The position numbers were made by a program, and so were the translations under genes. A DNA stretch of 63,990 bases, counting the filler. It is 3 parts of 3 records of this genome, joined end to end, with 100 filler letters (N's around TTAATTAATTAA, not from the genome) between each part and the next. Parts side by side here need not be neighbours in the genome. Positions count along the whole stretch, not along the records: positions 1 to 28,298 come from SRR20825010_2225; 2 more parts are not named here. The stretch is one strand, 5' to 3'. Positions 1 through 63,990 of this stretch are shown here, one piece after another; within the stretch, counting starts at the first letter, position 1; each line of letters starts with the position of its first letter. Under the pieces are notes generated by a model, which made no database searches, was not told where the DNA came from, and saw only the letters and a list, made by a program, of their open reading frames with translations.

Positions 1-40
1 ATATATTCGTGTATTCGTGGCGTATAATAAGTTTTAGAAG

Positions 41-1402
41 CTAAAGCGGATGTACTAAAGCCTTGACTTCTTCTAAATCAAGACCTCCATAATTCCCGCT
101 ACTCATTAGCAATAAAGCTGAATTTTCTAATTTCAGATTAAATAAATACTCTTTAAAACTAGCAGGATTTGTGTAGACAATTAAATCTTCTCGGTTAAAA
201 GCCTCTTCAATTTGAGACGCAGAAACTTCTTCTAATTGTTTAATTTTAACAGCTTCTGGGGAGAAAAACACCACTGCTATATCTGCATTATCAAGTGTAT
301 TTTTATATTCTTTTAAAAATGTTGCATTTAAGCTACTGTAAGTATGTAACTCTAAACAAGCAACCACTTTTCTCTCTGGAAATTGCTCTCTAACAGCAGT
401 TAAAGTAGCCGCAACCTTACTTGGAGCATGGGCAAAATCCTTATAAATAACACTGTCTCCTTTTTCTGCTAATTTATCTAAACGTTTAGATGCTCCTTTA
501 AAACTTGCAATAGCCTCATAAAAATCGTCTTCATCTACCCCCATGTGCTGACAAAGCCATTTGGCTCCTGCCAAATTATTTAAATTATGCCTTCCAAAAA
601 CCTCAATCGGCATAGCGCCTTCTGGAGTTTCTAAATAGGTTACACCGTCTTCAACAGTAAACTCTGGAGTAGAATATGGAATTTTTCGAATTTGATTTTC
701 AGAAGCTTCCACTACGTTTACCACCTCAGTGTCTTCTTCATTATAGGTAATACTTCCCCCTTCAACAATTGAATCAACAAAAATTTTAAACTGCTCTACA
801 TAATTCTCAAAAGTTGGAAACACATTAATATGATCCCAAGCAATCCCGCTTAACAACGCTATATTTGGTTGATAAAGATGAAATTTTGGTCGCCTATCTA
901 TTGGAGAAGACAAATACTCATCTCCTTCTAATACAATAAAATCATTTTCTTCGGTAAGTTTCACCATGGTATCAAAACCTTCAAGTTGAGCTCCTACCAT
1001 GTAATCCACATCAATATCATGATAATGCAACACATGCAAAATCATAGAAGTTATAGTGGTTTTTCCGTGACTCCCACCTATTACAACTCGGGTTTTGTAT
1101 TTACTCTGCTCGTAAATAAATTCTGGATACGAATATATTTTCAATCCCATTTCCTTTGCTTTCTTCAGCTCTGGATTGTCTGCTTTTGCATGCATTCCAA
1201 GAATTACAGCATCTAAATCTGCTGTAATTTTTTCTGGAAACCAACCAAAACTTTCTGGACATAAATCTTTAGCCTCCAAACGAGATTTGGAAGGTTCAAA
1301 AATAACATCGTCACTTCCAGTTATTTTATATCCTTTGTTATGTAAAGCAAGTGCCAAGTTGTGCATAGCACTTCCACCAATGGCAATGAAATGTATTTTC
1401 AA
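41..1402 (-). CDS. Mur ligase family protein (Mpl/MurC-like UDP-N-acetylmuramate peptide ligase)
   Basis: N-terminal IHFIAIGGSAM Rossmann motif, GSHGKTT P-loop, LEGDEY, DHINVF and DFAHAP motifs of the MurC/Mpl family. Confidence 0.9.
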   Translation of the reverse strand: MKIHFIAIGGSAMHNLALALHNKGYKITGSDDVIFEPSKSRLEAKDLCPESFGWFPEKITADLDAVILGMHAKADNPELKKAKEMGLKIYSYPEFIYEQSKYKTRVVIGGSHGKTTITSMILHVLHYHDIDVDYMVGAQLEGFDTMVKLTEENDFIVLEGDEYLSSPIDRRPKFHLYQPNIALLSGIAWDHINVFPTFENYVEQFKIFVDSIVEGGSITYNEEDTEVVNVVEASENQIRKIPYSTPEFTVEDGVTYLETPEGAMPIEVFGRHNLNNLAGAKWLCQHMGVDEDDFYEAIASFKGASKRLDKLAEKGDSVIYKDFAHAPSKVAATLTAVREQFPERKVVACLELHTYSSLNATFLKEYKNTLDNADIAVVFFSPEAVKIKQLEEVSASQIEEAFNREDLIVYTNPASFKEYLFNLKLENSALLLMSSGNYGGLDLEEVKALVHPL

Positions 1403-1534
1403 TGTAGTAATTTTTAAATCGTATTCAGACTGTAAAGATAAAAGGACAATTTGCTATAGACAAACCTTCAGCAGAATATATTAATTCATTTAAAACCATT
1501 AATATCCGAGTAAAAATATAAATCAGCTTAAAAA

Positions 1535-2431
1535 TTACAGGGCTTTAATTTTTTTATTTTCTGAAATAAAATCTTTTGAATTTGGGTTTCGCACTATGGC
1601 TTCTTCAATATAATAATTGGCTTTGTCCTTATTTTTTTGGTAACGGTACAGCACAGCCAACCTATAATAAACATCTTCTAACGGAATTATACTTTCTGGG
1701 GTATGAAGATTTTTATATACCAACATATGATCAATTCCAGTTTTTATTTGATACTTATATTGATAAGCAATATCTCCTATTTGATAATGAATATCTTTTC
1801 TTCTATAATTTTTATCAGGAAAACTATTTTTTGCCACCACATCCAAAGCTCTTTGATAATAAGTTGTAGCCAATTTTTCATTATTCCGTTCAGCTTCAAT
1901 AAAGCCTTTAGATAAATAGCCTTCTATAGGAGCAATTGCAGATAATTCTTCAGAATATTGATACGCCTTATTATTACTCCCGCCTAATATTCCTGGAAGC
2001 TTAAGGTATAAATCTATAGAAGCCCAACGCACATCAAGGTGCTCTTCATCCAACGCACAAGCAATCTTAAAATGCTCCTTTACATCATCAAGAAGTGTTA
2101 ACGCTCTTATTTTACTTTCCAAAGAAATCATCCCTAAAACACCGCCATACTTAAAATGGTAGTTGGCATTTTTAGGATCTTTATCAACTAAAATCTTATA
2201 ATACTTTGCTGCAGCATCCCAATCTTTTTCAATTCCATAGACATCGCCTAAACGCTCTATTATTTTCGGGTCTGGATTTTTTTGGGAAGCTAAAAGCAAT
2301 ACTTCTTTTGCTTGAGCAATTTTATTAGACTTTATAAAAGAATTTGCCTTCTCTAAACTCGACTGCTGAGCAGAAACAATAAATCCAATCAATAAAAAAA
2401 GTAGTCCTAAGGATTTATTGTTAACAATCAT
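1535..2431 (-). CDS. Secreted tetratricopeptide repeat protein
   Basis: Signal peptide-like N-terminus; TPR-like helical repeats (LGDVY...AAKYYKIL, YYRLAVLY...ANYYIEEAI). Confidence 0.75.
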   Translation of the reverse strand: MIVNNKSLGLLFLLIGFIVSAQQSSLEKANSFIKSNKIAQAKEVLLLASQKNPDPKIIERLGDVYGIEKDWDAAAKYYKILVDKDPKNANYHFKYGGVLGMISLESKIRALTLLDDVKEHFKIACALDEEHLDVRWASIDLYLKLPGILGGSNNKAYQYSEELSAIAPIEGYLSKGFIEAERNNEKLATTYYQRALDVVAKNSFPDKNYRRKDIHYQIGDIAYQYKYQIKTGIDHMLVYKNLHTPESIIPLEDVYYRLAVLYRYQKNKDKANYYIEEAIVRNPNSKDFISENKKIKAL

Positions 2432-2444
2432 TTGGAAGAAATTA

Positions 2445-2966
2445 TTACTGTGGAGGATAATTAGAAAACACTTTATCTACAACTGCTTTTAGTTTGGCAT
2501 CACGTATTTCTGGAGTCATTTGTTCAGAAATAGTTCCTTCACTTACTGCTTGCCAAATTAACTCGTCTTCAGTGGCATCTACTATATCAAATATAATTTC
2601 TCTATACTGCTCGGCACCGCCAACGGGAAGTCCTACAGAAACGCCTCCACCAATATTTCTTCCTGTACCTCCAATCCCAATTCCTACCGAACTATTGCTA
2701 GGTTTTGGTCGGGTTGAAGTTTTAATATTGATATAAATATCTGGCGTTGTAGAATACTCAAAACCGCGTGTTTGCAATAAACTATCTATATGTCTAAACA
2801 GTCGTTTATTATCTAGATCGCTTAAGCCACTTTCCATTTCTGGGTAATAATCGTAGCTTTTATAATTGGAAAAATCTTTTTTCTTATCGTAATCATACGC
2901 TACTTGAACGCTTCCACAAGCACACAAGATCAAGCAACAAAAAAATCCTAAAGATTTGGAATACAT
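2445..2966 (-). CDS. DUF4136 family lipoprotein
   Basis: Lipobox LCAC, DYD...FSNYKSY, Gly-rich middle, DIVDA...LIWQA; paralogous in style to 18741-19304. Confidence 0.8.
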   Translation of the reverse strand: MYSKSLGFFCCLILCACGSVQVAYDYDKKKDFSNYKSYDYYPEMESGLSDLDNKRLFRHIDSLLQTRGFEYSTTPDIYINIKTSTRPKPSNSSVGIGIGGTGRNIGGGVSVGLPVGGAEQYREIIFDIVDATEDELIWQAVSEGTISEQMTPEIRDAKLKAVVDKVFSNYPPQ

Positions 2967-3007
2967 AGCCTTCTTTTTTGCTAAAATTAAGCAAAAAAAA
3001 CTTGTAT

Positions 3008-4021
3008 CTAGTCTTCTTCATTTTTATTCAACATAATCCACAATTTATCTTTTAATTGCTGAATCCCTTGTTGAGCTACAGAAGAAATAAACATATAATC
3101 TATTTCTTTAAAATTTTTATCGAGTTCTATTTTCATTTCGGATTTTAACTCATCGTCTAACATATCCGATTTTGAAATAGCTACCAAACGTTCCTTATCT
3201 AGTAATTCTGGATTGTATTTTTGAAGTTCGTTTAAAAGAATTTCATATTCTTTATAGATATCTTTTGCATCTGCTGGAACCAAGAATAACAAGGTTGAAT
3301 TCCGCTCAATATGCCTTAAAAAGTAATACCCTAAACCTTTTCCTTCGGAAGCTCCTTCTATAATTCCAGGGATATCTGCCATTACAAAAGTCCTAAAATC
3401 TCTGTACTGAACAATTCCTAAATTAGGTTTTAGCGTGGTAAACTCATAGTCTGCAATTTTTGGTTTTGCTGAAGTAATTACAGAAAGTAAGGTAGATTTT
3501 CCTGCATTTGGAAAACCAACTAAACCAACATCGGCTAATAATTTTAGCTCTAATAAAATTTCTCGCTCTTCTCCAGGCAAGCCCGTTTGAGCATATCGAG
3601 GGGTTTGATTGGTAGCCGATTTAAAATGATTATTACCTAAACCACCTTTTCCACCTTTAGCGATGATTCTTTCTTCCCCATCTTCGGTAATTTCAAACAA
3701 AACCTCATTAGTTTCGGCATCCTTTACTTGAGTCCCCAGAGGAACTTTCATATAAACGTCTGCTCCATCGGCACCTGTACTGGTTTGTTTACTCCCATGT
3801 TCTCCATGCCCTGCTTGGTACACTCTTTTAAATTTAAAATGAAAAAGTGTCCAAAGATTTTTATCTCCCTGAATTATTACATGACCTCCACGACCACCAT
3901 CTCCACCATCTGGCCCACCATAAGCTACATATTTTTCCCTGCGTAAATGTGCGGATCCCTGCCCACCTTTACCAGATGTCACTCTAATCTTTACATAATC
4001 TGTAAAATTCCCTTCTGTCAT
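3008..4021 (-). CDS. obgE: GTPase ObgE/CgtA
   Basis: Gly-rich Obg domain [13 protein letters not shown]1 [27 protein letters not shown]. Confidence 0.97.
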
Positions 4022-4155
4022 TTAAATATGTTTTTGTATTGTAAAATTGATTAGCTGTCCAATTTTATACTAAAAATTCTTCACTATGTTTTTCAAAAAA
4101 ATACGCTCTCATAATTCTTAAATTCAGAGAGCGCTCACTATATATAAAGCTTAAT

Positions 4156-4246
4156 AAACTCTTTGAAGGAGTTTACATTTTGATGTAATATTATAATACC
4201 TCATGACTTATTTAGTCAACCTCGTTTAAACAAACTCAAGGTAGTT
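4156..4246 (-). repeat. Diverged copy (D) of the dispersed multi-hairpin element
   Basis: Minus strand reads AACTACCT...CATGAGGTAT...TAAACTCCTTCAAAGAGTTT; shares the AACTAC start, the CATGAGGTAT arm and a terminal hairpin with copy A, but the inner hairpin differs. Confidence 0.45.
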
Positions 4247-4253
4247 ACAATCA

Positions 4254-4826
4254 TTAAAGCGTAGCAATAACTTTACTCAAACGCTCTGTAATATCTTCAA
4301 TAGATCCAATTCCGTTTACACTGTGGAATTTATCTTGCTTCTTATAATACTGCATCAAAGGAGCTGTTTTCTCGTTGTATTCGTCAAAACGATTTCTAAT
4401 TTTACTTTCGTCTTGATCATCACTTCTTCCGCTTACTTTCCCACGTTCTAATAGGCGTTGGATTAAAACTTCATCATCTGCCTCTAACGCTATTGTTGCA
4501 TCAATTTTCATTTCTTTTTCTTCCAACAAATCGTCTAGAGCTTCTGCCTGTGCATTTGTTCTTGGAAAACCGTCAAAAATAAAACCACTAGCGTCCGGAT
4601 TTTTCTCTACTTCAGCTTTAAGCATGTTAATAGTTACTTCATCTGGAACCAACTCTCCCTTGTCAATATATGACTTAGCTAGTGTACCTAATTCAGTGCC
4701 GTTTTTAATATTAAATCTGAAAACATCGCCGGTAGATATATGCTTTAAATTGTATTTCTCTTTTAAAAAATTAGCTTGTGTACCTTTACCTGCTCCTGGT
4801 TTTCCGAACAGTACTAAATTGATCAT
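4254..4826 (-). CDS. adk: Adenylate kinase (short-LID type)
   Basis: GKPGAGKGTQA P-loop, HISTGD, GELVPD, FDGFPRT, GRSDD. Confidence 0.97.
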   Translation of the reverse strand: MINLVLFGKPGAGKGTQANFLKEKYNLKHISTGDVFRFNIKNGTELGTLAKSYIDKGELVPDEVTINMLKAEVEKNPDASGFIFDGFPRTNAQAEALDDLLEEKEMKIDATIALEADDEVLIQRLLERGKVSGRSDDQDESKIRNRFDEYNEKTAPLMQYYKKQDKFHSVNGIGSIEDITERLSKVIATL

Positions 4827-4829
4827 ATT

Positions 4830-5360
4830 TTATTCTTTTATTTTATATACTTCTGGTAAATTTCTTCCTAATTCGTCATAATCAAGCCCATAACCTACAA
4901 TAAACTTGTCGGGAATTTCAATCCCAACATAATCAATATTATACTCCCCGCTATATATTTCTGGTTTGTAAAACATAGATGCTATTTTAAACCTCTTTAC
5001 ATTAATTTGAGAAAACATAGAGACCAGTTCTTTTACGGTATTTCCAGTGTCAATAACATCCTCTAAAATAACAACACTTCTTTCCTCTACAGTATCTGGA
5101 ACATCTAAAAGTGTTTTTACTATTCCTGTAGACGACATCCCTCGGTAAGAACTTAATTTAACAAAAGTAATCTCACAATCTTGGTCGTAATGCTTCATAA
5201 AGTCTGAGGCAAACATAAAAGCACCATTTAACACACATATAAAAATAGGTGTCTCATCTTTAAAATCGGCTTTTACCTTTTCCACCATCTTTTTTATGGC
5301 AGCATCTATTTCTTCTGCAGAAATAAAAGGTTCAAAATATTTATCGTGAAGCTTAATCAA
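4830..5360 (-). CDS. hpt: Hypoxanthine phosphoribosyltransferase
   Basis: VLNGAFMF, ILEDVIDTGNT PRPP motif, FIVGYGLDY. Start moved to TTG at 5360 (MIKLHDKYF) because a Bacteroidota -7 promoter element lies inside the longer ORF. Confidence 0.9.
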   Translation of the reverse strand: MIKLHDKYFEPFISAEEIDAAIKKMVEKVKADFKDETPIFICVLNGAFMFASDFMKHYDQDCEITFVKLSSYRGMSSTGIVKTLLDVPDTVEERSVVILEDVIDTGNTVKELVSMFSQINVKRFKIASMFYKPEIYSGEYNIDYVGIEIPDKFIVGYGLDYDELGRNLPEVYKIKE

Positions 5361-5382
5361 TCTCCTAAAAATTATAAAGTTG

Positions 5383-5390
5383 CAAAGATA
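5383..5390 (-). promoter_or_regulatory. Bacteroidota primary-sigma -7 element TATCTTTG upstream of hpt-adk
   Basis: Plus-strand CAAAGATA = TAnnTTTG consensus on the minus strand, about 22 nt upstream of the TTG start. Confidence 0.6.
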
Positions 5391-5561
5391 CCATTTAGAT
5401 TTTTGTTTTCCTTTAAATTTAATCGTTTTCAGCAATAATTACACTTTTTTCACAAAAAAATCGCTCTTTTATATAGTTATAACCAAATAGTTAGCATTTA
5501 ATTGCTTAAAACTTAATTTTTAAAAGCCTCTCAAACAAAAGTGTATTCTTACGCTCTAATG

Positions 5562-5657
5562 AACTACTTCAGGGCAAGCCCATGAGGTATCAGACAAAAC
5601 AACCTTAATTTATTTAGACACAGCAAATCGGAGAATTAAACCCTCTGTGAGGGATTA
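5562..5657 (+). repeat. Dispersed multi-hairpin element, copy A
   Basis: AACTACTTCAGGGCAAGCCCATGAGGTATC...AATTAAACCCTCTGTGAGGGATTA; homologous to 7974-8093 and 23879-23974. Confidence 0.8.
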
Positions 5658-5682
5658 ATTATGTAGATTTCATATTTAGCCA

Positions 5683-5690
5683 TACTTTTG
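5683..5690 (+). promoter_or_regulatory. Bacteroidota -7 promoter element TACTTTTG upstream of purK
   Basis: Matches TAnnTTTG, about 65 nt upstream of the purK ATG. Confidence 0.5.
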
Positions 5691-5755
5691 CAAAATCAAA
5701 TTTGTATTTACAATTTGTAGCAGAAACATACAGTCAGTTTTAAAAATATAAGAAC

Positions 5756-6910
5756 ATGAACTACTTTTCATCAGATTTTAAACTTGGTATTTTAGGCGGT
5801 GGACAACTTGGTAAAATGATGCTTTACGAAACAAGAAAGTATGATATCCAAACCCTTGTGCTAGATCCAAGTAATGATGCTCCTTCTAGAATAGCTTGTA
5901 ATGAATTTTTCCAAGGCGATTTAATGGATTACGACACAGTTTATGAGTTCGGAAAAAAAGTAGATGTTTTAACTTTTGAAATTGAAAATGTAAACGTTGA
6001 CGCACTAGCACAATTAGAAAAAGAAGGAAAAACTGTTTTTCCTTCTGCTAAAACATTAAAAACCATCAATAATAAAGCTACACAAAAACTGTTTTATGTT
6101 GATCACCAAATTCCAACAGCCGATTTTAAACGCTTTGCTTATCCTGATGAAATACTAAATGCTGTTAAAAACGAATCTCTAGCCTTTCCTTTTGTATGGA
6201 AAAGCGCTCGTTTTGGTTATGATGGTCAGGGTGTAAAAGTAATTAGAACTTATTCTGATTTGGAAGGTTTACCAGAGGGTGAGTGTATTGCTGAAAAAAT
6301 GATTCCTTTTAAAAATGAATTGGCAGTAATTGTGGCACGTGATAGCAAAGGGAATGTAAAAACATATCCAGTAGTAGAAATGGAGTTTCATCCAGAAGCC
6401 AACCAAGTGGAATATGTAATTTGTCCAGCTCGTATTAGTGAAGAAGTTGCAAAAAAAGCACAGCTCATTGCTTTAAAAGTTTCTAAAGCTTATGAACATG
6501 TTGGACTTTTGGCTGTTGAAATGTTTCAAACAGAAAACGATGAAATCTTAGTAAATGAAGTAGCTCCACGCCCTCATAACAGTGGACATTACAGTATTGA
6601 AGCCAGCTATACCAATCAATTTGAACAACAAATTCGTGCTATTTTAGGACTTCCATTAGGCAACACAGAAAGTAAGGTAGCAGGTATTATGGTTAATTTG
6701 GTAGGGGATGAAAACTATACTGGTTCTGTTGTATACAAAAACATTGAAAAAATTATGGCAATGGAAGGGGTTACACCACATATTTACGGAAAACGAGAAA
6801 CACGTCCGTTTAGAAAAATGGGACACGTAACTATTGTAAATAAAGATATAGCCAAAGCTAGAGAAATAGCAGAACAGGTAAAGAAAAGTATTAGGGTTAT
6901 TGCTGAATAA
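5756..6910 (+). CDS. purK: N5-carboxyaminoimidazole ribonucleotide synthase
   Basis: GILGGGQLGKM, TFEIE, GYDGQG, NEVAPRPHNSGH, RKMGHV. Confidence 0.97.
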   Translation: MNYFSSDFKLGILGGGQLGKMMLYETRKYDIQTLVLDPSNDAPSRIACNEFFQGDLMDYDTVYEFGKKVDVLTFEIENVNVDALAQLEKEGKTVFPSAKTLKTINNKATQKLFYVDHQIPTADFKRFAYPDEILNAVKNESLAFPFVWKSARFGYDGQGVKVIRTYSDLEGLPEGECIAEKMIPFKNELAVIVARDSKGNVKTYPVVEMEFHPEANQVEYVICPARISEEVAKKAQLIALKVSKAYEHVGLLAVEMFQTENDEILVNEVAPRPHNSGHYSIEASYTNQFEQQIRAILGLPLGNTESKVAGIMVNLVGDENYTGSVVYKNIEKIMAMEGVTPHIYGKRETRPFRKMGHVTIVNKDIAKAREIAEQVKKSIRVIAE

Positions 6911-6925
6911 AATTATTTAAGACGA

Positions 6926-6960
6926 TAGGCAGTAGGCAATAGGCAATAGGCAATAGGCAA
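6926..6960 (+). repeat. Heptamer tandem repeat (TAGGCAA)x5, first unit TAGGCAG
   Basis: Read directly in the purK-purE spacer. Confidence 0.9.
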
Positions 6961-6989
6961 TTTTAAATTAAGAATACAAATTTTAAAAA

Positions 6990-7475
6990 ATGGCAAAAGT
7001 AGCAGTTATCATGGGGAGCACGAGTGACCTCCCAGTAATGCAAGACGCAATAGATGTTTTAAAAGAATTAGGAATTGAAGTAACGGTAGATATAGTTTCT
7101 GCACACCGTACGCCAGAAAAAATGTACGACTTCGGTAAGAATGCTCATAAAAATGGGATTTCTGTAATTATTGCTGGTGCTGGTGGTGCTGCGCATTTAC
7201 CAGGAATGGTAGCTTCGCTATCTCCGCTTCCTGTAATTGGGGTTCCTGTAAAAAGTAGTAACTCTATCGACGGATGGGATTCTGTGCTTTCTATACTTCA
7301 AATGCCTGGAGGCGTTCCTGTTGCCACTGTAGCGCTTAATGGAGCTAAAAATGCTGGTATTCTAGCCGCTCAAATTATAGGCTCTGCAGACCTTTCTGTT
7401 CAAAACAACATAGTAGCCTACAAAGAATCTTTAAAAGAGAAAGTTATAAAAGGTGCAGAAGAAATAAAAAAATAG
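6990..7475 (+). CDS. purE: N5-CAIR mutase
   Basis: IMGSTSD, SAHRTP, AGAGGAAHLPGM, PVIGVP, QMPGGVPVATV. Confidence 0.97.
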   Translation: MAKVAVIMGSTSDLPVMQDAIDVLKELGIEVTVDIVSAHRTPEKMYDFGKNAHKNGISVIIAGAGGAAHLPGMVASLSPLPVIGVPVKSSNSIDGWDSVLSILQMPGGVPVATVALNGAKNAGILAAQIIGSADLSVQNNIVAYKESLKEKVIKGAEEIKK

Positions 7476-7501
7476 GCTCTGAGGGTAAGCCTATTTTTTT
7501 T
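7466..7501. terminator. Bidirectional-looking intrinsic terminator after purE
   Basis: A-tract + TAGGCT / AGCCTA stem + T-tract. Confidence 0.75.
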
Positions 7502-7973
7502 AAAAATCCAATACATTACTGTTTAGGGGATTTACACAGCGTATTAAAAGAGTAGGTTTGGTGTGTATCTTATATTATTATTTTAACTTTAAATTCCTCT
7601 TCAACAACCTCACCTACGAAGCTGTATTTCTTATGGTTTTTTTATTTGAAAAAAGTTTCACTAAAATCGATTATGTGCTTAATTAATACGTTGTAATGAT
7701 GAAAATGAATAAAAAGAGGATTTTAGTAATACTGTTTCTTTAAACTGCTAATTTTATAATATTTAGTCTTTTTTCTTATAGCAAAGTGGTCTTGTATTTT
7801 TACTCGGACATTCAGATTTATAACTTAGTTCCCTTGAAGAGAGAGGGTCCTACAAAACAACTTTAATTACTTTTAAAGCATTTAAAATTTTATATTTTGT
7901 TGTTTTAAAAAATGTTAATCATTCTTTAAGCGACCTATCTATTTTAGAGAAAGTTTATTACTTTGTAAATAAA

Positions 7974-8093
7974 AGAACCTCGGTGCAAGCACATGGGGTA
8001 TTCAAACAGAACAAATTTAACCCATTTCGAGGTAGAGCACATCGATTAACTCTGGACGGACTTTGGGAAAATAAAAACCCTCTATGAGGGATT
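7974..8093 (+). repeat. Dispersed multi-hairpin element, copy B (internal insertion of about 25 nt)
   Basis: ACCTCGGTGCAAGCACATGGGGTATTCAAACAGAACAAATTTAACCCATTTCGA...AAACCCTCTATGAGGGATT. Confidence 0.75.
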
Positions 8094-8117
8094 CAATTAT
8101 CTTATAAAAATTAGAAC

Positions 8118-10157
8118 ATGGCAAATTTGCTTAATCATACATTTACAACGCCTTATCAAACGGCTCCTTTTTCAGCAATAAAAAACGAAGATTTTCTTCC
8201 TGCAATTCAAGAAGAGATTAAAAAAACAAAATCCGAAATTGATGAGATTACATCAAATTCGGAAACTCCTACTTTTGAAAATACTATTGAAGCTCTTGAA
8301 TTTTCGGGAGCTCAATTAGATAGAGTTACTTCCATCTTTTTTAACTTGAACAGCGCCGAAACCAATGAGGAAATTCAGAAATTAGCACAAGAAATCTCTC
8401 CTCTTTTATCGGAATTTGGAAATGACATCCGTTTAAACGAACAACTTTTTAAAAGAGTAAAAGCGGTTTGGGAAGCTCGCAAAGAACTTACGCTTTCTAA
8501 AGAACAGCAAATGCTTTTGGAAAAAACGTATAAAGGTTTTTCTAGAAATGGAGCAAATCTCCCTGAAGAAAAGAAATCCATTTTAAGAGATATCGATAAG
8601 AAATTATCCCAACTAAGTTTAAAATTTGGCGAAAATGTACTAGCAGAAACCAATGCTTTTGAACTTCATATTACTAATGAAGAAGAATTAAAAGGACTTC
8701 CAGAAAGTACGTTGGAAGCAGCTGCCGACGAAGCTAAATCTCGCAATAAAGATGGATGGGTTTTTACACTCAATTACCCTAGCTATATTCCTTTAATGAC
8801 GTATGCTGAAAACAGAGAACTCCGCAAAAAAATGTCGTTTGCATTTGGAAGCAAAGCATTTCAAGGGAACGAGTATGACAACCGAGAAAATGTAAAACAA
8901 ATTGTTCGATTAAGACAGCAAAGAGCAGCATTATTAGGTTATAAAACCCATGCGCATTTTATTTTGGAAGAACGCATGGCAAAATCTCCAGAAAAAGTAA
9001 CTACTTTTTTAGAAGAGCTTTTAGAAAAAGCAAAACCTGCGGCGCAACGAGAATTTAAACAATTAGAAAACTTTGCCAAAGAAGAAAACGGACTTGAAAA
9101 GCTCGAAAAATGGGACGGGGCTTTTTATACAGAAAAGCTAAAACAAAAGCTTTTTAATTTAGATGATGAAAAACTCAAGCCTTATTTTAAATTAGAAAAT
9201 GTTATTGATGGTGTTTTTACGGTTGCTGAAAAATTATATGGTCTTCAATTTGAAGAAACTAAGGAAGTAGACACCTATCATAAAGACGTAAAAACGTACA
9301 AAGTTTTAGACGAAAACGGCGAATTAACCGCTATTTTTTATGCGGATTTCCACCCACGTCCTGGAAAAAGAAATGGCGCTTGGATGACCGTTTATAAATC
9401 GCAATGGAAGAAAAATAACGACAACTCTCGTCCTCATATTTCTATTGTTTGCAATTTTACTAAACCTACCACTTCTAAACCTTCATTACTTACTTTTAAC
9501 GAAGTAACTACATTATTTCATGAATTTGGACACGCCTTACATGGAATGCTAGCAAATACCACCTATCCTAGCCTAAGTGGAACTAGTGTTTATTGGGATT
9601 TTGTAGAACTTCCTAGCCAAGTTTTAGAAAACTGGTGTTATGAAAAAGAGGCTTTAGAAATTTTTGCAAGACATTACCAAACTAATGAGGTTATTCCAAT
9701 GGAATTTGTTACAAAAATAAAGGAATCGGCTACTTTTATGGAAGGAATGCAAACGCTACGCCAATTAAGTTTTGGAATGCTAGACATGAGTTGGCACGGT
9801 ATTGACCCAAGTACTATTGAAGATGTAAAGGCGCATGAAAGTAAGGTTTTTGAAGCAACGAGTTTATATCCAGAAACTCCAGAAACATGTATGAGTACAG
9901 CTTTTTCACACATCTTTCAAGGTGGTTATTCTGCAGGGTATTACAGCTACAAATGGGCAGAAGTTTTAGATGCCGATGCTTTTGAGTTTTTTAAAGAAAA
10001 AGGTATTTTTAGTAAAGAAGTAGCTCAGAAATTTAAAGAAAATGTACTTTCTCAAGGAGGGACAGAAAACCCAATGGAGTTGTACAAACGTTTTAGAGGA
10101 AAAGAGCCACAACCAGAAGCTTTATTACGTAGAGCAGGATTGATTGAGAAAAAATAA
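8118..10157 (+). CDS. M3A family metallopeptidase (peptidyl-dipeptidase Dcp/oligopeptidase A-like)
   Basis: FHEFGHALH zinc motif, DFVELPSQ, GYSAGYYSYKWAEVLDADAF. Confidence 0.93.
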   Translation: MANLLNHTFTTPYQTAPFSAIKNEDFLPAIQEEIKKTKSEIDEITSNSETPTFENTIEALEFSGAQLDRVTSIFFNLNSAETNEEIQKLAQEISPLLSEFGNDIRLNEQLFKRVKAVWEARKELTLSKEQQMLLEKTYKGFSRNGANLPEEKKSILRDIDKKLSQLSLKFGENVLAETNAFELHITNEEELKGLPESTLEAAADEAKSRNKDGWVFTLNYPSYIPLMTYAENRELRKKMSFAFGSKAFQGNEYDNRENVKQIVRLRQQRAALLGYKTHAHFILEERMAKSPEKVTTFLEELLEKAKPAAQREFKQLENFAKEENGLEKLEKWDGAFYTEKLKQKLFNLDDEKLKPYFKLENVIDGVFTVAEKLYGLQFEETKEVDTYHKDVKTYKVLDENGELTAIFYADFHPRPGKRNGAWMTVYKSQWKKNNDNSRPHISIVCNFTKPTTSKPSLLTFNEVTTLFHEFGHALHGMLANTTYPSLSGTSVYWDFVELPSQVLENWCYEKEALEIFARHYQTNEVIPMEFVTKIKESATFMEGMQTLRQLSFGMLDMSWHGIDPSTIEDVKAHESKVFEATSLYPETPETCMSTAFSHIFQGGYSAGYYSYKWAEVLDADAFEFFKEKGIFSKEVAQKFKENVLSQGGTENPMELYKRFRGKEPQPEALLRRAGLIEKK

Positions 10158-10160
10158 AGC

Positions 10161-10178
10161 CCCTCATTGAGGGATTTT
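10161..10178 (+). terminator. Short hairpin CCCTC-ATT-GAGGG-ATTTT directly after the M3 gene; same form as the 3' hairpin of the dispersed element
   Basis: Stem CCCTC/GAGGG followed by ATTTTATT. Confidence 0.45.
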
Positions 10179-10322
10179 ATTATGAGCATAGCCTGTGTTT
10201 AGCTTAGCTAAAAATCACTTCCACATGAGTGGATCAATAAAGCAAAGGTGTTAAAAGGTTCTGATTTCTCACATAACTATATAAGATGTTGAAAATCAAT
10301 TATTTATCATAGAATAATTCGC

Positions 10323-11270
10323 ATGAAACTACAAACACAAATTCCATTAAAACCACTAGAAAACTCAATAGATTATAATGCTAAAGTGTTTTTAATGGGA
10401 TCTTGTTTTGTAGAGAATATTGGAAAAAAATTTTCGTATTATAAATTTCAATCGCTTGTCAATTCATTTGGAATTATTTTTCATCCAAAAGCGATTGAAA
10501 ATTTAATTTCCAGAATAATTCAGCAAAAAAAGTTCACCAAAGAAGATGTTTTCTTTTTAAATGAACGCTGGCACTGTTTTGAAGTTCATTCGGTATTGAG
10601 TAATCCCTCCGAAGAAATATTTTTAAACAAGCTCAATGAAATTCTAGAAGAGTCATTTTCTTTTTTAAAAACAGCCTCTCATATAGTTTTTACTTTGGGT
10701 ACTGCTTGGGGTTATGAGAATAAAGAAAGTGCTAATTTAGTTGCTAACTGCCATAAGGTACCGCAAAAAAACTTTAATAAAGTACTTTTTAATGCAATTG
10801 AGATTGAAGCATCTCTTAAAATAATTACCCGTTTAATAAAAGAAATCAACCCTAAAGCTGCTATACTATTTACGGTTTCTCCAGTGAGACACCTTAAAGA
10901 TGGTTTTATAGAAAATCAACGTAGTAAAGCGCATTTAATAACTGCAATTCACCAAATTATAGAAAAGGATACTTCCATTTCTTACTTTCCTTCTTACGAA
11001 ATTATGATGGATGAATTACGAGATTATCGTTTTTATGCAGAAGACATGATACATCCTAACAAAACGGCCATAAATTACATTTGGGAAAAGTTTAAAGAAA
11101 CAGCCGTTGCTTCTTCTTGTACAAATACGATGAAGGAGGTTGAAAAAATTCAAAGCGGATTATCACATCGCCCTTTCAATACGGAAAGTGATGAATTTAA
11201 AAAATTTCAAGAAAAACTTCAGCAGAAAATTGTGTATCTTTCAGAAAAACATCCACATATAACATTCTAA
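10323..11270 (+). CDS. GSCFA domain protein (SGNH-like)
   Basis: GSCFV motif, TLGTAW, ANCHKVP, TVSPVRH, YFPSYEIMMDELRDYRFY, DMIHP. Confidence 0.92.
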   Translation: MKLQTQIPLKPLENSIDYNAKVFLMGSCFVENIGKKFSYYKFQSLVNSFGIIFHPKAIENLISRIIQQKKFTKEDVFFLNERWHCFEVHSVLSNPSEEIFLNKLNEILEESFSFLKTASHIVFTLGTAWGYENKESANLVANCHKVPQKNFNKVLFNAIEIEASLKIITRLIKEINPKAAILFTVSPVRHLKDGFIENQRSKAHLITAIHQIIEKDTSISYFPSYEIMMDELRDYRFYAEDMIHPNKTAINYIWEKFKETAVASSCTNTMKEVEKIQSGLSHRPFNTESDEFKKFQEKLQQKIVYLSEKHPHITF

Positions 11271-11271
11271 T

Positions 11272-11892
11272 ATGCGAAAAGTTCTTTTCGGAATCATCAT
11301 CACTTTACTTATTTTATGGACGTATCAATTGTACAAACGCTATGATGAACGTTCTAAATACCTAAAAGAAAATACCGCTTTAATTCAGCAAGAAATAAAA
11401 AATGTTAGCAAATTAATTGTTACTGAAGGACACTTTTCACAAGTATATAATTACAAACAATCAGAAAAAATATTTGCTAATTTATTAACTACCGAAAAAA
11501 AGGCATTGGTAGTAGTAAATGCAGAAGTAACAGTTGCTTACGACCTCAGTAAAATAAATTTTGATGTAGATGAAGAACATCAAACTCTTTATATTACCGA
11601 TATCCCAGCTCCTGAAATTAAAATCTTCCCCGACTTAAAATACTACGATATTTCTGGAGATTATTTGAATCCGTTTAACGCAAACGATTTTAATAAAATA
11701 AAAGATGAAGTCCATATTGCCATTGGAAAAAGAATTGATAATTCTAACCTAAAAGAAAATGCTGAAAACAGATTAATTAGCGAATTATCTCGCTTCTATG
11801 TTCTCACAAATTCTTTAGGATGGAAATTGGTTTACAATAAACAAACAATTACAGACGGAAAAGAATTAGAAAAACTCAATTTTAAGCAATAA
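11272..11892 (+). CDS. DUF4230 family membrane-anchored protein
   Basis: N-terminal TM segment, KLIVTEG, KKALVVVNAEVTVAYDLSK. Confidence 0.8.
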   Translation: MRKVLFGIIITLLILWTYQLYKRYDERSKYLKENTALIQQEIKNVSKLIVTEGHFSQVYNYKQSEKIFANLLTTEKKALVVVNAEVTVAYDLSKINFDVDEEHQTLYITDIPAPEIKIFPDLKYYDISGDYLNPFNANDFNKIKDEVHIAIGKRIDNSNLKENAENRLISELSRFYVLTNSLGWKLVYNKQTITDGKELEKLNFKQ

Positions 11893-11937
11893 TCATGCAT
11901 AAATTCTCTATATTTAAGAAATTATACTAAGACAATA

Positions 11938-12060
11938 ATGACTTTGAAAGGTAAAAGAATAAATATAGCTACGGTGATTATGTGCATATCTACAGTAGTA
12001 ATTTTGGTATATATAGCAGGGTACTTTTTAGGAAAGACTTTATATTATGTCTTACATTAA
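11938..12060 (+). CDS. Small 40-aa single-pass membrane protein, absent from the ORF track (MTLKGKRINIATVIMCISTVVILVYIAGYFLGKTLYYVLH)
   Basis: ATG at 11938 to TAA at 12060, open throughout; basic N-terminus plus a ~22-aa hydrophobic helix; fills the gap between co-oriented genes. Confidence 0.6.
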   Translation: MTLKGKRINIATVIMCISTVVILVYIAGYFLGKTLYYVLH

Positions 12061-12072
12061 GTTATAAGAAAT

Positions 12073-12573
12073 ATGCTAACTAACCAAGAGGCAAAATATC
12101 TATTGGATTTAGAAAAGGTTTTAATCAACCCGAATCAAACAATAGACCTATCGAAAAAGAAAAATAGATTGGAATTGATTTCTCATCAAGATTCAGACCA
12201 CAACTTTTTGGTTGAAATTACAACCAACCAGAAAATAATACTTAAAACTTCGATACATCATTTAGAAAGTAACTTTTATGTTGGGCTTTTAAGAATTGAT
12301 TACAGAGGAGGACATCACAATCCTACAAATATACTACCAACTTTACCTGATATTCTAATTCCGTATGCAGATAAATGGTTTAATCCAACCGAATCTCATA
12401 TGCACATTTATGTTGAAGATTACAGACCTTTGGCTTGGGCAATTCCATTATCTGATATTGATTTCCCTATTAAAGATATTACTCAACCATCTGACTTATC
12501 GGATTTAATATTTAACTTTGCCCGAAGAATAAATTTAAAATCATTAATTAATATTCAACAATCAATACTTTGA
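12073..12573 (+). CDS. DUF6978-like protein, first gene of a two-gene module
   Basis: MLTNQEAKYLLDLEK start, LLRIDYRGGHHNP and HMHIYVEDY..LAWAIP motifs recalled for this family. Confidence 0.7.
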   Translation: MLTNQEAKYLLDLEKVLINPNQTIDLSKKKNRLELISHQDSDHNFLVEITTNQKIILKTSIHHLESNFYVGLLRIDYRGGHHNPTNILPTLPDILIPYADKWFNPTESHMHIYVEDYRPLAWAIPLSDIDFPIKDITQPSDLSDLIFNFARRINLKSLINIQQSIL

Positions 12574-13352
12574 ATTGGGTAAATACATATGTGGACAATT
12601 ATTACAATTGGTTAAGAGAAAAAACTTTTATCCAAAAGGACTCTACCACCGATTGGCATCTAATAAATACCCCTTTTGTTGGAGCATTTAATGACACGAT
12701 TGAGATTTATGCTCAAAAAAATGGAAATCATTTAAAATTAAGCGATAATGGAGAGACAATGTCTAATTTAGAACTTCAAGGTCTACATATTCAAGGTTCA
12801 AAAAGACGTAGAGCAATTTTAGATACAATACTTTTAAACTATGGGGTTAGAGCAGAAAATGATGAATTAACTATTGAAGCAAACAGTGATAATTTTTCAC
12901 AATCAAAGCATAACTTTCTTTCAGCAATAATTGAGATCAATGATTTATATGTATTATCAAAACATAATGTTGCTTCTATTTTCAAAGAAGATGTTAGGGA
13001 TTATTTAGATTCTCTAGATATAATTTATACCCCTGATTTTATATCTAAAGGGACAACAGGATTGGAATTTAATTTTGATTTTCAAATTGCAAAAAAAGAT
13101 AAAGAAATTGTCATTAAATCATTTAATACAATTAACAAATCGAATTTACCAACCTTTCTTTTTTCATGGGACGACATAAAACCAGTTCGAGAGAAAATCA
13201 CAAAAAAGAATGTAAACGCAATTGCTATCATCAATGACATAGGTAAAGAAATTAAAACGGAATTTTTAGATGCACTTAAAGCAAAAAATGCTAACTATAT
13301 TCTGTGGTCTGAACGTGAATCGGAAAAAAGTAAAGAACTTATATCTGTTTAA
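12570..13352 (+). CDS. DUF1828/DUF1829-like protein
   Basis: YYNWLRE, INTPFVGAFNDTIEIY, LSDNGET (DUF1828-like); FKEDV and GTTGLEFNFDFQI (DUF1829-like); TTG start overlaps the upstream TGA stop. Confidence 0.8.
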   Translation: MNWVNTYVDNYYNWLREKTFIQKDSTTDWHLINTPFVGAFNDTIEIYAQKNGNHLKLSDNGETMSNLELQGLHIQGSKRRRAILDTILLNYGVRAENDELTIEANSDNFSQSKHNFLSAIIEINDLYVLSKHNVASIFKEDVRDYLDSLDIIYTPDFISKGTTGLEFNFDFQIAKKDKEIVIKSFNTINKSNLPTFLFSWDDIKPVREKITKKNVNAIAIINDIGKEIKTEFLDALKAKNANYILWSERESEKSKELISV

Positions 13353-13358
13353 AATACT

Positions 13359-13413
13359 ACTTAACAATAGTATTAGTTATTGCTAAAAAATACAACTACT
13401 CATAGCTGAGACC
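13359..13413 (+). repeat. Degenerate attC-like imperfect palindrome
   Basis: RYYYAAC (ACTTAAC) 6 nt after the stop codon, then imperfect arms AGTATTAGTTATTG / CAACTACTCATAGCT; ends GAGACC without a GTTRRRY core. Confidence 0.4.
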
Positions 13414-13446
13414 AAAATAACCACACACTTTTCAAACAGTCAAAAA

Positions 13447-15126
13447 TTAATTTTTGATTCTTTCCTTCACCCAATTCAAAAATTCGTTTTTAAAATCTTT
13501 TACATCCCAAGATTTTCCCTTAGCCATATCATTACTCTTTTCTACAACCGAATTATTTTCGGTTTTCTGATAATGAATACTAATTTTTTCGTCAGAAGAG
13601 GTACTCCAGTAGGTTTCTTTGTATAAAATCATGCCGTTATCTCCAATTTTAACAATTCGGGCACTATAATTACCTCCTCCAGTTTTAGAAGTATAAATAG
13701 CCGACTTATTATCTTTATCAATTAAAATATACGGTGCCATTGAAGGACCTGTAAAAGCTTCATTTTTGACAAAAGTATTCGACTCAGGATTGTACAAATA
13801 AACAGCATACGTAGCATTTCTATTTAAATCAAACCCTTCTGGAAAACTCAAATCTGTATACCCATCAAAGTTTATATCGAAATCGGAAACCTTATAATCT
13901 TGCTCAGATAAATCGCCAATATTAATTGGCTTTTTAATAGGCGAAAGAGGAGCTTCAAAAACAAAAGTAGTATCTTCAACCTTTATCAATTCCTTCTTTG
14001 ACACAGAAACTTCAATAGTAGTTGGATTGGCATTTGTTTTACGCGTATACCGGACCGAATATCGCCATTTAGCATCCATTTTATTGATAGAAAAAGGCTG
14101 ACTATAAACAAAAAATGTAGTGTCTATTAAAGACCTATAATACTGAGGATAGGTGTTTTCAAGGTTAAAAGAATCTATTGCTTTTAGCGTAAATTTAAAG
14201 TCCTTATTATAATGATATTGCTTAATTATTGAATCTATGTTATATGCCACTACATGCTTAGAATTTTTGTCTTGTTTTTCTGAAACTTCAAAAGTTTTAA
14301 AAACCGAATCATTGACAAATGCACTAGAATATTTGGTAGTTTTATCTATAGATTCACTTTTTCCACTAAGCGTAATATTAGTTAATACACTTGCAGTATC
14401 TTGAATAATTAATTTTTCGAGCACACTAGTACTGTCCACAAAATAATAGGTGTTTAAAGCAGTAGCATCTTGTATATCTAACAACCCATTTGAACGATAA
14501 ATTCTAGCGCCGCTAGCCAAGGTATCTAAAATAGAATCTCCTTTAATTAACCTATCTTTTCTAATGGTAAAAAACTTATTCTTATTCTCTACAGTATATT
14601 TAAATTCTTTTTTTGGTAACAAATCGTAGTAAAAATTTGCGGTGCGTGTTGCTTTTCTTATAGAAATTGGGGTGTCTCCAAAATCAATATCGTAGGCACT
14701 AAAATTAGCATTTGTTACACTGTGTGTGTATATTTTATAACGATTCTTAGAAGATTTATCTATTCTAAAAACATTTCCATCAATTCGAGAAGTAATTGTT
14801 TTATTATCCTTAATAATAGCAGTTTGTTTAAACTCTTGTAATTTTCCTAAATGTTTTACTTTTCCGTAAAGATTCATCACTATAAAAGCAGAATCTTTTG
14901 GCCTTTTTATTTTTGCCAGATAATAAATAGAGTCTTCTGTTGAGAGTTGGTTATTCTTAGCTCTCAACATATCTTTAACCCGCTGCTCATCGGTAATTAC
15001 TCGTTCTTTCTTTTGAAGAAGTCTTAGAGAATCGGCTTCTGTAGCCAGTCTAGTTTTATGAGTGTCATCATTTTTACATGCTACATTAGCCAAAATGAAA
15101 CCGATAATAAATAAGTATTTTTTCAA
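13447..15126 (-). CDS. Hypothetical lipoprotein, beta-rich, with a C-terminal DxNFDGYTD Ca-binding-like motif
   Basis: 559-aa ORF with TTG start, lipobox LANVAC, DINFDGYTDL. Confidence 0.7.
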   Translation of the reverse strand: MKKYLFIIGFILANVACKNDDTHKTRLATEADSLRLLQKKERVITDEQRVKDMLRAKNNQLSTEDSIYYLAKIKRPKDSAFIVMNLYGKVKHLGKLQEFKQTAIIKDNKTITSRIDGNVFRIDKSSKNRYKIYTHSVTNANFSAYDIDFGDTPISIRKATRTANFYYDLLPKKEFKYTVENKNKFFTIRKDRLIKGDSILDTLASGARIYRSNGLLDIQDATALNTYYFVDSTSVLEKLIIQDTASVLTNITLSGKSESIDKTTKYSSAFVNDSVFKTFEVSEKQDKNSKHVVAYNIDSIIKQYHYNKDFKFTLKAIDSFNLENTYPQYYRSLIDTTFFVYSQPFSINKMDAKWRYSVRYTRKTNANPTTIEVSVSKKELIKVEDTTFVFEAPLSPIKKPINIGDLSEQDYKVSDFDINFDGYTDLSFPEGFDLNRNATYAVYLYNPESNTFVKNEAFTGPSMAPYILIDKDNKSAIYTSKTGGGNYSARIVKIGDNGMILYKETYWSTSSDEKISIHYQKTENNSVVEKSNDMAKGKSWDVKDFKNEFLNWVKERIKN

Positions 15127-15178
15127 ACTGAATAAGTAATTGAATTTGGATAAAAATATAAAATCTTTTTAAAGCGAC

Positions 15179-16933
15179 CTATTTCACCAATGCATCGTTT
15201 ACTAATGAAATCCCATCGTCTATTAAATGCCCTACTGTAGGTCGGTTTCTTTTTACCGATTCGAGATGATTCAGAATTTCCTCAGAAAAATCATCATCTC
15301 CATTATTTTTTGCAAGTTCATAAAGCTCAACAGACAACAACCAGTCCTCTGGATAAAATTCTTGTAATTGCTCAAAAACCTTATGTCTTGAAATCGTTAT
15401 ATTTTCCCCTTCCCTATATTCGCGCACTTGTAAATATAACGTTTCAAGCATCTTGGTATTATTATTTTTTTGCTTTTTTGTTTCTTCAGAATGGCTATGT
15501 GTTATTAAATCAAAACTATTTACATCTGCGGGGCCATTATAAGCGGAGATTGCTTCTTTCCCAACAGCAAGATTATAAATACCTTGTGAAGGTTCAAATA
15601 AAACTTCGCCTTTATGTTTTACAGTACAATTATCAAAACTAATAAGTATAATTTTACCCATTAAATTCCGAGTTCCAGTAATAATAGTTCCAGAAACAGT
15701 TACACCGCCTTCAAACTCCAAATCCACTTGATGTCCTTCATAAATATTATACGCCTTTAAATCTCTAGGGCTCATATCTTCAATAGCTAGGTTTATCCCC
15801 TTAAGTTTTCCTAACGGACTCCCAAATCCTTGTTGATACTTTTCTATTCCGTGCCCAACCAATTCTTTGTCTCTGTAAGAAAGCGCTGTCTCTTTTTCTG
15901 TTTGAAAATAAATAGGCTTCCCTTCAAACTCGATTACATTTGAAAAAGTTCCTGAAATCTGAATTCCAGTACTTAATTCCACAGTTCCTAAAGCGTTAGA
16001 ATTTATTAGTTTTAGCATCCCTTTCAAGCCTCCTTTTCGGAGCGCCATTGTATTAGCAAATTCCTCCAAAATCAAACTTAGATATGCAAAATCTGGGGTA
16101 ATATAAAGCTGCGGTTGTGGTTTTGTAATATCAAAATCTTGGTATGCCGCCTGCATATTATATGGTACTTTTTTTACAGCATCCGTCATACACCACTTAC
16201 TTTCTCCAATAGAAGACAATAAACCAGCACCATAAATTTTTGGATTATCAAATGTTCCAATTAAACCATACTCAACCGTCCACCAATGTAAATTTCTGAT
16301 TAAAGACATTTCACTAGGCTCTCCCATATTCTGCTGCAAATCTTCCACTCGCTTTTCAGCTTTTTCAATTTCGGAAGCAGTAGTTCCATCGGCTTCTTTT
16401 ATAATAGAAAGATGGCGTATAGCCTCATACATTTCATAATCTTTTGCACTAGAAATTGCTTTACATCCAATCTCTCCAAAACGTCTTAAATACTCTGCAT
16501 ACTCTGGATTTGCAATAATAGGTGCATGTCCTGCCCCTTCATGAATAATATCTGGCGCAGGGGTGTATTCTATATTTTCAAGCTGTCTAATATCCGAAGC
16601 TATTACTAACACATTATAAGCTTGGAACTCCATAAAAGCATTTGGAGGGATAAAACCATCTACTGCAACGGCTGCCCATCCTATGTCTTTCAATATTCTA
16701 TTCATTCCATACATACTTGGAATTCGATCGATAGAAATCCCTGTTTTTTGCAAACCTTCTGTATATGATTTATGCGCAACCTTACTTAAATAATTCACAT
16801 TCTTACGCATCACATAACGCCACACCGCTTGATTTATAGAAGTGTAATCGTTATAGTTCTGAGGCTTTATAAATTGCTTTAAATGTTTTGGTAAACGATC
16901 TAATAATGGATTGCTTTTATAACCGGTTTGCAT
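15179..16933 (-). CDS. Aromatic amino acid hydroxylase (phenylalanine 4-hydroxylase-like, long form)
   Basis: YTPAPDIIHEGAGH iron-ligand motif, WWTVEYGL, IYGAGLLSSIGE; about 290-aa C-terminal extension. Confidence 0.9.
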   Translation of the reverse strand: MQTGYKSNPLLDRLPKHLKQFIKPQNYNDYTSINQAVWRYVMRKNVNYLSKVAHKSYTEGLQKTGISIDRIPSMYGMNRILKDIGWAAVAVDGFIPPNAFMEFQAYNVLVIASDIRQLENIEYTPAPDIIHEGAGHAPIIANPEYAEYLRRFGEIGCKAISSAKDYEMYEAIRHLSIIKEADGTTASEIEKAEKRVEDLQQNMGEPSEMSLIRNLHWWTVEYGLIGTFDNPKIYGAGLLSSIGESKWCMTDAVKKVPYNMQAAYQDFDITKPQPQLYITPDFAYLSLILEEFANTMALRKGGLKGMLKLINSNALGTVELSTGIQISGTFSNVIEFEGKPIYFQTEKETALSYRDKELVGHGIEKYQQGFGSPLGKLKGINLAIEDMSPRDLKAYNIYEGHQVDLEFEGGVTVSGTIITGTRNLMGKIILISFDNCTVKHKGEVLFEPSQGIYNLAVGKEAISAYNGPADVNSFDLITHSHSEETKKQKNNNTKMLETLYLQVREYREGENITISRHKVFEQLQEFYPEDWLLSVELYELAKNNGDDDFSEEILNHLESVKRNRPTVGHLIDDGISLVNDALVK

Positions 16934-16995
16934 ATGCTTTGTTTTAGATTTTTAAAAATACAAAACCTTACGAAAACGTTGTCTTAAAATGAACA

Positions 16996-17003
16996 CAAAG
17001 ATA
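16996..17003 (-). promoter_or_regulatory. Bacteroidota -7 element TATCTTTG upstream of the hydroxylase
   Basis: Plus-strand CAAAGATA, about 60 nt upstream of the ATG at 16933. Confidence 0.55.
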
Positions 17004-17111
17004 TTTTTCAACTTAAATAATGCTATTAGACTTAAAATTAGTTTGTTAAAAAAAATTCTCAACCTAATCTAAAAATTATTACATTTATCAAAATTTACCA
17101 AAATTTATAAA

Positions 17112-18656
17112 ATGAAAGCTAATAAAAGAACAAAACTTATTTTTAACACTGTATTTATTTACGTTTTTATTTCTATATTTCTTATAAGTTGTAAAAAAGA
17201 AACTTCAGTAGAAAAAATAGAAAGCACTAAAAGTCCTAATGTTGTAATTATTTATATGGACGATTTAGGATATGGAGACGTTAGTTTTAATGGCGCTTCA
17301 ACTATACACACTCCAAACATGGATAAACTTGCTAATAATGGAGTTATATTTACCAATGGATATGCTGCTGCTTCAACATGTACCCCAAGTAGGTATTCTT
17401 TATTAACAGGAGTATATCCTTGGCGAGAAAAAGATGCTAAAATATTACCAGGAACAGCACCATTACTTATAAAACCAAATCAAGTTACACTTCCTAAAAT
17501 ACTTAAAAGTAAAGGATATCATACAGGAATTGTAGGGAAATGGCATCTAGGATTAGGCACAGGAATTATAGATTGGAATGAAACAATAAAACCCGGCCCT
17601 AATGAAGTTGGCTTTGATTATTCTTATATAATGGCAGCAACTCAAGATAGAGTTCCTACTGTTTATATAAAAAACGGAGATGTAGTTGGACTAGAGAAAG
17701 AAGACCCAATTGAAGTTAGTTATGAACAAAACTTTGATGGGGAACCAACAGGAAAAGAAAATCCGGAATTGACAAAAATGAAATGGCACCATGGACATAA
17801 TAATAGTATTGTAAATGGAATTCCTAGAATCGGTTTTATGAAAGGTGGTGAAAAAGCCAAATGGATTGATGAAGATATGGCTGATAATTTTTTAAATGAA
17901 GCTAAAAATTACGTAAAAGAACATAAAGAAAAACCCTTTTTTCTATATTACGCACTGCAACAACCCCATGTTCCAAGAACTCCAAATAAACGCTTTGTAG
18001 GAAAATCTGGAATGGGACCAAGAGGAGATGTAATCCTTGAAGCGGATTGGTGTGTTGGTGAATTTATTAAGACTCTTGAAGAACAAGGAATATTAGAAAA
18101 CACTCTTATTATTTTTTCTAGTGATAATGGCCCTGTTATAAATGATGGTTATTATGATGAGGCAGAAGAAAAAATTGGAAATCATAACGTAACAGCAGGA
18201 TTAAGAGGAGGGAAATATAGCCTTTATGAAGCTGGAACTAGAGTCCCATTTTTTACATATTGGAAAGGAACAATAAAACCTGGAGTTTCTGATGCAATAG
18301 TAAGTCAGATTGATATTTTTTCTTCGATTGCTAAGTTGATTGGAAGCAGTGAAAAAACCAATGATAGTGTAGACTTATTAGCTGAATTCTTAGGGAACTC
18401 AGAAGTAGGAAGAGAAGACATCATACTTCAAGGGTCTTATGGAACTTTTATAAGAGAAAATGAATGGGTAATGATTCCAAAAAATGACACAGCGCCCTCT
18501 TTTATAGAAACCGTAAAAATTGAAACTGGAATTTCTAAAGAAGATCAACTATATAACTTAAAAGAAGATTTCGGTCAGCAAGAAAACGTAGCTAGCAAAT
18601 ATCCAGAAAAATTAAAGGAATTAAAGGAGAAGTATGAATTGATCCGATATAATTAA
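17112..18656 (+). CDS. Arylsulfatase A-like S1 sulfatase, lipoprotein
   Basis: DDLGYGD, CTPSRYSLLTG (Cys-type CxPxR), GKWHLG, PHVP, SDNG, GGKYSLYEAGTRVP; lipobox LISC. Confidence 0.93.
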   Translation: MKANKRTKLIFNTVFIYVFISIFLISCKKETSVEKIESTKSPNVVIIYMDDLGYGDVSFNGASTIHTPNMDKLANNGVIFTNGYAAASTCTPSRYSLLTGVYPWREKDAKILPGTAPLLIKPNQVTLPKILKSKGYHTGIVGKWHLGLGTGIIDWNETIKPGPNEVGFDYSYIMAATQDRVPTVYIKNGDVVGLEKEDPIEVSYEQNFDGEPTGKENPELTKMKWHHGHNNSIVNGIPRIGFMKGGEKAKWIDEDMADNFLNEAKNYVKEHKEKPFFLYYALQQPHVPRTPNKRFVGKSGMGPRGDVILEADWCVGEFIKTLEEQGILENTLIIFSSDNGPVINDGYYDEAEEKIGNHNVTAGLRGGKYSLYEAGTRVPFFTYWKGTIKPGVSDAIVSQIDIFSSIAKLIGSSEKTNDSVDLLAEFLGNSEVGREDIILQGSYGTFIRENEWVMIPKNDTAPSFIETVKIETGISKEDQLYNLKEDFGQQENVASKYPEKLKELKEKYELIRYN

Positions 18657-18678
18657 TCTGAAAAAACAATTATAAAAA

Positions 18679-18718
18679 AAACTGAGTCAGTCTCAAAATT
18701 GTGAGGCTAACTCAGTTT
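18679..18718. terminator. Hairpin between the convergent sulfatase and DUF4136 genes
   Basis: AAACTGAGTCAGTCTCA / TGAGGCTAACTCAGTTT imperfect inverted repeat next to an A-tract. Confidence 0.7.
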
Positions 18719-18740
18719 AAAATATTTTATAAGTACTATT

Positions 18741-19304
18741 TTATTGTCCGTTTTGAACTACAGCTACTTGTGTAGAAACTGGAGGGAACTGTTCTAAAAT
18801 TTCTTTAACAAATTCGGTTATACGTTCCTCTTTTTTAGCTAGATTTCCATTGGTAACCAAATAACCAGTTCCTTTACCTTGCCAAACTAATTCTTTTTTA
18901 CCAGCATCAATTAAGTCAATATAAAGTGAGCCTTCGGTTTCCGTAGACACAGAATTATAACCGCCACCCCAATATGGGTAACCGTAATAACCCCAGCCCC
19001 AACCAACGTTATTATAAACACTAACACGATCCACTTCTTTAGTAAAAATACTTACTAAAATATCTGGATTCTCAGATAATCTATAGCCTCTATTCTGTAG
19101 TTCGTATTGTATTGAGCGTAAGATTCTTTTCTTATCAAGATCAGAAATTTCTGCTTTATCAATACCAGGTTTATAAAACGCAAAAGTTTTATACTTACTA
19201 AAATCTACGTGTCGGTCGTAATCTGTTGCAACACTTACACTAGAGCAAGCGCTCATAAGGAGTGTAACAAGCAACATTCCAGAAAGGAGTTTTATTGTTC
19301 TCAT
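18741..19304 (-). CDS. DUF4136 family lipoprotein
   Basis: Lipobox MSAC, DYDRHVDFSKYKTF, GWGWGYYG, EGSLYIDLIDA..KELVWQG. Confidence 0.85.
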   Translation of the reverse strand: MRTIKLLSGMLLVTLLMSACSSVSVATDYDRHVDFSKYKTFAFYKPGIDKAEISDLDKKRILRSIQYELQNRGYRLSENPDILVSIFTKEVDRVSVYNNVGWGWGYYGYPYWGGGYNSVSTETEGSLYIDLIDAGKKELVWQGKGTGYLVTNGNLAKKEERITEFVKEILEQFPPVSTQVAVVQNGQ

Positions 19305-19467
19305 GGTTTATTTTTTTATTGTTTTTAATTGCCACATAAAACATCCAAATAATTAGCCTCCTAAGCGACTTAAATTAAATATGAATGTTTCATTTTATTT
19401 CACTTTAAAGTTCTTCGTTTATTTAAAAATTTCATCTAAAACTAGATAAAAAAAGGTATTCTAATTA

Positions 19468-21459
19468 CTATAGCAAATCTTCATCTACAAAATTTGGAAG
19501 TGTTACTTTTAAATTAGGCTCAGCATTCATTGCTCGTTTTATTGCAAAAACAGCTTCTTCATTTCTTGCCCAGCTTCTTCTAGCTATTCCATTATTTACA
19601 TCCCAAAATAACATAGATTGTAAACGTTTATCTGCTTCTATAGTACCATCAAGAATCATACCAAAACCTCCATTTATAACTTCTCCCCATCCAACGCCAC
19701 CACCGTTATGAATACTCACCCAGCTGGCACCTCTAAAACTATCACCAATTACATTATGAATAGCCATGTCTGCTGTAAAACTAGAACCATCATATATATT
19801 AGAGGTTTCTCTGTATGGAGAATCCGTTCCACTAACATCGTGATGATCTCTCCCTAAAATTACAAAACCTATTTCATTATTTGCTATTGCCTTGTTAAAA
19901 GCTTTGGCAATTTCTATTCTTCCTTCTGCATCTGCATATAAAATACGTGCTTGAGAACCAACTACAAGCTTATTTTCTTGAGCAGATTTAATCCATTTTA
20001 TATTATCCTCTAATTGTTTCTGAATTTCCTTTGGAGCTGTTGCTTTTATACGCTCCAGTACTTGACAAGCTATAGCATCTGTCTTTTTTAAATCTTGAGG
20101 ATCTCCACTAGCACACACCCATCTAAAAGGACCAAAACCATAATCAAAACACATAGGTCCCATAATATCTTGCACATAACTTGGGTATTTAAAATCGATA
20201 TTATTTTTTGCCATCACCGCTGCACCTGCACGTGAAGCCTCTAATAAAAAAGCATTTCCATAATCAAAAAAATACGTTCCTTTTTCTGCATGTCTGTTTA
20301 TAGCTGCTGCATGTCGGCATAAACTTTCTTGAACTTTAGCTTTAAAGGTTTCGGCATCATTTGCCATTAAGGATTGCGATTCTTCAAGAGATAATCCCAC
20401 AGGATAATACCCTCCAGCCCATGGATTGTGTAAAGAAGTTTGATCGGAACCTAAATCAATATAAATATTTTCTTTATCAAATTTCTCCCAAACATCTACT
20501 ACATTTCCTTGATAAGCTATGGAAACAGTTTGTTTTTGGACTTGTGCTTCCTTTACTCTTTTTGTTAATTCATCTAAATCAGAAATCACTTCATCTACCC
20601 ATCCTTGAGAATGCCTTGTCTCTGTTGCCTTCGGATTTACCTCTGCACAAACAGTTATACATCCTGCAATATTTCCTGCTTTTGGCTGAGCTCCACTCAT
20701 TCCTCCCAAGCCAGAAGTTACAAAAACACCTCCCTTAGGGTCTTTCTTAATTTTTCTAAATCCGTTTAAAACCGTAATTGTTGTTCCATGAACAATTCCT
20801 TGCGGACCAATATACATATAACTTCCAGCAGTCATTTGTCCATATTGAGTAACTCCAAGCGCGTTAAATTTCTCCCAATCGTCTTGTGCTGAATAGTTTG
20901 GAATCATCATCCCGTTTGTTACCACCACTCTTGGCGCATTTTTATGTGACGGAAATAACCCCATTGGGTGCCCACTATACATTACCAAGGTTTGCTCATC
21001 ATTCATTTCGGCCAAATACTTCATCGTTAATCGGTATTGTGCCCAATTTTGAAAAACAGCTCCATTCCCTCCATAGGTAATCAACTCATGCGGATGCTGC
21101 GCCACTTTTGGATCAAGATTATTCATAATCATCAACATAATTGCAGCAGCATGTTTTGACTTTGCTGGATATTGATCAATAGGACGTGCATACATTTTAT
21201 AATCTGGACGAAGTCGATACATGTATATACGACCGTAAGCTTCTAACTCTTCTTTAAATTCTGGAAGTAATTCTGCATGAAACTTCTTATCAAAATATCG
21301 TAATGCATTTTTAAGGGCTAATTTCTTTTCTTCTGAAGTTAAAATATTCTTTCGCTTTGGAGCGTGATTCACATTTTTATCATATTCCTTTTTAACAGGA
21401 AGCACCTCTGGAATCCCAACTAAAATTTCGTTTTCAAAAGTATTTTGGGTATCAATCAT
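19468..21459 (-). CDS. hutU: Urocanate hydratase (long form)
   Basis: NNLDPKVAQ, GQMTAGSYMYIGPQGIVHGT, GLGGMSGAQP, DQTSLHN, GRDHHD, HNGGGVGWG. Confidence 0.96.
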   Translation of the reverse strand: MIDTQNTFENEILVGIPEVLPVKKEYDKNVNHAPKRKNILTSEEKKLALKNALRYFDKKFHAELLPEFKEELEAYGRIYMYRLRPDYKMYARPIDQYPAKSKHAAAIMLMIMNNLDPKVAQHPHELITYGGNGAVFQNWAQYRLTMKYLAEMNDEQTLVMYSGHPMGLFPSHKNAPRVVVTNGMMIPNYSAQDDWEKFNALGVTQYGQMTAGSYMYIGPQGIVHGTTITVLNGFRKIKKDPKGGVFVTSGLGGMSGAQPKAGNIAGCITVCAEVNPKATETRHSQGWVDEVISDLDELTKRVKEAQVQKQTVSIAYQGNVVDVWEKFDKENIYIDLGSDQTSLHNPWAGGYYPVGLSLEESQSLMANDAETFKAKVQESLCRHAAAINRHAEKGTYFFDYGNAFLLEASRAGAAVMAKNNIDFKYPSYVQDIMGPMCFDYGFGPFRWVCASGDPQDLKKTDAIACQVLERIKATAPKEIQKQLEDNIKWIKSAQENKLVVGSQARILYADAEGRIEIAKAFNKAIANNEIGFVILGRDHHDVSGTDSPYRETSNIYDGSSFTADMAIHNVIGDSFRGASWVSIHNGGGVGWGEVINGGFGMILDGTIEADKRLQSMLFWDVNNGIARRSWARNEEAVFAIKRAMNAEPNLKVTLPNFVDEDLL

Positions 21460-21495
21460 CAATCTATTTTTTATAAAATTGAAATTTTCAATTCG

Positions 21496-21648
21496 TTATC
21501 TTCTATTCTTTTTAAAACCATACGGACAATGCCTACATCCATTCTCACAACAATATCCTCTCTTTAAATGATATTGTTCTGTAAAAACCCGATAGCCCTC
21601 AGGCGACAAATAATAATCGCCTTCTTCAGGCTTTAAAATTTTTTTCAT
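21496..21648 (-). CDS. Small Cys-rich protein, DUF5522-like, 50 aa, absent from the ORF track
   Basis: MKKILKPEEGDYYLSPEGYRVFTEQYHLKRGYCCENGCRHCPYGFKKNRR; RGYCCxxGCRHCPY motif. Confidence 0.85.
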   Translation of the reverse strand: MKKILKPEEGDYYLSPEGYRVFTEQYHLKRGYCCENGCRHCPYGFKKNRR

Positions 21649-21794
21649 CTATTGTACTATTCTCAAAAAAAGTTATAAAAATTATGCTTTTCTTAAATTA
21701 AGATTAAAAATAACCGTTATAAATTTTTATAACAGCAAATCCTATTATCTTTACAAAGATAACAGAAAACTACAGCTCTACTAAAAGCTGCTTT

Positions 21795-22121
21795 ATGATT
21801 CTAATTTTTAAATACATTTTTCCTAAAAGATATGTTGGCCTTACACTTTGGCCTGTAATTATCTTAAAAGAAAATAGACTAAAAGAAGACGATGTGCTTA
21901 TTAACCATGAGCGAATTCACCTAAAGCAACAATTAGAATTATTTATTCTCCCTTTTTACATTTGGTATCTAATAGAATGGCTTATTGGCGTAATGCGATT
22001 TAGAAATTTTAATGAAGCTTACAGAAATATAAGTTTTGAAAAAGAAGCCTATCAAAATGAGCGAAACTTAAATTACATAAAAGAGCGACCATTTTGGGGC
22101 TTTTTAAGCTACCTATTTTAA
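21795..22121 (+). CDS. Conserved hypothetical protein with HExxH motif
   Basis: GLTLWP, INHERIHLKQQ, AYRNISFEKEAY. Confidence 0.8.
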   Translation: MILIFKYIFPKRYVGLTLWPVIILKENRLKEDDVLINHERIHLKQQLELFILPFYIWYLIEWLIGVMRFRNFNEAYRNISFEKEAYQNERNLNYIKERPFWGFLSYLF

Positions 22122-22161
22122 ACGTTCCTCTTATCTTTGAATTCTATAAAGAGAGATAGTT

Positions 22162-23058
22162 TTGCACAACCAAGAAATTGTTCTAGAAGAAACAAAAAAT
22201 GCCAACGTTCAACTTTTCATCAAACGTGAAGATTTAATCCATCCGTTTATTTCTGGAAACAAGTTTAGGAAATTAAAATACAATATTGCAGAAGCCAAAA
22301 GACTAAATCATGATACTTTATTAACTTTTGGAGGCGCCTATTCCAACCATATTGCTGCTACTGCATATGCTGGTTTTGAAAACAATCTAAAAACAATTGG
22401 AGTTATTAGAGGGGAAGAGCTTTTAGATAAAATTGAAGAAAATCCTACACTTTCTTTTGCCAAAAAACACGGAATGTCTTTCAAATTTGTAAGTCGATCC
22501 GACTACAGAAGGAAAGAGGAACCTGCTTTTATAGCATCTTTAAAAAACACCTACCACAATTCATTCATAATTCCAGAAGGAGGCACCAATGAACTTGCTG
22601 TTAAAGGTTGTGAAGAAATTTTGGAAAAAGAAGATTTTGATTTTGATTTCATTTGTGTAGCTGTAGGCACAGGAGGCACTATTTCAGGACTCATAAATTG
22701 TTCACAACTCCGTCAACAAGTTTTAGGGTTTCCCGCTTTGAAAGGCAATTTTTTACAAACAGAAATTTGTAAATTTGCACATCAAGTTAATTGGAATTTA
22801 CATACAGATTATCATTTTGGCGGGTACGCAAAAGCTGACAAAGAATTAGTAAATTTCTTAAATTGCTTTAAAGAAAAAACAGACATTCCTTTAGACCCAG
22901 TTTACACTGGAAAAATGATGTTTGGAATACTAGACTTGATAAAAAAAGGTTATTTTAAAGAGAATACAAAAATTTTAGCGATTCATACCGGAGGTCTACA
23001 AGGTATTTCTGGAATGAATATTCGCTTAAAACAAAAGAATTTACCCCTTATAAAATGA
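22162..23058 (+). CDS. ACC deaminase/D-cysteine desulfhydrase family PLP enzyme
   Basis: KREDL..SGNKFRKL, GGAYSNH, PEGG, GTGGT, LDPVYTGK, HTGGLQG. Confidence 0.9.
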   Translation: MHNQEIVLEETKNANVQLFIKREDLIHPFISGNKFRKLKYNIAEAKRLNHDTLLTFGGAYSNHIAATAYAGFENNLKTIGVIRGEELLDKIEENPTLSFAKKHGMSFKFVSRSDYRRKEEPAFIASLKNTYHNSFIIPEGGTNELAVKGCEEILEKEDFDFDFICVAVGTGGTISGLINCSQLRQQVLGFPALKGNFLQTEICKFAHQVNWNLHTDYHFGGYAKADKELVNFLNCFKEKTDIPLDPVYTGKMMFGILDLIKKGYFKENTKILAIHTGGLQGISGMNIRLKQKNLPLIK

Positions 23059-23879
23059 TTATAAAACGGCTTATTTATACTTTTCTTATACTACTTTTAG
23101 TAAGTTGTGGTGCTAAAAAAAAGGCTTCTTCGTCTAAAAAAAATTCTAGAAAGTATCCTACTACAAATACACGGACTACGCATAACAAAAATGATATTGA
23201 AACAAACAATAATAGAACTACCGAAACTTTAGAATCTACTTCCAGAACTACAGTTTATACAGCTACTGTAGAGGAATATATTGATGTTTTTAGTCCGATT
23301 GCTGAACGCCAAATGCAAAGTCACGGAATTCCAGCTAGTATAATTTTAGCGCAAGGAATTTTAGAAAGTGGCGCAGGAAAAGGAGAATTGGTTAGAAAAG
23401 CAAATAATCATTTTGGGATAAAATGCCATACTGGATGGACTGGAGAAAGAGCGTACCATGATGATGATGCCAAAGGCGAATGTTTTAGAAAATATAGATA
23501 CCCAGAGCTTTCCTATGAAGACCATTCGGAATTCCTAACCACCAGAAGTAGGTATGCTTTTTTATTCGATTTAGATAAAGACGATTACCGTGGATGGGCA
23601 AAAGGACTTAGAAGTGCAGGTTATGCAACCGATAGACGGTATCCAGATAAATTAATAAGTTTAATAGAAAAATATCAACTTTACAGATATGATGCAGCGG
23701 TTTTAGGTACAAATCCTGCTAGAAGAAAGCAAGTAGCAGAACAAACGTATCGCGTTTCTAAAGGAGACACCCTGTATTCCATTTCAAAACGCTATAATGT
23801 TTCTGTAGATGCTATAAAACGAAAAAACGGATTAAGAAATAATAATATTAAAATTGGACAGATATTATATCTAAATTAA
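23055..23879 (+). CDS. GH73 glucosaminidase + LysM lipoprotein
   Basis: AQGILESG, NNHFGIKC, GYATD; C-terminal LysM YRVSKGDTLYSISKRY. Confidence 0.92.
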   Translation: MIIKRLIYTFLILLLVSCGAKKKASSSKKNSRKYPTTNTRTTHNKNDIETNNNRTTETLESTSRTTVYTATVEEYIDVFSPIAERQMQSHGIPASIILAQGILESGAGKGELVRKANNHFGIKCHTGWTGERAYHDDDAKGECFRKYRYPELSYEDHSEFLTTRSRYAFLFDLDKDDYRGWAKGLRSAGYATDRRYPDKLISLIEKYQLYRYDAAVLGTNPARRKQVAEQTYRVSKGDTLYSISKRYNVSVDAIKRKNGLRNNNIKIGQILYLN

Positions 23880-23974
23880 ACTACATCGGGGCAAGCCCGA
23901 GGTAGTCAAACGAAACAAATTTAACTCATTTCGACGCAATGCGTCGGTAAAATTAAACCCTCTATAAGGGATTA
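23879..23974 (+). repeat. Dispersed multi-hairpin element, copy C
   Basis: AACTACATCGGGGCAAGCCCGAGGTAGTCAAACGAAACAAATTTAACTCATTTCGACGCAATGCGTCGGTAAAATTAAACCCTCTATAAGGGATTA fills almost the whole GH73-hemL spacer. Confidence 0.8.
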
Positions 23975-23985
23975 AAATAAAAAAC

Positions 23986-25269
23986 ATGGAATATAAAAGA
24001 AGTAGTGCCCTTTTTGCTGAAGCCAAAAAATACATTCCAGGAGGAGTAAATTCTCCTGTTAGAGCATTTAATGCTGTAGGTGGAGAGCCCATTTTTGTGA
24101 AGCAAGCAAAAGGCGCCTATCTATATGATGAGGACGGAAATAAATTAATAGATTATATCGCATCTTGGGGACCAATGATTTTAGGTCATGCTTTCCAACC
24201 TGTTGTGAATGCGGTTATTGAAAAAACACAACTTGGTACTTCCTTCGGTATGCCTACTCAAATAGAGACAGAAATTGCTAAACTAGCAGTTTCTATGGTT
24301 CCTAATGTTGATAAAATTCGTTTTGTAAATAGTGGAACTGAAGCCTGTATGAGCGCCGTTAGATTGGCTAGAGGTTTTACAGGAAAAGATAAAATTATCA
24401 AATTTGCTGGTTGTTATCATGGACACTCAGACTCTTTTTTAATCCAAGCAGGAAGCGGTGCTGTAACTTTTGGAAGTCCAAATAGTCCTGGAGTAACTCA
24501 AGGAACAGCAAAAGACACTTTGCTTGCTAGATATAACGACTTAGAAAGTGTAAAAGCTTTAATTGAAGCAAATAAAAATGAAATTTCTGCAATTATTATC
24601 GAGCCTGTTGCTGGAAATATGGGATGCATTATTCCTAAAAAAGGTTTCTTAGAAGGCTTGCGTAAACTTTGCGACGACCATAAAATACTCCTCATTTTTG
24701 ATGAAGTAATGACGGGGTTTAGGCTTGCACAAGGAGGCGCTCAAGAGTTACTAAATATAAAAGCAGATATTGTAACTTTTGGAAAGGTTATTGGTGGCGG
24801 ACTTCCAGTAGGGGCCTTTGCTGCTAGAAATGAAATTATGGATTATTTGGCGCCGCTAGGTCCTGTTTATCAAGCAGGAACTTTAAGTGGGAATCCGCTT
24901 GCTATGGCAGCTGGATTAACAATGCTAAAAACATTATTCGAGCATGAAGATATTTTTAAAAGCTTAGCCGATAAAACTGCTTATTTACACCAAGGTCTTG
25001 AAAAAGCTCTTGAAGAGTCGGAATTAACATATACTATAAACCGACTAGGATCTATGATTTCTGTGCACTTTACAGAAGAGGTATACGATTTTGAAACTGC
25101 AGCTAAAGGGAATAACAACTATTTCAAAAAGTTTTTCCACGGAATGTTAAACGAAGGAATCTACCTTCCTCCTAGCGCTTTTGAAAGTTGGTTCTTAAAT
25201 AATGCCTTAACTTACGAAGATTTAGACAAAACTATTGATGCCGCAACCAAGGTTATCAAATCATTATAA
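23986..25269 (+). CDS. hemL: Glutamate-1-semialdehyde 2,1-aminomutase
   Basis: [49 protein letters not shown]. Confidence 0.97.
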
Positions 25270-25275
25270 AACCGA

Positions 25276-25311
25276 AAAAGCCTCGAAACTCAACAAAGTT
25301 TCGAGGCTTTT
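25276..25311. terminator. Bidirectional intrinsic terminator
   Basis: AAAAGCCTCGAAACT / AGTTTCGAGGCTTTT perfect inverted repeat between convergent genes. Confidence 0.85.
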
Positions 25312-25333
25312 ATAAAACTAACTAACCAACCTA

Positions 25334-25801
25334 TTATTTTCTAGCAGCCATTCTATGATTACGTTTTCCGTGCATTTTATGCTGACTTCTCTTCCACATT
25401 TTATATTGATCTTCATCTAAAATATTTTTCATTTTAGTCTGAACAGCCAATTGCTCATCTAACATAGCGTTCTTCATTTCAAAACGCTCTTCTGCTGTAG
25501 GCTTCTCTTCTTTTTCTTTCATTTCTTTGAAAGACTCCATCTTAGCTTTATGCTTTGTAGCCAAATCTTTGTTTATAGCAAGAATATCTTTTTGTTGCGT
25601 ATCTGTTAAGTCTAAAGCCAACGCCATTTTTTTTGTCTTTAACGTCGCAATTTGATCTGGAGTTAAATTTGCATATGCTTTTCTAAAATCTTCTCTTCGC
25701 TCCTTTCTATCTTGATCTCCACGTTTTTCTCTCGGTCTATCTTGAGCAAATGTTGTTCCCACAATAAATACAAGTAATAATAAGCTTAGTGTCTTTTTCA
25801 T
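25334..25801 (-). CDS. Secreted Spy/CpxP-like (LTxxQ) helical protein
   Basis: Signal peptide, LTPDQ / LTDTQQ / LDEDQ motifs, charged helical composition. Confidence 0.7.
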   Translation of the reverse strand: MKKTLSLLLLVFIVGTTFAQDRPREKRGDQDRKERREDFRKAYANLTPDQIATLKTKKMALALDLTDTQQKDILAINKDLATKHKAKMESFKEMKEKEEKPTAEERFEMKNAMLDEQLAVQTKMKNILDEDQYKMWKRSQHKMHGKRNHRMAARK

Positions 25802-25832
25802 CTTTATACTGTTTTAATTTGTTATAATAATA

Positions 25833-25858
25833 AGACTGCAATTCAAAGCTATGGTTTA
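25833..25858 (-). promoter_or_regulatory. ECF-sigma-like promoter TAAACC-N16-GTCT upstream of the Spy-like gene
   Basis: Minus strand TAAACCATAGCTTTGAATTGCAGTCT, about 30 nt before the ATG; fits the generic ECF AAC...GTC pattern. Confidence 0.35.
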
Positions 25859-25890
25859 ATTGTTGGGAGTTTTTTAACTAAATTCAGAAA

Positions 25891-25928
25891 TAAAAAAGCT
25901 CATAACAAAACTGTTATGAGCTTTTTTA
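25891..25928 (-). terminator. Intrinsic terminator after alaS
   Basis: TAAAAAAGCTCATAACA / TGTTATGAGCTTTTTTA perfect inverted repeat. Confidence 0.85.
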
Positions 25929-25945
25929 TTTAGTTTTTATCTTAT

Positions 25946-28298
25946 CTATCCAATATAATCTTTTGCCTTTAATAAAGCCTCGGGTATTCCCTCAGGATTT
26001 TTACCCCCAGCGGTTGCAAAGAAAGGCTGACCTCCGCCGCCTCCTTGGATTAATTTTCCAAGCTCTCTCACTATTTGTCCAGCATTCAACTCTTTTTCTT
26101 TCACAATTTCCTTAGAAACATAACAAGTCAGTATTACTTTTCCGTCATTTTCTGAAGCAAATAATAAGTATAAGTTTTTAAACTCACTTCCTAACTCAAA
26201 AGCTAAATCTTTTATACTTCCTTGGTCTAAATCTACTTTTTTAGCTAAAAATCTAACTCCGTTTACCTCTTCTAGTTCCGCCTTCAATTCTCCCTTTAAG
26301 CCTTTTGCCTTATCTTTTAGCAACTGCTCAATTTGTTTTTTCATCGCAGTATTTTCTTCCTGAAGAGCGGTAATAGCTTTTATTGGATCGACAGCATTAT
26401 TTTTCAATACCGCTTTTACTTTATTAAAAGCTTCCGTTTGGTTTGCAAAATATTCTTTAGCAGCATCAAAAGTAATTGCTTCTATTCTTCGAACCCCGGC
26501 TGCAACTGCACTCTCATTAGTAATAATAAAATGCCAAATATCTCCTGTATTTGCTACATGCGTACCTCCACAAAGCTCCATGCTCTCTCCAAACTTTACA
26601 GCACGCACCAAATCTCCATACTTCTCTCCAAATAAGGCAACCGCACCTTCCTTGATAGCTTCTTGATATGGCATATGTCTATTTTCTTGCAATGGTAATT
26701 GCTCACGAATTCTAGCGTTTACAAAATCTTCCACCTGCATAAGTTCTTCTGAAGTAACTTTTGCAAAATGCGAAAAATCAAAACGCAAATACCCACTATG
26801 CACCATACTTCCTTTTTGCTCTACATGCGTTCCCAACACACTTCTCAATGCTTGATGCAACAAATGTGTTGCGGTATGATTAGCAGCAGTTCTATTACGT
26901 TGTTTCTCATCTACAACTGCTCTAAAAGGATCGTTTAGATTTTTTGGTAAATTCTTAGAAAAATGAATAATTAGGTTATTCTCTTTCTTTGTATCTATTA
27001 TATAAATAACGTCTCCATTAGTAGACTCTAAATATCCTTTATCTCCAACCTGACCTCCTCCTTCTGCATAAAAAGGAGTAATATTAAATACTAATTGATA
27101 CAGCTCCCCATCTTTTTTACTTTCCACCTTGCGGTAGCGTGTAATTCTAACTTGAGTTTCCAACGTATCATAACCAACAAACTCTTCAATTGGGTCGTCT
27201 ATTAAAACTTCCCAATCTCCAGTTTCTATTTTTGTAGCTGCTCTGGATCTATTTTTCTGCTTCTCTAACTCCTCCTGAAATCCTTTTTCATCTAACTGAA
27301 ATCCTTTTTCATCTAAAATAAGAGATGTTAAATCGATAGGAAAACCGTAAGTATCGTATAATTCAAAAGCTTTACTTCCAGAAATAACCTTATCTGTATT
27401 TGCCCCGATAATATTATCTAACAACACTAATCCTTGCGCCAAAGTTCTCAAGAAAGAATTTTCCTCTTCTCTAATAACATTGATAATAATATTTTTTTCC
27501 TTTTTAAGTTCTGGAAAAAACTCATGCATTTGCTTAATAAGCGTATCCACCAACTTATAAATAAAGGCTTCTTTTTGGTTTAAAAATGTAAATCCGTAAC
27601 GAATAGCACGACGTAAAATCCTACGTATTACATATCCAGCTCCAGTATTGCTTGGTAATTGTCCGTCTGCAATAGCAAAAGAAACCGCTCTAACATGGTC
27701 GGCAATTACACGAATAGCGATATCTATTTCCTCTTTAACTCCGTATTTGGAATTGGTAATTGTTTCAATTTCTCTAATAATTGGAGTAAAAACATCGGTA
27801 TCATAATTACTTTTCTTACCCTGTAGGACCATACACAAACGCTCAAATCCCATTCCAGTATCCACATGTTGTGCTGGTAGTTTTTCTAGAGAACCATCTG
27901 CTTTACGGTTAAATTCCATAAAAACTAGATTCCAAATTTCCACAACCTGAGGATGGTCTTGATTTACTAAATCTGCACCTGGAATTTTAGCCTTTTCTTC
28001 TGCAGAACGAATATCTACATGTATTTCTGACGAAGGTCCACAAGGCCCTTGATCTCCCATTTCCCAAAAATTATCCTTTTTATTCCCTAGAATAATTCGG
28101 CTTTCTGGAACAATTTCTTTCCAAAAATCGTAGGCATCTTGATCCATAGGAAGCCCTTCAGCATCAGCTCCTTCAAAAACTGTGATATAAAGAATGTCCT
28201 TATCTATTTTATAAACTTCGGTTAATAATTCCCAAGCCCATTTAATAGCATCTTTTTTAAAATAATCTCCAAAACTCCAATTCCCCAACATTTCGAAC
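25946..28298 (-). CDS. alaS: Alanine--tRNA ligase (5' end truncated by the contig edge)
   Basis: [46 protein letters not shown]. Confidence 0.97.
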
Positions 28299-28398
28299 NN
28301 NNNNNNNNNNNNNNNNNNNNNNNNNNNNNNNNNNNNNNNNNNTTAATTAATTAANNNNNNNNNNNNNNNNNNNNNNNNNNNNNNNNNNNNNNNNNNNN
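28299..28398. other. Artificial contig-joining spacer
   Basis: 44 N + TTAATTAATTAA (stop codons in all six frames) + 44 N; genes are truncated on both sides. Confidence 0.98.
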
Positions 28399-30081
28399 TC
28401 AGACGATAAAAAAGTCATTTTTTCAATGGTCGGTGTTTCGAAAAGCACCCCGCAGGGAAAACAAATCATAAAGAATATCTATCTCTCGTTTTATTACGGA
28501 GCAAAAATTGGAATCATTGGTCTAAATGGTTCTGGAAAATCTACAGTAATGAAAATTATTGCGGGATTGGATAATGCCTACCAAGGAGATGTTGTTTTCT
28601 CTGATGGATATACAGTCGGTTACTTGCCACAAGAGCCTGAGCTCGATGAATCCAAAACGGTGAAAGAAATCGTAATGGAAGGTGCACAGGAAACTGTAGA
28701 TGCTCTTAAGGAATTCGAAGAAATCAATAATTCATTCATGGACGAAGAAATCATGAATGATCCTGATAAAATGGATAAGTTGATTACTCGCCAAGGTCAA
28801 GTGCAAGATCGAATTGATGCGTTGGATGCTTGGGAGTTGGATACAAAATTGGAACGAGCGATGGATGCCCTGAGATGTCCACCTGACGATCAGAAAATCG
28901 GAACACTTTCCGGAGGAGAAAGAAGACGTGTCGCGCTTTGCCGTTTATTACTTAAAAATCCAGATATTTTATTGTTGGATGAGCCAACCAATCACTTGGA
29001 TGCTGAGTCGATTGAATGGCTTGAGCAGCACCTACAGCAATATGCAGGAACCGTGATCGCTGTAACTCACGACCGTTACTTCCTTGACAATGTAGCTGGT
29101 TGGATTCTTGAATTGGATCGTGGAGAAGGAATTCCATGGAAAGGAAATTATACTTCATGGTTGGAACAAAAAGGAAATCGCCTGAAAGAAGAGGAGAAAA
29201 CAGAGTCGAAACGCCAAAAAATGCTTGCACGTGAGTTGGAGTGGGTGAGAATGAACCCAAAAGGACGTCACGCGAAAAATAAAGCACGGATCGCTAACTA
29301 CGACAAAATGCTTTCAGAAGACAGCAAGTCTAAAGAAGATATGTTGGAAATGCCAATCCCGAATGGACCTCGATTGGGAAGTAACGTGATTGATGCAGTT
29401 GCCGTTTCTAAAGGTTTTGGAGATAAATTACTTTATGGAGATTTGAATTTCAAACTTCCACCAGCGGGAATTGTTGGAATTATCGGACCAAATGGTGCCG
29501 GTAAAACAACAATTTTCAAAATGATTATGGATGAATTACAGCCAGATAGCGGACAATTTGAAGTCGGAGAGACGGTGAAATTGGGGTATGTAGATCAATC
29601 TCACGAAGATATCCATCCAGACAAAACTGTATTTGAGGTAGTTTCAAATGGACTTGAGTACGTAGAAATTGGGAATCAAAAAATCAATTCACGTGCATAC
29701 CTTTCTAAGTTCAATTTTGCAGGATCAGACCAAAATAAAAAAGTTGGAATCCTTTCTGGTGGAGAACGAAATCGCCTTCACTTGGCAATGACCTTGAAAA
29801 TTGAAGCAAACGTGCTTTTACTCGATGAGCCTACAAATGATATCGACGTAAATACCTTGCGTGCACTGGAAGAAGGAATTCAAAATTTTGCTGGATGTGC
29901 TGTGGTAATTTCTCACGACAGATGGTTCTTGGATAGAATTTGTACACATATTCTCGCTTTCGAAGGTGATTCTGAAGTGTATTGGTTTGAAGGATCCTAT
30001 TCTGAATACGAAGAGAATCGTAAAAAACGCCTTGGCGATAGTGGACCAAAGCGAATTCGTTACAAGAAATTGATTAAATAA
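28399..30081 (+). CDS. ettA: ABC-F energy-dependent translational throttle EttA (start codon cut off by the contig edge)
   Basis: In-frame [10 protein letters not shown] from 28399; two ABC domains ([29 protein letters not shown]), ELEWVR, no TM segments. Confidence 0.93.
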
Positions 30082-30314
30082 TGGGAGAACCTTCAAATGA
30101 TCCACTGCACGGGAAAACACTAGAGTTTATTTTGAACGAACTAGTGAAAAATCTCGGGTGGAAACACATGGGGGAATTGGTTCCAATTAATTGTTTTTTA
30201 AGCGATCCAAGCATAAAAAGTAGTTTGAAGTTTTTGAGAAAAACACCATGGGCAAGAGCCAAAGTGGAAAAAATGTACATCGAACGATTAGTTCAGTTTT
30301 TAGATAAAAAATGA
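30081..30314 (+). CDS. VF530/DUF2132 family small protein
   Basis: [36 protein letters not shown]. Confidence 0.88.
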
Positions 30315-31768
30315 GTGTAAGAAATTTAGAACCAAGTGGATTGTGGAATCATTTTGCCGATTTGAATGCGGTACCTCGACCTTCGAAAAAGGAAGAGCGT
30401 GTGATTCAATTCATGATGGATTTTGGAAATAATCTAGGATTGGAAACAATTCAAGATAAAATAGGAAATGTAATTGTTAAAAAGCCTGCTTCAAAAGGGA
30501 TGGAGAACCGAAAAACGGTAATTCTGCAATCCCACTTGGATATGGTGCATCAGAAAAACGCGGATACTGAGTTCGATTTTGATTCTCAAGGAATTGAAAT
30601 GAGAGTAAATGGAGATTGGGTAGATGCTAACGGAACAACGCTTGGTGCGGATAACGGAATTGGTGTGGCCGCAATTATGGCTGTATTGTCTTCTGAAACT
30701 ATTGAGCATCCTGCAATTGAAGCCATGTTTACGATTGACGAGGAGACTGGAATGACTGGAGCGATGCAACTCGATCCATCGAATTTCTCAGGTGAGATAC
30801 TATTGAACTTGGATACTGAAGATGATGACGAATTATCGATCGGATGTGCTGGTGGTATAGATACAAATACAGAATTTCAATACAAAGAAACTGATATTGA
30901 AGAAGATAGCAGTTGTTTTGAAATCAAGATTCGCGGACTTGTTGGTGGTCATTCAGGAATGGATATCGATAAAGGACGTGCGAATGCGAATAAATTAATG
31001 AATAGAGTGTTAATGCATTTGGCTTCAGAAATGAAGTTTCAACTTGTGTCGATTGATGGAGGAAGCTTGAGAAATGCCATTCCGCGTGAATCATCAGCGG
31101 TGATTGCAATTAATCATGAGTTCGATGGTCAACTTGAAGTAGAATTCTATGCAATTTCCGCATTGATCAAAAAGGAGTTCGAGAGAATCGAAGAAAATTT
31201 AAGCATGACGCTTGCGCCAACAACTGATGCAAAAGGAGCGGTTCCAACAGTATTGGCAGAAAAGATTTTTAAAACACTGGCTGCCGTTCACAATGGTGTG
31301 TTCCGAATGAGCCCAGATATTAAAGGATTAGTTGAGACTTCTTCTTCTTTAGCACGCGTGATTGTTGGAAATGGAAAGTTTTCGACGCAATCGTTACAAA
31401 GAAGTAGTGTTGAATCGACAAAAACAGAAGTAGCCCAAACTGTGCGCGCTCCTTTTGATTTAATGGAATGTGACGTGGTGCAAAATGGAGACTATCCAGG
31501 ATGGCAACCAAATCCAAATTCGGAAATTCTAACGATTATGGCTGATTTGTACAAAACTTCGTTCAATGAAGAGCCACAAGTTAAGGCATGTCACGCAGGA
31601 CTAGAATGTGGGATTTTACTCCAGCACTTGCCAACTGTTGATATGATTTCATTTGGACCGAATATCCGTGCAGCTCATTCACCAGACGAAAAAGTGCAAA
31701 TTTCTTCAGTGCAAAAATTCTGGGGGTATTTTATTGAAACTCTCAAAAGAATCCCAAGTCGGGTATGA
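30311..31768 (+). CDS. pepD: Aminoacyl-histidine dipeptidase (M20C)
   Basis: [50 protein letters not shown]. Confidence 0.93.
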
Positions 31769-31989
31769 GCAGTGGATCAGGAAACCATGAATTGGTAGAC
31801 TTGGCAAATGCACGAATGCCATACGGGAAATATGAAGGTAAATTACTTTTGTATCTACCCGAAAATTATTTAGTATGGTATAAAGGAAAAGGATTTCCCG
31901 CAGGTAAACTTGGTCGTCAATTAGAATTGATGCTTGAAATTAAAACTAACGGATTAGAAGAGTTGATTCAACCGTTGGTTAAGCGTTAA
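31765..31989 (+). CDS. DUF3820 family protein
   Basis: MPYGKYEG..L..LPE.YLVW..KGFP.GKLG..L....EIK.NGLE. Confidence 0.85.
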   Translation: MSSGSGNHELVDLANARMPYGKYEGKLLLYLPENYLVWYKGKGFPAGKLGRQLELMLEIKTNGLEELIQPLVKR

Positions 31990-32028
31990 CGACTTGTTGC
32001 TTAGCGGCAATAAACGTATTTTTAAGAA

Positions 32029-32598
32029 ATGGAAAATGATCGTTTTGAATATCTCAATACGAATAGGTTATTACTTCGAAAGATAACACCTGAGCTTTAT
32101 CAATTGGTTTTCAGAACCTTGAGCGATAGTAATCTCATGAAGTTTTTTGGTTTTTCAACAAAAGAGGAACTTCTAAATGAAAGAGTCAAATTTTTAAAAG
32201 GAGTGGCGACACACAACAAGTCGTTTCTATATTTTCAATTGATTGAGCCGAAATCCAAGGAAATAATAGGTTGGTGTGGATTTCATACATGGTATTTAGA
32301 TCATTCCAGGGCCGAAATTGGCTACGGACTTTATTCTGACGAATTTAAAAATACAGGATTGATGTCGGAAGCAATGACTAAAATTGTCGAGTTTGGTTTT
32401 TCTAGCATGAAATTGAATCGAATAGAGGCCTTTATTTCTCCGTCGAACGAACCTTCGTTGAAGCTCGCACGAAAATTCGGTTTTAAAAACGAAGGATGTT
32501 TAAAGAGCCATTACCTATTTAATGGTACGTTTGAAGATTCTGAAATTTTTGGTTTACTGAAGGCTGATTATGAATATGCTGTAAAGAATAGCGTTTAA
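32029..32598 (+). CDS. GNAT N-acetyltransferase, RimJ/RimL family
   Basis: TNRLLLR, IGWCG, AEIGY, N.PS.KL.RKFGF..EG. Confidence 0.88.
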   Translation: MENDRFEYLNTNRLLLRKITPELYQLVFRTLSDSNLMKFFGFSTKEELLNERVKFLKGVATHNKSFLYFQLIEPKSKEIIGWCGFHTWYLDHSRAEIGYGLYSDEFKNTGLMSEAMTKIVEFGFSSMKLNRIEAFISPSNEPSLKLARKFGFKNEGCLKSHYLFNGTFEDSEIFGLLKADYEYAVKNSV

Positions 32599-32639
32599 AA
32601 ATTAAACGTTTCACTCATTTGAATCGTTATGTCATAGAT

Positions 32640-34061
32640 ATGATAAGAAAATTGGTTTTTTGGATCGTGTTTTTTACTTCGACCTGTTTTGGTCAAGAAG
32701 AAATAGAGATTGGAACTAAAAAATTCTCCAGTGCTGAATTGAGAAAAGATTTTGAGCTAGTTTCATCTACACTCCGTGAAATTCATCCTGGCGTTTACCA
32801 TTTTATTTCGGAGGATAGTTTGAATCGACTTTCGGAGCAATACCTTGCGGAATTGAATGAACCGTTAACGGAAGAAGAGTTTCATGTACTTGTTCGCCAA
32901 TTTGTTCGCGTGATAGGTTGTGGACACGTTACCGCAAAACCATCTGAAGATTGGTACGAGAAAAGAAGATTGAATCCTTACCTGATCCCGTTGAATGTGT
33001 ATATTATTGACAATGAACTTTATGTCAAAGATGTGCTGGATACAACGGTTAATATTCAGTCTGGATGGAAAATTTTATCCATCGATAATGTATTGTCTCA
33101 AGAAATACTATCTCAACTAACCGCCATTCATGAGCACGATGGATTTAATGAAACATTTGAAATCAGAAAAATAGAAAAGAGCTTTCAAACTTATTATTTG
33201 TTTTTGACAGGTGTAAAGCGAGAATTTGAAGTTGAGCTTGAGTCTTTTGAAAAGGATACTATTTTTGTAAAATTAGAGAAGGCGAGAGGAAGACGAATCA
33301 GGGAAGATGCGAATTTTGATTTCCAGAACAAATTGGTGTCAAAATCTAACGAGTTTGGAATTTTAGCAAAAGATTCAACAATTGCGGTTCTTGACTTGAA
33401 TTCATTCGATTCAAAAGGATATAGTAAATTTTACAAAAAAGGATTTAAACTTCTCGAAGCACAAGAGGTTGAGACCTTAGTTATTGATCTTCGTGGAAAT
33501 GGAGGTGGTTACTTTCCGAATGGAAATCAACTTTTGAGGTATTTGCTTCCAGATAATTTCACAACCAATTTTTGGACGAAGAAACATAAGATTAAAAGAT
33601 CATCTTATTTATCGATGGATCCTGGAAGTAGAGTTACACGAAAGTTATTTAATTTAATGCCTGACAAGGATAAAGCTGATCCGAATAGAAACTATGAAAT
33701 TCGTTACCGAAAAATTAAGAAGAATCATTTCAATGGAAAAGTGTACGTTTTAACTGACGGAGCAACATTTTCAATGGGGAGTTACGTTGCTTCTAAACTT
33801 CAAAACTATTCAGATGCAATTACCTTGGGTGAAGAAACGGGCGGTGGAGAGGCTGGATTCAATGCTGTGCTCTCGTGGAGTTTAACTTTACCTTCAACGA
33901 AAATTCGAATTTCAATTCCAAATTATCACATTGATCTTCAGGTACAGACGGAATTGGAAGGGAGAGGAGTGATGCCAAACATTCCAATTCACTATACGAT
34001 TGAAGATAAAATCAATCATAGAGATCTTGAAATGGAATATATTTTCAATAATTTACGTTAA
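32640..34061 (+). CDS. S41 family peptidase
   Basis: IDLRGNGGG, TFSMGS catalytic region, GEETGG, GRGVMPN; ATG at 32640 precedes a signal peptide. Confidence 0.85.
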   Translation: MIRKLVFWIVFFTSTCFGQEEIEIGTKKFSSAELRKDFELVSSTLREIHPGVYHFISEDSLNRLSEQYLAELNEPLTEEEFHVLVRQFVRVIGCGHVTAKPSEDWYEKRRLNPYLIPLNVYIIDNELYVKDVLDTTVNIQSGWKILSIDNVLSQEILSQLTAIHEHDGFNETFEIRKIEKSFQTYYLFLTGVKREFEVELESFEKDTIFVKLEKARGRRIREDANFDFQNKLVSKSNEFGILAKDSTIAVLDLNSFDSKGYSKFYKKGFKLLEAQEVETLVIDLRGNGGGYFPNGNQLLRYLLPDNFTTNFWTKKHKIKRSSYLSMDPGSRVTRKLFNLMPDKDKADPNRNYEIRYRKIKKNHFNGKVYVLTDGATFSMGSYVASKLQNYSDAITLGEETGGGEAGFNAVLSWSLTLPSTKIRISIPNYHIDLQVQTELEGRGVMPNIPIHYTIEDKINHRDLEMEYIFNNLR

Positions 34062-34284
34062 GAATAGTTTAAAAAACTTAGTAGAAACTAAGAAATTGCA
34101 AAGTTTTTTTGAGTTTTGTAAAAACCTTCATTTTAACGGTTAATCTGCTGTAAAACATGCAGTTGTCTATCAAGGCTTAATCCCTTCATTAACATAATTT
34201 GTTTACACAAGAACATTTTTTTTGATTTTTTCGTAACATTCTGAGAGAGACGGACGTAAATGCCTTTGTATAAAATTTGAAGTC

Positions 34285-34473
34285 ATGCAAATAACAAATT
34301 TAAATATGAACAACAGAGTCCAATCAGCAAAGTTTAAATTGTCTCAACACAGAGCGCAAGGATCTAAAAGTAATCTCAACATCTTTCAAGTCGCAAGGCT
34401 AATGGATACAGTCCAGAACAGAGTAGAAGATGCTTCGATTAATAAAAAATCCATTTTCTTTTCTCTTAACTAA
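34285..34473 (+). CDS. Small hypothetical protein (62 aa; alternative start at 34306)
   Basis: Isolated ORF followed by a terminator hairpin. Confidence 0.5.
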   Translation: MQITNLNMNNRVQSAKFKLSQHRAQGSKSNLNIFQVARLMDTVQNRVEDASINKKSIFFSLN

Positions 34474-34494
34474 GGGAAAGAGAGTACATATTTT

Positions 34495-34516
34495 AAGGTC
34501 GCCTCGGTGACCTTTT
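34495..34516 (+). terminator. Intrinsic terminator after the small ORF
   Basis: AAGGTCGC / GTGACCTT stem followed by a T-rich tract. Confidence 0.65.
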
Positions 34517-34540
34517 GTTGTTTTTAGTAGTTTCTTTTTG

Positions 34541-34585
34541 TAATTTTGTTTTACAAATGTGTAAATGTAAACTAATTACAAATGT
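34541..34585 (+). promoter_or_regulatory. -7 element TAATTTTG plus two TTACAAATGT candidate operators upstream of the XRE gene
   Basis: TAATTTTG at 34541-34548; TTACAAATGT at 34551-34560 and 34576-34585, the second overlapping the ATG. Confidence 0.55.
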
Positions 34586-34965
34586 TAATTCAGGATCGTA
34601 TTAAGCTAATAATGAAATCTCAAGGAGCAAACGCTTCTGAATTCGCTGATACGATTGATGTAAAGAGATCTAACTTAAGCCACGTTTTAAGCGGTAGAAA
34701 TAAGCCTAGTCTGGATTTTCTAGCTAAAATTATTAACCATTATCCAAATGTTAATGCAGCTTGGTTAGTCACTGGAGAAACATTACAAGGAGATTTTAGA
34801 GGAGGAGAGCAGACCGAACAAAGTACAGTTAAAGAATCTGAAGCTTCCGTGAATAAAGTAAGCCAACGAAACCAACAACAAGAGAGTACATCTCAAAAGA
34901 GAATCACTAAAGTAATCGCGTTCTACTCTGACGGAACCTTCGAAACCCTTTCTCCTAGTGAGTAA
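34582..34965 (+). CDS. XRE/Cro-CI family HTH regulator
   Basis: [26 protein letters not shown]...[10 protein letters not shown]-terminal [12 protein letters not shown] motif. Confidence 0.88.
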
Positions 34966-36133
34966 TGATCCCCGAAGCGATCAATTCATCTTCTATATAC
35001 AGTGCTGCAAATTGTCCAGGAGTAATTCCGCGTTGAGATTCTGCAAAGAATAAGTAAACTCCATCTTCCAATACCTTTACAACTGTTTCTTGAAGTGATT
35101 GGCGGTAACGTATTCTAGATAAGCATTTTATATTATCTATATTCTCAGCATTGTAATGTTCGCTTACAAAATGAAGATCTTCAAAATTGATCTTTAGTGC
35201 ATATTTGTTTAGACCTGGATGGTTGTCATTCTGACCTGTGTAAACAATATTATTTTCCACATCTAAATCAATTACAAAAGAGGGATTTGGTCTTCCGCCT
35301 ATATGAAGTCCTTTCCGCTGTCCTATTGTGTAATAGTGCGCGCCTTGATGTTTTGTTACCTCGGTTCCAAAGCTTGATTCATAGTGAAATGGTGCTGCCA
35401 ATGCTTTTACATTTTCTATTGAAACATCCAATGACTTATAGTCGTCAAACGTCGGATGGTCAGCAGCGACTTCTATAATCGATCCTTCTTTTGGCTTCAG
35501 TTGTTGTTGTAAGAACTGTGGGAGGCTAATCTTCCCAACGAAGCATAATCCCTGTGAATCTTTTTTATCAGCGGTAAGTAGTCCGTTTTCCTTAGCGATT
35601 CTTCGAACTTCTGGTTTTAATAACTCACCAATAGGGAATAAGGCTTTCGAAAGCTGTGCTTGATTCAGTTGGCAAAGAAAATAGGATTGATCTTTATTCG
35701 GATCGGCGCCAGCGAGCAATCCGAAAGTTCCGTCTGAATGCTCCGTTCTTCTGCAGTAATGTCCTGTTGCGACGTAATCAGCGCCTAGATCCATTGCTGC
35801 TTTTAGAAATACGTCAAACTTAATTTCTCTATTGCAAAGTACATCTGGATTAGGTGTTCTTCCTGATTCGTATTCTGAAAACATGTAATCAACAATTCGC
35901 TCCTTGTATTCTGCGCTTAAATCGATTACCTGAAAAGGGATTCCGAGCTGCTGGGCAATCAATAAGGCATCATTTGAATCGTCTATCCATGGACAATCAT
36001 CCGACAGCGTAACGCTCTCATCGTGCCAATTACGCATAAACATTCCAATCACTTCATATCCCTGTTCTTTTAACAGGTACGCCGCTACACTTGAATCAAC
36101 TCCGCCTGAAAGACCAACTACAACTCTTTTCAT
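34955..36133 (-). CDS. mnmA: tRNA-specific 2-thiouridylase
   Basis: [48 protein letters not shown]. Confidence 0.97.
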
Positions 36134-36181
36134 GGTGCAAAATTACTACTTATTTAAAGAAAGTATGGCGCATTTATTGAT

Positions 36182-36217
36182 TTACAAATGTGTTTCATTG
36201 CTATATTACATTTGTAA
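36182..36217. promoter_or_regulatory. Inverted pair of TTACAAATGT sites in the divergent mnmA/36299 promoter region
   Basis: TTACAAATGTGT at 36182; TTACATTTGTAA at 36206-36217. Confidence 0.5.
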
Positions 36218-36298
36218 CTATAGAGAATTGAAACTTTAACAATTGTTTTGAACGCGCTTTTATATCCTGCGGTACAATTTTTGTAATTTCACTTTTGT

Positions 36299-37048
36299 AT
36301 GAAAATAGTTATTGCACTTTGTGTAGCATTTTTTTCGTTTTTGAGTAATGCTCAATCCTGCGAAAAGGTTTTGCTTTCTGGTAAGGTGGTCGATTCTTTA
36401 CGACCTCAAAACTTTTACAATCTAATGGTGGTTAATAAAAGTTCTGGACAAGGCGTTTTTGGTCAACCAAACGGAAATTTCTCTGTTTATGCGAAACAAG
36501 GTGATACAATCGCTCTTTCTGTCCGCGGTTATCCTGTTAAATTGCTAATTGTAGAAGCAGATTCAAATTGTCAGATGCGCGGAGTATATGGAATTGAAGG
36601 TAAAGCGCAGGAATTTGATCCTGTTGTTGTGCGTTCACTAAAGAGCTTGGAGGAAATTAGAGAAGAGCGAGAAGGACTTGCTTTGAGAGAAACGCGTTTG
36701 GTTACTGGGATTGATGCTCTTCAAAGCCCAATAACGGCATTGTATCAGTCTTTTTCGAAGCGAGAAAAGACAAAACGATGGATTGCTGAACAAGAATACA
36801 AAGATGATAAGGCGCGCGTACTTAAAGAGTTGCTAAGGACTTATGTCGCGTATGATATCGTTAATTTGTCTGATGATGAGCTTGAGGAATTCATTTTCTT
36901 CCTCAATATGGACGAAGATTTCTTAAAGACTTCCTCAGAGATGGAGTTGATTACGTTTATTCAAGATAAATACATTCACTATTCGTCTATGAAGAATAAT
37001 CCGGGACAATCAACCTATTTTGATGTGATCAATAAAAAAGAAGAATAG
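36299..37048 (+). CDS. Secreted protein with an N-terminal carboxypeptidase-regulatory-like domain
   Basis: Signal peptide; LSGKVVD...NGNFSVYAK.GDTI..S.RGY; SPITALY. Confidence 0.65.
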   Translation: MKIVIALCVAFFSFLSNAQSCEKVLLSGKVVDSLRPQNFYNLMVVNKSSGQGVFGQPNGNFSVYAKQGDTIALSVRGYPVKLLIVEADSNCQMRGVYGIEGKAQEFDPVVVRSLKSLEEIREEREGLALRETRLVTGIDALQSPITALYQSFSKREKTKRWIAEQEYKDDKARVLKELLRTYVAYDIVNLSDDELEEFIFFLNMDEDFLKTSSEMELITFIQDKYIHYSSMKNNPGQSTYFDVINKKEE

Positions 37049-37078
37049 AGCACTCTATTTAAATTGCACTCTATTCTT
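37041..37078. terminator. Probable terminator hairpin between convergent genes
   Basis: AAGAATAGAG / CTCTATTCTT inverted repeat. Confidence 0.45.
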
Positions 37079-37093
37079 TAGTTAAGTCAATTT

Positions 37094-37414
37094 CTATGCA
37101 TTTATTGCAGCGACGAGTATAACAACCAGTAGAATAAATCCTAAGAGAGAGATTCCAATAATTGCACAAACTCTTCCCGCCTTTACATTCTTGTAAGAGC
37201 TTTGAGTGTACTTCGATGGGCTTTCGTTATATAATCTGAGAGCATTGGAAGACATTGATATCGATACAATTCCAAGAATTAGACCGATTAGTCCTGCAAG
37301 AACAATAGATAATATCCCCATAGCTAGTATTCCTCCACTGCTTGGAAGTGGGATTTGCGCTGTAGGCGTAGGTTCAATGTGGACGCTGTTTTGATCCAGT
37401 ATTTCGTTTGACAT
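37094..37414 (-). CDS. Small membrane protein (DUF4190/CCC-motif-like)
   Basis: LP.S..IL.MGILSI, Y...P..Y..SY.NVKAGRVCAIIG; hydrophobic helices. Confidence 0.7.
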   Translation of the reverse strand: MSNEILDQNSVHIEPTPTAQIPLPSSGGILAMGILSIVLAGLIGLILGIVSISMSSNALRLYNESPSKYTQSSYKNVKAGRVCAIIGISLLGFILLVVILVAAINA

Positions 37415-37475
37415 AGTAAATAGTTTGAACGAATATAATTAAATCGACGAAAAACAGCTTCTTTTTCTTGTGCGA

Positions 37476-38279
37476 CTATAATTTGTTTTCAATAGCCTTT
37501 CTTACGCTTCCATACTTAGCAAGTAATTCTTCCGCTTCTTGGTAGTTGATGTGCAAAGCTTCTTGGATCATTTTAACCCCTCGATCAACTAGTTTGTTGT
37601 TACTGAGTTGCATATCAACCATTCGATTCCCTTTAATATGCCCCAATTTGATCATTAGCGATGTGCTGATCATGTTTAGAATGAGTTTCTGAGCTGTTCC
37701 AGACTTCATGCGCGTGCTTCCTGTCACGAATTCTGGGCCAACGACTGCTGTCATTGGAAACTGCGCCAGTTGTTCTATTGGCGAGCCTGGGTTACAGGAG
37801 ATCGAACCAGTAAGAACGCCGAATTCATTTGCTGCTTTGAGTGCTCCAATAACGTATGGTGTCGTTCCCGAAGCCGCGATTCCTACCAAGGTATCGTTTG
37901 CAGTGATTTGGTGATTCGTCAAATCTTTCCATCCCTGTTCCGTATCGTCTTCTGCGAATTCAACCGCTTTTCGGATGGCGTAATCTCCACCGGCAATAAT
38001 CCCTACAACAACTCCGTGGTCAACACCAAAAGTAGGTGGACATTCGCTGGCATCAATAATTCCAAGTCTACCACTCGTTCCTGCACCGATGTAGAAGATC
38101 CGACCACCGTTTTTCATTCGTTCGTAGCAAGCTTCGATAAATAACTCTATTTCTGGGATTATTTTCTCTATGGCTTGAGCAACTGTATTGTCTTCTTGGT
38201 TGATTCCCTTGAGAAGCTCAAGAGTTGACATTTGCTCCAAATGATCGTGATTTGAACTGGATTCTGTAATTCGTTCCAT
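37476..38279 (-). CDS. murQ: N-acetylmuramic acid 6-phosphate etherase
   Basis: GAGTSGRLG, DASECPPTFG, AASGTTPY, GPEFVTGSTRMKSGTAQK, N.KL.DR. Confidence 0.96.
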   Translation of the reverse strand: MERITESSSNHDHLEQMSTLELLKGINQEDNTVAQAIEKIIPEIELFIEACYERMKNGGRIFYIGAGTSGRLGIIDASECPPTFGVDHGVVVGIIAGGDYAIRKAVEFAEDDTEQGWKDLTNHQITANDTLVGIAASGTTPYVIGALKAANEFGVLTGSISCNPGSPIEQLAQFPMTAVVGPEFVTGSTRMKSGTAQKLILNMISTSLMIKLGHIKGNRMVDMQLSNNKLVDRGVKMIQEALHINYQEAEELLAKYGSVRKAIENKL

Positions 38280-38773
38280 TAGATCAGGTACGCTTTTTCG
38301 TTATTAGCTGATAAGTCGATTTCCACACGTTCTTTGAGTGTTGTAGAGAGACTAATCCCTACGAAATCTGCTTTAATTGGGAAGCGACGGTGCTTTCTAT
38401 CGACCAAGGCTACCGTTTTTATAGCTTTTGTTGGGAATTTTAAGAACTCGACCAACGAATATTGCATCGTTTTTCCTGAGTTCAGAACGTCGTCTACAAG
38501 AAAAATGTAGGCGTTTTTAAGAGATTCATTCGGGATGGATAGAACAACTTTCTCTGACCACGGCTCACTTTTATTAATATCTATTGTGAACACGTGAGCT
38601 TCTATTGACGAATTGGATCGAATAATTTCCCCAAGCTGATTTGCTAAAATGGCTCCGTTGCCTTGGATTCCGCCAATGAAAATTTGGTTTTCTTCAAAGC
38701 AGTTCTCAATAATTTGATGGGCGAGACGCTCTGTTTTTTGATGAATTTCTCTACTTGATAAAATGTTCTGCAT
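38279..38773 (-). CDS. PyrR-like phosphoribosyltransferase family protein
   Basis: RLAHQIIE, LVDDVLNSGKT, LVDRKHRRFPIKADFVG. Confidence 0.8.
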   Translation of the reverse strand: MQNILSSREIHQKTERLAHQIIENCFEENQIFIGGIQGNGAILANQLGEIIRSNSSIEAHVFTIDINKSEPWSEKVVLSIPNESLKNAYIFLVDDVLNSGKTMQYSLVEFLKFPTKAIKTVALVDRKHRRFPIKADFVGISLSTTLKERVEIDLSANNEKAYLI

Positions 38774-38847
38774 GAATTCTTCAATATGTGTGTCTGCTAA
38801 ATTAGTTCAAACGCTGGAAATTATGTCAATTTCACACCAATTTTAGC

Positions 38848-40617
38848 CTATTTGGAGCTAAATTCTTCAACGGTGAGTGTAAAATCTTCAATTACAAAGG
38901 ATTTTCCTTCTGGGTTGTAGATGTACATTCCAATTTGATTGTATGCTCTCCAGCCGTTATCACAATAGGCTTGCTCTATAATTAGGTCTTTCGAATGCGA
39001 AGCTCCTTCTTTGAAGTATTCGTAAAGCGAATTCGCTGTATAATAGCGTTCTTGCGAATTGGTGTCAACTGCATCCATTACAAAATAGACATTCTTGAAA
39101 TCACTTTGATCTTGCAGTTTTTTTCGGACTTTGAGTGTGAAATAATAGCATTTTGAGTTTTTGTCTTTCGGTAGGGTGAATGTTGTCGTAAATCCAAATT
39201 GAGTTGCAGTATCAAACGTATATGGAGCGTTGGAATTGGTATTTAGTTTCCATTCTTTTGTCTTTTTACCAAATGGAGCTACTTCGCGATTAAAAGCAAA
39301 TTCGCCTTCGTGAATTCTATCAATCTTACCAATTGATCTAAAGTAAGTTTCGGCGGTAAAACGATGCGGAATAATGCCTTTTTCTAACTGAATTAAGCGT
39401 GTAGACATAAATAGAATGAGAATAGTTACAATTGAATAACTCATCCAGCTATACTTAAAGTGTTGAATTAAGTAAGCGATTAAAAATGATAGTATAACAA
39501 TATGTTCTGTAAACATTCTGTTCCCAAAGAAACCACCGAAATCCCAGCTCCACCATGCGCCAATCAACAAGCTAATGATGAGGAAGTATCCCAGCCACGC
39601 TAAGACACGAAATTTATCCTTGGTAAATAAATAAATACAGCCAAAAATCGCCAGAAATGCAATAGGAGTATGAATGAAGAAGCCGGTTCGGAAGCTGAAC
39701 AATACTTGCCAAATTTTCGGATGAAAGAAATTAAATCCTTCTCCCTGATACGACCAGTTTAACAGGTTTCCAGACTGAAGGTAATTGAAAATGAAAATAG
39801 GGGAGATCCCAAGGAGAAAAGAAGCTATAATCCACACAAAATGTTGATTCTTCCTATTGAAAACAGTGTTAAAAAACAATTTGTTGCCTTTTAATGATCC
39901 AATAATAAAAGGGAGAGCCAGAAATACCAAAATGTTGACAGGTCGCACCATGACGATTAGACCAAAAACAAGCCCCGCTAGAATCGATTTCTTACGAGTT
40001 GCGTTCACTTGGTAGCTCTTGACTGTGCAAGCAAACAATGCAAAGAGAAAAAAGGAATAATGATGCGATAAACTTGGCGTAAACACGATCTGATAAAAAA
40101 GTGTTGTCCCGAAGAACAAAGCAAATGAAGTAATGATCGCGGTTTTCTTGTTGATTCCAGAGAGCATTAAGTATTTCCTCAGAAAATAAAACCCAAGAAT
40201 GCCATAGATTAACGATCCGAACTGAAAAAAATAGTAAAAGATGGATGAATATCCAGTAATCGTGGCGCTTGATTCAGAAGAAAGTAAGTAAGCTGCTCCG
40301 AAGAAAGGAGACTGAAGAATCGCTACTCCAGGATAATATTTATTAATTGTCTTTCCATCTTGATTCTTGAGCAAGTAAAACGGCTTTGGACGGAGTTTGG
40401 TGCTATTTTCTTCCGCGAGGGCTGTAGATTTAAAACTTAAGTCTTTTTGAATAAACACAGCAGGCAAGAAAGCATAGTAGCCTGTTCCGTCTGATTGAAT
40501 AATTTTATCCTCCGAATTAGGATCTTGCCACTGAATGCCTATCATCAGCGTTAGCAAGATGCCAGTAAGTACAATTTCGGGAAGCAGTCTTCGGAGTAGA
40601 TTAGCCACTTGTTTCAA
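38848..40617 (-). CDS. Polytopic membrane protein, probable GT-C glycosyltransferase
   Basis: SDGTGYY loop, KYYPG.AIL..PF, many TM helices, VRP.N, WW.W..GG.FG.R; soluble C-terminal domain. Confidence 0.65.
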   Translation of the reverse strand: MKQVANLLRRLLPEIVLTGILLTLMIGIQWQDPNSEDKIIQSDGTGYYAFLPAVFIQKDLSFKSTALAEENSTKLRPKPFYLLKNQDGKTINKYYPGVAILQSPFFGAAYLLSSESSATITGYSSIFYYFFQFGSLIYGILGFYFLRKYLMLSGINKKTAIITSFALFFGTTLFYQIVFTPSLSHHYSFFLFALFACTVKSYQVNATRKKSILAGLVFGLIVMVRPVNILVFLALPFIIGSLKGNKLFFNTVFNRKNQHFVWIIASFLLGISPIFIFNYLQSGNLLNWSYQGEGFNFFHPKIWQVLFSFRTGFFIHTPIAFLAIFGCIYLFTKDKFRVLAWLGYFLIISLLIGAWWSWDFGGFFGNRMFTEHIVILSFLIAYLIQHFKYSWMSYSIVTILILFMSTRLIQLEKGIIPHRFTAETYFRSIGKIDRIHEGEFAFNREVAPFGKKTKEWKLNTNSNAPYTFDTATQFGFTTTFTLPKDKNSKCYYFTLKVRKKLQDQSDFKNVYFVMDAVDTNSQERYYTANSLYEYFKEGASHSKDLIIEQAYCDNGWRAYNQIGMYIYNPEGKSFVIEDFTLTVEEFSSK

Positions 40618-40849
40618 TGTTCAATGAACTACAAATATAACAGTGCTGATAAAACCATGGTTCTTAACTAAATCGTTTTGTATTTAATTCCGCTCCGTTA
40701 TCCTTGATTTATACGGCTTTGATTGGCTTATTATTCCGATTGTTTAAAAGAAGTGAAAAAATGCAGGGCGAGAACCCTATTTTTTAGCTAAATTTGCGCT
40801 CAATTTGTCGCCAATAATGGTGCATGTTGAACCCTCAAAGCGCATAAAA

Positions 40850-43666
40850 ATGCCAAAAGACAACGCGATTAAGTCCGTATTGATTATCGGAAGCGGACCA
40901 ATTGTAATCGGACAAGCCTGTGAGTTTGATTATTCAGGATCACAAGCGTCAAGATCTCTCAGAGAAGAAGGAATTGAAGTAACGCTGATCAATTCGAACC
41001 CAGCGACGATCATGACAGATAAAGTTGTGGCGGATAATATTTATCTCAAGCCACTTGAACCTGCAAGTATTCGTGAAATTCTCGAAAACCATAAAATTGA
41101 TGCTGTTTTGCCTACCATGGGTGGACAAACGGCACTTAATCTCGCTATCAAATGCGATGAGATGGGGTTGTGGGAAGAGTTTGGTGTGAAAATCATCGGA
41201 GTTGATATCAATGCTATCGAAATTACTGAAAACCGTGAGGCTTTTAGAAATTTGATGGAGGAAATTGGTGTTGCAATGGCACCACAGAAATCAGCTACTT
41301 CATTCTTACAAGGAAAGGAAATTGCTCAAGAGTTCGGTTTCCCGTTGTGTGTTAGAGCCTCATATACCCTTGGAGGTGCAGGAGCTTCAATTGTACACGA
41401 CCCACTTGAGTTCGATAATCACCTAGAGAACGGATTGAAAATCTCTCCAATTCACGAAGTAATGATCGACAAAGCCTTACTCGGGTGGAAAGAGTACGAG
41501 CTTGAATTGTTGCGTGATGCGAACGACAACGTTGTGATCATCTGTTCGATAGAGAATTTTGATCCAATGGGAATTCACACGGGAGATTCTATCACCGTTG
41601 CACCAGCAATGACGCTTTCTGACACGACTTACCAAAAAATGAGAGATATGGCCATCCACATGATGCGCTCTATCGGAAATTTTGCGGGAGGATGTAACGT
41701 TCAGTTTGCTGTTTCTCCTGATGATAACGAAGATATTATTGCCATCGAGATCAACCCAAGGGTTTCACGATCTTCTGCTTTAGCATCAAAAGCAACGGGG
41801 TATCCGATTGCTAAAATTGCTGCAAAACTGGCAATTGGTTATCATTTAGATGAATTAAAAAATCAAATTACAAAGACAACATCTGCTCTTTTTGAACCGA
41901 CGTTGGACTATGTAATCGTAAAAATTCCGCGTTGGAACTTTAATAAATTCCCAGGGACAAACCGTGAGCTTGGGCTCCAAATGAAATCGGTGGGAGAAGT
42001 AATGGCGATTGGGCGTTCGTTTCAAGAAGCATTGCAAAAAGCATGTCAATCACTTGAGATTGGACGAAATGGCCTTGGAGCTGACGGAAAGGAATTAACA
42101 AGTCAAAACGAAATTCTTGAAAGTCTAGCGAAACCAAGCTGGAACCGTTTATTCCATATTTACGATGCAATTAAATTGGGAATTCCATTTAAAAGAATCG
42201 TGGAAATAACTAAAATCGACATCTGGTTCTTAAAGCAGATTGAAGATTTAATTCACCTTGAACGACGCGTTGAAAAGTTTCAATTAGATAGTATTCCAAA
42301 AGAATTACTTTTTGAAACAAAACAAAAAGGATACGCAGATAGACAAGTAGCTCATTTATTGAAATGCTTAGAATCTGAAGTATATAAGAAACGTGAAGAA
42401 ATGGGCATTCAGCGTGTTTACAAATTAGTAGATACCTGTGCCGCTGAGTTTGAAGCGTTAACGCCTTATTACTATTCGACGTTTGAATACGAGAATGAAA
42501 GTCCCGTTTCAGACCGTAAAAAAGTAGTAGTACTTGGTTCTGGTCCAAATAGAATCGGGCAAGGAATTGAATTTGATTATAGTTGTGTGCATGGTGTTCT
42601 GGCCGCGAAAGAGTGTGGTTACGAAACGATAATGATCAATTGTAATCCAGAAACGGTTTCTACGGACTTCGATACTGCTGATAAATTATACTTCGAGCCT
42701 GTTTTCTGGGAACATATCTACGATATCATTCGTCACGAGAAGCCAGAGGGCGTGATTGTTCAATTGGGAGGTCAAACTGCCTTGAAACTCGCGGAGAAGT
42801 TAGAGCGATATGGAATCAAAATATTTGGAACAAGCTTCGAAGCGCTAGATTTAGCGGAAGATAGAGGTCGATTCTCTAAAGTTTTGGAACGAAATAATAT
42901 TCCTTTTCCTAAGTACGGTGTTGTAGAAAGTGCTGAGCAAGCTCTAGAACTCGCTGATGAATTAGGTTTTCCATTATTGGTTCGTCCATCGTATGTTTTG
43001 GGTGGACAGAAGATGAAAATCGTCATCAATAAAAACGAATTGGAGCATCATGTTGTAGATATCTTGAACGAAATGGGAGAGAATCAGATCTTGCTTGATC
43101 ACTTCATTGGTGGAGCGATTGAAGCGGAAGCAGATGCTATTTGTGACGGAAAGGATGTGTATATTATTGGTGTAATGCAGCACATCGAACCAGCTGGAAT
43201 TCACTCAGGTGATTCTTATGCGGTTCTTCCTCCATACAATTTGGGAGATTTGGTGATGCAGCAGATCATTGATATCACAAATAAGATTGCCGTTGAATTG
43301 AAAACCGTTGGATTGATCAACATTCAGTTCGCGATTAAGGATGATAAAGTATACGTAATTGAAGCGAACCCTAGAGCATCTAGAACGGTTCCTTTTATTG
43401 CGAAAGCGTACGATGAGCCTTATGTGAATTACGCTACGAAAGTTATGTTGGGTCACAGTAAGGTAAAGGACTTTAATTTCCAACCAAAACGTAACGGTTA
43501 CGCTATTAAAATCCCTGTATTCTCCTACGAGAAATTCCCGGATGTGAAAAAAGAGCTTGGTCCTGAAATGAAATCTACTGGTGAGGCGATTCGTTTCATT
43601 AAGGATTTGAAGGATCCATTTTTCTTTGAGATTTATTCTGAACGAAATATGCACTTATCGCGTTAA
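40850..43666 (+). CDS. carB: Carbamoyl-phosphate synthase large subunit (short form, no MGS domain)
   Basis: GSGPIVIGQACEFDYSG, two ATP-grasp halves, GSGPNRIGQGIEFDY; ends shortly after LGPEMKSTGE; start taken as MPK at 40850. Confidence 0.96.
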   Translation: MPKDNAIKSVLIIGSGPIVIGQACEFDYSGSQASRSLREEGIEVTLINSNPATIMTDKVVADNIYLKPLEPASIREILENHKIDAVLPTMGGQTALNLAIKCDEMGLWEEFGVKIIGVDINAIEITENREAFRNLMEEIGVAMAPQKSATSFLQGKEIAQEFGFPLCVRASYTLGGAGASIVHDPLEFDNHLENGLKISPIHEVMIDKALLGWKEYELELLRDANDNVVIICSIENFDPMGIHTGDSITVAPAMTLSDTTYQKMRDMAIHMMRSIGNFAGGCNVQFAVSPDDNEDIIAIEINPRVSRSSALASKATGYPIAKIAAKLAIGYHLDELKNQITKTTSALFEPTLDYVIVKIPRWNFNKFPGTNRELGLQMKSVGEVMAIGRSFQEALQKACQSLEIGRNGLGADGKELTSQNEILESLAKPSWNRLFHIYDAIKLGIPFKRIVEITKIDIWFLKQIEDLIHLERRVEKFQLDSIPKELLFETKQKGYADRQVAHLLKCLESEVYKKREEMGIQRVYKLVDTCAAEFEALTPYYYSTFEYENESPVSDRKKVVVLGSGPNRIGQGIEFDYSCVHGVLAAKECGYETIMINCNPETVSTDFDTADKLYFEPVFWEHIYDIIRHEKPEGVIVQLGGQTALKLAEKLERYGIKIFGTSFEALDLAEDRGRFSKVLERNNIPFPKYGVVESAEQALELADELGFPLLVRPSYVLGGQKMKIVINKNELEHHVVDILNEMGENQILLDHFIGGAIEAEADAICDGKDVYIIGVMQHIEPAGIHSGDSYAVLPPYNLGDLVMQQIIDITNKIAVELKTVGLINIQFAIKDDKVYVIEANPRASRTVPFIAKAYDEPYVNYATKVMLGHSKVKDFNFQPKRNGYAIKIPVFSYEKFPDVKKELGPEMKSTGEAIRFIKDLKDPFFFEIYSERNMHLSR

Positions 43667-43914
43667 TGTTTTTTCTTCTAAGCATTACTGGATTATTCAA
43701 AATGATACTGATTATACTCGGAGCAGTTGTGCTGCTCCGATTTATCGGTCAATTTATGAATGCGAAGCGTAATATGGAGGAGGAACGAATGCTCAATGAG
43801 CGTGAACGTAAGCTCAAACAAGAAAGAGAGCGCAAGCAGAAGAATTTGGGTAAGACGCAGATTCTTTCAAGAAATGCAGACGGTGAGGATGTCGATTTTG
43901 AGGAGGTTGATTAA
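43666..43914 (+). CDS. Small membrane-anchored protein (DUF4834-like)
   Basis: N-terminal TM, coiled coil, C-terminal GEDVDFEEVD. Confidence 0.7.
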   Translation: MFFLLSITGLFKMILIILGAVVLLRFIGQFMNAKRNMEEERMLNERERKLKQERERKQKNLGKTQILSRNADGEDVDFEEVD

Positions 43915-43940
43915 TCAGCTTTTCTAAATTAATCGATTCC

Positions 43941-44432
43941 ATGATTTCCAAAAACATAGAATTTATTGCTTCTTTTTTACTCGGGTTGATTGTGACATAT
44001 TTCATGTATCATTTAGCGAGTGACTTTGTCCATTTCGTTGATCGCGGAATCTTTGATCTTTTTGATGCCATAATGGGAAGGTGGTTTCTTCAACACATTA
44101 TTTTCGCTCTCTCGATTGGAATTATTCCCGTTGTTTCTTTCATTGCCTGGAGTATCCGCAAGAAAAAAAATAAGGGCACAATACTCAAATACTATTTACT
44201 CGGCTACTTCATACAGTGCGGGTCAATAGTAGCTTCGTTCTTTCTACTCGTTTTTTATAATTCTTCGGGGAGAAGTTGGGCTATCCCAATGGTTATTCGA
44301 CAGCCTAGTTTATGGTTTTGGAACTATGTTTTTATTGGGTCTATTTTTCTCGTACTTCTTGTACTTCTGATAATTAGTTACATCAAGAATAATGCGGGAG
44401 ACAGGAATAACCAAGCAGTTATTGATGTGTAA
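43941..44432 (+). CDS. Hypothetical 4-TM membrane protein
   Basis: 163-aa ORF with four hydrophobic segments. Confidence 0.65.
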   Translation: MISKNIEFIASFLLGLIVTYFMYHLASDFVHFVDRGIFDLFDAIMGRWFLQHIIFALSIGIIPVVSFIAWSIRKKKNKGTILKYYLLGYFIQCGSIVASFFLLVFYNSSGRSWAIPMVIRQPSLWFWNYVFIGSIFLVLLVLLIISYIKNNAGDRNNQAVIDV

Positions 44433-44522
44433 TTTTTAGTCACGATATTGGTCACCCTCCTCGGTACTCCCATCAACGGAGGATGGTAGAATTTGCTAGC
44501 GGTTTTAACAGAGGATTTATTC

Positions 44523-44622
44523 NNNNNNNNNNNNNNNNNNNNNNNNNNNNNNNNNNNNNNNNNNNNTTAATTAATTAANNNNNNNNNNNNNNNNNNNNNN
44601 NNNNNNNNNNNNNNNNNNNNNN
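44523..44622. other. Artificial contig-joining spacer
   Basis: 44 N + TTAATTAATTAA + 44 N; abrupt rise in GC content downstream. Confidence 0.98.
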
Positions 44623-46326
44623 TTTTTGAATATCGGACACCTTGAAGAAGCGTTTGGCTATCCGGACACGACAGACCTCATCGTCGGCGTTCTCCTGATT
44701 TTTGTGGTGGTTGAAGCAACCCGCGCGGCATGGGGCTGGACCTTGCCCATTGTCAGTGCGGTCTTTGTTCTGTATTTCATCTTCGGCCACTTGCTTCCTG
44801 GCCAGCTATACCATCGACCATTTGAACTCGATTACATCGTTTCTTACTTAAGCATTGGCTTGTCCGGAATATTTGGCTCCTTTCTCAGTATTTCTGCGAA
44901 TCAGGTATTCCTGTTTGTAGTGTTTGGGGCGCTCCTTGGCGTCATCAAAGTCAATGATTTCTTCTTTGAGGCCGGAAAAATTGCTGGGAAAGTTTTTCAG
45001 GGCGGCCCAGGGCAAACAGCGGTGGTGTCCAGCGCCATGGTTGGCATGGTGTCGGGTGCTGCCGTGGCAAACGTTGCGATCACCGGAGCGTTCACCATTC
45101 CCTTTATGAAGAAGGTCGGTTACAAGCCGGAATTTGCGGGTGCCATTGAAGCGGCTGCATCCACAGGCGGGCAATTGATGCCGCCTGTTATGGGGGCTGC
45201 TGCATTTCTGATGGCATCCTTTCTGGGGGTACCTTACGCGGACATCATGTTGGCTGGCATCATTCCGGCGATTTTGTTTTTCTGGGGCATCATGCTTGGC
45301 GTGCAATTTCTGGCGGTTCGGAACAACATACACCCCCCTTCAGAAGTAATCGACTTCAAGTTGCTCATGCGCAGGTTACCGCTGTTCCTTGTGCCGCTCA
45401 GTGTGCTGATTGCCATGCTCTTAATGCAGTACACCCCGGCCATTGCCGCTTTCTGGGCCATCATTTTGTCGATCGCGCTTGCCTATTCAACACGTGACAC
45501 CAGACCCAAGTTCATGGACCTGCTTAAATGCCTTGCAGGTGGAGCACTCATCGGTGCCCAGATCGGGATTTCCCTGGCCGTGGTCGGGCTGATTGCACAA
45601 ACACTGATCACAACAGGACTTGGCACCAAAATTGCCGGCCTTGTCGAAATTATCAGTGGGGGAAATCTGGTAATTGCACTGCTGGTGACAATGATGGTGT
45701 CGATTGTGCTGGGCTGCGGAGTACCTACCAGTGCGGCATACACTTTGGTTGCAATCGTGGTGGTGCCTATTATTGTGAATATGGGCGTTGAACCACTGTC
45801 GGCGCATTTCTTCGCATTCTACTTTGCGGTTATCTCTGCGCTGACACCACCAGTGGCGCTGGCAGCGCTGGCCGGAGCGGGCATTGCCGGGGCAAACTAT
45901 TTCAAGACATCACTTTCCGCCGCAAAACTTGCGATCTCCGGATTCATCATTCCATTTCTGGTGGTGTTTAATCCGGCGTTGATATTAAAGCCCATTAACT
46001 GGATTTCAGCTCTGGGCACCTTCATTGCGGTTCCCCTCAGCATGACCGCGCTGACCGCAGCGCTTTACGGGTGTGGCCTAACAATCTTCACCACGAAGGA
46101 ACGAATTCTGGCAACGGTTACCGCCGCATTGTTGTTCGGATACTCCGTATTCCGCCAAATCGAAGCACTGCCCCTTGAATACCCGATGTTGGCATTAGGC
46201 TGCCTGGGTTTTGTGGTTTTATTGGTCAGCCAAATAAGGTCAAAACGCCTGGCGGGTGGAGAACATCAAGAAAAGGCACAGCATTCCAGTAATCTTGGCT
46301 CGGCCGCATACAACAACAAATTTTAG
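44623..46326 (+). CDS. TRAP transporter fused permease (4TM/12TM, TAXI-type), 5' truncated
   Basis: [62 protein letters not shown]. Confidence 0.9.
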
Positions 46327-47159
46327 TAAATCGGCGACCCCAAATTCAACTGCTGCAGAATCGTGGTTGAAATTTCTTCGATGGATTTGCTGGTTGAACT
46401 CAACCAGCTAATTCCCTCGCGGCGCATCATGAACTCCGCCGCTTTAATTTCCTGTCTGCAATTTTCAAGCGATGCATATTTGCTACCGGGGCGGCGCTCG
46501 TTGCGAATGACACTCAGCCGTTCTGGCGAAATTGAAAGCCCGAAAATCTTGTCTTTGAACGGGGGCAGGGCAGTTGGCAATTCGCCACGCTCAAAATCTT
46601 CGGGAATCAAAGGGTAGTTCGCCGCCTTGATGCCGTACTGCATGGCCAAATACAAGCTGGTCGGCGTTTTGCCTGAACGTGACACCCCCACCAAAATTAC
46701 ATCGGCAGCCTGCAAGTCTTTGTGGGTTTGCCCGTCGTCGTGCGCCAGGGTGTAGTTGATCGCCTCAATCCGGTTGTTGTACTGCTCGTTGTCGGCAATG
46801 GTGTGGGATCGCCCAATGCGGTGCGTGCTCTTGGCGTTCAACTCCTTTTCCAGCGGCTCTACAAAGGTAAGAAACAGGTCCATGAATACGCCGTTGGCCT
46901 GTTTCACCACATTGTTGATGACGGAATTCACCAAGGTGCTGAACACAATCGGTTTCTGGCCATCGTATTGGGCAATGTCATTGATCCGCTGCCTGGCGGA
47001 AATTGCCTTCACTTCTGAATCAATAAAGGGAATTCGAATCTGCTTGAAACGGATCCCCTCGAATTGTGACAACACTGAATGGCCAAGGGTTTCCGCGGTA
47101 ATACCGGTGCCATCGGACACAAAAACCACCGTGCGTTCCTGGCTAACATTTTCTGACAT
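46323..47159 (-). CDS. ppsR: PEP synthase regulatory protein (kinase/pyrophosphorylase)
   Basis: [39 protein letters not shown]; divergent from ppsA. Confidence 0.93.
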
Positions 47160-47295
47160 GAATCAATCCTGTGTGTGTCGGTGGCAAAAGGTCGGGTTGC
47201 AGTTACAATCATAAAAAGAAATCAGGGGAAATAGTCGATGTGTGTGCACCCAAATCGCCGCATTCACTATTTCTTTTGAACTACAAGGTGAATCA

Positions 47296-49704
47296 ATGTC
47301 AACAAATCAAGGAGTTAGCCCAACAGCTCTGGTTGCACCATTCGAAAAACTTCGAATGGAAGATGTAGAAACTGTCGGCGGTAAGAATTCGTCCCTGGGC
47401 GAAATGATCTCCCAGCTCTCGGAAACCGGTGTGCGCGTGCCCGGGGGCTTTGCCACCACGGCCCATGCCTTCCGTGAATTCCTGAAAGCGAACAATCTGG
47501 TTGAGCGCATTAACGCCAAACTGGACGATTTAAACGTCGAAGATGTTCGGGCGTTGACCCAGGCGGGTGCAGAAATTCGCCAGTGGGTCATTGATGCGCC
47601 TTTGCCAGCCGATCTGGAAAAAGAAATTCGCGAATACTACGCCAACATGATGGCGCAAAGTGGCGGCGATATTTCAGTCGCCGTGCGTTCTTCAGCCACG
47701 GCTGAAGACCTGCCAGATGCTTCATTTGCAGGCCAGCAGGAATCTTTCCTGAACGTGACCGGCATTGACGATGTGCTGGAAAAAATCAAGGAAGTGTTTG
47801 CATCGTTGTACAACGATCGCGCCATTTCCTACCGCGTGCACAAGGGCTTTGCCCACGCCGATGTTGCCTTAAGCGCTGGCGTGCAGCGCATGGTACGTTC
47901 GGACAAAGCTTCTTCGGGCGTAATGTTCACCATGGACACCGAAAGCGGTTTTGATCAGGTGGTGTTCATCACCTCCAGCTACGGCCTGGGTGAAACGGTG
48001 GTGCAGGGCGCGGTAAACCCCGACGAATTTTATGTGTTCAAGCCAAAACTGGCCCAAGGCAAGTACCCTGTCATTCGCCGCCAAATCGGTTCCAAGTTGA
48101 TCAAGATGGAATTTGATTTGCAAAAGGAAAGCGGCAAAAGCGTGCGCACCGTGGACGTACCGGCTGAACAACGCAACCGCTATTCCCTGAACGATGAAGA
48201 TGTGATCGAGTTGGCGAAATACGCCATGATCATCGAGAAACATTACGGTCGCCCCATGGACATTGAATGGGGAAAAGACGGCATTGACGGCAAGCTGTAC
48301 ATTTTGCAAGCCCGCCCGGAAACCGTGAATTCCCAGAAAGACAACGATGTGCAGTTGCGCTACAAGCTGAAAGGCAACTCGGCCATTCTTAGTTCTGGCC
48401 GCGCGATTGGCCAGAAAATTGGTGCAGGTTCTGTGCGCGTAATCAACGATTCCTCAGAAATGGACCGCGTTCAAGCTGGTGATATTCTGGTGACCGACAT
48501 GACTGATCCGAACTGGGAACCGGTCATGAAGCGCGCTGCCGCCATTGTGACCAACCGCGGCGGCCGTACCTGCCACGCAGCGATTATTGCCCGTGAACTG
48601 GGCATTCCTGCGGTAGTGGGTTGTGGTGATGCCACTGAAAAACTGAAAGAAGGCATGCTGGTGACAGTAAGCTGCTCCGAAGGTGACACAGGCTATATTT
48701 ACGACGGCCTGCTGGAAACTGAGGTGAGCGAAGTCAAGCGCGGTGCGCTGCCTGAAATTCCCGTGAAAATCATGATGAACGTGGGCAACCCACAACTGGC
48801 ATTTGAATTCTGCCAGCTGCCCAACAAAGGCGTTGGCTTGGCCCGCCTTGAATTCATTATCAACAACGCGATTGGCATTCACCCCAAGGCCATTCTTGAT
48901 TATCCGAACGTGGATGCCGATTTGAAAAAGGCCGTGGAAAGTGTGGCCCGTGGCCATGCCAGCCCGGTCGCGTTTTTTGTCGACAAATTGGCTGAGGGTG
49001 TGGCCACCATTGCAGCGGCGTTTTACCCCAAGCCAGTGATTGTTCGCATGTCCGATTTCAAATCAAATGAATATCGCAAGTTGATTGGTGGCAGCCGTTA
49101 CGAGCCCGAAGAAGAAAACCCGATGTTGGGCTTCCGGGGTGCGGCCCGTTACATTTCCGAGGAATTCTCGGAATGCTTCGAAATGGAATGTTTGGCCTTG
49201 AAGCGCGTGCGCGAACAGATGGGGCTGGACAACGTACAGATCATGATTCCATTTGTGCGCACCTTGAACCAAGCTGCCAAAGTGGTTGACCTGTTGGCAC
49301 GCAATGGTTTGAAGCGTGGCGAAAACGGCCTGAAAGTGATCATGATGTGCGAAGTGCCATCCAACGCCGTGTTGGCTGATCAGTTCCTGGAATACTTCGA
49401 TGGCTTCTCGATTGGATCCAACGACCTGACCCAACTTACCTTGGGGCTGGATCGCGATTCCGGGCTTGAAATTCTTGCCGCTGATTTCGATGAACGCGAC
49501 CCTGCCGTGCGTGCCTTGCTGAGCAAAGCAATTGAGGCTTGCAAATCCAAGGGCAAGTATGTGGGCATTTGCGGGCAAGGGCCTTCAGACCACCCCGATT
49601 TCGCCTTGTGGCTGGCGGGCGAGGGGATTGAATCCATTTCCCTGAACCCCGACACCGTGATCGACACCTGGCAAAAGCTTGCTGACAAGTTCAACAAGGG
49701 CTAA
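47296..49704 (+). CDS. ppsA: Phosphoenolpyruvate synthase
   Basis: [59 protein letters not shown]; start taken as ATG at 47296. Confidence 0.97.
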
Positions 49705-49727
49705 GCAACGAACAAGGAGAAACACCA

Positions 49728-50150
49728 TTGAGCAATTTTTCACTGTGGCTGGTATTGGCGGGCATTTTATTGATTGCCGAGATCACCACAGGCACGTTTT
49801 ACTTGCTCATGGTGTCGCTTGGGGCGGCCATCGGTTCGCTGATGGCCTACCTGGGTTATGGTCTTGAAATTCAAATTGGCGCTGCCGCCGTGTTTGCGGT
49901 GGCAGGCAGCCTTCTTCTTCGCAACCGTTCGCTCAAGCGAAGCAAAACTGACAAACAGCATGACATGCTCGACATTGGCAACAAGCTTGAAATTTCAAGC
50001 TGGGGCGCTGGTGGCCGGGCAAACGTTCAGTACCGCGGTGCCACCTGGGCAGCGGAAAGCACCGACACCACGCCTGTAACAGGCCTGCATCAAATTGTGG
50101 ATGTTCAGGGCAATGTCCTGAAAGTCAAAAGCATTTCCACACACGAATAA
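49728..50150 (+). CDS. NfeD family membrane protein
   Basis: W......L.AE...GTFYLL, C-terminal OB-fold VQYRGATWAA; upstream of an SPFH gene. Confidence 0.85.
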   Translation: MSNFSLWLVLAGILLIAEITTGTFYLLMVSLGAAIGSLMAYLGYGLEIQIGAAAVFAVAGSLLLRNRSLKRSKTDKQHDMLDIGNKLEISSWGAGGRANVQYRGATWAAESTDTTPVTGLHQIVDVQGNVLKVKSISTHE

Positions 50151-50162
50151 AAGGAGAAACTC

Positions 50163-51071
50163 ATGGAAGTGTCCATAGTCATATTGGTTTTGGCGATTGT
50201 GTTTGTCAGCCAGGCACTGCGAATTGTGCCGCAGCAAAGCGCCTGGGTTGTAGAACGTTTGGGCAAATACGACCGCACCTTGCAAGCCGGTTTGAATTTT
50301 CTGGTGCCGTTCATTGAGCGCGTTTCTTACAAACATTCGCTGAAGGAGATTCCGCTTGATGTACCCAGCCAGGTGTGCATTACACGTGACAACACCCAGC
50401 TACAAGTCGATGGTATTTTGTACTTTCAGGTAACCGATGCCATGCGCGCCAGTTATGGGTCGAGCGATTACATCAGCGCGATTACACAGCTGGCCCAAAC
50501 CACCTTGCGCTCGATTATTGGCCGCATGGAGCTGGACAAAACTTTTGAAGAACGCGACATGATCAACGCCGCCATTGTTCAGGCTTTGGACGAGGCAGCA
50601 ATGAACTGGGGCGTCAAGGTACTTCGCTATGAAATCAAAGACTTAACACCACCACGCGAGATTTTACTTTCAATGCAGGCGCAAATTACTGCGGAACGTG
50701 AAAAGCGTGCCTTGATTGCTGCATCCGAAGGCCGCAAGCAGGAACAGATCAACATTGCCAACGGTGAACGGGAATCATCGATTGCCCGCTCGGAGGGTGA
50801 TCGAATTGCAGCAATCAACCGAGCTCAAGGTGAAGCAGGTGCAATCAAGGAAATTGCAGAAGCCACAGCAGAGGCCTTGCGCAAAGTTGCTTCCGCCGTA
50901 GCAGAACCTGGTGGCATGGAGGCTGTTAATTTGCGGGTTGCAGAACAGTACATCGAAGCGTTTTCAGGCGTGGCCAAAGTGGGCAACACACTGATACTAC
51001 CGGGCGACCTTTCCAATATGGGCTCGATGGTGGCTGCTGCCATGCAGGTGGTCAAGCAGGGCAGCAAATAA
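50163..51071 (+). CDS. SPFH/band 7 protein (QmcA-like)
   Basis: VVERLGKY, QVCITRDN..L.VDG, LAQTTLRS, WGVKVLRYEIKD, AEREKRA. Confidence 0.93.
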   Translation: MEVSIVILVLAIVFVSQALRIVPQQSAWVVERLGKYDRTLQAGLNFLVPFIERVSYKHSLKEIPLDVPSQVCITRDNTQLQVDGILYFQVTDAMRASYGSSDYISAITQLAQTTLRSIIGRMELDKTFEERDMINAAIVQALDEAAMNWGVKVLRYEIKDLTPPREILLSMQAQITAEREKRALIAASEGRKQEQINIANGERESSIARSEGDRIAAINRAQGEAGAIKEIAEATAEALRKVASAVAEPGGMEAVNLRVAEQYIEAFSGVAKVGNTLILPGDLSNMGSMVAAAMQVVKQGSK

Positions 51072-51077
51072 GCCGTG

Positions 51078-52085
51078 CTAGTTGGCTGCGGCTATTTTGC
51101 GCAACGAGACATCTGTATTAACAAGCTTAAGCGTGTTGAGCGTCTTTTTTAGCGCTAGCACGCCTTTGCTGGTGATCAGTGGGCAATATCTCAAATTGAT
51201 TGCTTTCAAATTTCTAAATTTGGAAGATGAATGTAGGTTGCCTAAACCTGCATCAGAAATTTGTGTGCACTGGTCCAGTATCAGTGATTCCAGTTTGTCC
51301 AGTTTTCTCAATTCACGCAGACCTGTGTTTGTAAATTGCGTGCACGCGGTAAGGATCAGGTGTTTAAGCTGATGCATGTTTGGCAGGCAGGCCATAATTT
51401 CATCGTCAACTTGAGGGCAATTCATCAAATCCAGCACTTCAACGTTGTCGATCATATTGGAAAGGTACACCAAACCTGTTTTGCTAATTCCATGGCAACC
51501 CGCAAGCGAAAGATTTTTCAATTTGAGCATATTCGCCAAGTGAAGCAGGTCGCTGTCGTTCAATTGAGTGCAACCCGTTAGGTCCAGATTATTTAGCGCT
51601 GGAAATTTCTGACTCAAAACCCCCAACGCCGCACCAGTTAATTTTTTGCAAAAGGACAAATTAACCCCTGTCACCCTGCTTAAATCAATACTCAGGCTTT
51701 GAACGGAAACAAAATTGTCTAATAGACAATCTGTTAAAGACTTTGGCAAAGACAAATTAAAGCAACCGTTTGGCAACGCTTTAATTTTTATGTCGCCCAG
51801 CTCATCGTTATCAATAAACTGCAGCAAAGCCTCGTCTGCTGAGGTAGTAGCCTGGAAAAATTCCTCAGATAAATTGGCGAACATTTGCCTCGGCGGGTTT
51901 CCAGATGGCCCGGTGGAAGCAATGGAAGGCGGTGCACCCAATGCCATTCTCGCACGGGTGCCAATGAATGCGGAAGCCTTGGCAAGCACCGACATCCCCG
52001 AATGTTCAGACGAGTGGGGATCATTCGCGTTGTCATTTGTACTTGCGGTACTTCTAGATACTGATCCGTGTGCAATTCTATCCAT
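51078..52085 (-). CDS. Cysteine-containing leucine-rich repeat protein (FBXL/GALA-like), candidate secreted effector
   Basis: About 7 repeats of LxxLxLxxCxxIxDxGLxxL; Ser/Thr/Pro-rich disordered N-terminus; visibly more AT-rich than its neighbours. Confidence 0.8.
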   Translation of the reverse strand: MDRIAHGSVSRSTASTNDNANDPHSSEHSGMSVLAKASAFIGTRARMALGAPPSIASTGPSGNPPRQMFANLSEEFFQATTSADEALLQFIDNDELGDIKIKALPNGCFNLSLPKSLTDCLLDNFVSVQSLSIDLSRVTGVNLSFCKKLTGAALGVLSQKFPALNNLDLTGCTQLNDSDLLHLANMLKLKNLSLAGCHGISKTGLVYLSNMIDNVEVLDLMNCPQVDDEIMACLPNMHQLKHLILTACTQFTNTGLRELRKLDKLESLILDQCTQISDAGLGNLHSSSKFRNLKAINLRYCPLITSKGVLALKKTLNTLKLVNTDVSLRKIAAAN

Positions 52086-52120
52086 GGCAAAGCGGGCCTC
52101 AAAAAACTTTAAAAGACCTT

Positions 52121-52148
52121 TTGGTAGCCACTTGCAAGCAAAGGTTCC
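52121..52148 (-). promoter_or_regulatory. hrp-box-like ECF promoter GGAACC-N15-CTACCAA upstream of the LRR gene
   Basis: Minus strand GGAACCTTTGCTTGCAAGTGGCTACCAA; one mismatch to the HrpL consensus GGAACC-N15/16-CCACNNA. Confidence 0.5.
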
Positions 52149-52158
52149 TTCCGTTTTT

Positions 52159-52608
52159 TTATACCCGATGGATCTTCATCAGGCGTTCCTGCTCGCGTTT
52201 CCAGTCTTTGTCTTTTAGTGTGTCGCGCTTGTCGTGCTGTTTTTTGCCTTTGGCCAGCGCCATGTCCACCTTTACACGGCCATTTTTGTAATGCATGTTC
52301 AAAGGCACCAGGGAATAGCCTTTTTGCTCCACCTTACCAATCAAGCGGCTTATTTCTTTCTTGTGCATCAACAGCTTGCGCGTACGGGTATTCACAGGGT
52401 TCACGTGTGTGGACGCGCTGGTCAAGGGCGATATGTGGCAATTCAACAGCCACAGTTCACCATTGCGAACCACAATATGGCTTTCCTTGATTTGCACGCG
52501 GCCGTCGCGAATGGCCTTGACTTCCCAGCCCTCCAGCACAATTCCCGCTTCGTACTTCTCTTCAATGAAGTAATCAAAACCTGCTTTTTTGTTCTCAATA
52601 ATGCTCAT
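52159..52608 (-). CDS. smpB: SsrA-binding protein
   Basis: [42 protein letters not shown]. Confidence 0.97.
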
Positions 52609-52709
52609 GAATTCGACGAATACTTCCCTTGGGTGCGGTGCGGCGTGAAAAACGCTAAAATAGAGAGTTTAATCCTTTCTCCCCACGGGAAACAAACCCG
52701 GCACCGTTC

Positions 52710-53152
52710 ATGGCCATTGTAGAGAAATCCGTATTAGTTCATTTTTCAGCGCATCAAATGTTCAATTTGGTGCGAGCTGTGGCTGACTACCCGCAGTTTT
52801 TGCCCTGGTGTGGCGCGGGAATTATCGAGCCTGTAGAGCCCAATGTTGAAAAAGCAACTGTTGAAATAGCGTTCAAAGGTATCCGGCAAAGTTTTTGCAC
52901 CATGAACAAACTGACACCGCATGAAGAAATTCACATGACCCTGGTTGACGGCCCATTCACGCATCTTGAAGGCACATGGCATTTTCTGGAACTGACACCG
53001 CAGGCCTGCAAAGTGCACTTCAAGCTGGAATATGAATTTTCCAGCAAGCTGCTTGAGCAACTGGTAGGGCCAGTATTTACCGGCCTGGCCAACAGCTTCG
53101 TGGATTCATTCATCAAGCGTGCAGAAACCCTGCACAGCAGCGGGACAGGCCA

Positions 53153-53156
<4 letters not shown>
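52710..53156 (+). CDS. ratA: RatA/PasT (Coq10-like START domain) protein
   Basis: MF.LV..V.DYPQFLPWC, GPF.HLEG.W.F, F.KRA; divergent from smpB as usual. Confidence 0.9.
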
Positions 53157-55062
<1,906 letters not shown>

Positions 55063-55084
55063 GGTGAACTGAGGTTCAGCGCCC

Positions 55085-56077
55085 ATGAAAAAACCCGACA
55101 TCCCTGAGAACGAGGAAGAAAGAACGCGCGCCATTGACGAGTTGGGAATTGTTTACTCCCCCTCCGAGGCGCGATTCGACCGGATCACGCGCCTGGCCTG
55201 TCGGCATTTTGAAGTTCACACTGCATTGGTCACCATTGTCTACAAGGAAATTCAATGGTTTAAGTCGCTTCAGGGAATGAATGCCTGTTCCACGAATCGG
55301 GAAATTTCCTTTTGTGGGCATGCCATTGTGAGCGAAGAAGCCTTGGTGGTTGAAAATGCCTTGCTTGATCCTCGATTCATGGACAATCCGCTGGTTCTCG
55401 ATGGCCCAAAAATTCGGTTCTATGCTGGTCAACCCATCAAAGATGCATTTGGGCTGACCATTGGAACCCTTTGTTTGATTGACAGTGTGCCCCGTGCCTT
55501 CTCGCAAGAAGATCGCCAGGATCTGCGGGATTTTGCACGCCTGATCGAAGCCGAAGTAGCCAAGCCGATCGATGACAACGTGCTGACCCGCTTCATCCGG
55601 TCATTGACTGAAAAGCAGCGCTCACTGTTGATCGACCCCGTTGTGGGCTCGTGGAATAGGCGCGGGTTTGAAGCACTTTTGAACAAGGAAATTGAACACG
55701 CGGCCAACCACGGCGAAGAATTGGCGCTTGTTCTCGTCAAGCTCTCTTCGCTCGATTTGATATTGAACCGCTTTGGTCGCGATCGAATGGTGGATTTCAG
55801 TAAATTCACTGCCTCCATCGTGCGAGATGTTTTACCAAATGGCTCAAGCATTGGCTCGCTCGGTGCCGATGCCTTTGTGGCTGTGTGCTCTGGAATGGTT
55901 GCATCAGAAATCGCTTGCTTGATCGAGCAACTGAAAGCGCGTTTCGGGCAAACCACGCTTGAAACCCATGGTGTGAAAGCCCTTGTTGATGTTGATATCA
56001 CTTTGCTCTCCCTTTCAGGAGACGACCTGAAATGTACATCAGTGCAAGCTGTAGACAAGCTACTGAGCCTTAGCTGA
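55085..56077 (+). CDS. GAF domain + degenerate GGDEF-like domain protein
   Basis: E.ER..A..EL.I....E.RFDRITRLA, SFCGHAI, D.RF.DNPLV...PKIRFYAG.P, GTLCLID; DPVVGSWNRR; LGADAF in place of GGDEF. Confidence 0.8.
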   Translation: MKKPDIPENEEERTRAIDELGIVYSPSEARFDRITRLACRHFEVHTALVTIVYKEIQWFKSLQGMNACSTNREISFCGHAIVSEEALVVENALLDPRFMDNPLVLDGPKIRFYAGQPIKDAFGLTIGTLCLIDSVPRAFSQEDRQDLRDFARLIEAEVAKPIDDNVLTRFIRSLTEKQRSLLIDPVVGSWNRRGFEALLNKEIEHAANHGEELALVLVKLSSLDLILNRFGRDRMVDFSKFTASIVRDVLPNGSSIGSLGADAFVAVCSGMVASEIACLIEQLKARFGQTTLETHGVKALVDVDITLLSLSGDDLKCTSVQAVDKLLSLS

Positions 56078-56134
56078 AACGTTATCCCGCACTGGCCTTC
56101 GGCAACAACCTTTAAGACAATCAAAGAACTTTTC

Positions 56135-57757
56135 ATGATTCATCAAAAAATTCTCGTACTCGACTTTGGTTCACAAGTCACCCAGCTTATTGCGCGCCGA
56201 GTGCGCGAATGTGGCGTATTTTGTGAAATTCTGCCCTGTGATGTTGAGCCACAGCGCATCAAAGACTACGGCGCTTCCGGCATCATTTTGTCGGGCAGCC
56301 ACCAGTCGGCCTATGCCGACAGCACCGACAAAGCGCCTGAACTGGTTTTTGAGCTGGGCGTACCAGTACTGGGCATTTGCTACGGCATGCAAACCATGGC
56401 CATGCAACTGGGTGGCAAAGTGGAAGCGGGTACCGTGCGGGAATTTGGTCACGCACAAATTCGGGCACATGGCCACACCAAATTGTTTGACGGCATTCAG
56501 GATGAAACCAACGAGCTGGGCCATGGCCTGCTGAACGTGTGGATGAGCCACGGCGACAAGGTAACCGAACTGCCAAGTGGCTTCAAACTGATGGCCTCGA
56601 CACCGTCTTGCCCAATCGCAGGCATGGCTGACGAAGTACGTGGTTTTTACGGTGTGCAGTTTCACCCCGAAGTCACCCACACCAAAAAGGGCAAGGAAAT
56701 TCTGGCCCGGTTTGTACGCAATATTTGCGGCTGCAAAGGCGATTGGTCCATGCCCAGCTTCGTCGAAGAAGCCGTGGAAAAAATTCGCCAACAAGTGGGC
56801 ACCGATGAGGTAATTTTGGGCTTGTCGGGCGGGGTCGATTCCTCTGTGGCGGCAGCGCTGATTCACAAAGCCATTGGCGACCAGCTTACCTGCGTGTTCG
56901 TGGATCACGGCCTGTTGCGCTTCAAGGAAGGCGAACAGGTCATGGAAACCTTCGCAAAGCACTTGGGCGTGCGCGTGGTGCATGTGAACGCATGCGAAGA
57001 ATTCATGGGCCAGTTGCAGGGCGTAAGCGACCCCGAAGCCAAACGCAAAATTATCGGCAAAGCGTTCGTAGACGTATTCCAGCGTGAAGCAGGGCAGCGA
57101 GCGAACGCCAAGTGGTTGGCCCAGGGCACCATTTATCCCGATGTTATCGAATCGGCAGGTGCAAAAACAGGCAAAGCCGCCAGCATCAAAAGCCATCACA
57201 ACGTGGGCGGCCTACCCGACACATTGAATTTGAAATTGCTTGAGCCCCTGCGCGACCTGTTCAAAGATGAAGTGCGCAAACTGGGTGTTGAGTTGGGCCT
57301 GGACCCTGAAATGGTGTACCGCCACCCATTCCCTGGCCCCGGCCTGGGCGTTCGAATTTTGGGCGAGGTAAAAGCTGAATATGCGGAAATTCTGCAGTTG
57401 GCTGATGCCGTGTTCATTGAAGAACTGCGCAACACAAAAGCCACGGCAAAAGACGCCGCCGCTGAACTGTGCACCGAAGATCAAATTGGCAAATCCTGGT
57501 ACGACCTGACAAGCCAGGCCTTCGCCGTGTTTTTGCCCGTGAAATCGGTGGGCGTAATGGGCGACGGCCGCACCTACGAATACGTGGTGGCCATTCGCGC
57601 CGTGCAAACCCTGGACTTCATGACCGCACACTGGGCACACCTGCCGTATTCTTTGCTGGGCCGCATTTCCAACCGAATCATCAACGAGGTGCGTGGTGTA
57701 AACCGGGTTGTTTATGACGTGTCTGGAAAGCCGCCAGCCACGATTGAGTGGGAATAA
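56135..57757 (+). CDS. guaA: GMP synthase (glutamine-hydrolysing)
   Basis: [43 protein letters not shown]. Confidence 0.98.
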
Positions 57758-57798
57758 CACACCACCCAACGCCAGTCACTTACCCCAGCCTTACAGGG

Positions 57799-57822
57799 AA
57801 GCCCGCAATTGCGGGCTTTTTT
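57799..57822 (+). terminator. Intrinsic terminator after guaA
   Basis: AAGCCCGC-AATT-GCGGGC followed by a T6 tract. Confidence 0.85.
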
Positions 57823-57950
57823 GCATTCAGGGGGTGAGGTTTGCCCTAATTCCCGAATGAATATTCACATGCCACCATCGTTGACGATATTTAACCATCA
57901 GTGCGGCCCGGCATTGAACGGTACAACGAAAAATACAACATGGAGAACCC

Positions 57951-58721
57951 ATGGCAGAAGTCGTGTTGGAGACAAGGGCGTTGACCAAGGAATTCAAGGG
58001 ATTCACTGCGGTCAGCGACGTGAATTTAAAAGTGCAGCGTGGGCACATCCATGCGCTGATCGGCCCGAATGGTGCCGGTAAAACCACCTGTTTCAATCTG
58101 TTGACAAAATTTTTAACGCCCACATCCGGGCAAATTTTGTTCAACGGCAAGGAAATAACATCGGCCAGACCAGCCCAAATTGCGCGGCAGGGCATCATTC
58201 GATCGTTTCAAATCTCGGCAGTATTTCCCCACCTTACCGTGCTGGAAAACGTGCGCATTGGTCTGCAGCGCCCACTCGGTAATTCGTTTTATTTTTGGCA
58301 AAACGAGAAAAAACTTTCTGTGTTGAATGACAGGGCGATGGAACTGTTGACCTTGGTTGACCTGGAAAGTTTTGCAGACACCATGACAGTGGACTTGCCC
58401 TATGGCCGCAAGCGGGCACTTGAAATAGCAACCACGCTGGGCATGGAACCTGAACTGATGTTGCTGGATGAGCCAACGCAGGGCATGGGCCACGAAGATG
58501 TGCACCGGGTAACCCAACTGATCAAAAAGGTATCTGCTGGCCGAACCATCCTGATGGTGGAACACAATATGAATGTAGTGGCCGGGATATGTGACCGTAT
58601 TTCCGTGTTGCAACGTGGCGCGGTGCTGGCTGAAGGCAATTACGCCGAAGTGTCTCGCAACCCCGCTGTAATGGAAGCCTACATGGGTTCCAGCACAGAC
58701 GTACTGGAGGGCGCGCACTGA
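57951..58721 (+). CDS. HAAT (branched-chain amino acid-type) ABC transporter ATPase, LivG-like
   Basis: [36 protein letters not shown]. Confidence 0.9.
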   Translation: MAEVVLETRALTKEFKGFTAVSDVNLKVQRGHIHALIGPNGAGKTTCFNLLTKFLTPTSGQILFNGKEITSARPAQIARQGIIRSFQISAVFPHLTVLENVRIGLQRPLGNSFYFWQNEKKLSVLNDRAMELLTLVDLESFADTMTVDLPYGRKRALEIATTLGMEPELMLLDEPTQGMGHEDVHRVTQLIKKVSAGRTILMVEHNMNVVAGICDRISVLQRGAVLAEGNYAEVSRNPAVMEAYMGSSTDVLEGAH

Positions 58722-59431
58722 TGGGCACTCCGGCACTTGAAATCAAAGGGCTGCACGCCTGGTATGGTGAATCGCACATTCTTCACGACCTGAACCTGAC
58801 CGTTCAAACCGGCGAAGTCGTGACCTTGTTGGGGCGAAATGGCGCAGGGCGTACCAGCACGCTTCGCGCCATCATGGGTTTGACGGGTTCACGCAAAGGA
58901 TCAATCAAGATCAATGGGGTCGAGGCAATCAACCTGCCCACCCACAAAATTGCGCACTTGGGTGTGGGTTACTGCCCTGAAGAACGCGGCATTTTTTCAT
59001 CGCTTTCTGCTGAAGAAAACCTGATGCTGCCGCCCTTTGTATCCAAAACAGACAAGGGCATGAGCGTTGCTGAAATTTACGAGATGTTTCCCAACCTGGC
59101 CGAACGAAAAAACAGCCAGGGCACGCGCCTGTCGGGCGGTGAACAACAAATGCTGGCCGTTGCGCGAATTCTTCGCACCGGCGCAAAACTGCTGCTGCTG
59201 GATGAAATTTCAGAAGGCCTGGCCCCTGTAATTGTCCAAGCCTTGGCCAAAATGATCACCACCCTGAAAGCCAAAGGCTACACCATCGTGATGGTGGAAC
59301 AGAATTTCCGTTTTGCGGCCCCCTTGGCAGACCGCTTCTACGTGGTGGAACATGGACAAATTGTGGAAGCATTTGCATCCAGGGAACTCGATGAAAAAAT
59401 GCCCGTGCTGCATTCGCTGCTGGGCGTATAA
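58721..59431 (+). CDS. HAAT ABC transporter ATPase, LivF-like
   Basis: GRNGAGRTS, PEERGIF, LSGGEQQMLA, VEQN. Confidence 0.9.
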   Translation: MGTPALEIKGLHAWYGESHILHDLNLTVQTGEVVTLLGRNGAGRTSTLRAIMGLTGSRKGSIKINGVEAINLPTHKIAHLGVGYCPEERGIFSSLSAEENLMLPPFVSKTDKGMSVAEIYEMFPNLAERKNSQGTRLSGGEQQMLAVARILRTGAKLLLLDEISEGLAPVIVQALAKMITTLKAKGYTIVMVEQNFRFAAPLADRFYVVEHGQIVEAFASRELDEKMPVLHSLLGV

Positions 59432-59477
59432 AAAACCAACCTTTCAAGGGATTGGACTTAAACCAAAGGAGATGATG

Positions 59478-60683
59478 ATGAAATTAAAACCAATCGCAAC
59501 CGGACTAATGGCCTTGTTTGCATTTGCTGCGGGTTCAGCCCAGGCGCAGATGTCCAATGACACGATCAAGATCGGCATGATCACTGACATGTCTGGCCTG
59601 TACGCCGACATTGACGGCCCTGGCGGCGTTGAAGCGGTGAAAATGGCAATTGCTGATTTCGGTGGAAAACTGAACGGCAAGAAAATTGAATTTGTATTTG
59701 CCGATCACCAGAACAAGGCTGACATTGCAGCCAGCAAAGCGCGCGAGTGGTTCGACACCGAAGGCGTTGACATGCTGATTTCGGGCACCAATTCGGGCAC
59801 GGCACTGGCCATGGCCAAAGTGGCAGCTGAAAAGCAGAAACCCAATTTTGTGATTGGCGCGGGCACGGCACGCATCACCAACGAAGAATGCAACCCTTAC
59901 AGCGTTCACTACGCTTACGACACAGTGGCCATGGCCAAAGGCACTGGTTCTGCGGTCACCAAGCAGGGCGGAAAAAACTGGTACTTCCTGACCGCCGATT
60001 ATGCATTTGGTACATCGCTGGAAACTGACACCACTGCAGTGGTAAAAGCCAATGGCGGCACAGTCAAGGGCGCCGTTCGTCACCCATTGTCAGCGTCTGA
60101 TTTTTCATCATTCATGTTGCAGGCACAAGCCTCTGGCGCGCAAATTCTGGGCTTGGCCAACGCGGGTGGCGACACGGTGAATTCCATCAAGGCAGCCAAT
60201 GAATTTGGTGTAACCGGCACCATGAAACTGGCTGGTTTATTGATGTTCATCAACGATGTGCACGCCTTGGGCCTGAGTCAAACGAAAGGCATGTACCTGA
60301 CAGACAGCTGGTACTGGGATCAAAACGACGAATCGCGCAAATGGGCACAACGTTTCTTCTCGAAAATGAAAAAAATGCCCAGCAGCTTGCACGCGGCAGA
60401 TTACTCAGCCACCTTGCAGTACCTGAATGCCGTGAAGGCAGCAGGCACGGATGACGGCGCGAAGGTAATGGACGCCCTGCGCAAACAAAAGGTCAACGAC
60501 ATGTACGCCAAGAACGGTTACTACCGCGCCGATGGCAGCATGATTCACGACATGTTCCTGATGCAGGTAAAAGACACCAAGGAATCCAAAAAGCCATGGG
60601 ATTACCTGAAGGTCGTGCAATCCATTCCAGGTGAAGAAGCCTTCACCACCAAAGCAGAAACAAAATGCGCCTCGTGGAAGTAA
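59478..60683 (+). CDS. HAAT ABC transporter substrate-binding protein
   Basis: Signal peptide after an AAGGAG RBS; IKIG..TDMSGLY, ADHQNKAD, TADYAFG, DFSSF.LQA. Confidence 0.9.
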   Translation: MKLKPIATGLMALFAFAAGSAQAQMSNDTIKIGMITDMSGLYADIDGPGGVEAVKMAIADFGGKLNGKKIEFVFADHQNKADIAASKAREWFDTEGVDMLISGTNSGTALAMAKVAAEKQKPNFVIGAGTARITNEECNPYSVHYAYDTVAMAKGTGSAVTKQGGKNWYFLTADYAFGTSLETDTTAVVKANGGTVKGAVRHPLSASDFSSFMLQAQASGAQILGLANAGGDTVNSIKAANEFGVTGTMKLAGLLMFINDVHALGLSQTKGMYLTDSWYWDQNDESRKWAQRFFSKMKKMPSSLHAADYSATLQYLNAVKAAGTDDGAKVMDALRKQKVNDMYAKNGYYRADGSMIHDMFLMQVKDTKESKKPWDYLKVVQSIPGEEAFTTKAETKCASWK

Positions 60684-60708
60684 TTTAGTAAAACCACAAT
60701 AAGACCCA

Positions 60709-60739
60709 AGCTCCCTTTGCTCAAATGGCAAGGGGAGCT
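60709..60739 (+). promoter_or_regulatory. Intercistronic stem-loop after the binding-protein gene (mRNA stabiliser or partial terminator)
   Basis: AGCTCCCTTTGC / GCAAGGGGAGCT inverted repeat without a U-tract. Confidence 0.55.
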
Positions 60740-60757
60740 GCTCCCGGATTCGTATTC

Positions 60758-61642
60758 ATGGAAATTTTTGGTATTCCCTTGCAGGCCTTTTTGGGGCAAT
60801 TGTTGTTGGGCTTGGTCAACGGCTCGTTTTACGCCATGTTGTCCCTGGGCCTGGCCGTCATTTTCGGCTTGCTCAATGTGATCAATTTCGCTCACGGTGC
60901 GCTCTACATGATGGGTGCATTTTTGGCGTGGATGGGCATGGCTTACTTCGACCTGAATTATTGGGTCATGCTGGCTTTGGCGCCCCTGCTGGTGGGTGCA
61001 TTCGGCATACTGATCGAGAAAACCATGCTGCGCTGGCTGTACAAGCTTGATCACCTGTATGGCTTGTTGCTGACCTTCGGCATTACCCTGATGCTGGAAG
61101 GCGTGTTTCGTTCAATCTATGGTGTATCAGGTCAACCTTACACAGTGCCCGAAGCACTACAGGGCGCGACCAATCTGGGCTTCATGATATTGCCCAATTA
61201 CCGTGCCTGGGTTGTAGTTGCATCGCTCGTGGTGTGCTTCGCAACATGGATCATGATTGAAAAAACCAAGCTGGGCGCGTTGCTGCGTGCAGGTACAGAA
61301 AACCCGCGACTGGTTGAAGCATTCGGCATCAATGTGCCCTTGATGGTCACACTAACCTATGGTTTTGGTGTTGCCCTGGCAGCGTTTGCGGGCGTGCTTG
61401 CCGCACCAGTCATTCAAATATCTCCACTCATGGGTTCAAACCTGATCATCACGGTGTTCGCCGTGGTTGTTATCGGCGGCATGGGCTCCATTCTGGGTTC
61501 AATTATTACCGGGCTTACCCTGGGCATTGTCGAAGGTTTAACCCGTGTGTTTTATCCAGAATTGTCAGCCACCGTGGTGTTCATCATCATGGCCATTGTG
61601 CTCATGATCCGTCCGGCCGGTTTGTTCGGCCGCGAGAAGTAA
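60758..61642 (+). CDS. HAAT ABC transporter permease, LivH-like
   Basis: GL.NGSFYA.LSLGLA.IFG...VINFAHG, T.LG.LLRA, FAVVVIGGMGS. Confidence 0.9.
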   Translation: MEIFGIPLQAFLGQLLLGLVNGSFYAMLSLGLAVIFGLLNVINFAHGALYMMGAFLAWMGMAYFDLNYWVMLALAPLLVGAFGILIEKTMLRWLYKLDHLYGLLLTFGITLMLEGVFRSIYGVSGQPYTVPEALQGATNLGFMILPNYRAWVVVASLVVCFATWIMIEKTKLGALLRAGTENPRLVEAFGINVPLMVTLTYGFGVALAAFAGVLAAPVIQISPLMGSNLIITVFAVVVIGGMGSILGSIITGLTLGIVEGLTRVFYPELSATVVFIIMAIVLMIRPAGLFGREK

Positions 61643-61653
61643 AGGACCTCAAC

Positions 61654-62640
61654 GTGATGAATAAAAATACAATCATTGCCATTGTGGCCATAATCATTGC
61701 ACTGGCAGCACCGTTCATGATGTACCCGGTGCTATTGATGAAGCTGCTGTGCTTTGCGCTGTTTGCCTGCGCGTTCAACCTGCTGATTGGTTACACCGGT
61801 TTGTTGTCGTTCGGGCATGCCGCATTTCTGGGTGGGGCAGGGTACATTGCGGGCTATGTCATTCGCGACCTGGGCTTGCCTTTTGAAATTGGCATTGTTG
61901 CAGGCGTAGCCTTCGCAGCCTTCATTGGCCTGGTCATGGGTTCACTTGCCATTCGCAGGCAAGGCATTTACTTCACCATGATCACGCTGGCGCTGGCGCA
62001 AATGCTGTACTTCATTTTTCTGCAAGCACGGTTCACCGGCGGGGAAGACGGTTTGCAGGGCATTCCGCGCGGCACCTTGTTCGGGGTTGTCGATTTAAGC
62101 AATGACCTGACCCTGTACTACGTGGTGCTGGCCATTTGCATTGCGGGCTACGCGCTGATTGTGCGCACGGTGCACTCGCCATTCGGGCAGGTGCTCAAAG
62201 CCATCAAGGAAAACGAACCACGCGCCATTTCCCTGGGTTACGACGTCGACCGGTACAAGCTTTTGGTGTTTGTGCTGTCAGCCGCGTTGTCGGGCCTGGC
62301 CGGTGCCACCAAGGCCACGGTGCTGGGGTTCGAAACGCTGACCGATGTGCACTGGACCATGTCCGGCCTTGTGGTACTGATGACACTGGTGGGTGGCTTG
62401 GGCACCTTGGCTGGCCCCATCGTGGGTGCCATCGTCATTATTGCGCTGGAAAACCGCATTGGCGAATTTGGCACCTGGATGGCGGTAACCACCAACATCG
62501 ACTGGTTCAGGTCACTGGGTGAACAGGTCACGATTGTGACTGGCTTCATTTTCATTGTGGTCGTGCTGGCATTTCGCAAAGGCATTGTGGGCGAGATACT
62601 GGCTTGGAACAGCCGCAGGTTGCTGAAGGCAGACAAGTGA
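61654..62640 (+). CDS. HAAT ABC transporter permease, LivM-like
   Basis: NLL.GYTGLLSFGHAAF, GIYF.MITLA, TGGEDG, SPFG..L.AI.ENE.RA..LGY. Confidence 0.9.
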   Translation: MMNKNTIIAIVAIIIALAAPFMMYPVLLMKLLCFALFACAFNLLIGYTGLLSFGHAAFLGGAGYIAGYVIRDLGLPFEIGIVAGVAFAAFIGLVMGSLAIRRQGIYFTMITLALAQMLYFIFLQARFTGGEDGLQGIPRGTLFGVVDLSNDLTLYYVVLAICIAGYALIVRTVHSPFGQVLKAIKENEPRAISLGYDVDRYKLLVFVLSAALSGLAGATKATVLGFETLTDVHWTMSGLVVLMTLVGGLGTLAGPIVGAIVIIALENRIGEFGTWMAVTTNIDWFRSLGEQVTIVTGFIFIVVVLAFRKGIVGEILAWNSRRLLKADK

Positions 62641-62642
62641 AG

Positions 62643-62671
62643 AAAAACCCGGTCCAGCACCGGGTTTTTTT
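62643..62671 (+). terminator. Intrinsic terminator of the ABC operon
   Basis: AAAAACCCGGT / ACCGGG followed by a T7 tract. Confidence 0.88.
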
Positions 62672-62709
62672 GTGTCACACTGACGCCATTCTTGTGGCCA
62701 ATGTTGACT

Positions 62710-63468
62710 ATGCAGCCAAAAAAATTTCCAGTTGATCCCCATGGCGGGCAAGCCGCAGACGCACAGTGGATGCAATTGGCACTGGAACAGGCCCGGGTTG
62801 CAGCAGAAGCAGGGGAGGTGCCAATTGGTGCCGTGTTGGTGCTCAACGGTGAAGCAATTGCAGCCACACACAATTCACCCATTTCAAAAAACGACGCGTG
62901 TGCCCACGCTGAAATTCAAGCCATTCAACAGGCCTGTAAAGCCGTGGGCAATTACCGTTTGGGTGCGCAGGCCAGCCTGTATGTCACCTTGCAACCTTGT
63001 TTGATGTGCCTGGGGGCCATACTGCATGCGCGCATCGGGCGCGTGGTCATTGGCTGTGCGCAATCGCGTTACAACGGCAACTTAAGCGACGCATTGGCTG
63101 TGTTTGAAAAGTCAGAAGCGTGGCACCCTTGCCGGTTTGAAACGGGCTGCCTGGGCCATGAATGTGAAAGCATTCTGGGAAGCTTTTTCAAAACCCGCCG
63201 CAAGCAACGGGAACAGGCCGTGGCTGAACTGGCCAATCTATTAAACCTGCCCAACGCCAACAAGGAAACGCTGCTGGAGCTTGCACAACTTGGCTACCAT
63301 TGCCCCCAGGACATTTTGAATCGCGGGCTTGAACAGGTGGCCGCTGACCTGGCCCAGCGCAGCGATGCATTGAAAAGCGGGCAGGCGCTTCAACAGGCCG
63401 CCATTCTGGCCAGTTTGTGCGATTATTTCAACGGTGAACCTGTTCGGTCATGGAAACAGTATTTATAA
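62710..63468 (+). CDS. tadA: tRNA adenosine deaminase TadA homologue with a ~80-aa C-terminal Cdd1/HhH-like extension
   Basis: WM..AL..A......EVPIGAVLV, AHAE, NYRL, PCLMC, RIGRVV, FF..RR; adjacent to ldcA. Confidence 0.8.
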   Translation: MQPKKFPVDPHGGQAADAQWMQLALEQARVAAEAGEVPIGAVLVLNGEAIAATHNSPISKNDACAHAEIQAIQQACKAVGNYRLGAQASLYVTLQPCLMCLGAILHARIGRVVIGCAQSRYNGNLSDALAVFEKSEAWHPCRFETGCLGHECESILGSFFKTRRKQREQAVAELANLLNLPNANKETLLELAQLGYHCPQDILNRGLEQVAADLAQRSDALKSGQALQQAAILASLCDYFNGEPVRSWKQYL

Positions 63469-63480
63469 AACGGAGATGAA

Positions 63481-63990
63481 TTGGGCACAGCGTTGAATCA
63501 GCTAGTTTTTTTCTCGCCCAGTGGCGCGCTTATCGATGAGGCATTGCTTGATCGCGCCAGCCTGCAGCTTCAATCGCTGGGCTTTGCCACCGTTGAAATG
63601 CCTGAAACACGTTTGCGCGTGCAACGCTTTGCCGGCGATGAAACCACACGGTGCTCAAGCATTGAACATGCATTTAAAACACCCACCCCCGCATTGCTGA
63701 TGGCCACACGCGGTGGCTACGGCTTAAGCCGCTTGTTGCCCATGCTGAACTTTGATGAACTGGCACAATGCTTGAACGAAAACGGGCACCTGCTAAGCGG
63801 GCACAGCGACATTACCAGTTTGCAACTTGCATTGCTGAATGCGGGTGCAAAGCCTGAAACCTTGTTGCACGGCCCCATGGCCTGTTTCGACTTTGGCCCG
63901 CAAGAAGGGGTAAACACCCAAACAAAAGAACATTTTTTGCGTGCAGTTCAACACGGGCAGGTTGATGTGCAATGGCAAGCGCAATGTTCA
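63481..63990 (+). CDS. ldcA: LD-carboxypeptidase (S66), 3' truncated by the window end; absent from the ORF track
   Basis: TTG after GGAG; translates FSPSG...RFAGD...ATRGGYG...GHSDIT...HGPM. Confidence 0.88.
   Translation, partial: MGTALNQLVFFSPSGALIDEALLDRASLQLQSLGFATVEMPETRLRVQRFAGDETTRCSSIEHAFKTPTPALLMATRGGYGLSRLLPMLNFDELAQCLNENGHLLSGHSDITSLQLALLNAGAKPETLLHGPMACFDFGPQEGVNTQTKEHFLRAVQHGQVDVQWQAQCS

What the first reader, a model, noticed from the sequence alone, without database searches (positions are those of the whole stretch)
12073..13352. Coupled two-gene DUF6978-like + DUF1828/1829-like module among chromosomal genes: candidate anti-phage or toxin-antitoxin system
Seen: two cytoplasmic genes overlap by 4 nt (TTGA) and sit between a DUF4230/small membrane gene and a convergent lipoprotein gene, with an attC-like remnant directly downstream. 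Gene 1 has a His-rich set of potentially catalytic residues (RIDYRGGHHNP...HMHIY). Gene 2 has a DUF1828-like N-terminal domain and a C-terminal GxxGxxFxFDF...EIVIK region resembling a degenerate PD-(D/E)xK fold. Recalled, not verified: this family pair occurs in prophages and accessory DNA and has no assigned function that I know of. Inference: a compact sensor/effector or toxin/antitoxin defence cassette.
Basis: partly seen in the sequence, partly recalled or inferred. Interest (0 to 1): 0.72.

Follow-up and report, generated by a model that had tools for sequence, protein, structure and literature searches.

The report
Mobile toxin-antitoxin anti-phage candidate cassette
This two-gene insert is a real, mobile copy of an already catalogued but untested anti-phage candidate (PDC-M24); it likely works as a small histidine-rich toxin held in check by its partner, because in relatives the small gene is nearly always the one that breaks alone and the partner is predicted to plug its conserved pocket.

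Summary
The two overlapping genes are real: A (12073-12573, DUF6978) and B (12570-13352, DUF1828+DUF1829). They are PADLOC's untested phage-defence candidate PDC-M24, which this scan has already met on other DNA (8 notes listed). The pair is in 1 of 10 genomes of the genus, in a slot that is empty or holds other cargo (once a ParE toxin-antitoxin pair) in the others. In other Flavobacteriaceae it is one two-gene cassette of integron-like arrays; here only worn ends remain, so the 'attC-like remnant' is correct. What this copy adds is a role assignment. Over two locus sets, A alone is broken or lost 17 times, B alone once, both 7 times. A complex model (0.85; best control 0.33) puts a hairpin of B's chaperone-like DUF1828 domain on A's invariant Arg/His pocket. 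B's restriction-enzyme-like domain lacks the (D/E)xK acid. Best reading: a type II toxin-antitoxin pair, A the toxin (no solved relative found, weak TumE-like motif), B the antitoxin, likely anti-phage (12 of 77 homologous loci adjoin restriction-modification genes; prophage copies exist). Toxicity, target, trigger and protection are untested.

The parts
12073..12573 (+). Gene A, DUF6978 / PDC-M24A, 166 aa; inferred toxin. Alpha+beta model with invariant K15, R74, H81, P84, H109, H111, W122 (D76, N83 at 90% or more)
   Evidence: Pfam 95 bits; PADLOC PDC-M24A E 2.9e-77 over 1-166/166; conservation in 149 sequences; AlphaFold2 pLDDT 96.2; no clear solved relative
12570..13352 (+). Gene B, DUF1828 (type III secretion chaperone/YbjN-like fold) + DUF1829 (PD-(D/E)xK fold lacking the third-strand acid), PDC-M24B, 260 aa, TTG start overlapping A's stop; inferred antitoxin
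   Evidence: Pfam; PADLOC E 1.3e-103; model pLDDT 92.7; fold matches AF1548 Z 11.5, Can2 Z 10.9 for residues about 133-259, chaperone folds Z 9.0 and 8.9 for residues 11-132; motif counts
12061..12068 (+). Worn cassette core site (GTT plus 5 nt) just before A's start codon
   Evidence: Homologous position to the core in cassette-borne copies; only 6 of 10 complementary to the 3' end here against 9-10 of 10 in 11 of 74 loci
13353..13386 (+). Left-arm remnant of a Bacteroidota attC-like cassette site (inverse core with a short deletion; right arm lost)
   Evidence: Alignment to post-stop DNA of L035-L039, L056, L057 with shuffle control; not detected by a full-site profile
11938..12060 (+). 40-codon hydrophobic ORF inside the same inserted stretch; not part of the conserved pair
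   Evidence: Translation; not seen upstream of A in the 46 homologous loci printed (L034 is the same locus); no room for it at the empty site of genus relatives
11272..11892 (+). DUF4230 gene, conserved left flank of the variable slot (context only)
   Evidence: Pfam; present in 10 of 10 genus genomes
13447..15126 (-). XAC2610-related lipoprotein-type gene, conserved right flank (context only)
   Evidence: NCBIfam NF047539 50 bits, cut-off 35; follows DUF4230 directly in 4 of 9 other genus genomes

Best explanation
The pair is a mobile copy of the catalogued candidate PDC-M24 and is likely a type II toxin-antitoxin module in which A (DUF6978) is the toxin and B (DUF1828-DUF1829) the antitoxin, probably serving as abortive anti-phage defence. 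Shown: the operon, its strict linkage, its patchy spread and cassette ends, the one-sided gene decay, the folds of B. Predicted: B's DUF1828 hairpin (residues 39-43) docks on A's invariant pocket (R74, D76, H81-P84, H111, W122). Inferred: that pocket is an active site (a His-dependent nuclease or hydrolase, perhaps an RNase as proposed for TumE); B's restriction-like DUF1829 domain is catalytically weak or dead and binds DNA or a phage product; infection frees A, which arrests the cell. This copy arrived as a cassette of the host's integron-like system and has lost its recombination site.
For: Decay is one-sided. DUF1828-seeded set (55 matches besides the window's own locus, from 401 genomes): both intact 33, A broken or absent with B intact 14 (8 genera; in one of them B runs off the contig), both broken 5, A intact with B broken 1, cut by contig end 2 (14 vs 1, binomial p 0.001; 7 vs 0 for stops and frameshifts only, p 0.016). 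A-seeded set (79 loci): both intact 68, A alone broken 3, both 2, B alone 0, cut by contig end 6. A-seeded searches of the same 401 genomes found no intact A without B. The single exception (L167) has its insertion after the DUF1828 domain, leaving the predicted plug intact. Complex model: score 0.85, best of 3 controls 0.33; the mark was reached by 51 of 78 solved complexes and 2 of 108 mismatched pairs; runs agree in at least 92% of contacts, partner pLDDT at least 90. 8 of A's 13 most conserved residues are in that interface; A's interface is more conserved than the rest of A (0.59 vs 0.46), B's is not (0.56 vs 0.59). The slot holds a ParE toxin pair in G003. Defence context: RM genes among the two nearest ORFs on either side in 12 of 77 loci scanned; 18 phage records carry B, in Lj965 between repressor and integrase; PDC listing rests on embedding in RM, BREX or DISARM; DefensePredictor scores an E. 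coli 185-aa + DUF1828 operon as defensive, log-odds 4.9 and 5.6. Analogy: in HipA-DUF3037 (DS-6/HipAD) the second protein is the antitoxin and is annotated with DUF1829.
Against: No toxicity, rescue or phage assay is on record in the papers searched. The decay counts include related genomes (7 of the 14 are in one genus) and MAG assemblies; B kept for a function of its own would give the same asymmetry; the DUF1828-seeded set cannot show total loss of B. One locus keeps an intact A beside a split B (L167). B is more conserved than A and starts with a weak TTG/GTG coupled behind A, the order and ratio more usual for a downstream toxin; B keeps E140, D141 and D170 (77, 84, 84 of 85), which could form a non-canonical site. 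7 of 44 blind neighbouring genes also pass the complex test. A's likeness to TumE is weak (hhalign probability 12.8%, E 0.002). This copy and 38 of the 39 closest loci scanned have no RM neighbour, and no background rate for RM adjacency was computed. The DUF1829 link to HipAD is weak (HHpred 77.85% in the paper's Table S8; 0 of 6 Bacteroidota long HipA partners hit DUF1829 or my B profile).
Confidence: 0.55

Rival explanations
1. Same toxin-antitoxin wiring, but the module is an addiction element that stabilises cassette arrays, prophages and RM loci, with no direct anti-phage role.
For: Two-gene cassette in a 19-site array in L038; TA cassettes are known to stabilise sedentary integrons (passage); most copies sit alone between housekeeping genes; the host array carries a Gp49/RelE-HTH pair.
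Against: Repeated insertion between hsdM, hsdS and hsdR genes, position in prophage lysogeny modules, a large antitoxin with an extra nuclease-fold domain and no HTH/RHH domain in Pfam.
Confidence: 0.18
2. B is the effector, a non-canonical PD-(D/E)xK nuclease, and A is its sensor, activator or inhibitor.
For: B's C-domain matches Can2/Card1, Bax1 and type II restriction enzymes; E140, D141, D170 and D223 are conserved; B is the more conserved and downstream gene.
Against: The (D/E)xK acid is replaced by V/L/I/F in 81 of 85 sequences and K183 is lost in the distant clade. If A were an inhibitor, intact B beside broken A (17 loci) should be lethal; if A were a harmless activator, B-only loss should be as common as A-only loss, yet it is 1 vs 17. 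The modelled interface lies on DUF1828, barely on the nuclease domain.
Confidence: 0.15
3. A non-toxic obligate heterodimer (an enzyme with a chaperone) with a stress or repair role, or cargo of little value.
For: DUF1828 has the YbjN/T3SS-chaperone fold, whose members are peptide-binding chaperones (passage); many decayed copies.
Against: Does not explain one-sided decay, embedding in RM operons or prophage control regions; strong purifying selection.
Confidence: 0.12

Closest known systems
PDC-M24 (PADLOC-DB v2 phage defence candidate; Payne et al. 2024, bioRxiv 10.1101/2024.01.29.577857)
   Same: Both genes match the M24A and M24B profiles over their full length, in order and adjacent; RM-embedded homologues recovered.
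   Different: PDCs were predicted, not tested, in the parts of the paper read, and those parts give no roles. This copy is not embedded in a defence system but is a worn cassette in a variable chromosomal slot.
HipAD / DS-6 / PDC-M66 (HipA kinase + DUF3037 protein; PMC13092281, PMC12548924)
   Same: Toxin-first two-gene anti-phage TA; second gene is the antitoxin (its deletion is toxic) and is annotated DUF3037 + DUF1829.
   Different: Toxin is a kinase, not DUF6978; N-domain is DUF3037, not DUF1828; the shared DUF1829 call is weak (77.85%) and I could not reproduce it in 6 Bacteroidota partners.
TumE-TumA toxin-antitoxin superfamily (DUF6516, PF20126; PMC10584680)
   Same: Small alpha+beta toxin without a confident PDB match, two helices on an antiparallel sheet (passage); R-x-D ... 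H ... H-x-H pattern invariant in 8 TumE sequences as in A; many unrelated antitoxins.
   Different: 0 of 149 A homologues hit PF20126 at E 0.1; profile match only 12.8% probability and 0.4% for the distant clade; A is about 50 residues longer; partner is unrelated to TumA/RelB.
Integron gene cassettes; rAID-1 arrays of Bacteroidales (bioRxiv 10.1101/471110)
   Same: Complementary, covarying core and inverse-core ends and a 125-190 nt palindrome around the pair; arrays start behind a tyrosine recombinase in the nearest genome.
   Different: The recombinase is below the integron-integrase cut-off (185 vs 265 bits); homology to rAID-1 recombinases was not tested; in the window the site is decayed and no integrase is adjacent.

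Membership tests
PDC-M24 (PADLOC) | PDC-M24A profile match | tested here: met
   E 2.9e-77, 1-166 of 166
PDC-M24 (PADLOC) | PDC-M24B profile match, adjacent and co-directional | tested here: met
   E 1.3e-103, 1-252 of 255; 4-nt overlap
PDC-M24 (PADLOC) | Homologues embedded in RM/BREX/DISARM | tested here: met
   RM genes within two ORFs in 12 of 77 loci, several between hsd genes; not this copy
Anti-phage defence system | Lowers phage plaquing | not testable with these tools
   No assay found in searches; predicted operon not among cloned units in DefensePredictor Table S6
Type II toxin-antitoxin | Two-gene, translationally coupled operon | tested here: met
   B follows A in 78 of 79 loci, the other cut by a contig end; overlap or near-abutting starts
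Type II toxin-antitoxin | Direct protein-protein binding that blocks the toxin | tested here: inconclusive
   Model supports, does not show: 0.85 vs best control 0.33; 51 of 78 solved and 2 of 108 mismatched pairs reach the mark
Type II toxin-antitoxin | Antitoxin is not lost while toxin is intact (genomic proxy) | tested here: met
   A-only 17, B-only 1, both 7 over two locus sets
Type II toxin-antitoxin | Toxin alone arrests growth; antitoxin rescues | not testable with these tools
   Needs expression assay
Type II toxin-antitoxin | Antitoxin binds own promoter | not tested
   No HTH/RHH in Pfam; no clear promoter
TumE (DUF6516) toxins | PF20126 match | tested here: not met
   0 of 149 members at E 0.1
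TumE (DUF6516) toxins | Remote homology and R-x-D..H..H-x-H pattern | tested here: inconclusive
   Pattern alike; hhalign 12.8%, E 0.002 with an 8-sequence TumE profile
HipAD / DS-6 | HipA kinase plus DUF3037 domain | tested here: not met
   Neither domain in A or B
Active PD-(D/E)xK nuclease | Restriction-endonuclease fold | tested here: met
   Z 11.5 (rmsd 3.1, 110 aligned) to AF1548, Z 10.9 (rmsd 2.7, 115) to Can2; Foldseek E 2.9e-5 to VC1899
Active PD-(D/E)xK nuclease | (D/E)xK catalytic motif | tested here: not met
   Position 181 is V/F/L/I in 81 of 85; K183 in 66 of 85; D170 and E140 kept
Integron-type gene cassette | Complementary core and inverse core plus palindrome, in homologous loci | tested here: met
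   11 of 74 loci at 9-10 of 10 (shuffles mean 0.2, max 2); cross-pairing 32 of 32 within type, 8 of 78 between types; fold z -6.6 and -6.0 for two of five sites
Integron-type gene cassette | Intact recombination site at this copy | tested here: not met
   6 of 10 complementarity; no profile hit; left arm only
Classical integron | IntI integrase | tested here: not met
   Array recombinase in G001 scores 185 bits vs TIGR02249 cut-off 265; none next to the pair

The most novel reading that the evidence does not exclude
DUF6978 is a new family of histidine-dependent nuclease toxins, without a solved relative, blocked by a hairpin of a type III secretion chaperone-fold antitoxin domain, while the attached dead restriction-enzyme domain (DUF1829) is a phage sensor that has been grafted onto unrelated toxins (DUF6978 here, HipA kinase in HipAD); in Flavobacteriaceae the system spreads as a cassette of a non-IntI integron-like array.
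Probability: 0.25. Interest if true: 0.72.

Novelty: new member of a known kind. Interest (0 to 1): 0.45.

Why it matters
The pair is widespread (DUF1828 in 51 of 401 genomes of the phylum; prophages of Gram-positive bacteria and an archaeal virus) and has been predicted as defence twice without a test or a mechanism. Naming the likely toxin, its pocket residues and the antitoxin hairpin turns it into a cheap, sharp experiment, and warns that cloning A without B may fail. If true it adds a toxin family with no solved relative and a chaperone-fold antitoxin. As a locus it is an ordinary further copy.

Tried and rejected
No whole genome is held for the window; the nearest genome G001 has the same locus and was used instead. 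Solved-structure searches for A gave nothing clear: profile search E 1, Foldseek PDB best E 0.54, VIA best Z 5.5, viral library best E 0.028 to an uncharacterised phage protein; absence is not proof of a new fold. NCBIfam gave no family for A or B; PHROGs only unknown-function families; the ESM Atlas returned DUF6978 clusters for A and nothing at 0.9 or more for B once its own families were left out. Core-gene reading rejected (1 of 10). Defence-island reading for this copy rejected. PADLOC hits of neighbouring ABC transporters to mad3/AriA and of a dGTPase were not counted as defence. Expression could not be judged: the RNA-labelled runs are contigs only and short. Promoter scan below shuffle level, no terminator. 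Simple repeat search found no attC hairpin at the window. Homology between B and the HipA partners was sought and not found. Weak A-like hits in G158 and G348 were not real homologues. Not in print: 'PDC-M24' in 0 papers; DUF1828/DUF1829/DUF6978 in 6 papers, of which I opened only DefensePredictor; bioRxiv supplements (Payne Tables S3-S8, which define the PDCs) are closed, and DefensePredictor's supplementary PDF and Table S1 could not be read and Table S4 is cut, so a test reported there or in subscription journals would have been missed.

Full report
Observation. The window (a Flavobacteriaceae chromosome; the named record L034 carries the same locus at 99% protein identity) has two co-directional ORFs, A at 12073-12573 (166 aa) and B at 12570-13352 (260 aa, TTG start), overlapping by TTGA. 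A is DUF6978; B is DUF1828 (34-123) plus DUF1829 (161-249). Both match PADLOC's PDC-M24A and PDC-M24B over their length. Both are under purifying selection.

What is known. Payne et al. [quoted passage not shown] No paper in the library names PDC-M24. DefensePredictor (PMC13092281; passages, section 7 and supplement searches) scores an E. coli operon of a 185-aa gene overlapping a DUF1828 gene as defensive, but that operon is not in its table of cloned units. This scan has noted the pair before on other DNA (8 notes shown), always as an untested candidate.

Mobility. DUF6978 is in 1 of 10 genomes of the genus while the flanking DUF4230 gene is in 10 of 10. In the nine others the slot between DUF4230 and the convergent lipoprotein-type gene is empty in 4, holds other cargo in 4 (a ParE toxin pair in G003) and is rearranged in 1. 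A and B are 93% and 95% identical to copies in L035, whereas DUF4230 is 64-87% identical within the genus. In 79 related loci B follows A in 78, the last being cut by a contig end, and the flanks are mostly unrelated housekeeping genes.

Cassette ends. In 11 of 74 loci a GTT-led core just before A's start is complementary (9-10 of 10) to an inverse core just after B's stop; shuffles give 0.2 on average, and the ends covary (cross-pairing 32 of 32 within a core type, 8 of 78 between types). In L038 the pair is one unit of an array with 19 palindromic sites in 20 kb and none between A and B. The nearest genome has such arrays elsewhere, each behind a 368-aa tyrosine recombinase below the IntI cut-off. 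In the window only a worn core (12061-12068) and about 34 nt of the left arm (13353-13386) remain. I saw these ends before reading earlier notes of this scan that describe the same array system; Ross et al. describe similar rAID-1 arrays in Bacteroidales (passages; a later abstract). Integron reviews were read as passages only.

Anatomy. A folds confidently (pLDDT 96.2) into a sheet with flanking helices and has no clear solved relative. K15, R74, H81, P84, H109, H111 and W122 are invariant in 149 sequences. Distant clades found upstream of other DUF1828 genes keep a similar R..N/D..H..N..HxH pattern. TumE toxins, translation-inhibiting toxins with two helices on an antiparallel sheet (PMC10584680, passages), share the pattern, but the profile match is weak. 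B (pLDDT 92.7) has an N-domain with the type III secretion chaperone/YbjN fold (Z 9.0 and 8.9, about 105-110 aligned, rmsd 3.5-3.7) and a C-domain with the PD-(D/E)xK fold (Z 11.5). E140, D141 and D170 are kept, the (D/E)xK acid is not, and the lysine is lost in the distant clade. Chaperone-fold proteins have been predicted as antitoxins elsewhere (PMC13092808, passages).

Which is the toxin. I scored every DUF1828 match in 401 genomes (56 matches, 55 without the window's own locus): both intact 33, A broken or absent with B intact 14, both broken 5, A intact with B broken 1, undetermined 2. In the A-seeded set of 79: both intact 68, A alone 3, both 2, B alone 0, cut 6. Reciprocal A-seeded searches of the same 401 genomes gave 27 and 31 matches; of those without a listed DUF1828 match, six were fetched and were cut by contig ends, fragments or spurious, and a seventh (G410, 3 bases from a contig end) was not fetched. 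B is the larger target, so random decay would favour B. One-sided loss is the pattern expected (established TA genetics) if A is harmful without B. Limits: related genomes, MAG errors, ascertainment, and the possibility that B is useful alone. The exception L167 is split after DUF1828. The complex model scored 0.85 against a best control of 0.33 (mark reached by 51 of 78 solved complexes, 2 of 108 mismatched pairs and 7 of 44 blind neighbours; runs agree in at least 92% of contacts; partner pLDDT at least 90; alignments not used) and lays B residues 39-43 on A's R74, D76, H81-P84, H111 and W122. A's interface is more conserved than the rest of A, B's is not, as expected if the pocket has a job besides binding B.

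Defence. RM genes lie within two ORFs in 12 of 77 loci scanned (264 proteins), but in only 1 of the 39 closest scanned, and no background was computed. B homologues occur in 18 of 50,697 phage records, in Lj965 behind the repressor and before superinfection-exclusion and integrase genes, overlapped by a 152-aa gene whose family I did not test. The validated HipA-DUF3037 system is a toxin-first anti-phage TA whose second protein is the antitoxin (PMC12548924, passages) and is weakly annotated DUF1829; I could not confirm the shared domain.

Verdict. A further copy of a catalogued, untested candidate. The added value is the inferred wiring (A toxin, B antitoxin that plugs it; about 0.7 for TA wiring, 0.55 with an anti-phage role) and the cassette route of spread. 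Interest 0.45.

Noticed in passing
G001:C1:3880345-3891950 (L225) and C1:2764049-2770790 (L226): Two integron-like arrays in the nearest genome: a 368-aa tyrosine recombinase (below IntI cut-off) followed by cassettes with 9 and 2 palindromic sites; cargo includes a Gp49/RelE-HTH pair and ArsR-type and mercury-transport-like genes (the last two named by eye).
   Followed up: partly
L038 1-20498: About 19 attC-like sites in 20 kb in Mesonia ostreae, with a duplicated 157-aa cassette just before the pair.
   Followed up: partly
window 11893-13446 and L169-L177: The DUF4230 / lipoprotein junction is a variable slot in the genus: empty, a ParE pair, two unknown genes (245 and 442 aa), or one reverse-strand gene.
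   Followed up: partly
L168:1077-2100: An in-frame deletion fuses the first half of A (without its HxH) to the last two-thirds of B, disabling both in one step.
   Followed up: partly
L167: A short palindromic insertion splits B exactly between DUF1828 and DUF1829 while A stays intact: a natural test of which domain neutralises A.
   Followed up: partly
window 45000-63990: GC rises from about 35-40% to 46-56% over the last 19 kb, probably an integrated element; not examined.
   Followed up: no
window 11938-12060: 40-codon hydrophobic ORF ending directly at the cassette core; origin unknown.
   Followed up: partly
L088:2794-4542: The pair sits between hsdS and a second candidate system, PDC-M19AB.
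   Followed up: no
L207 (G001:C1:1800059-1803415): The nearest genome also has a HipA-like kinase (named by eye) with a short, single-domain DUF3037 partner.
   Followed up: no
L194 (Halorubrum virus Humcor1): An archaeal virus carries a DUF1828 gene behind a 138-aa unknown gene next to orc1.
   Followed up: no
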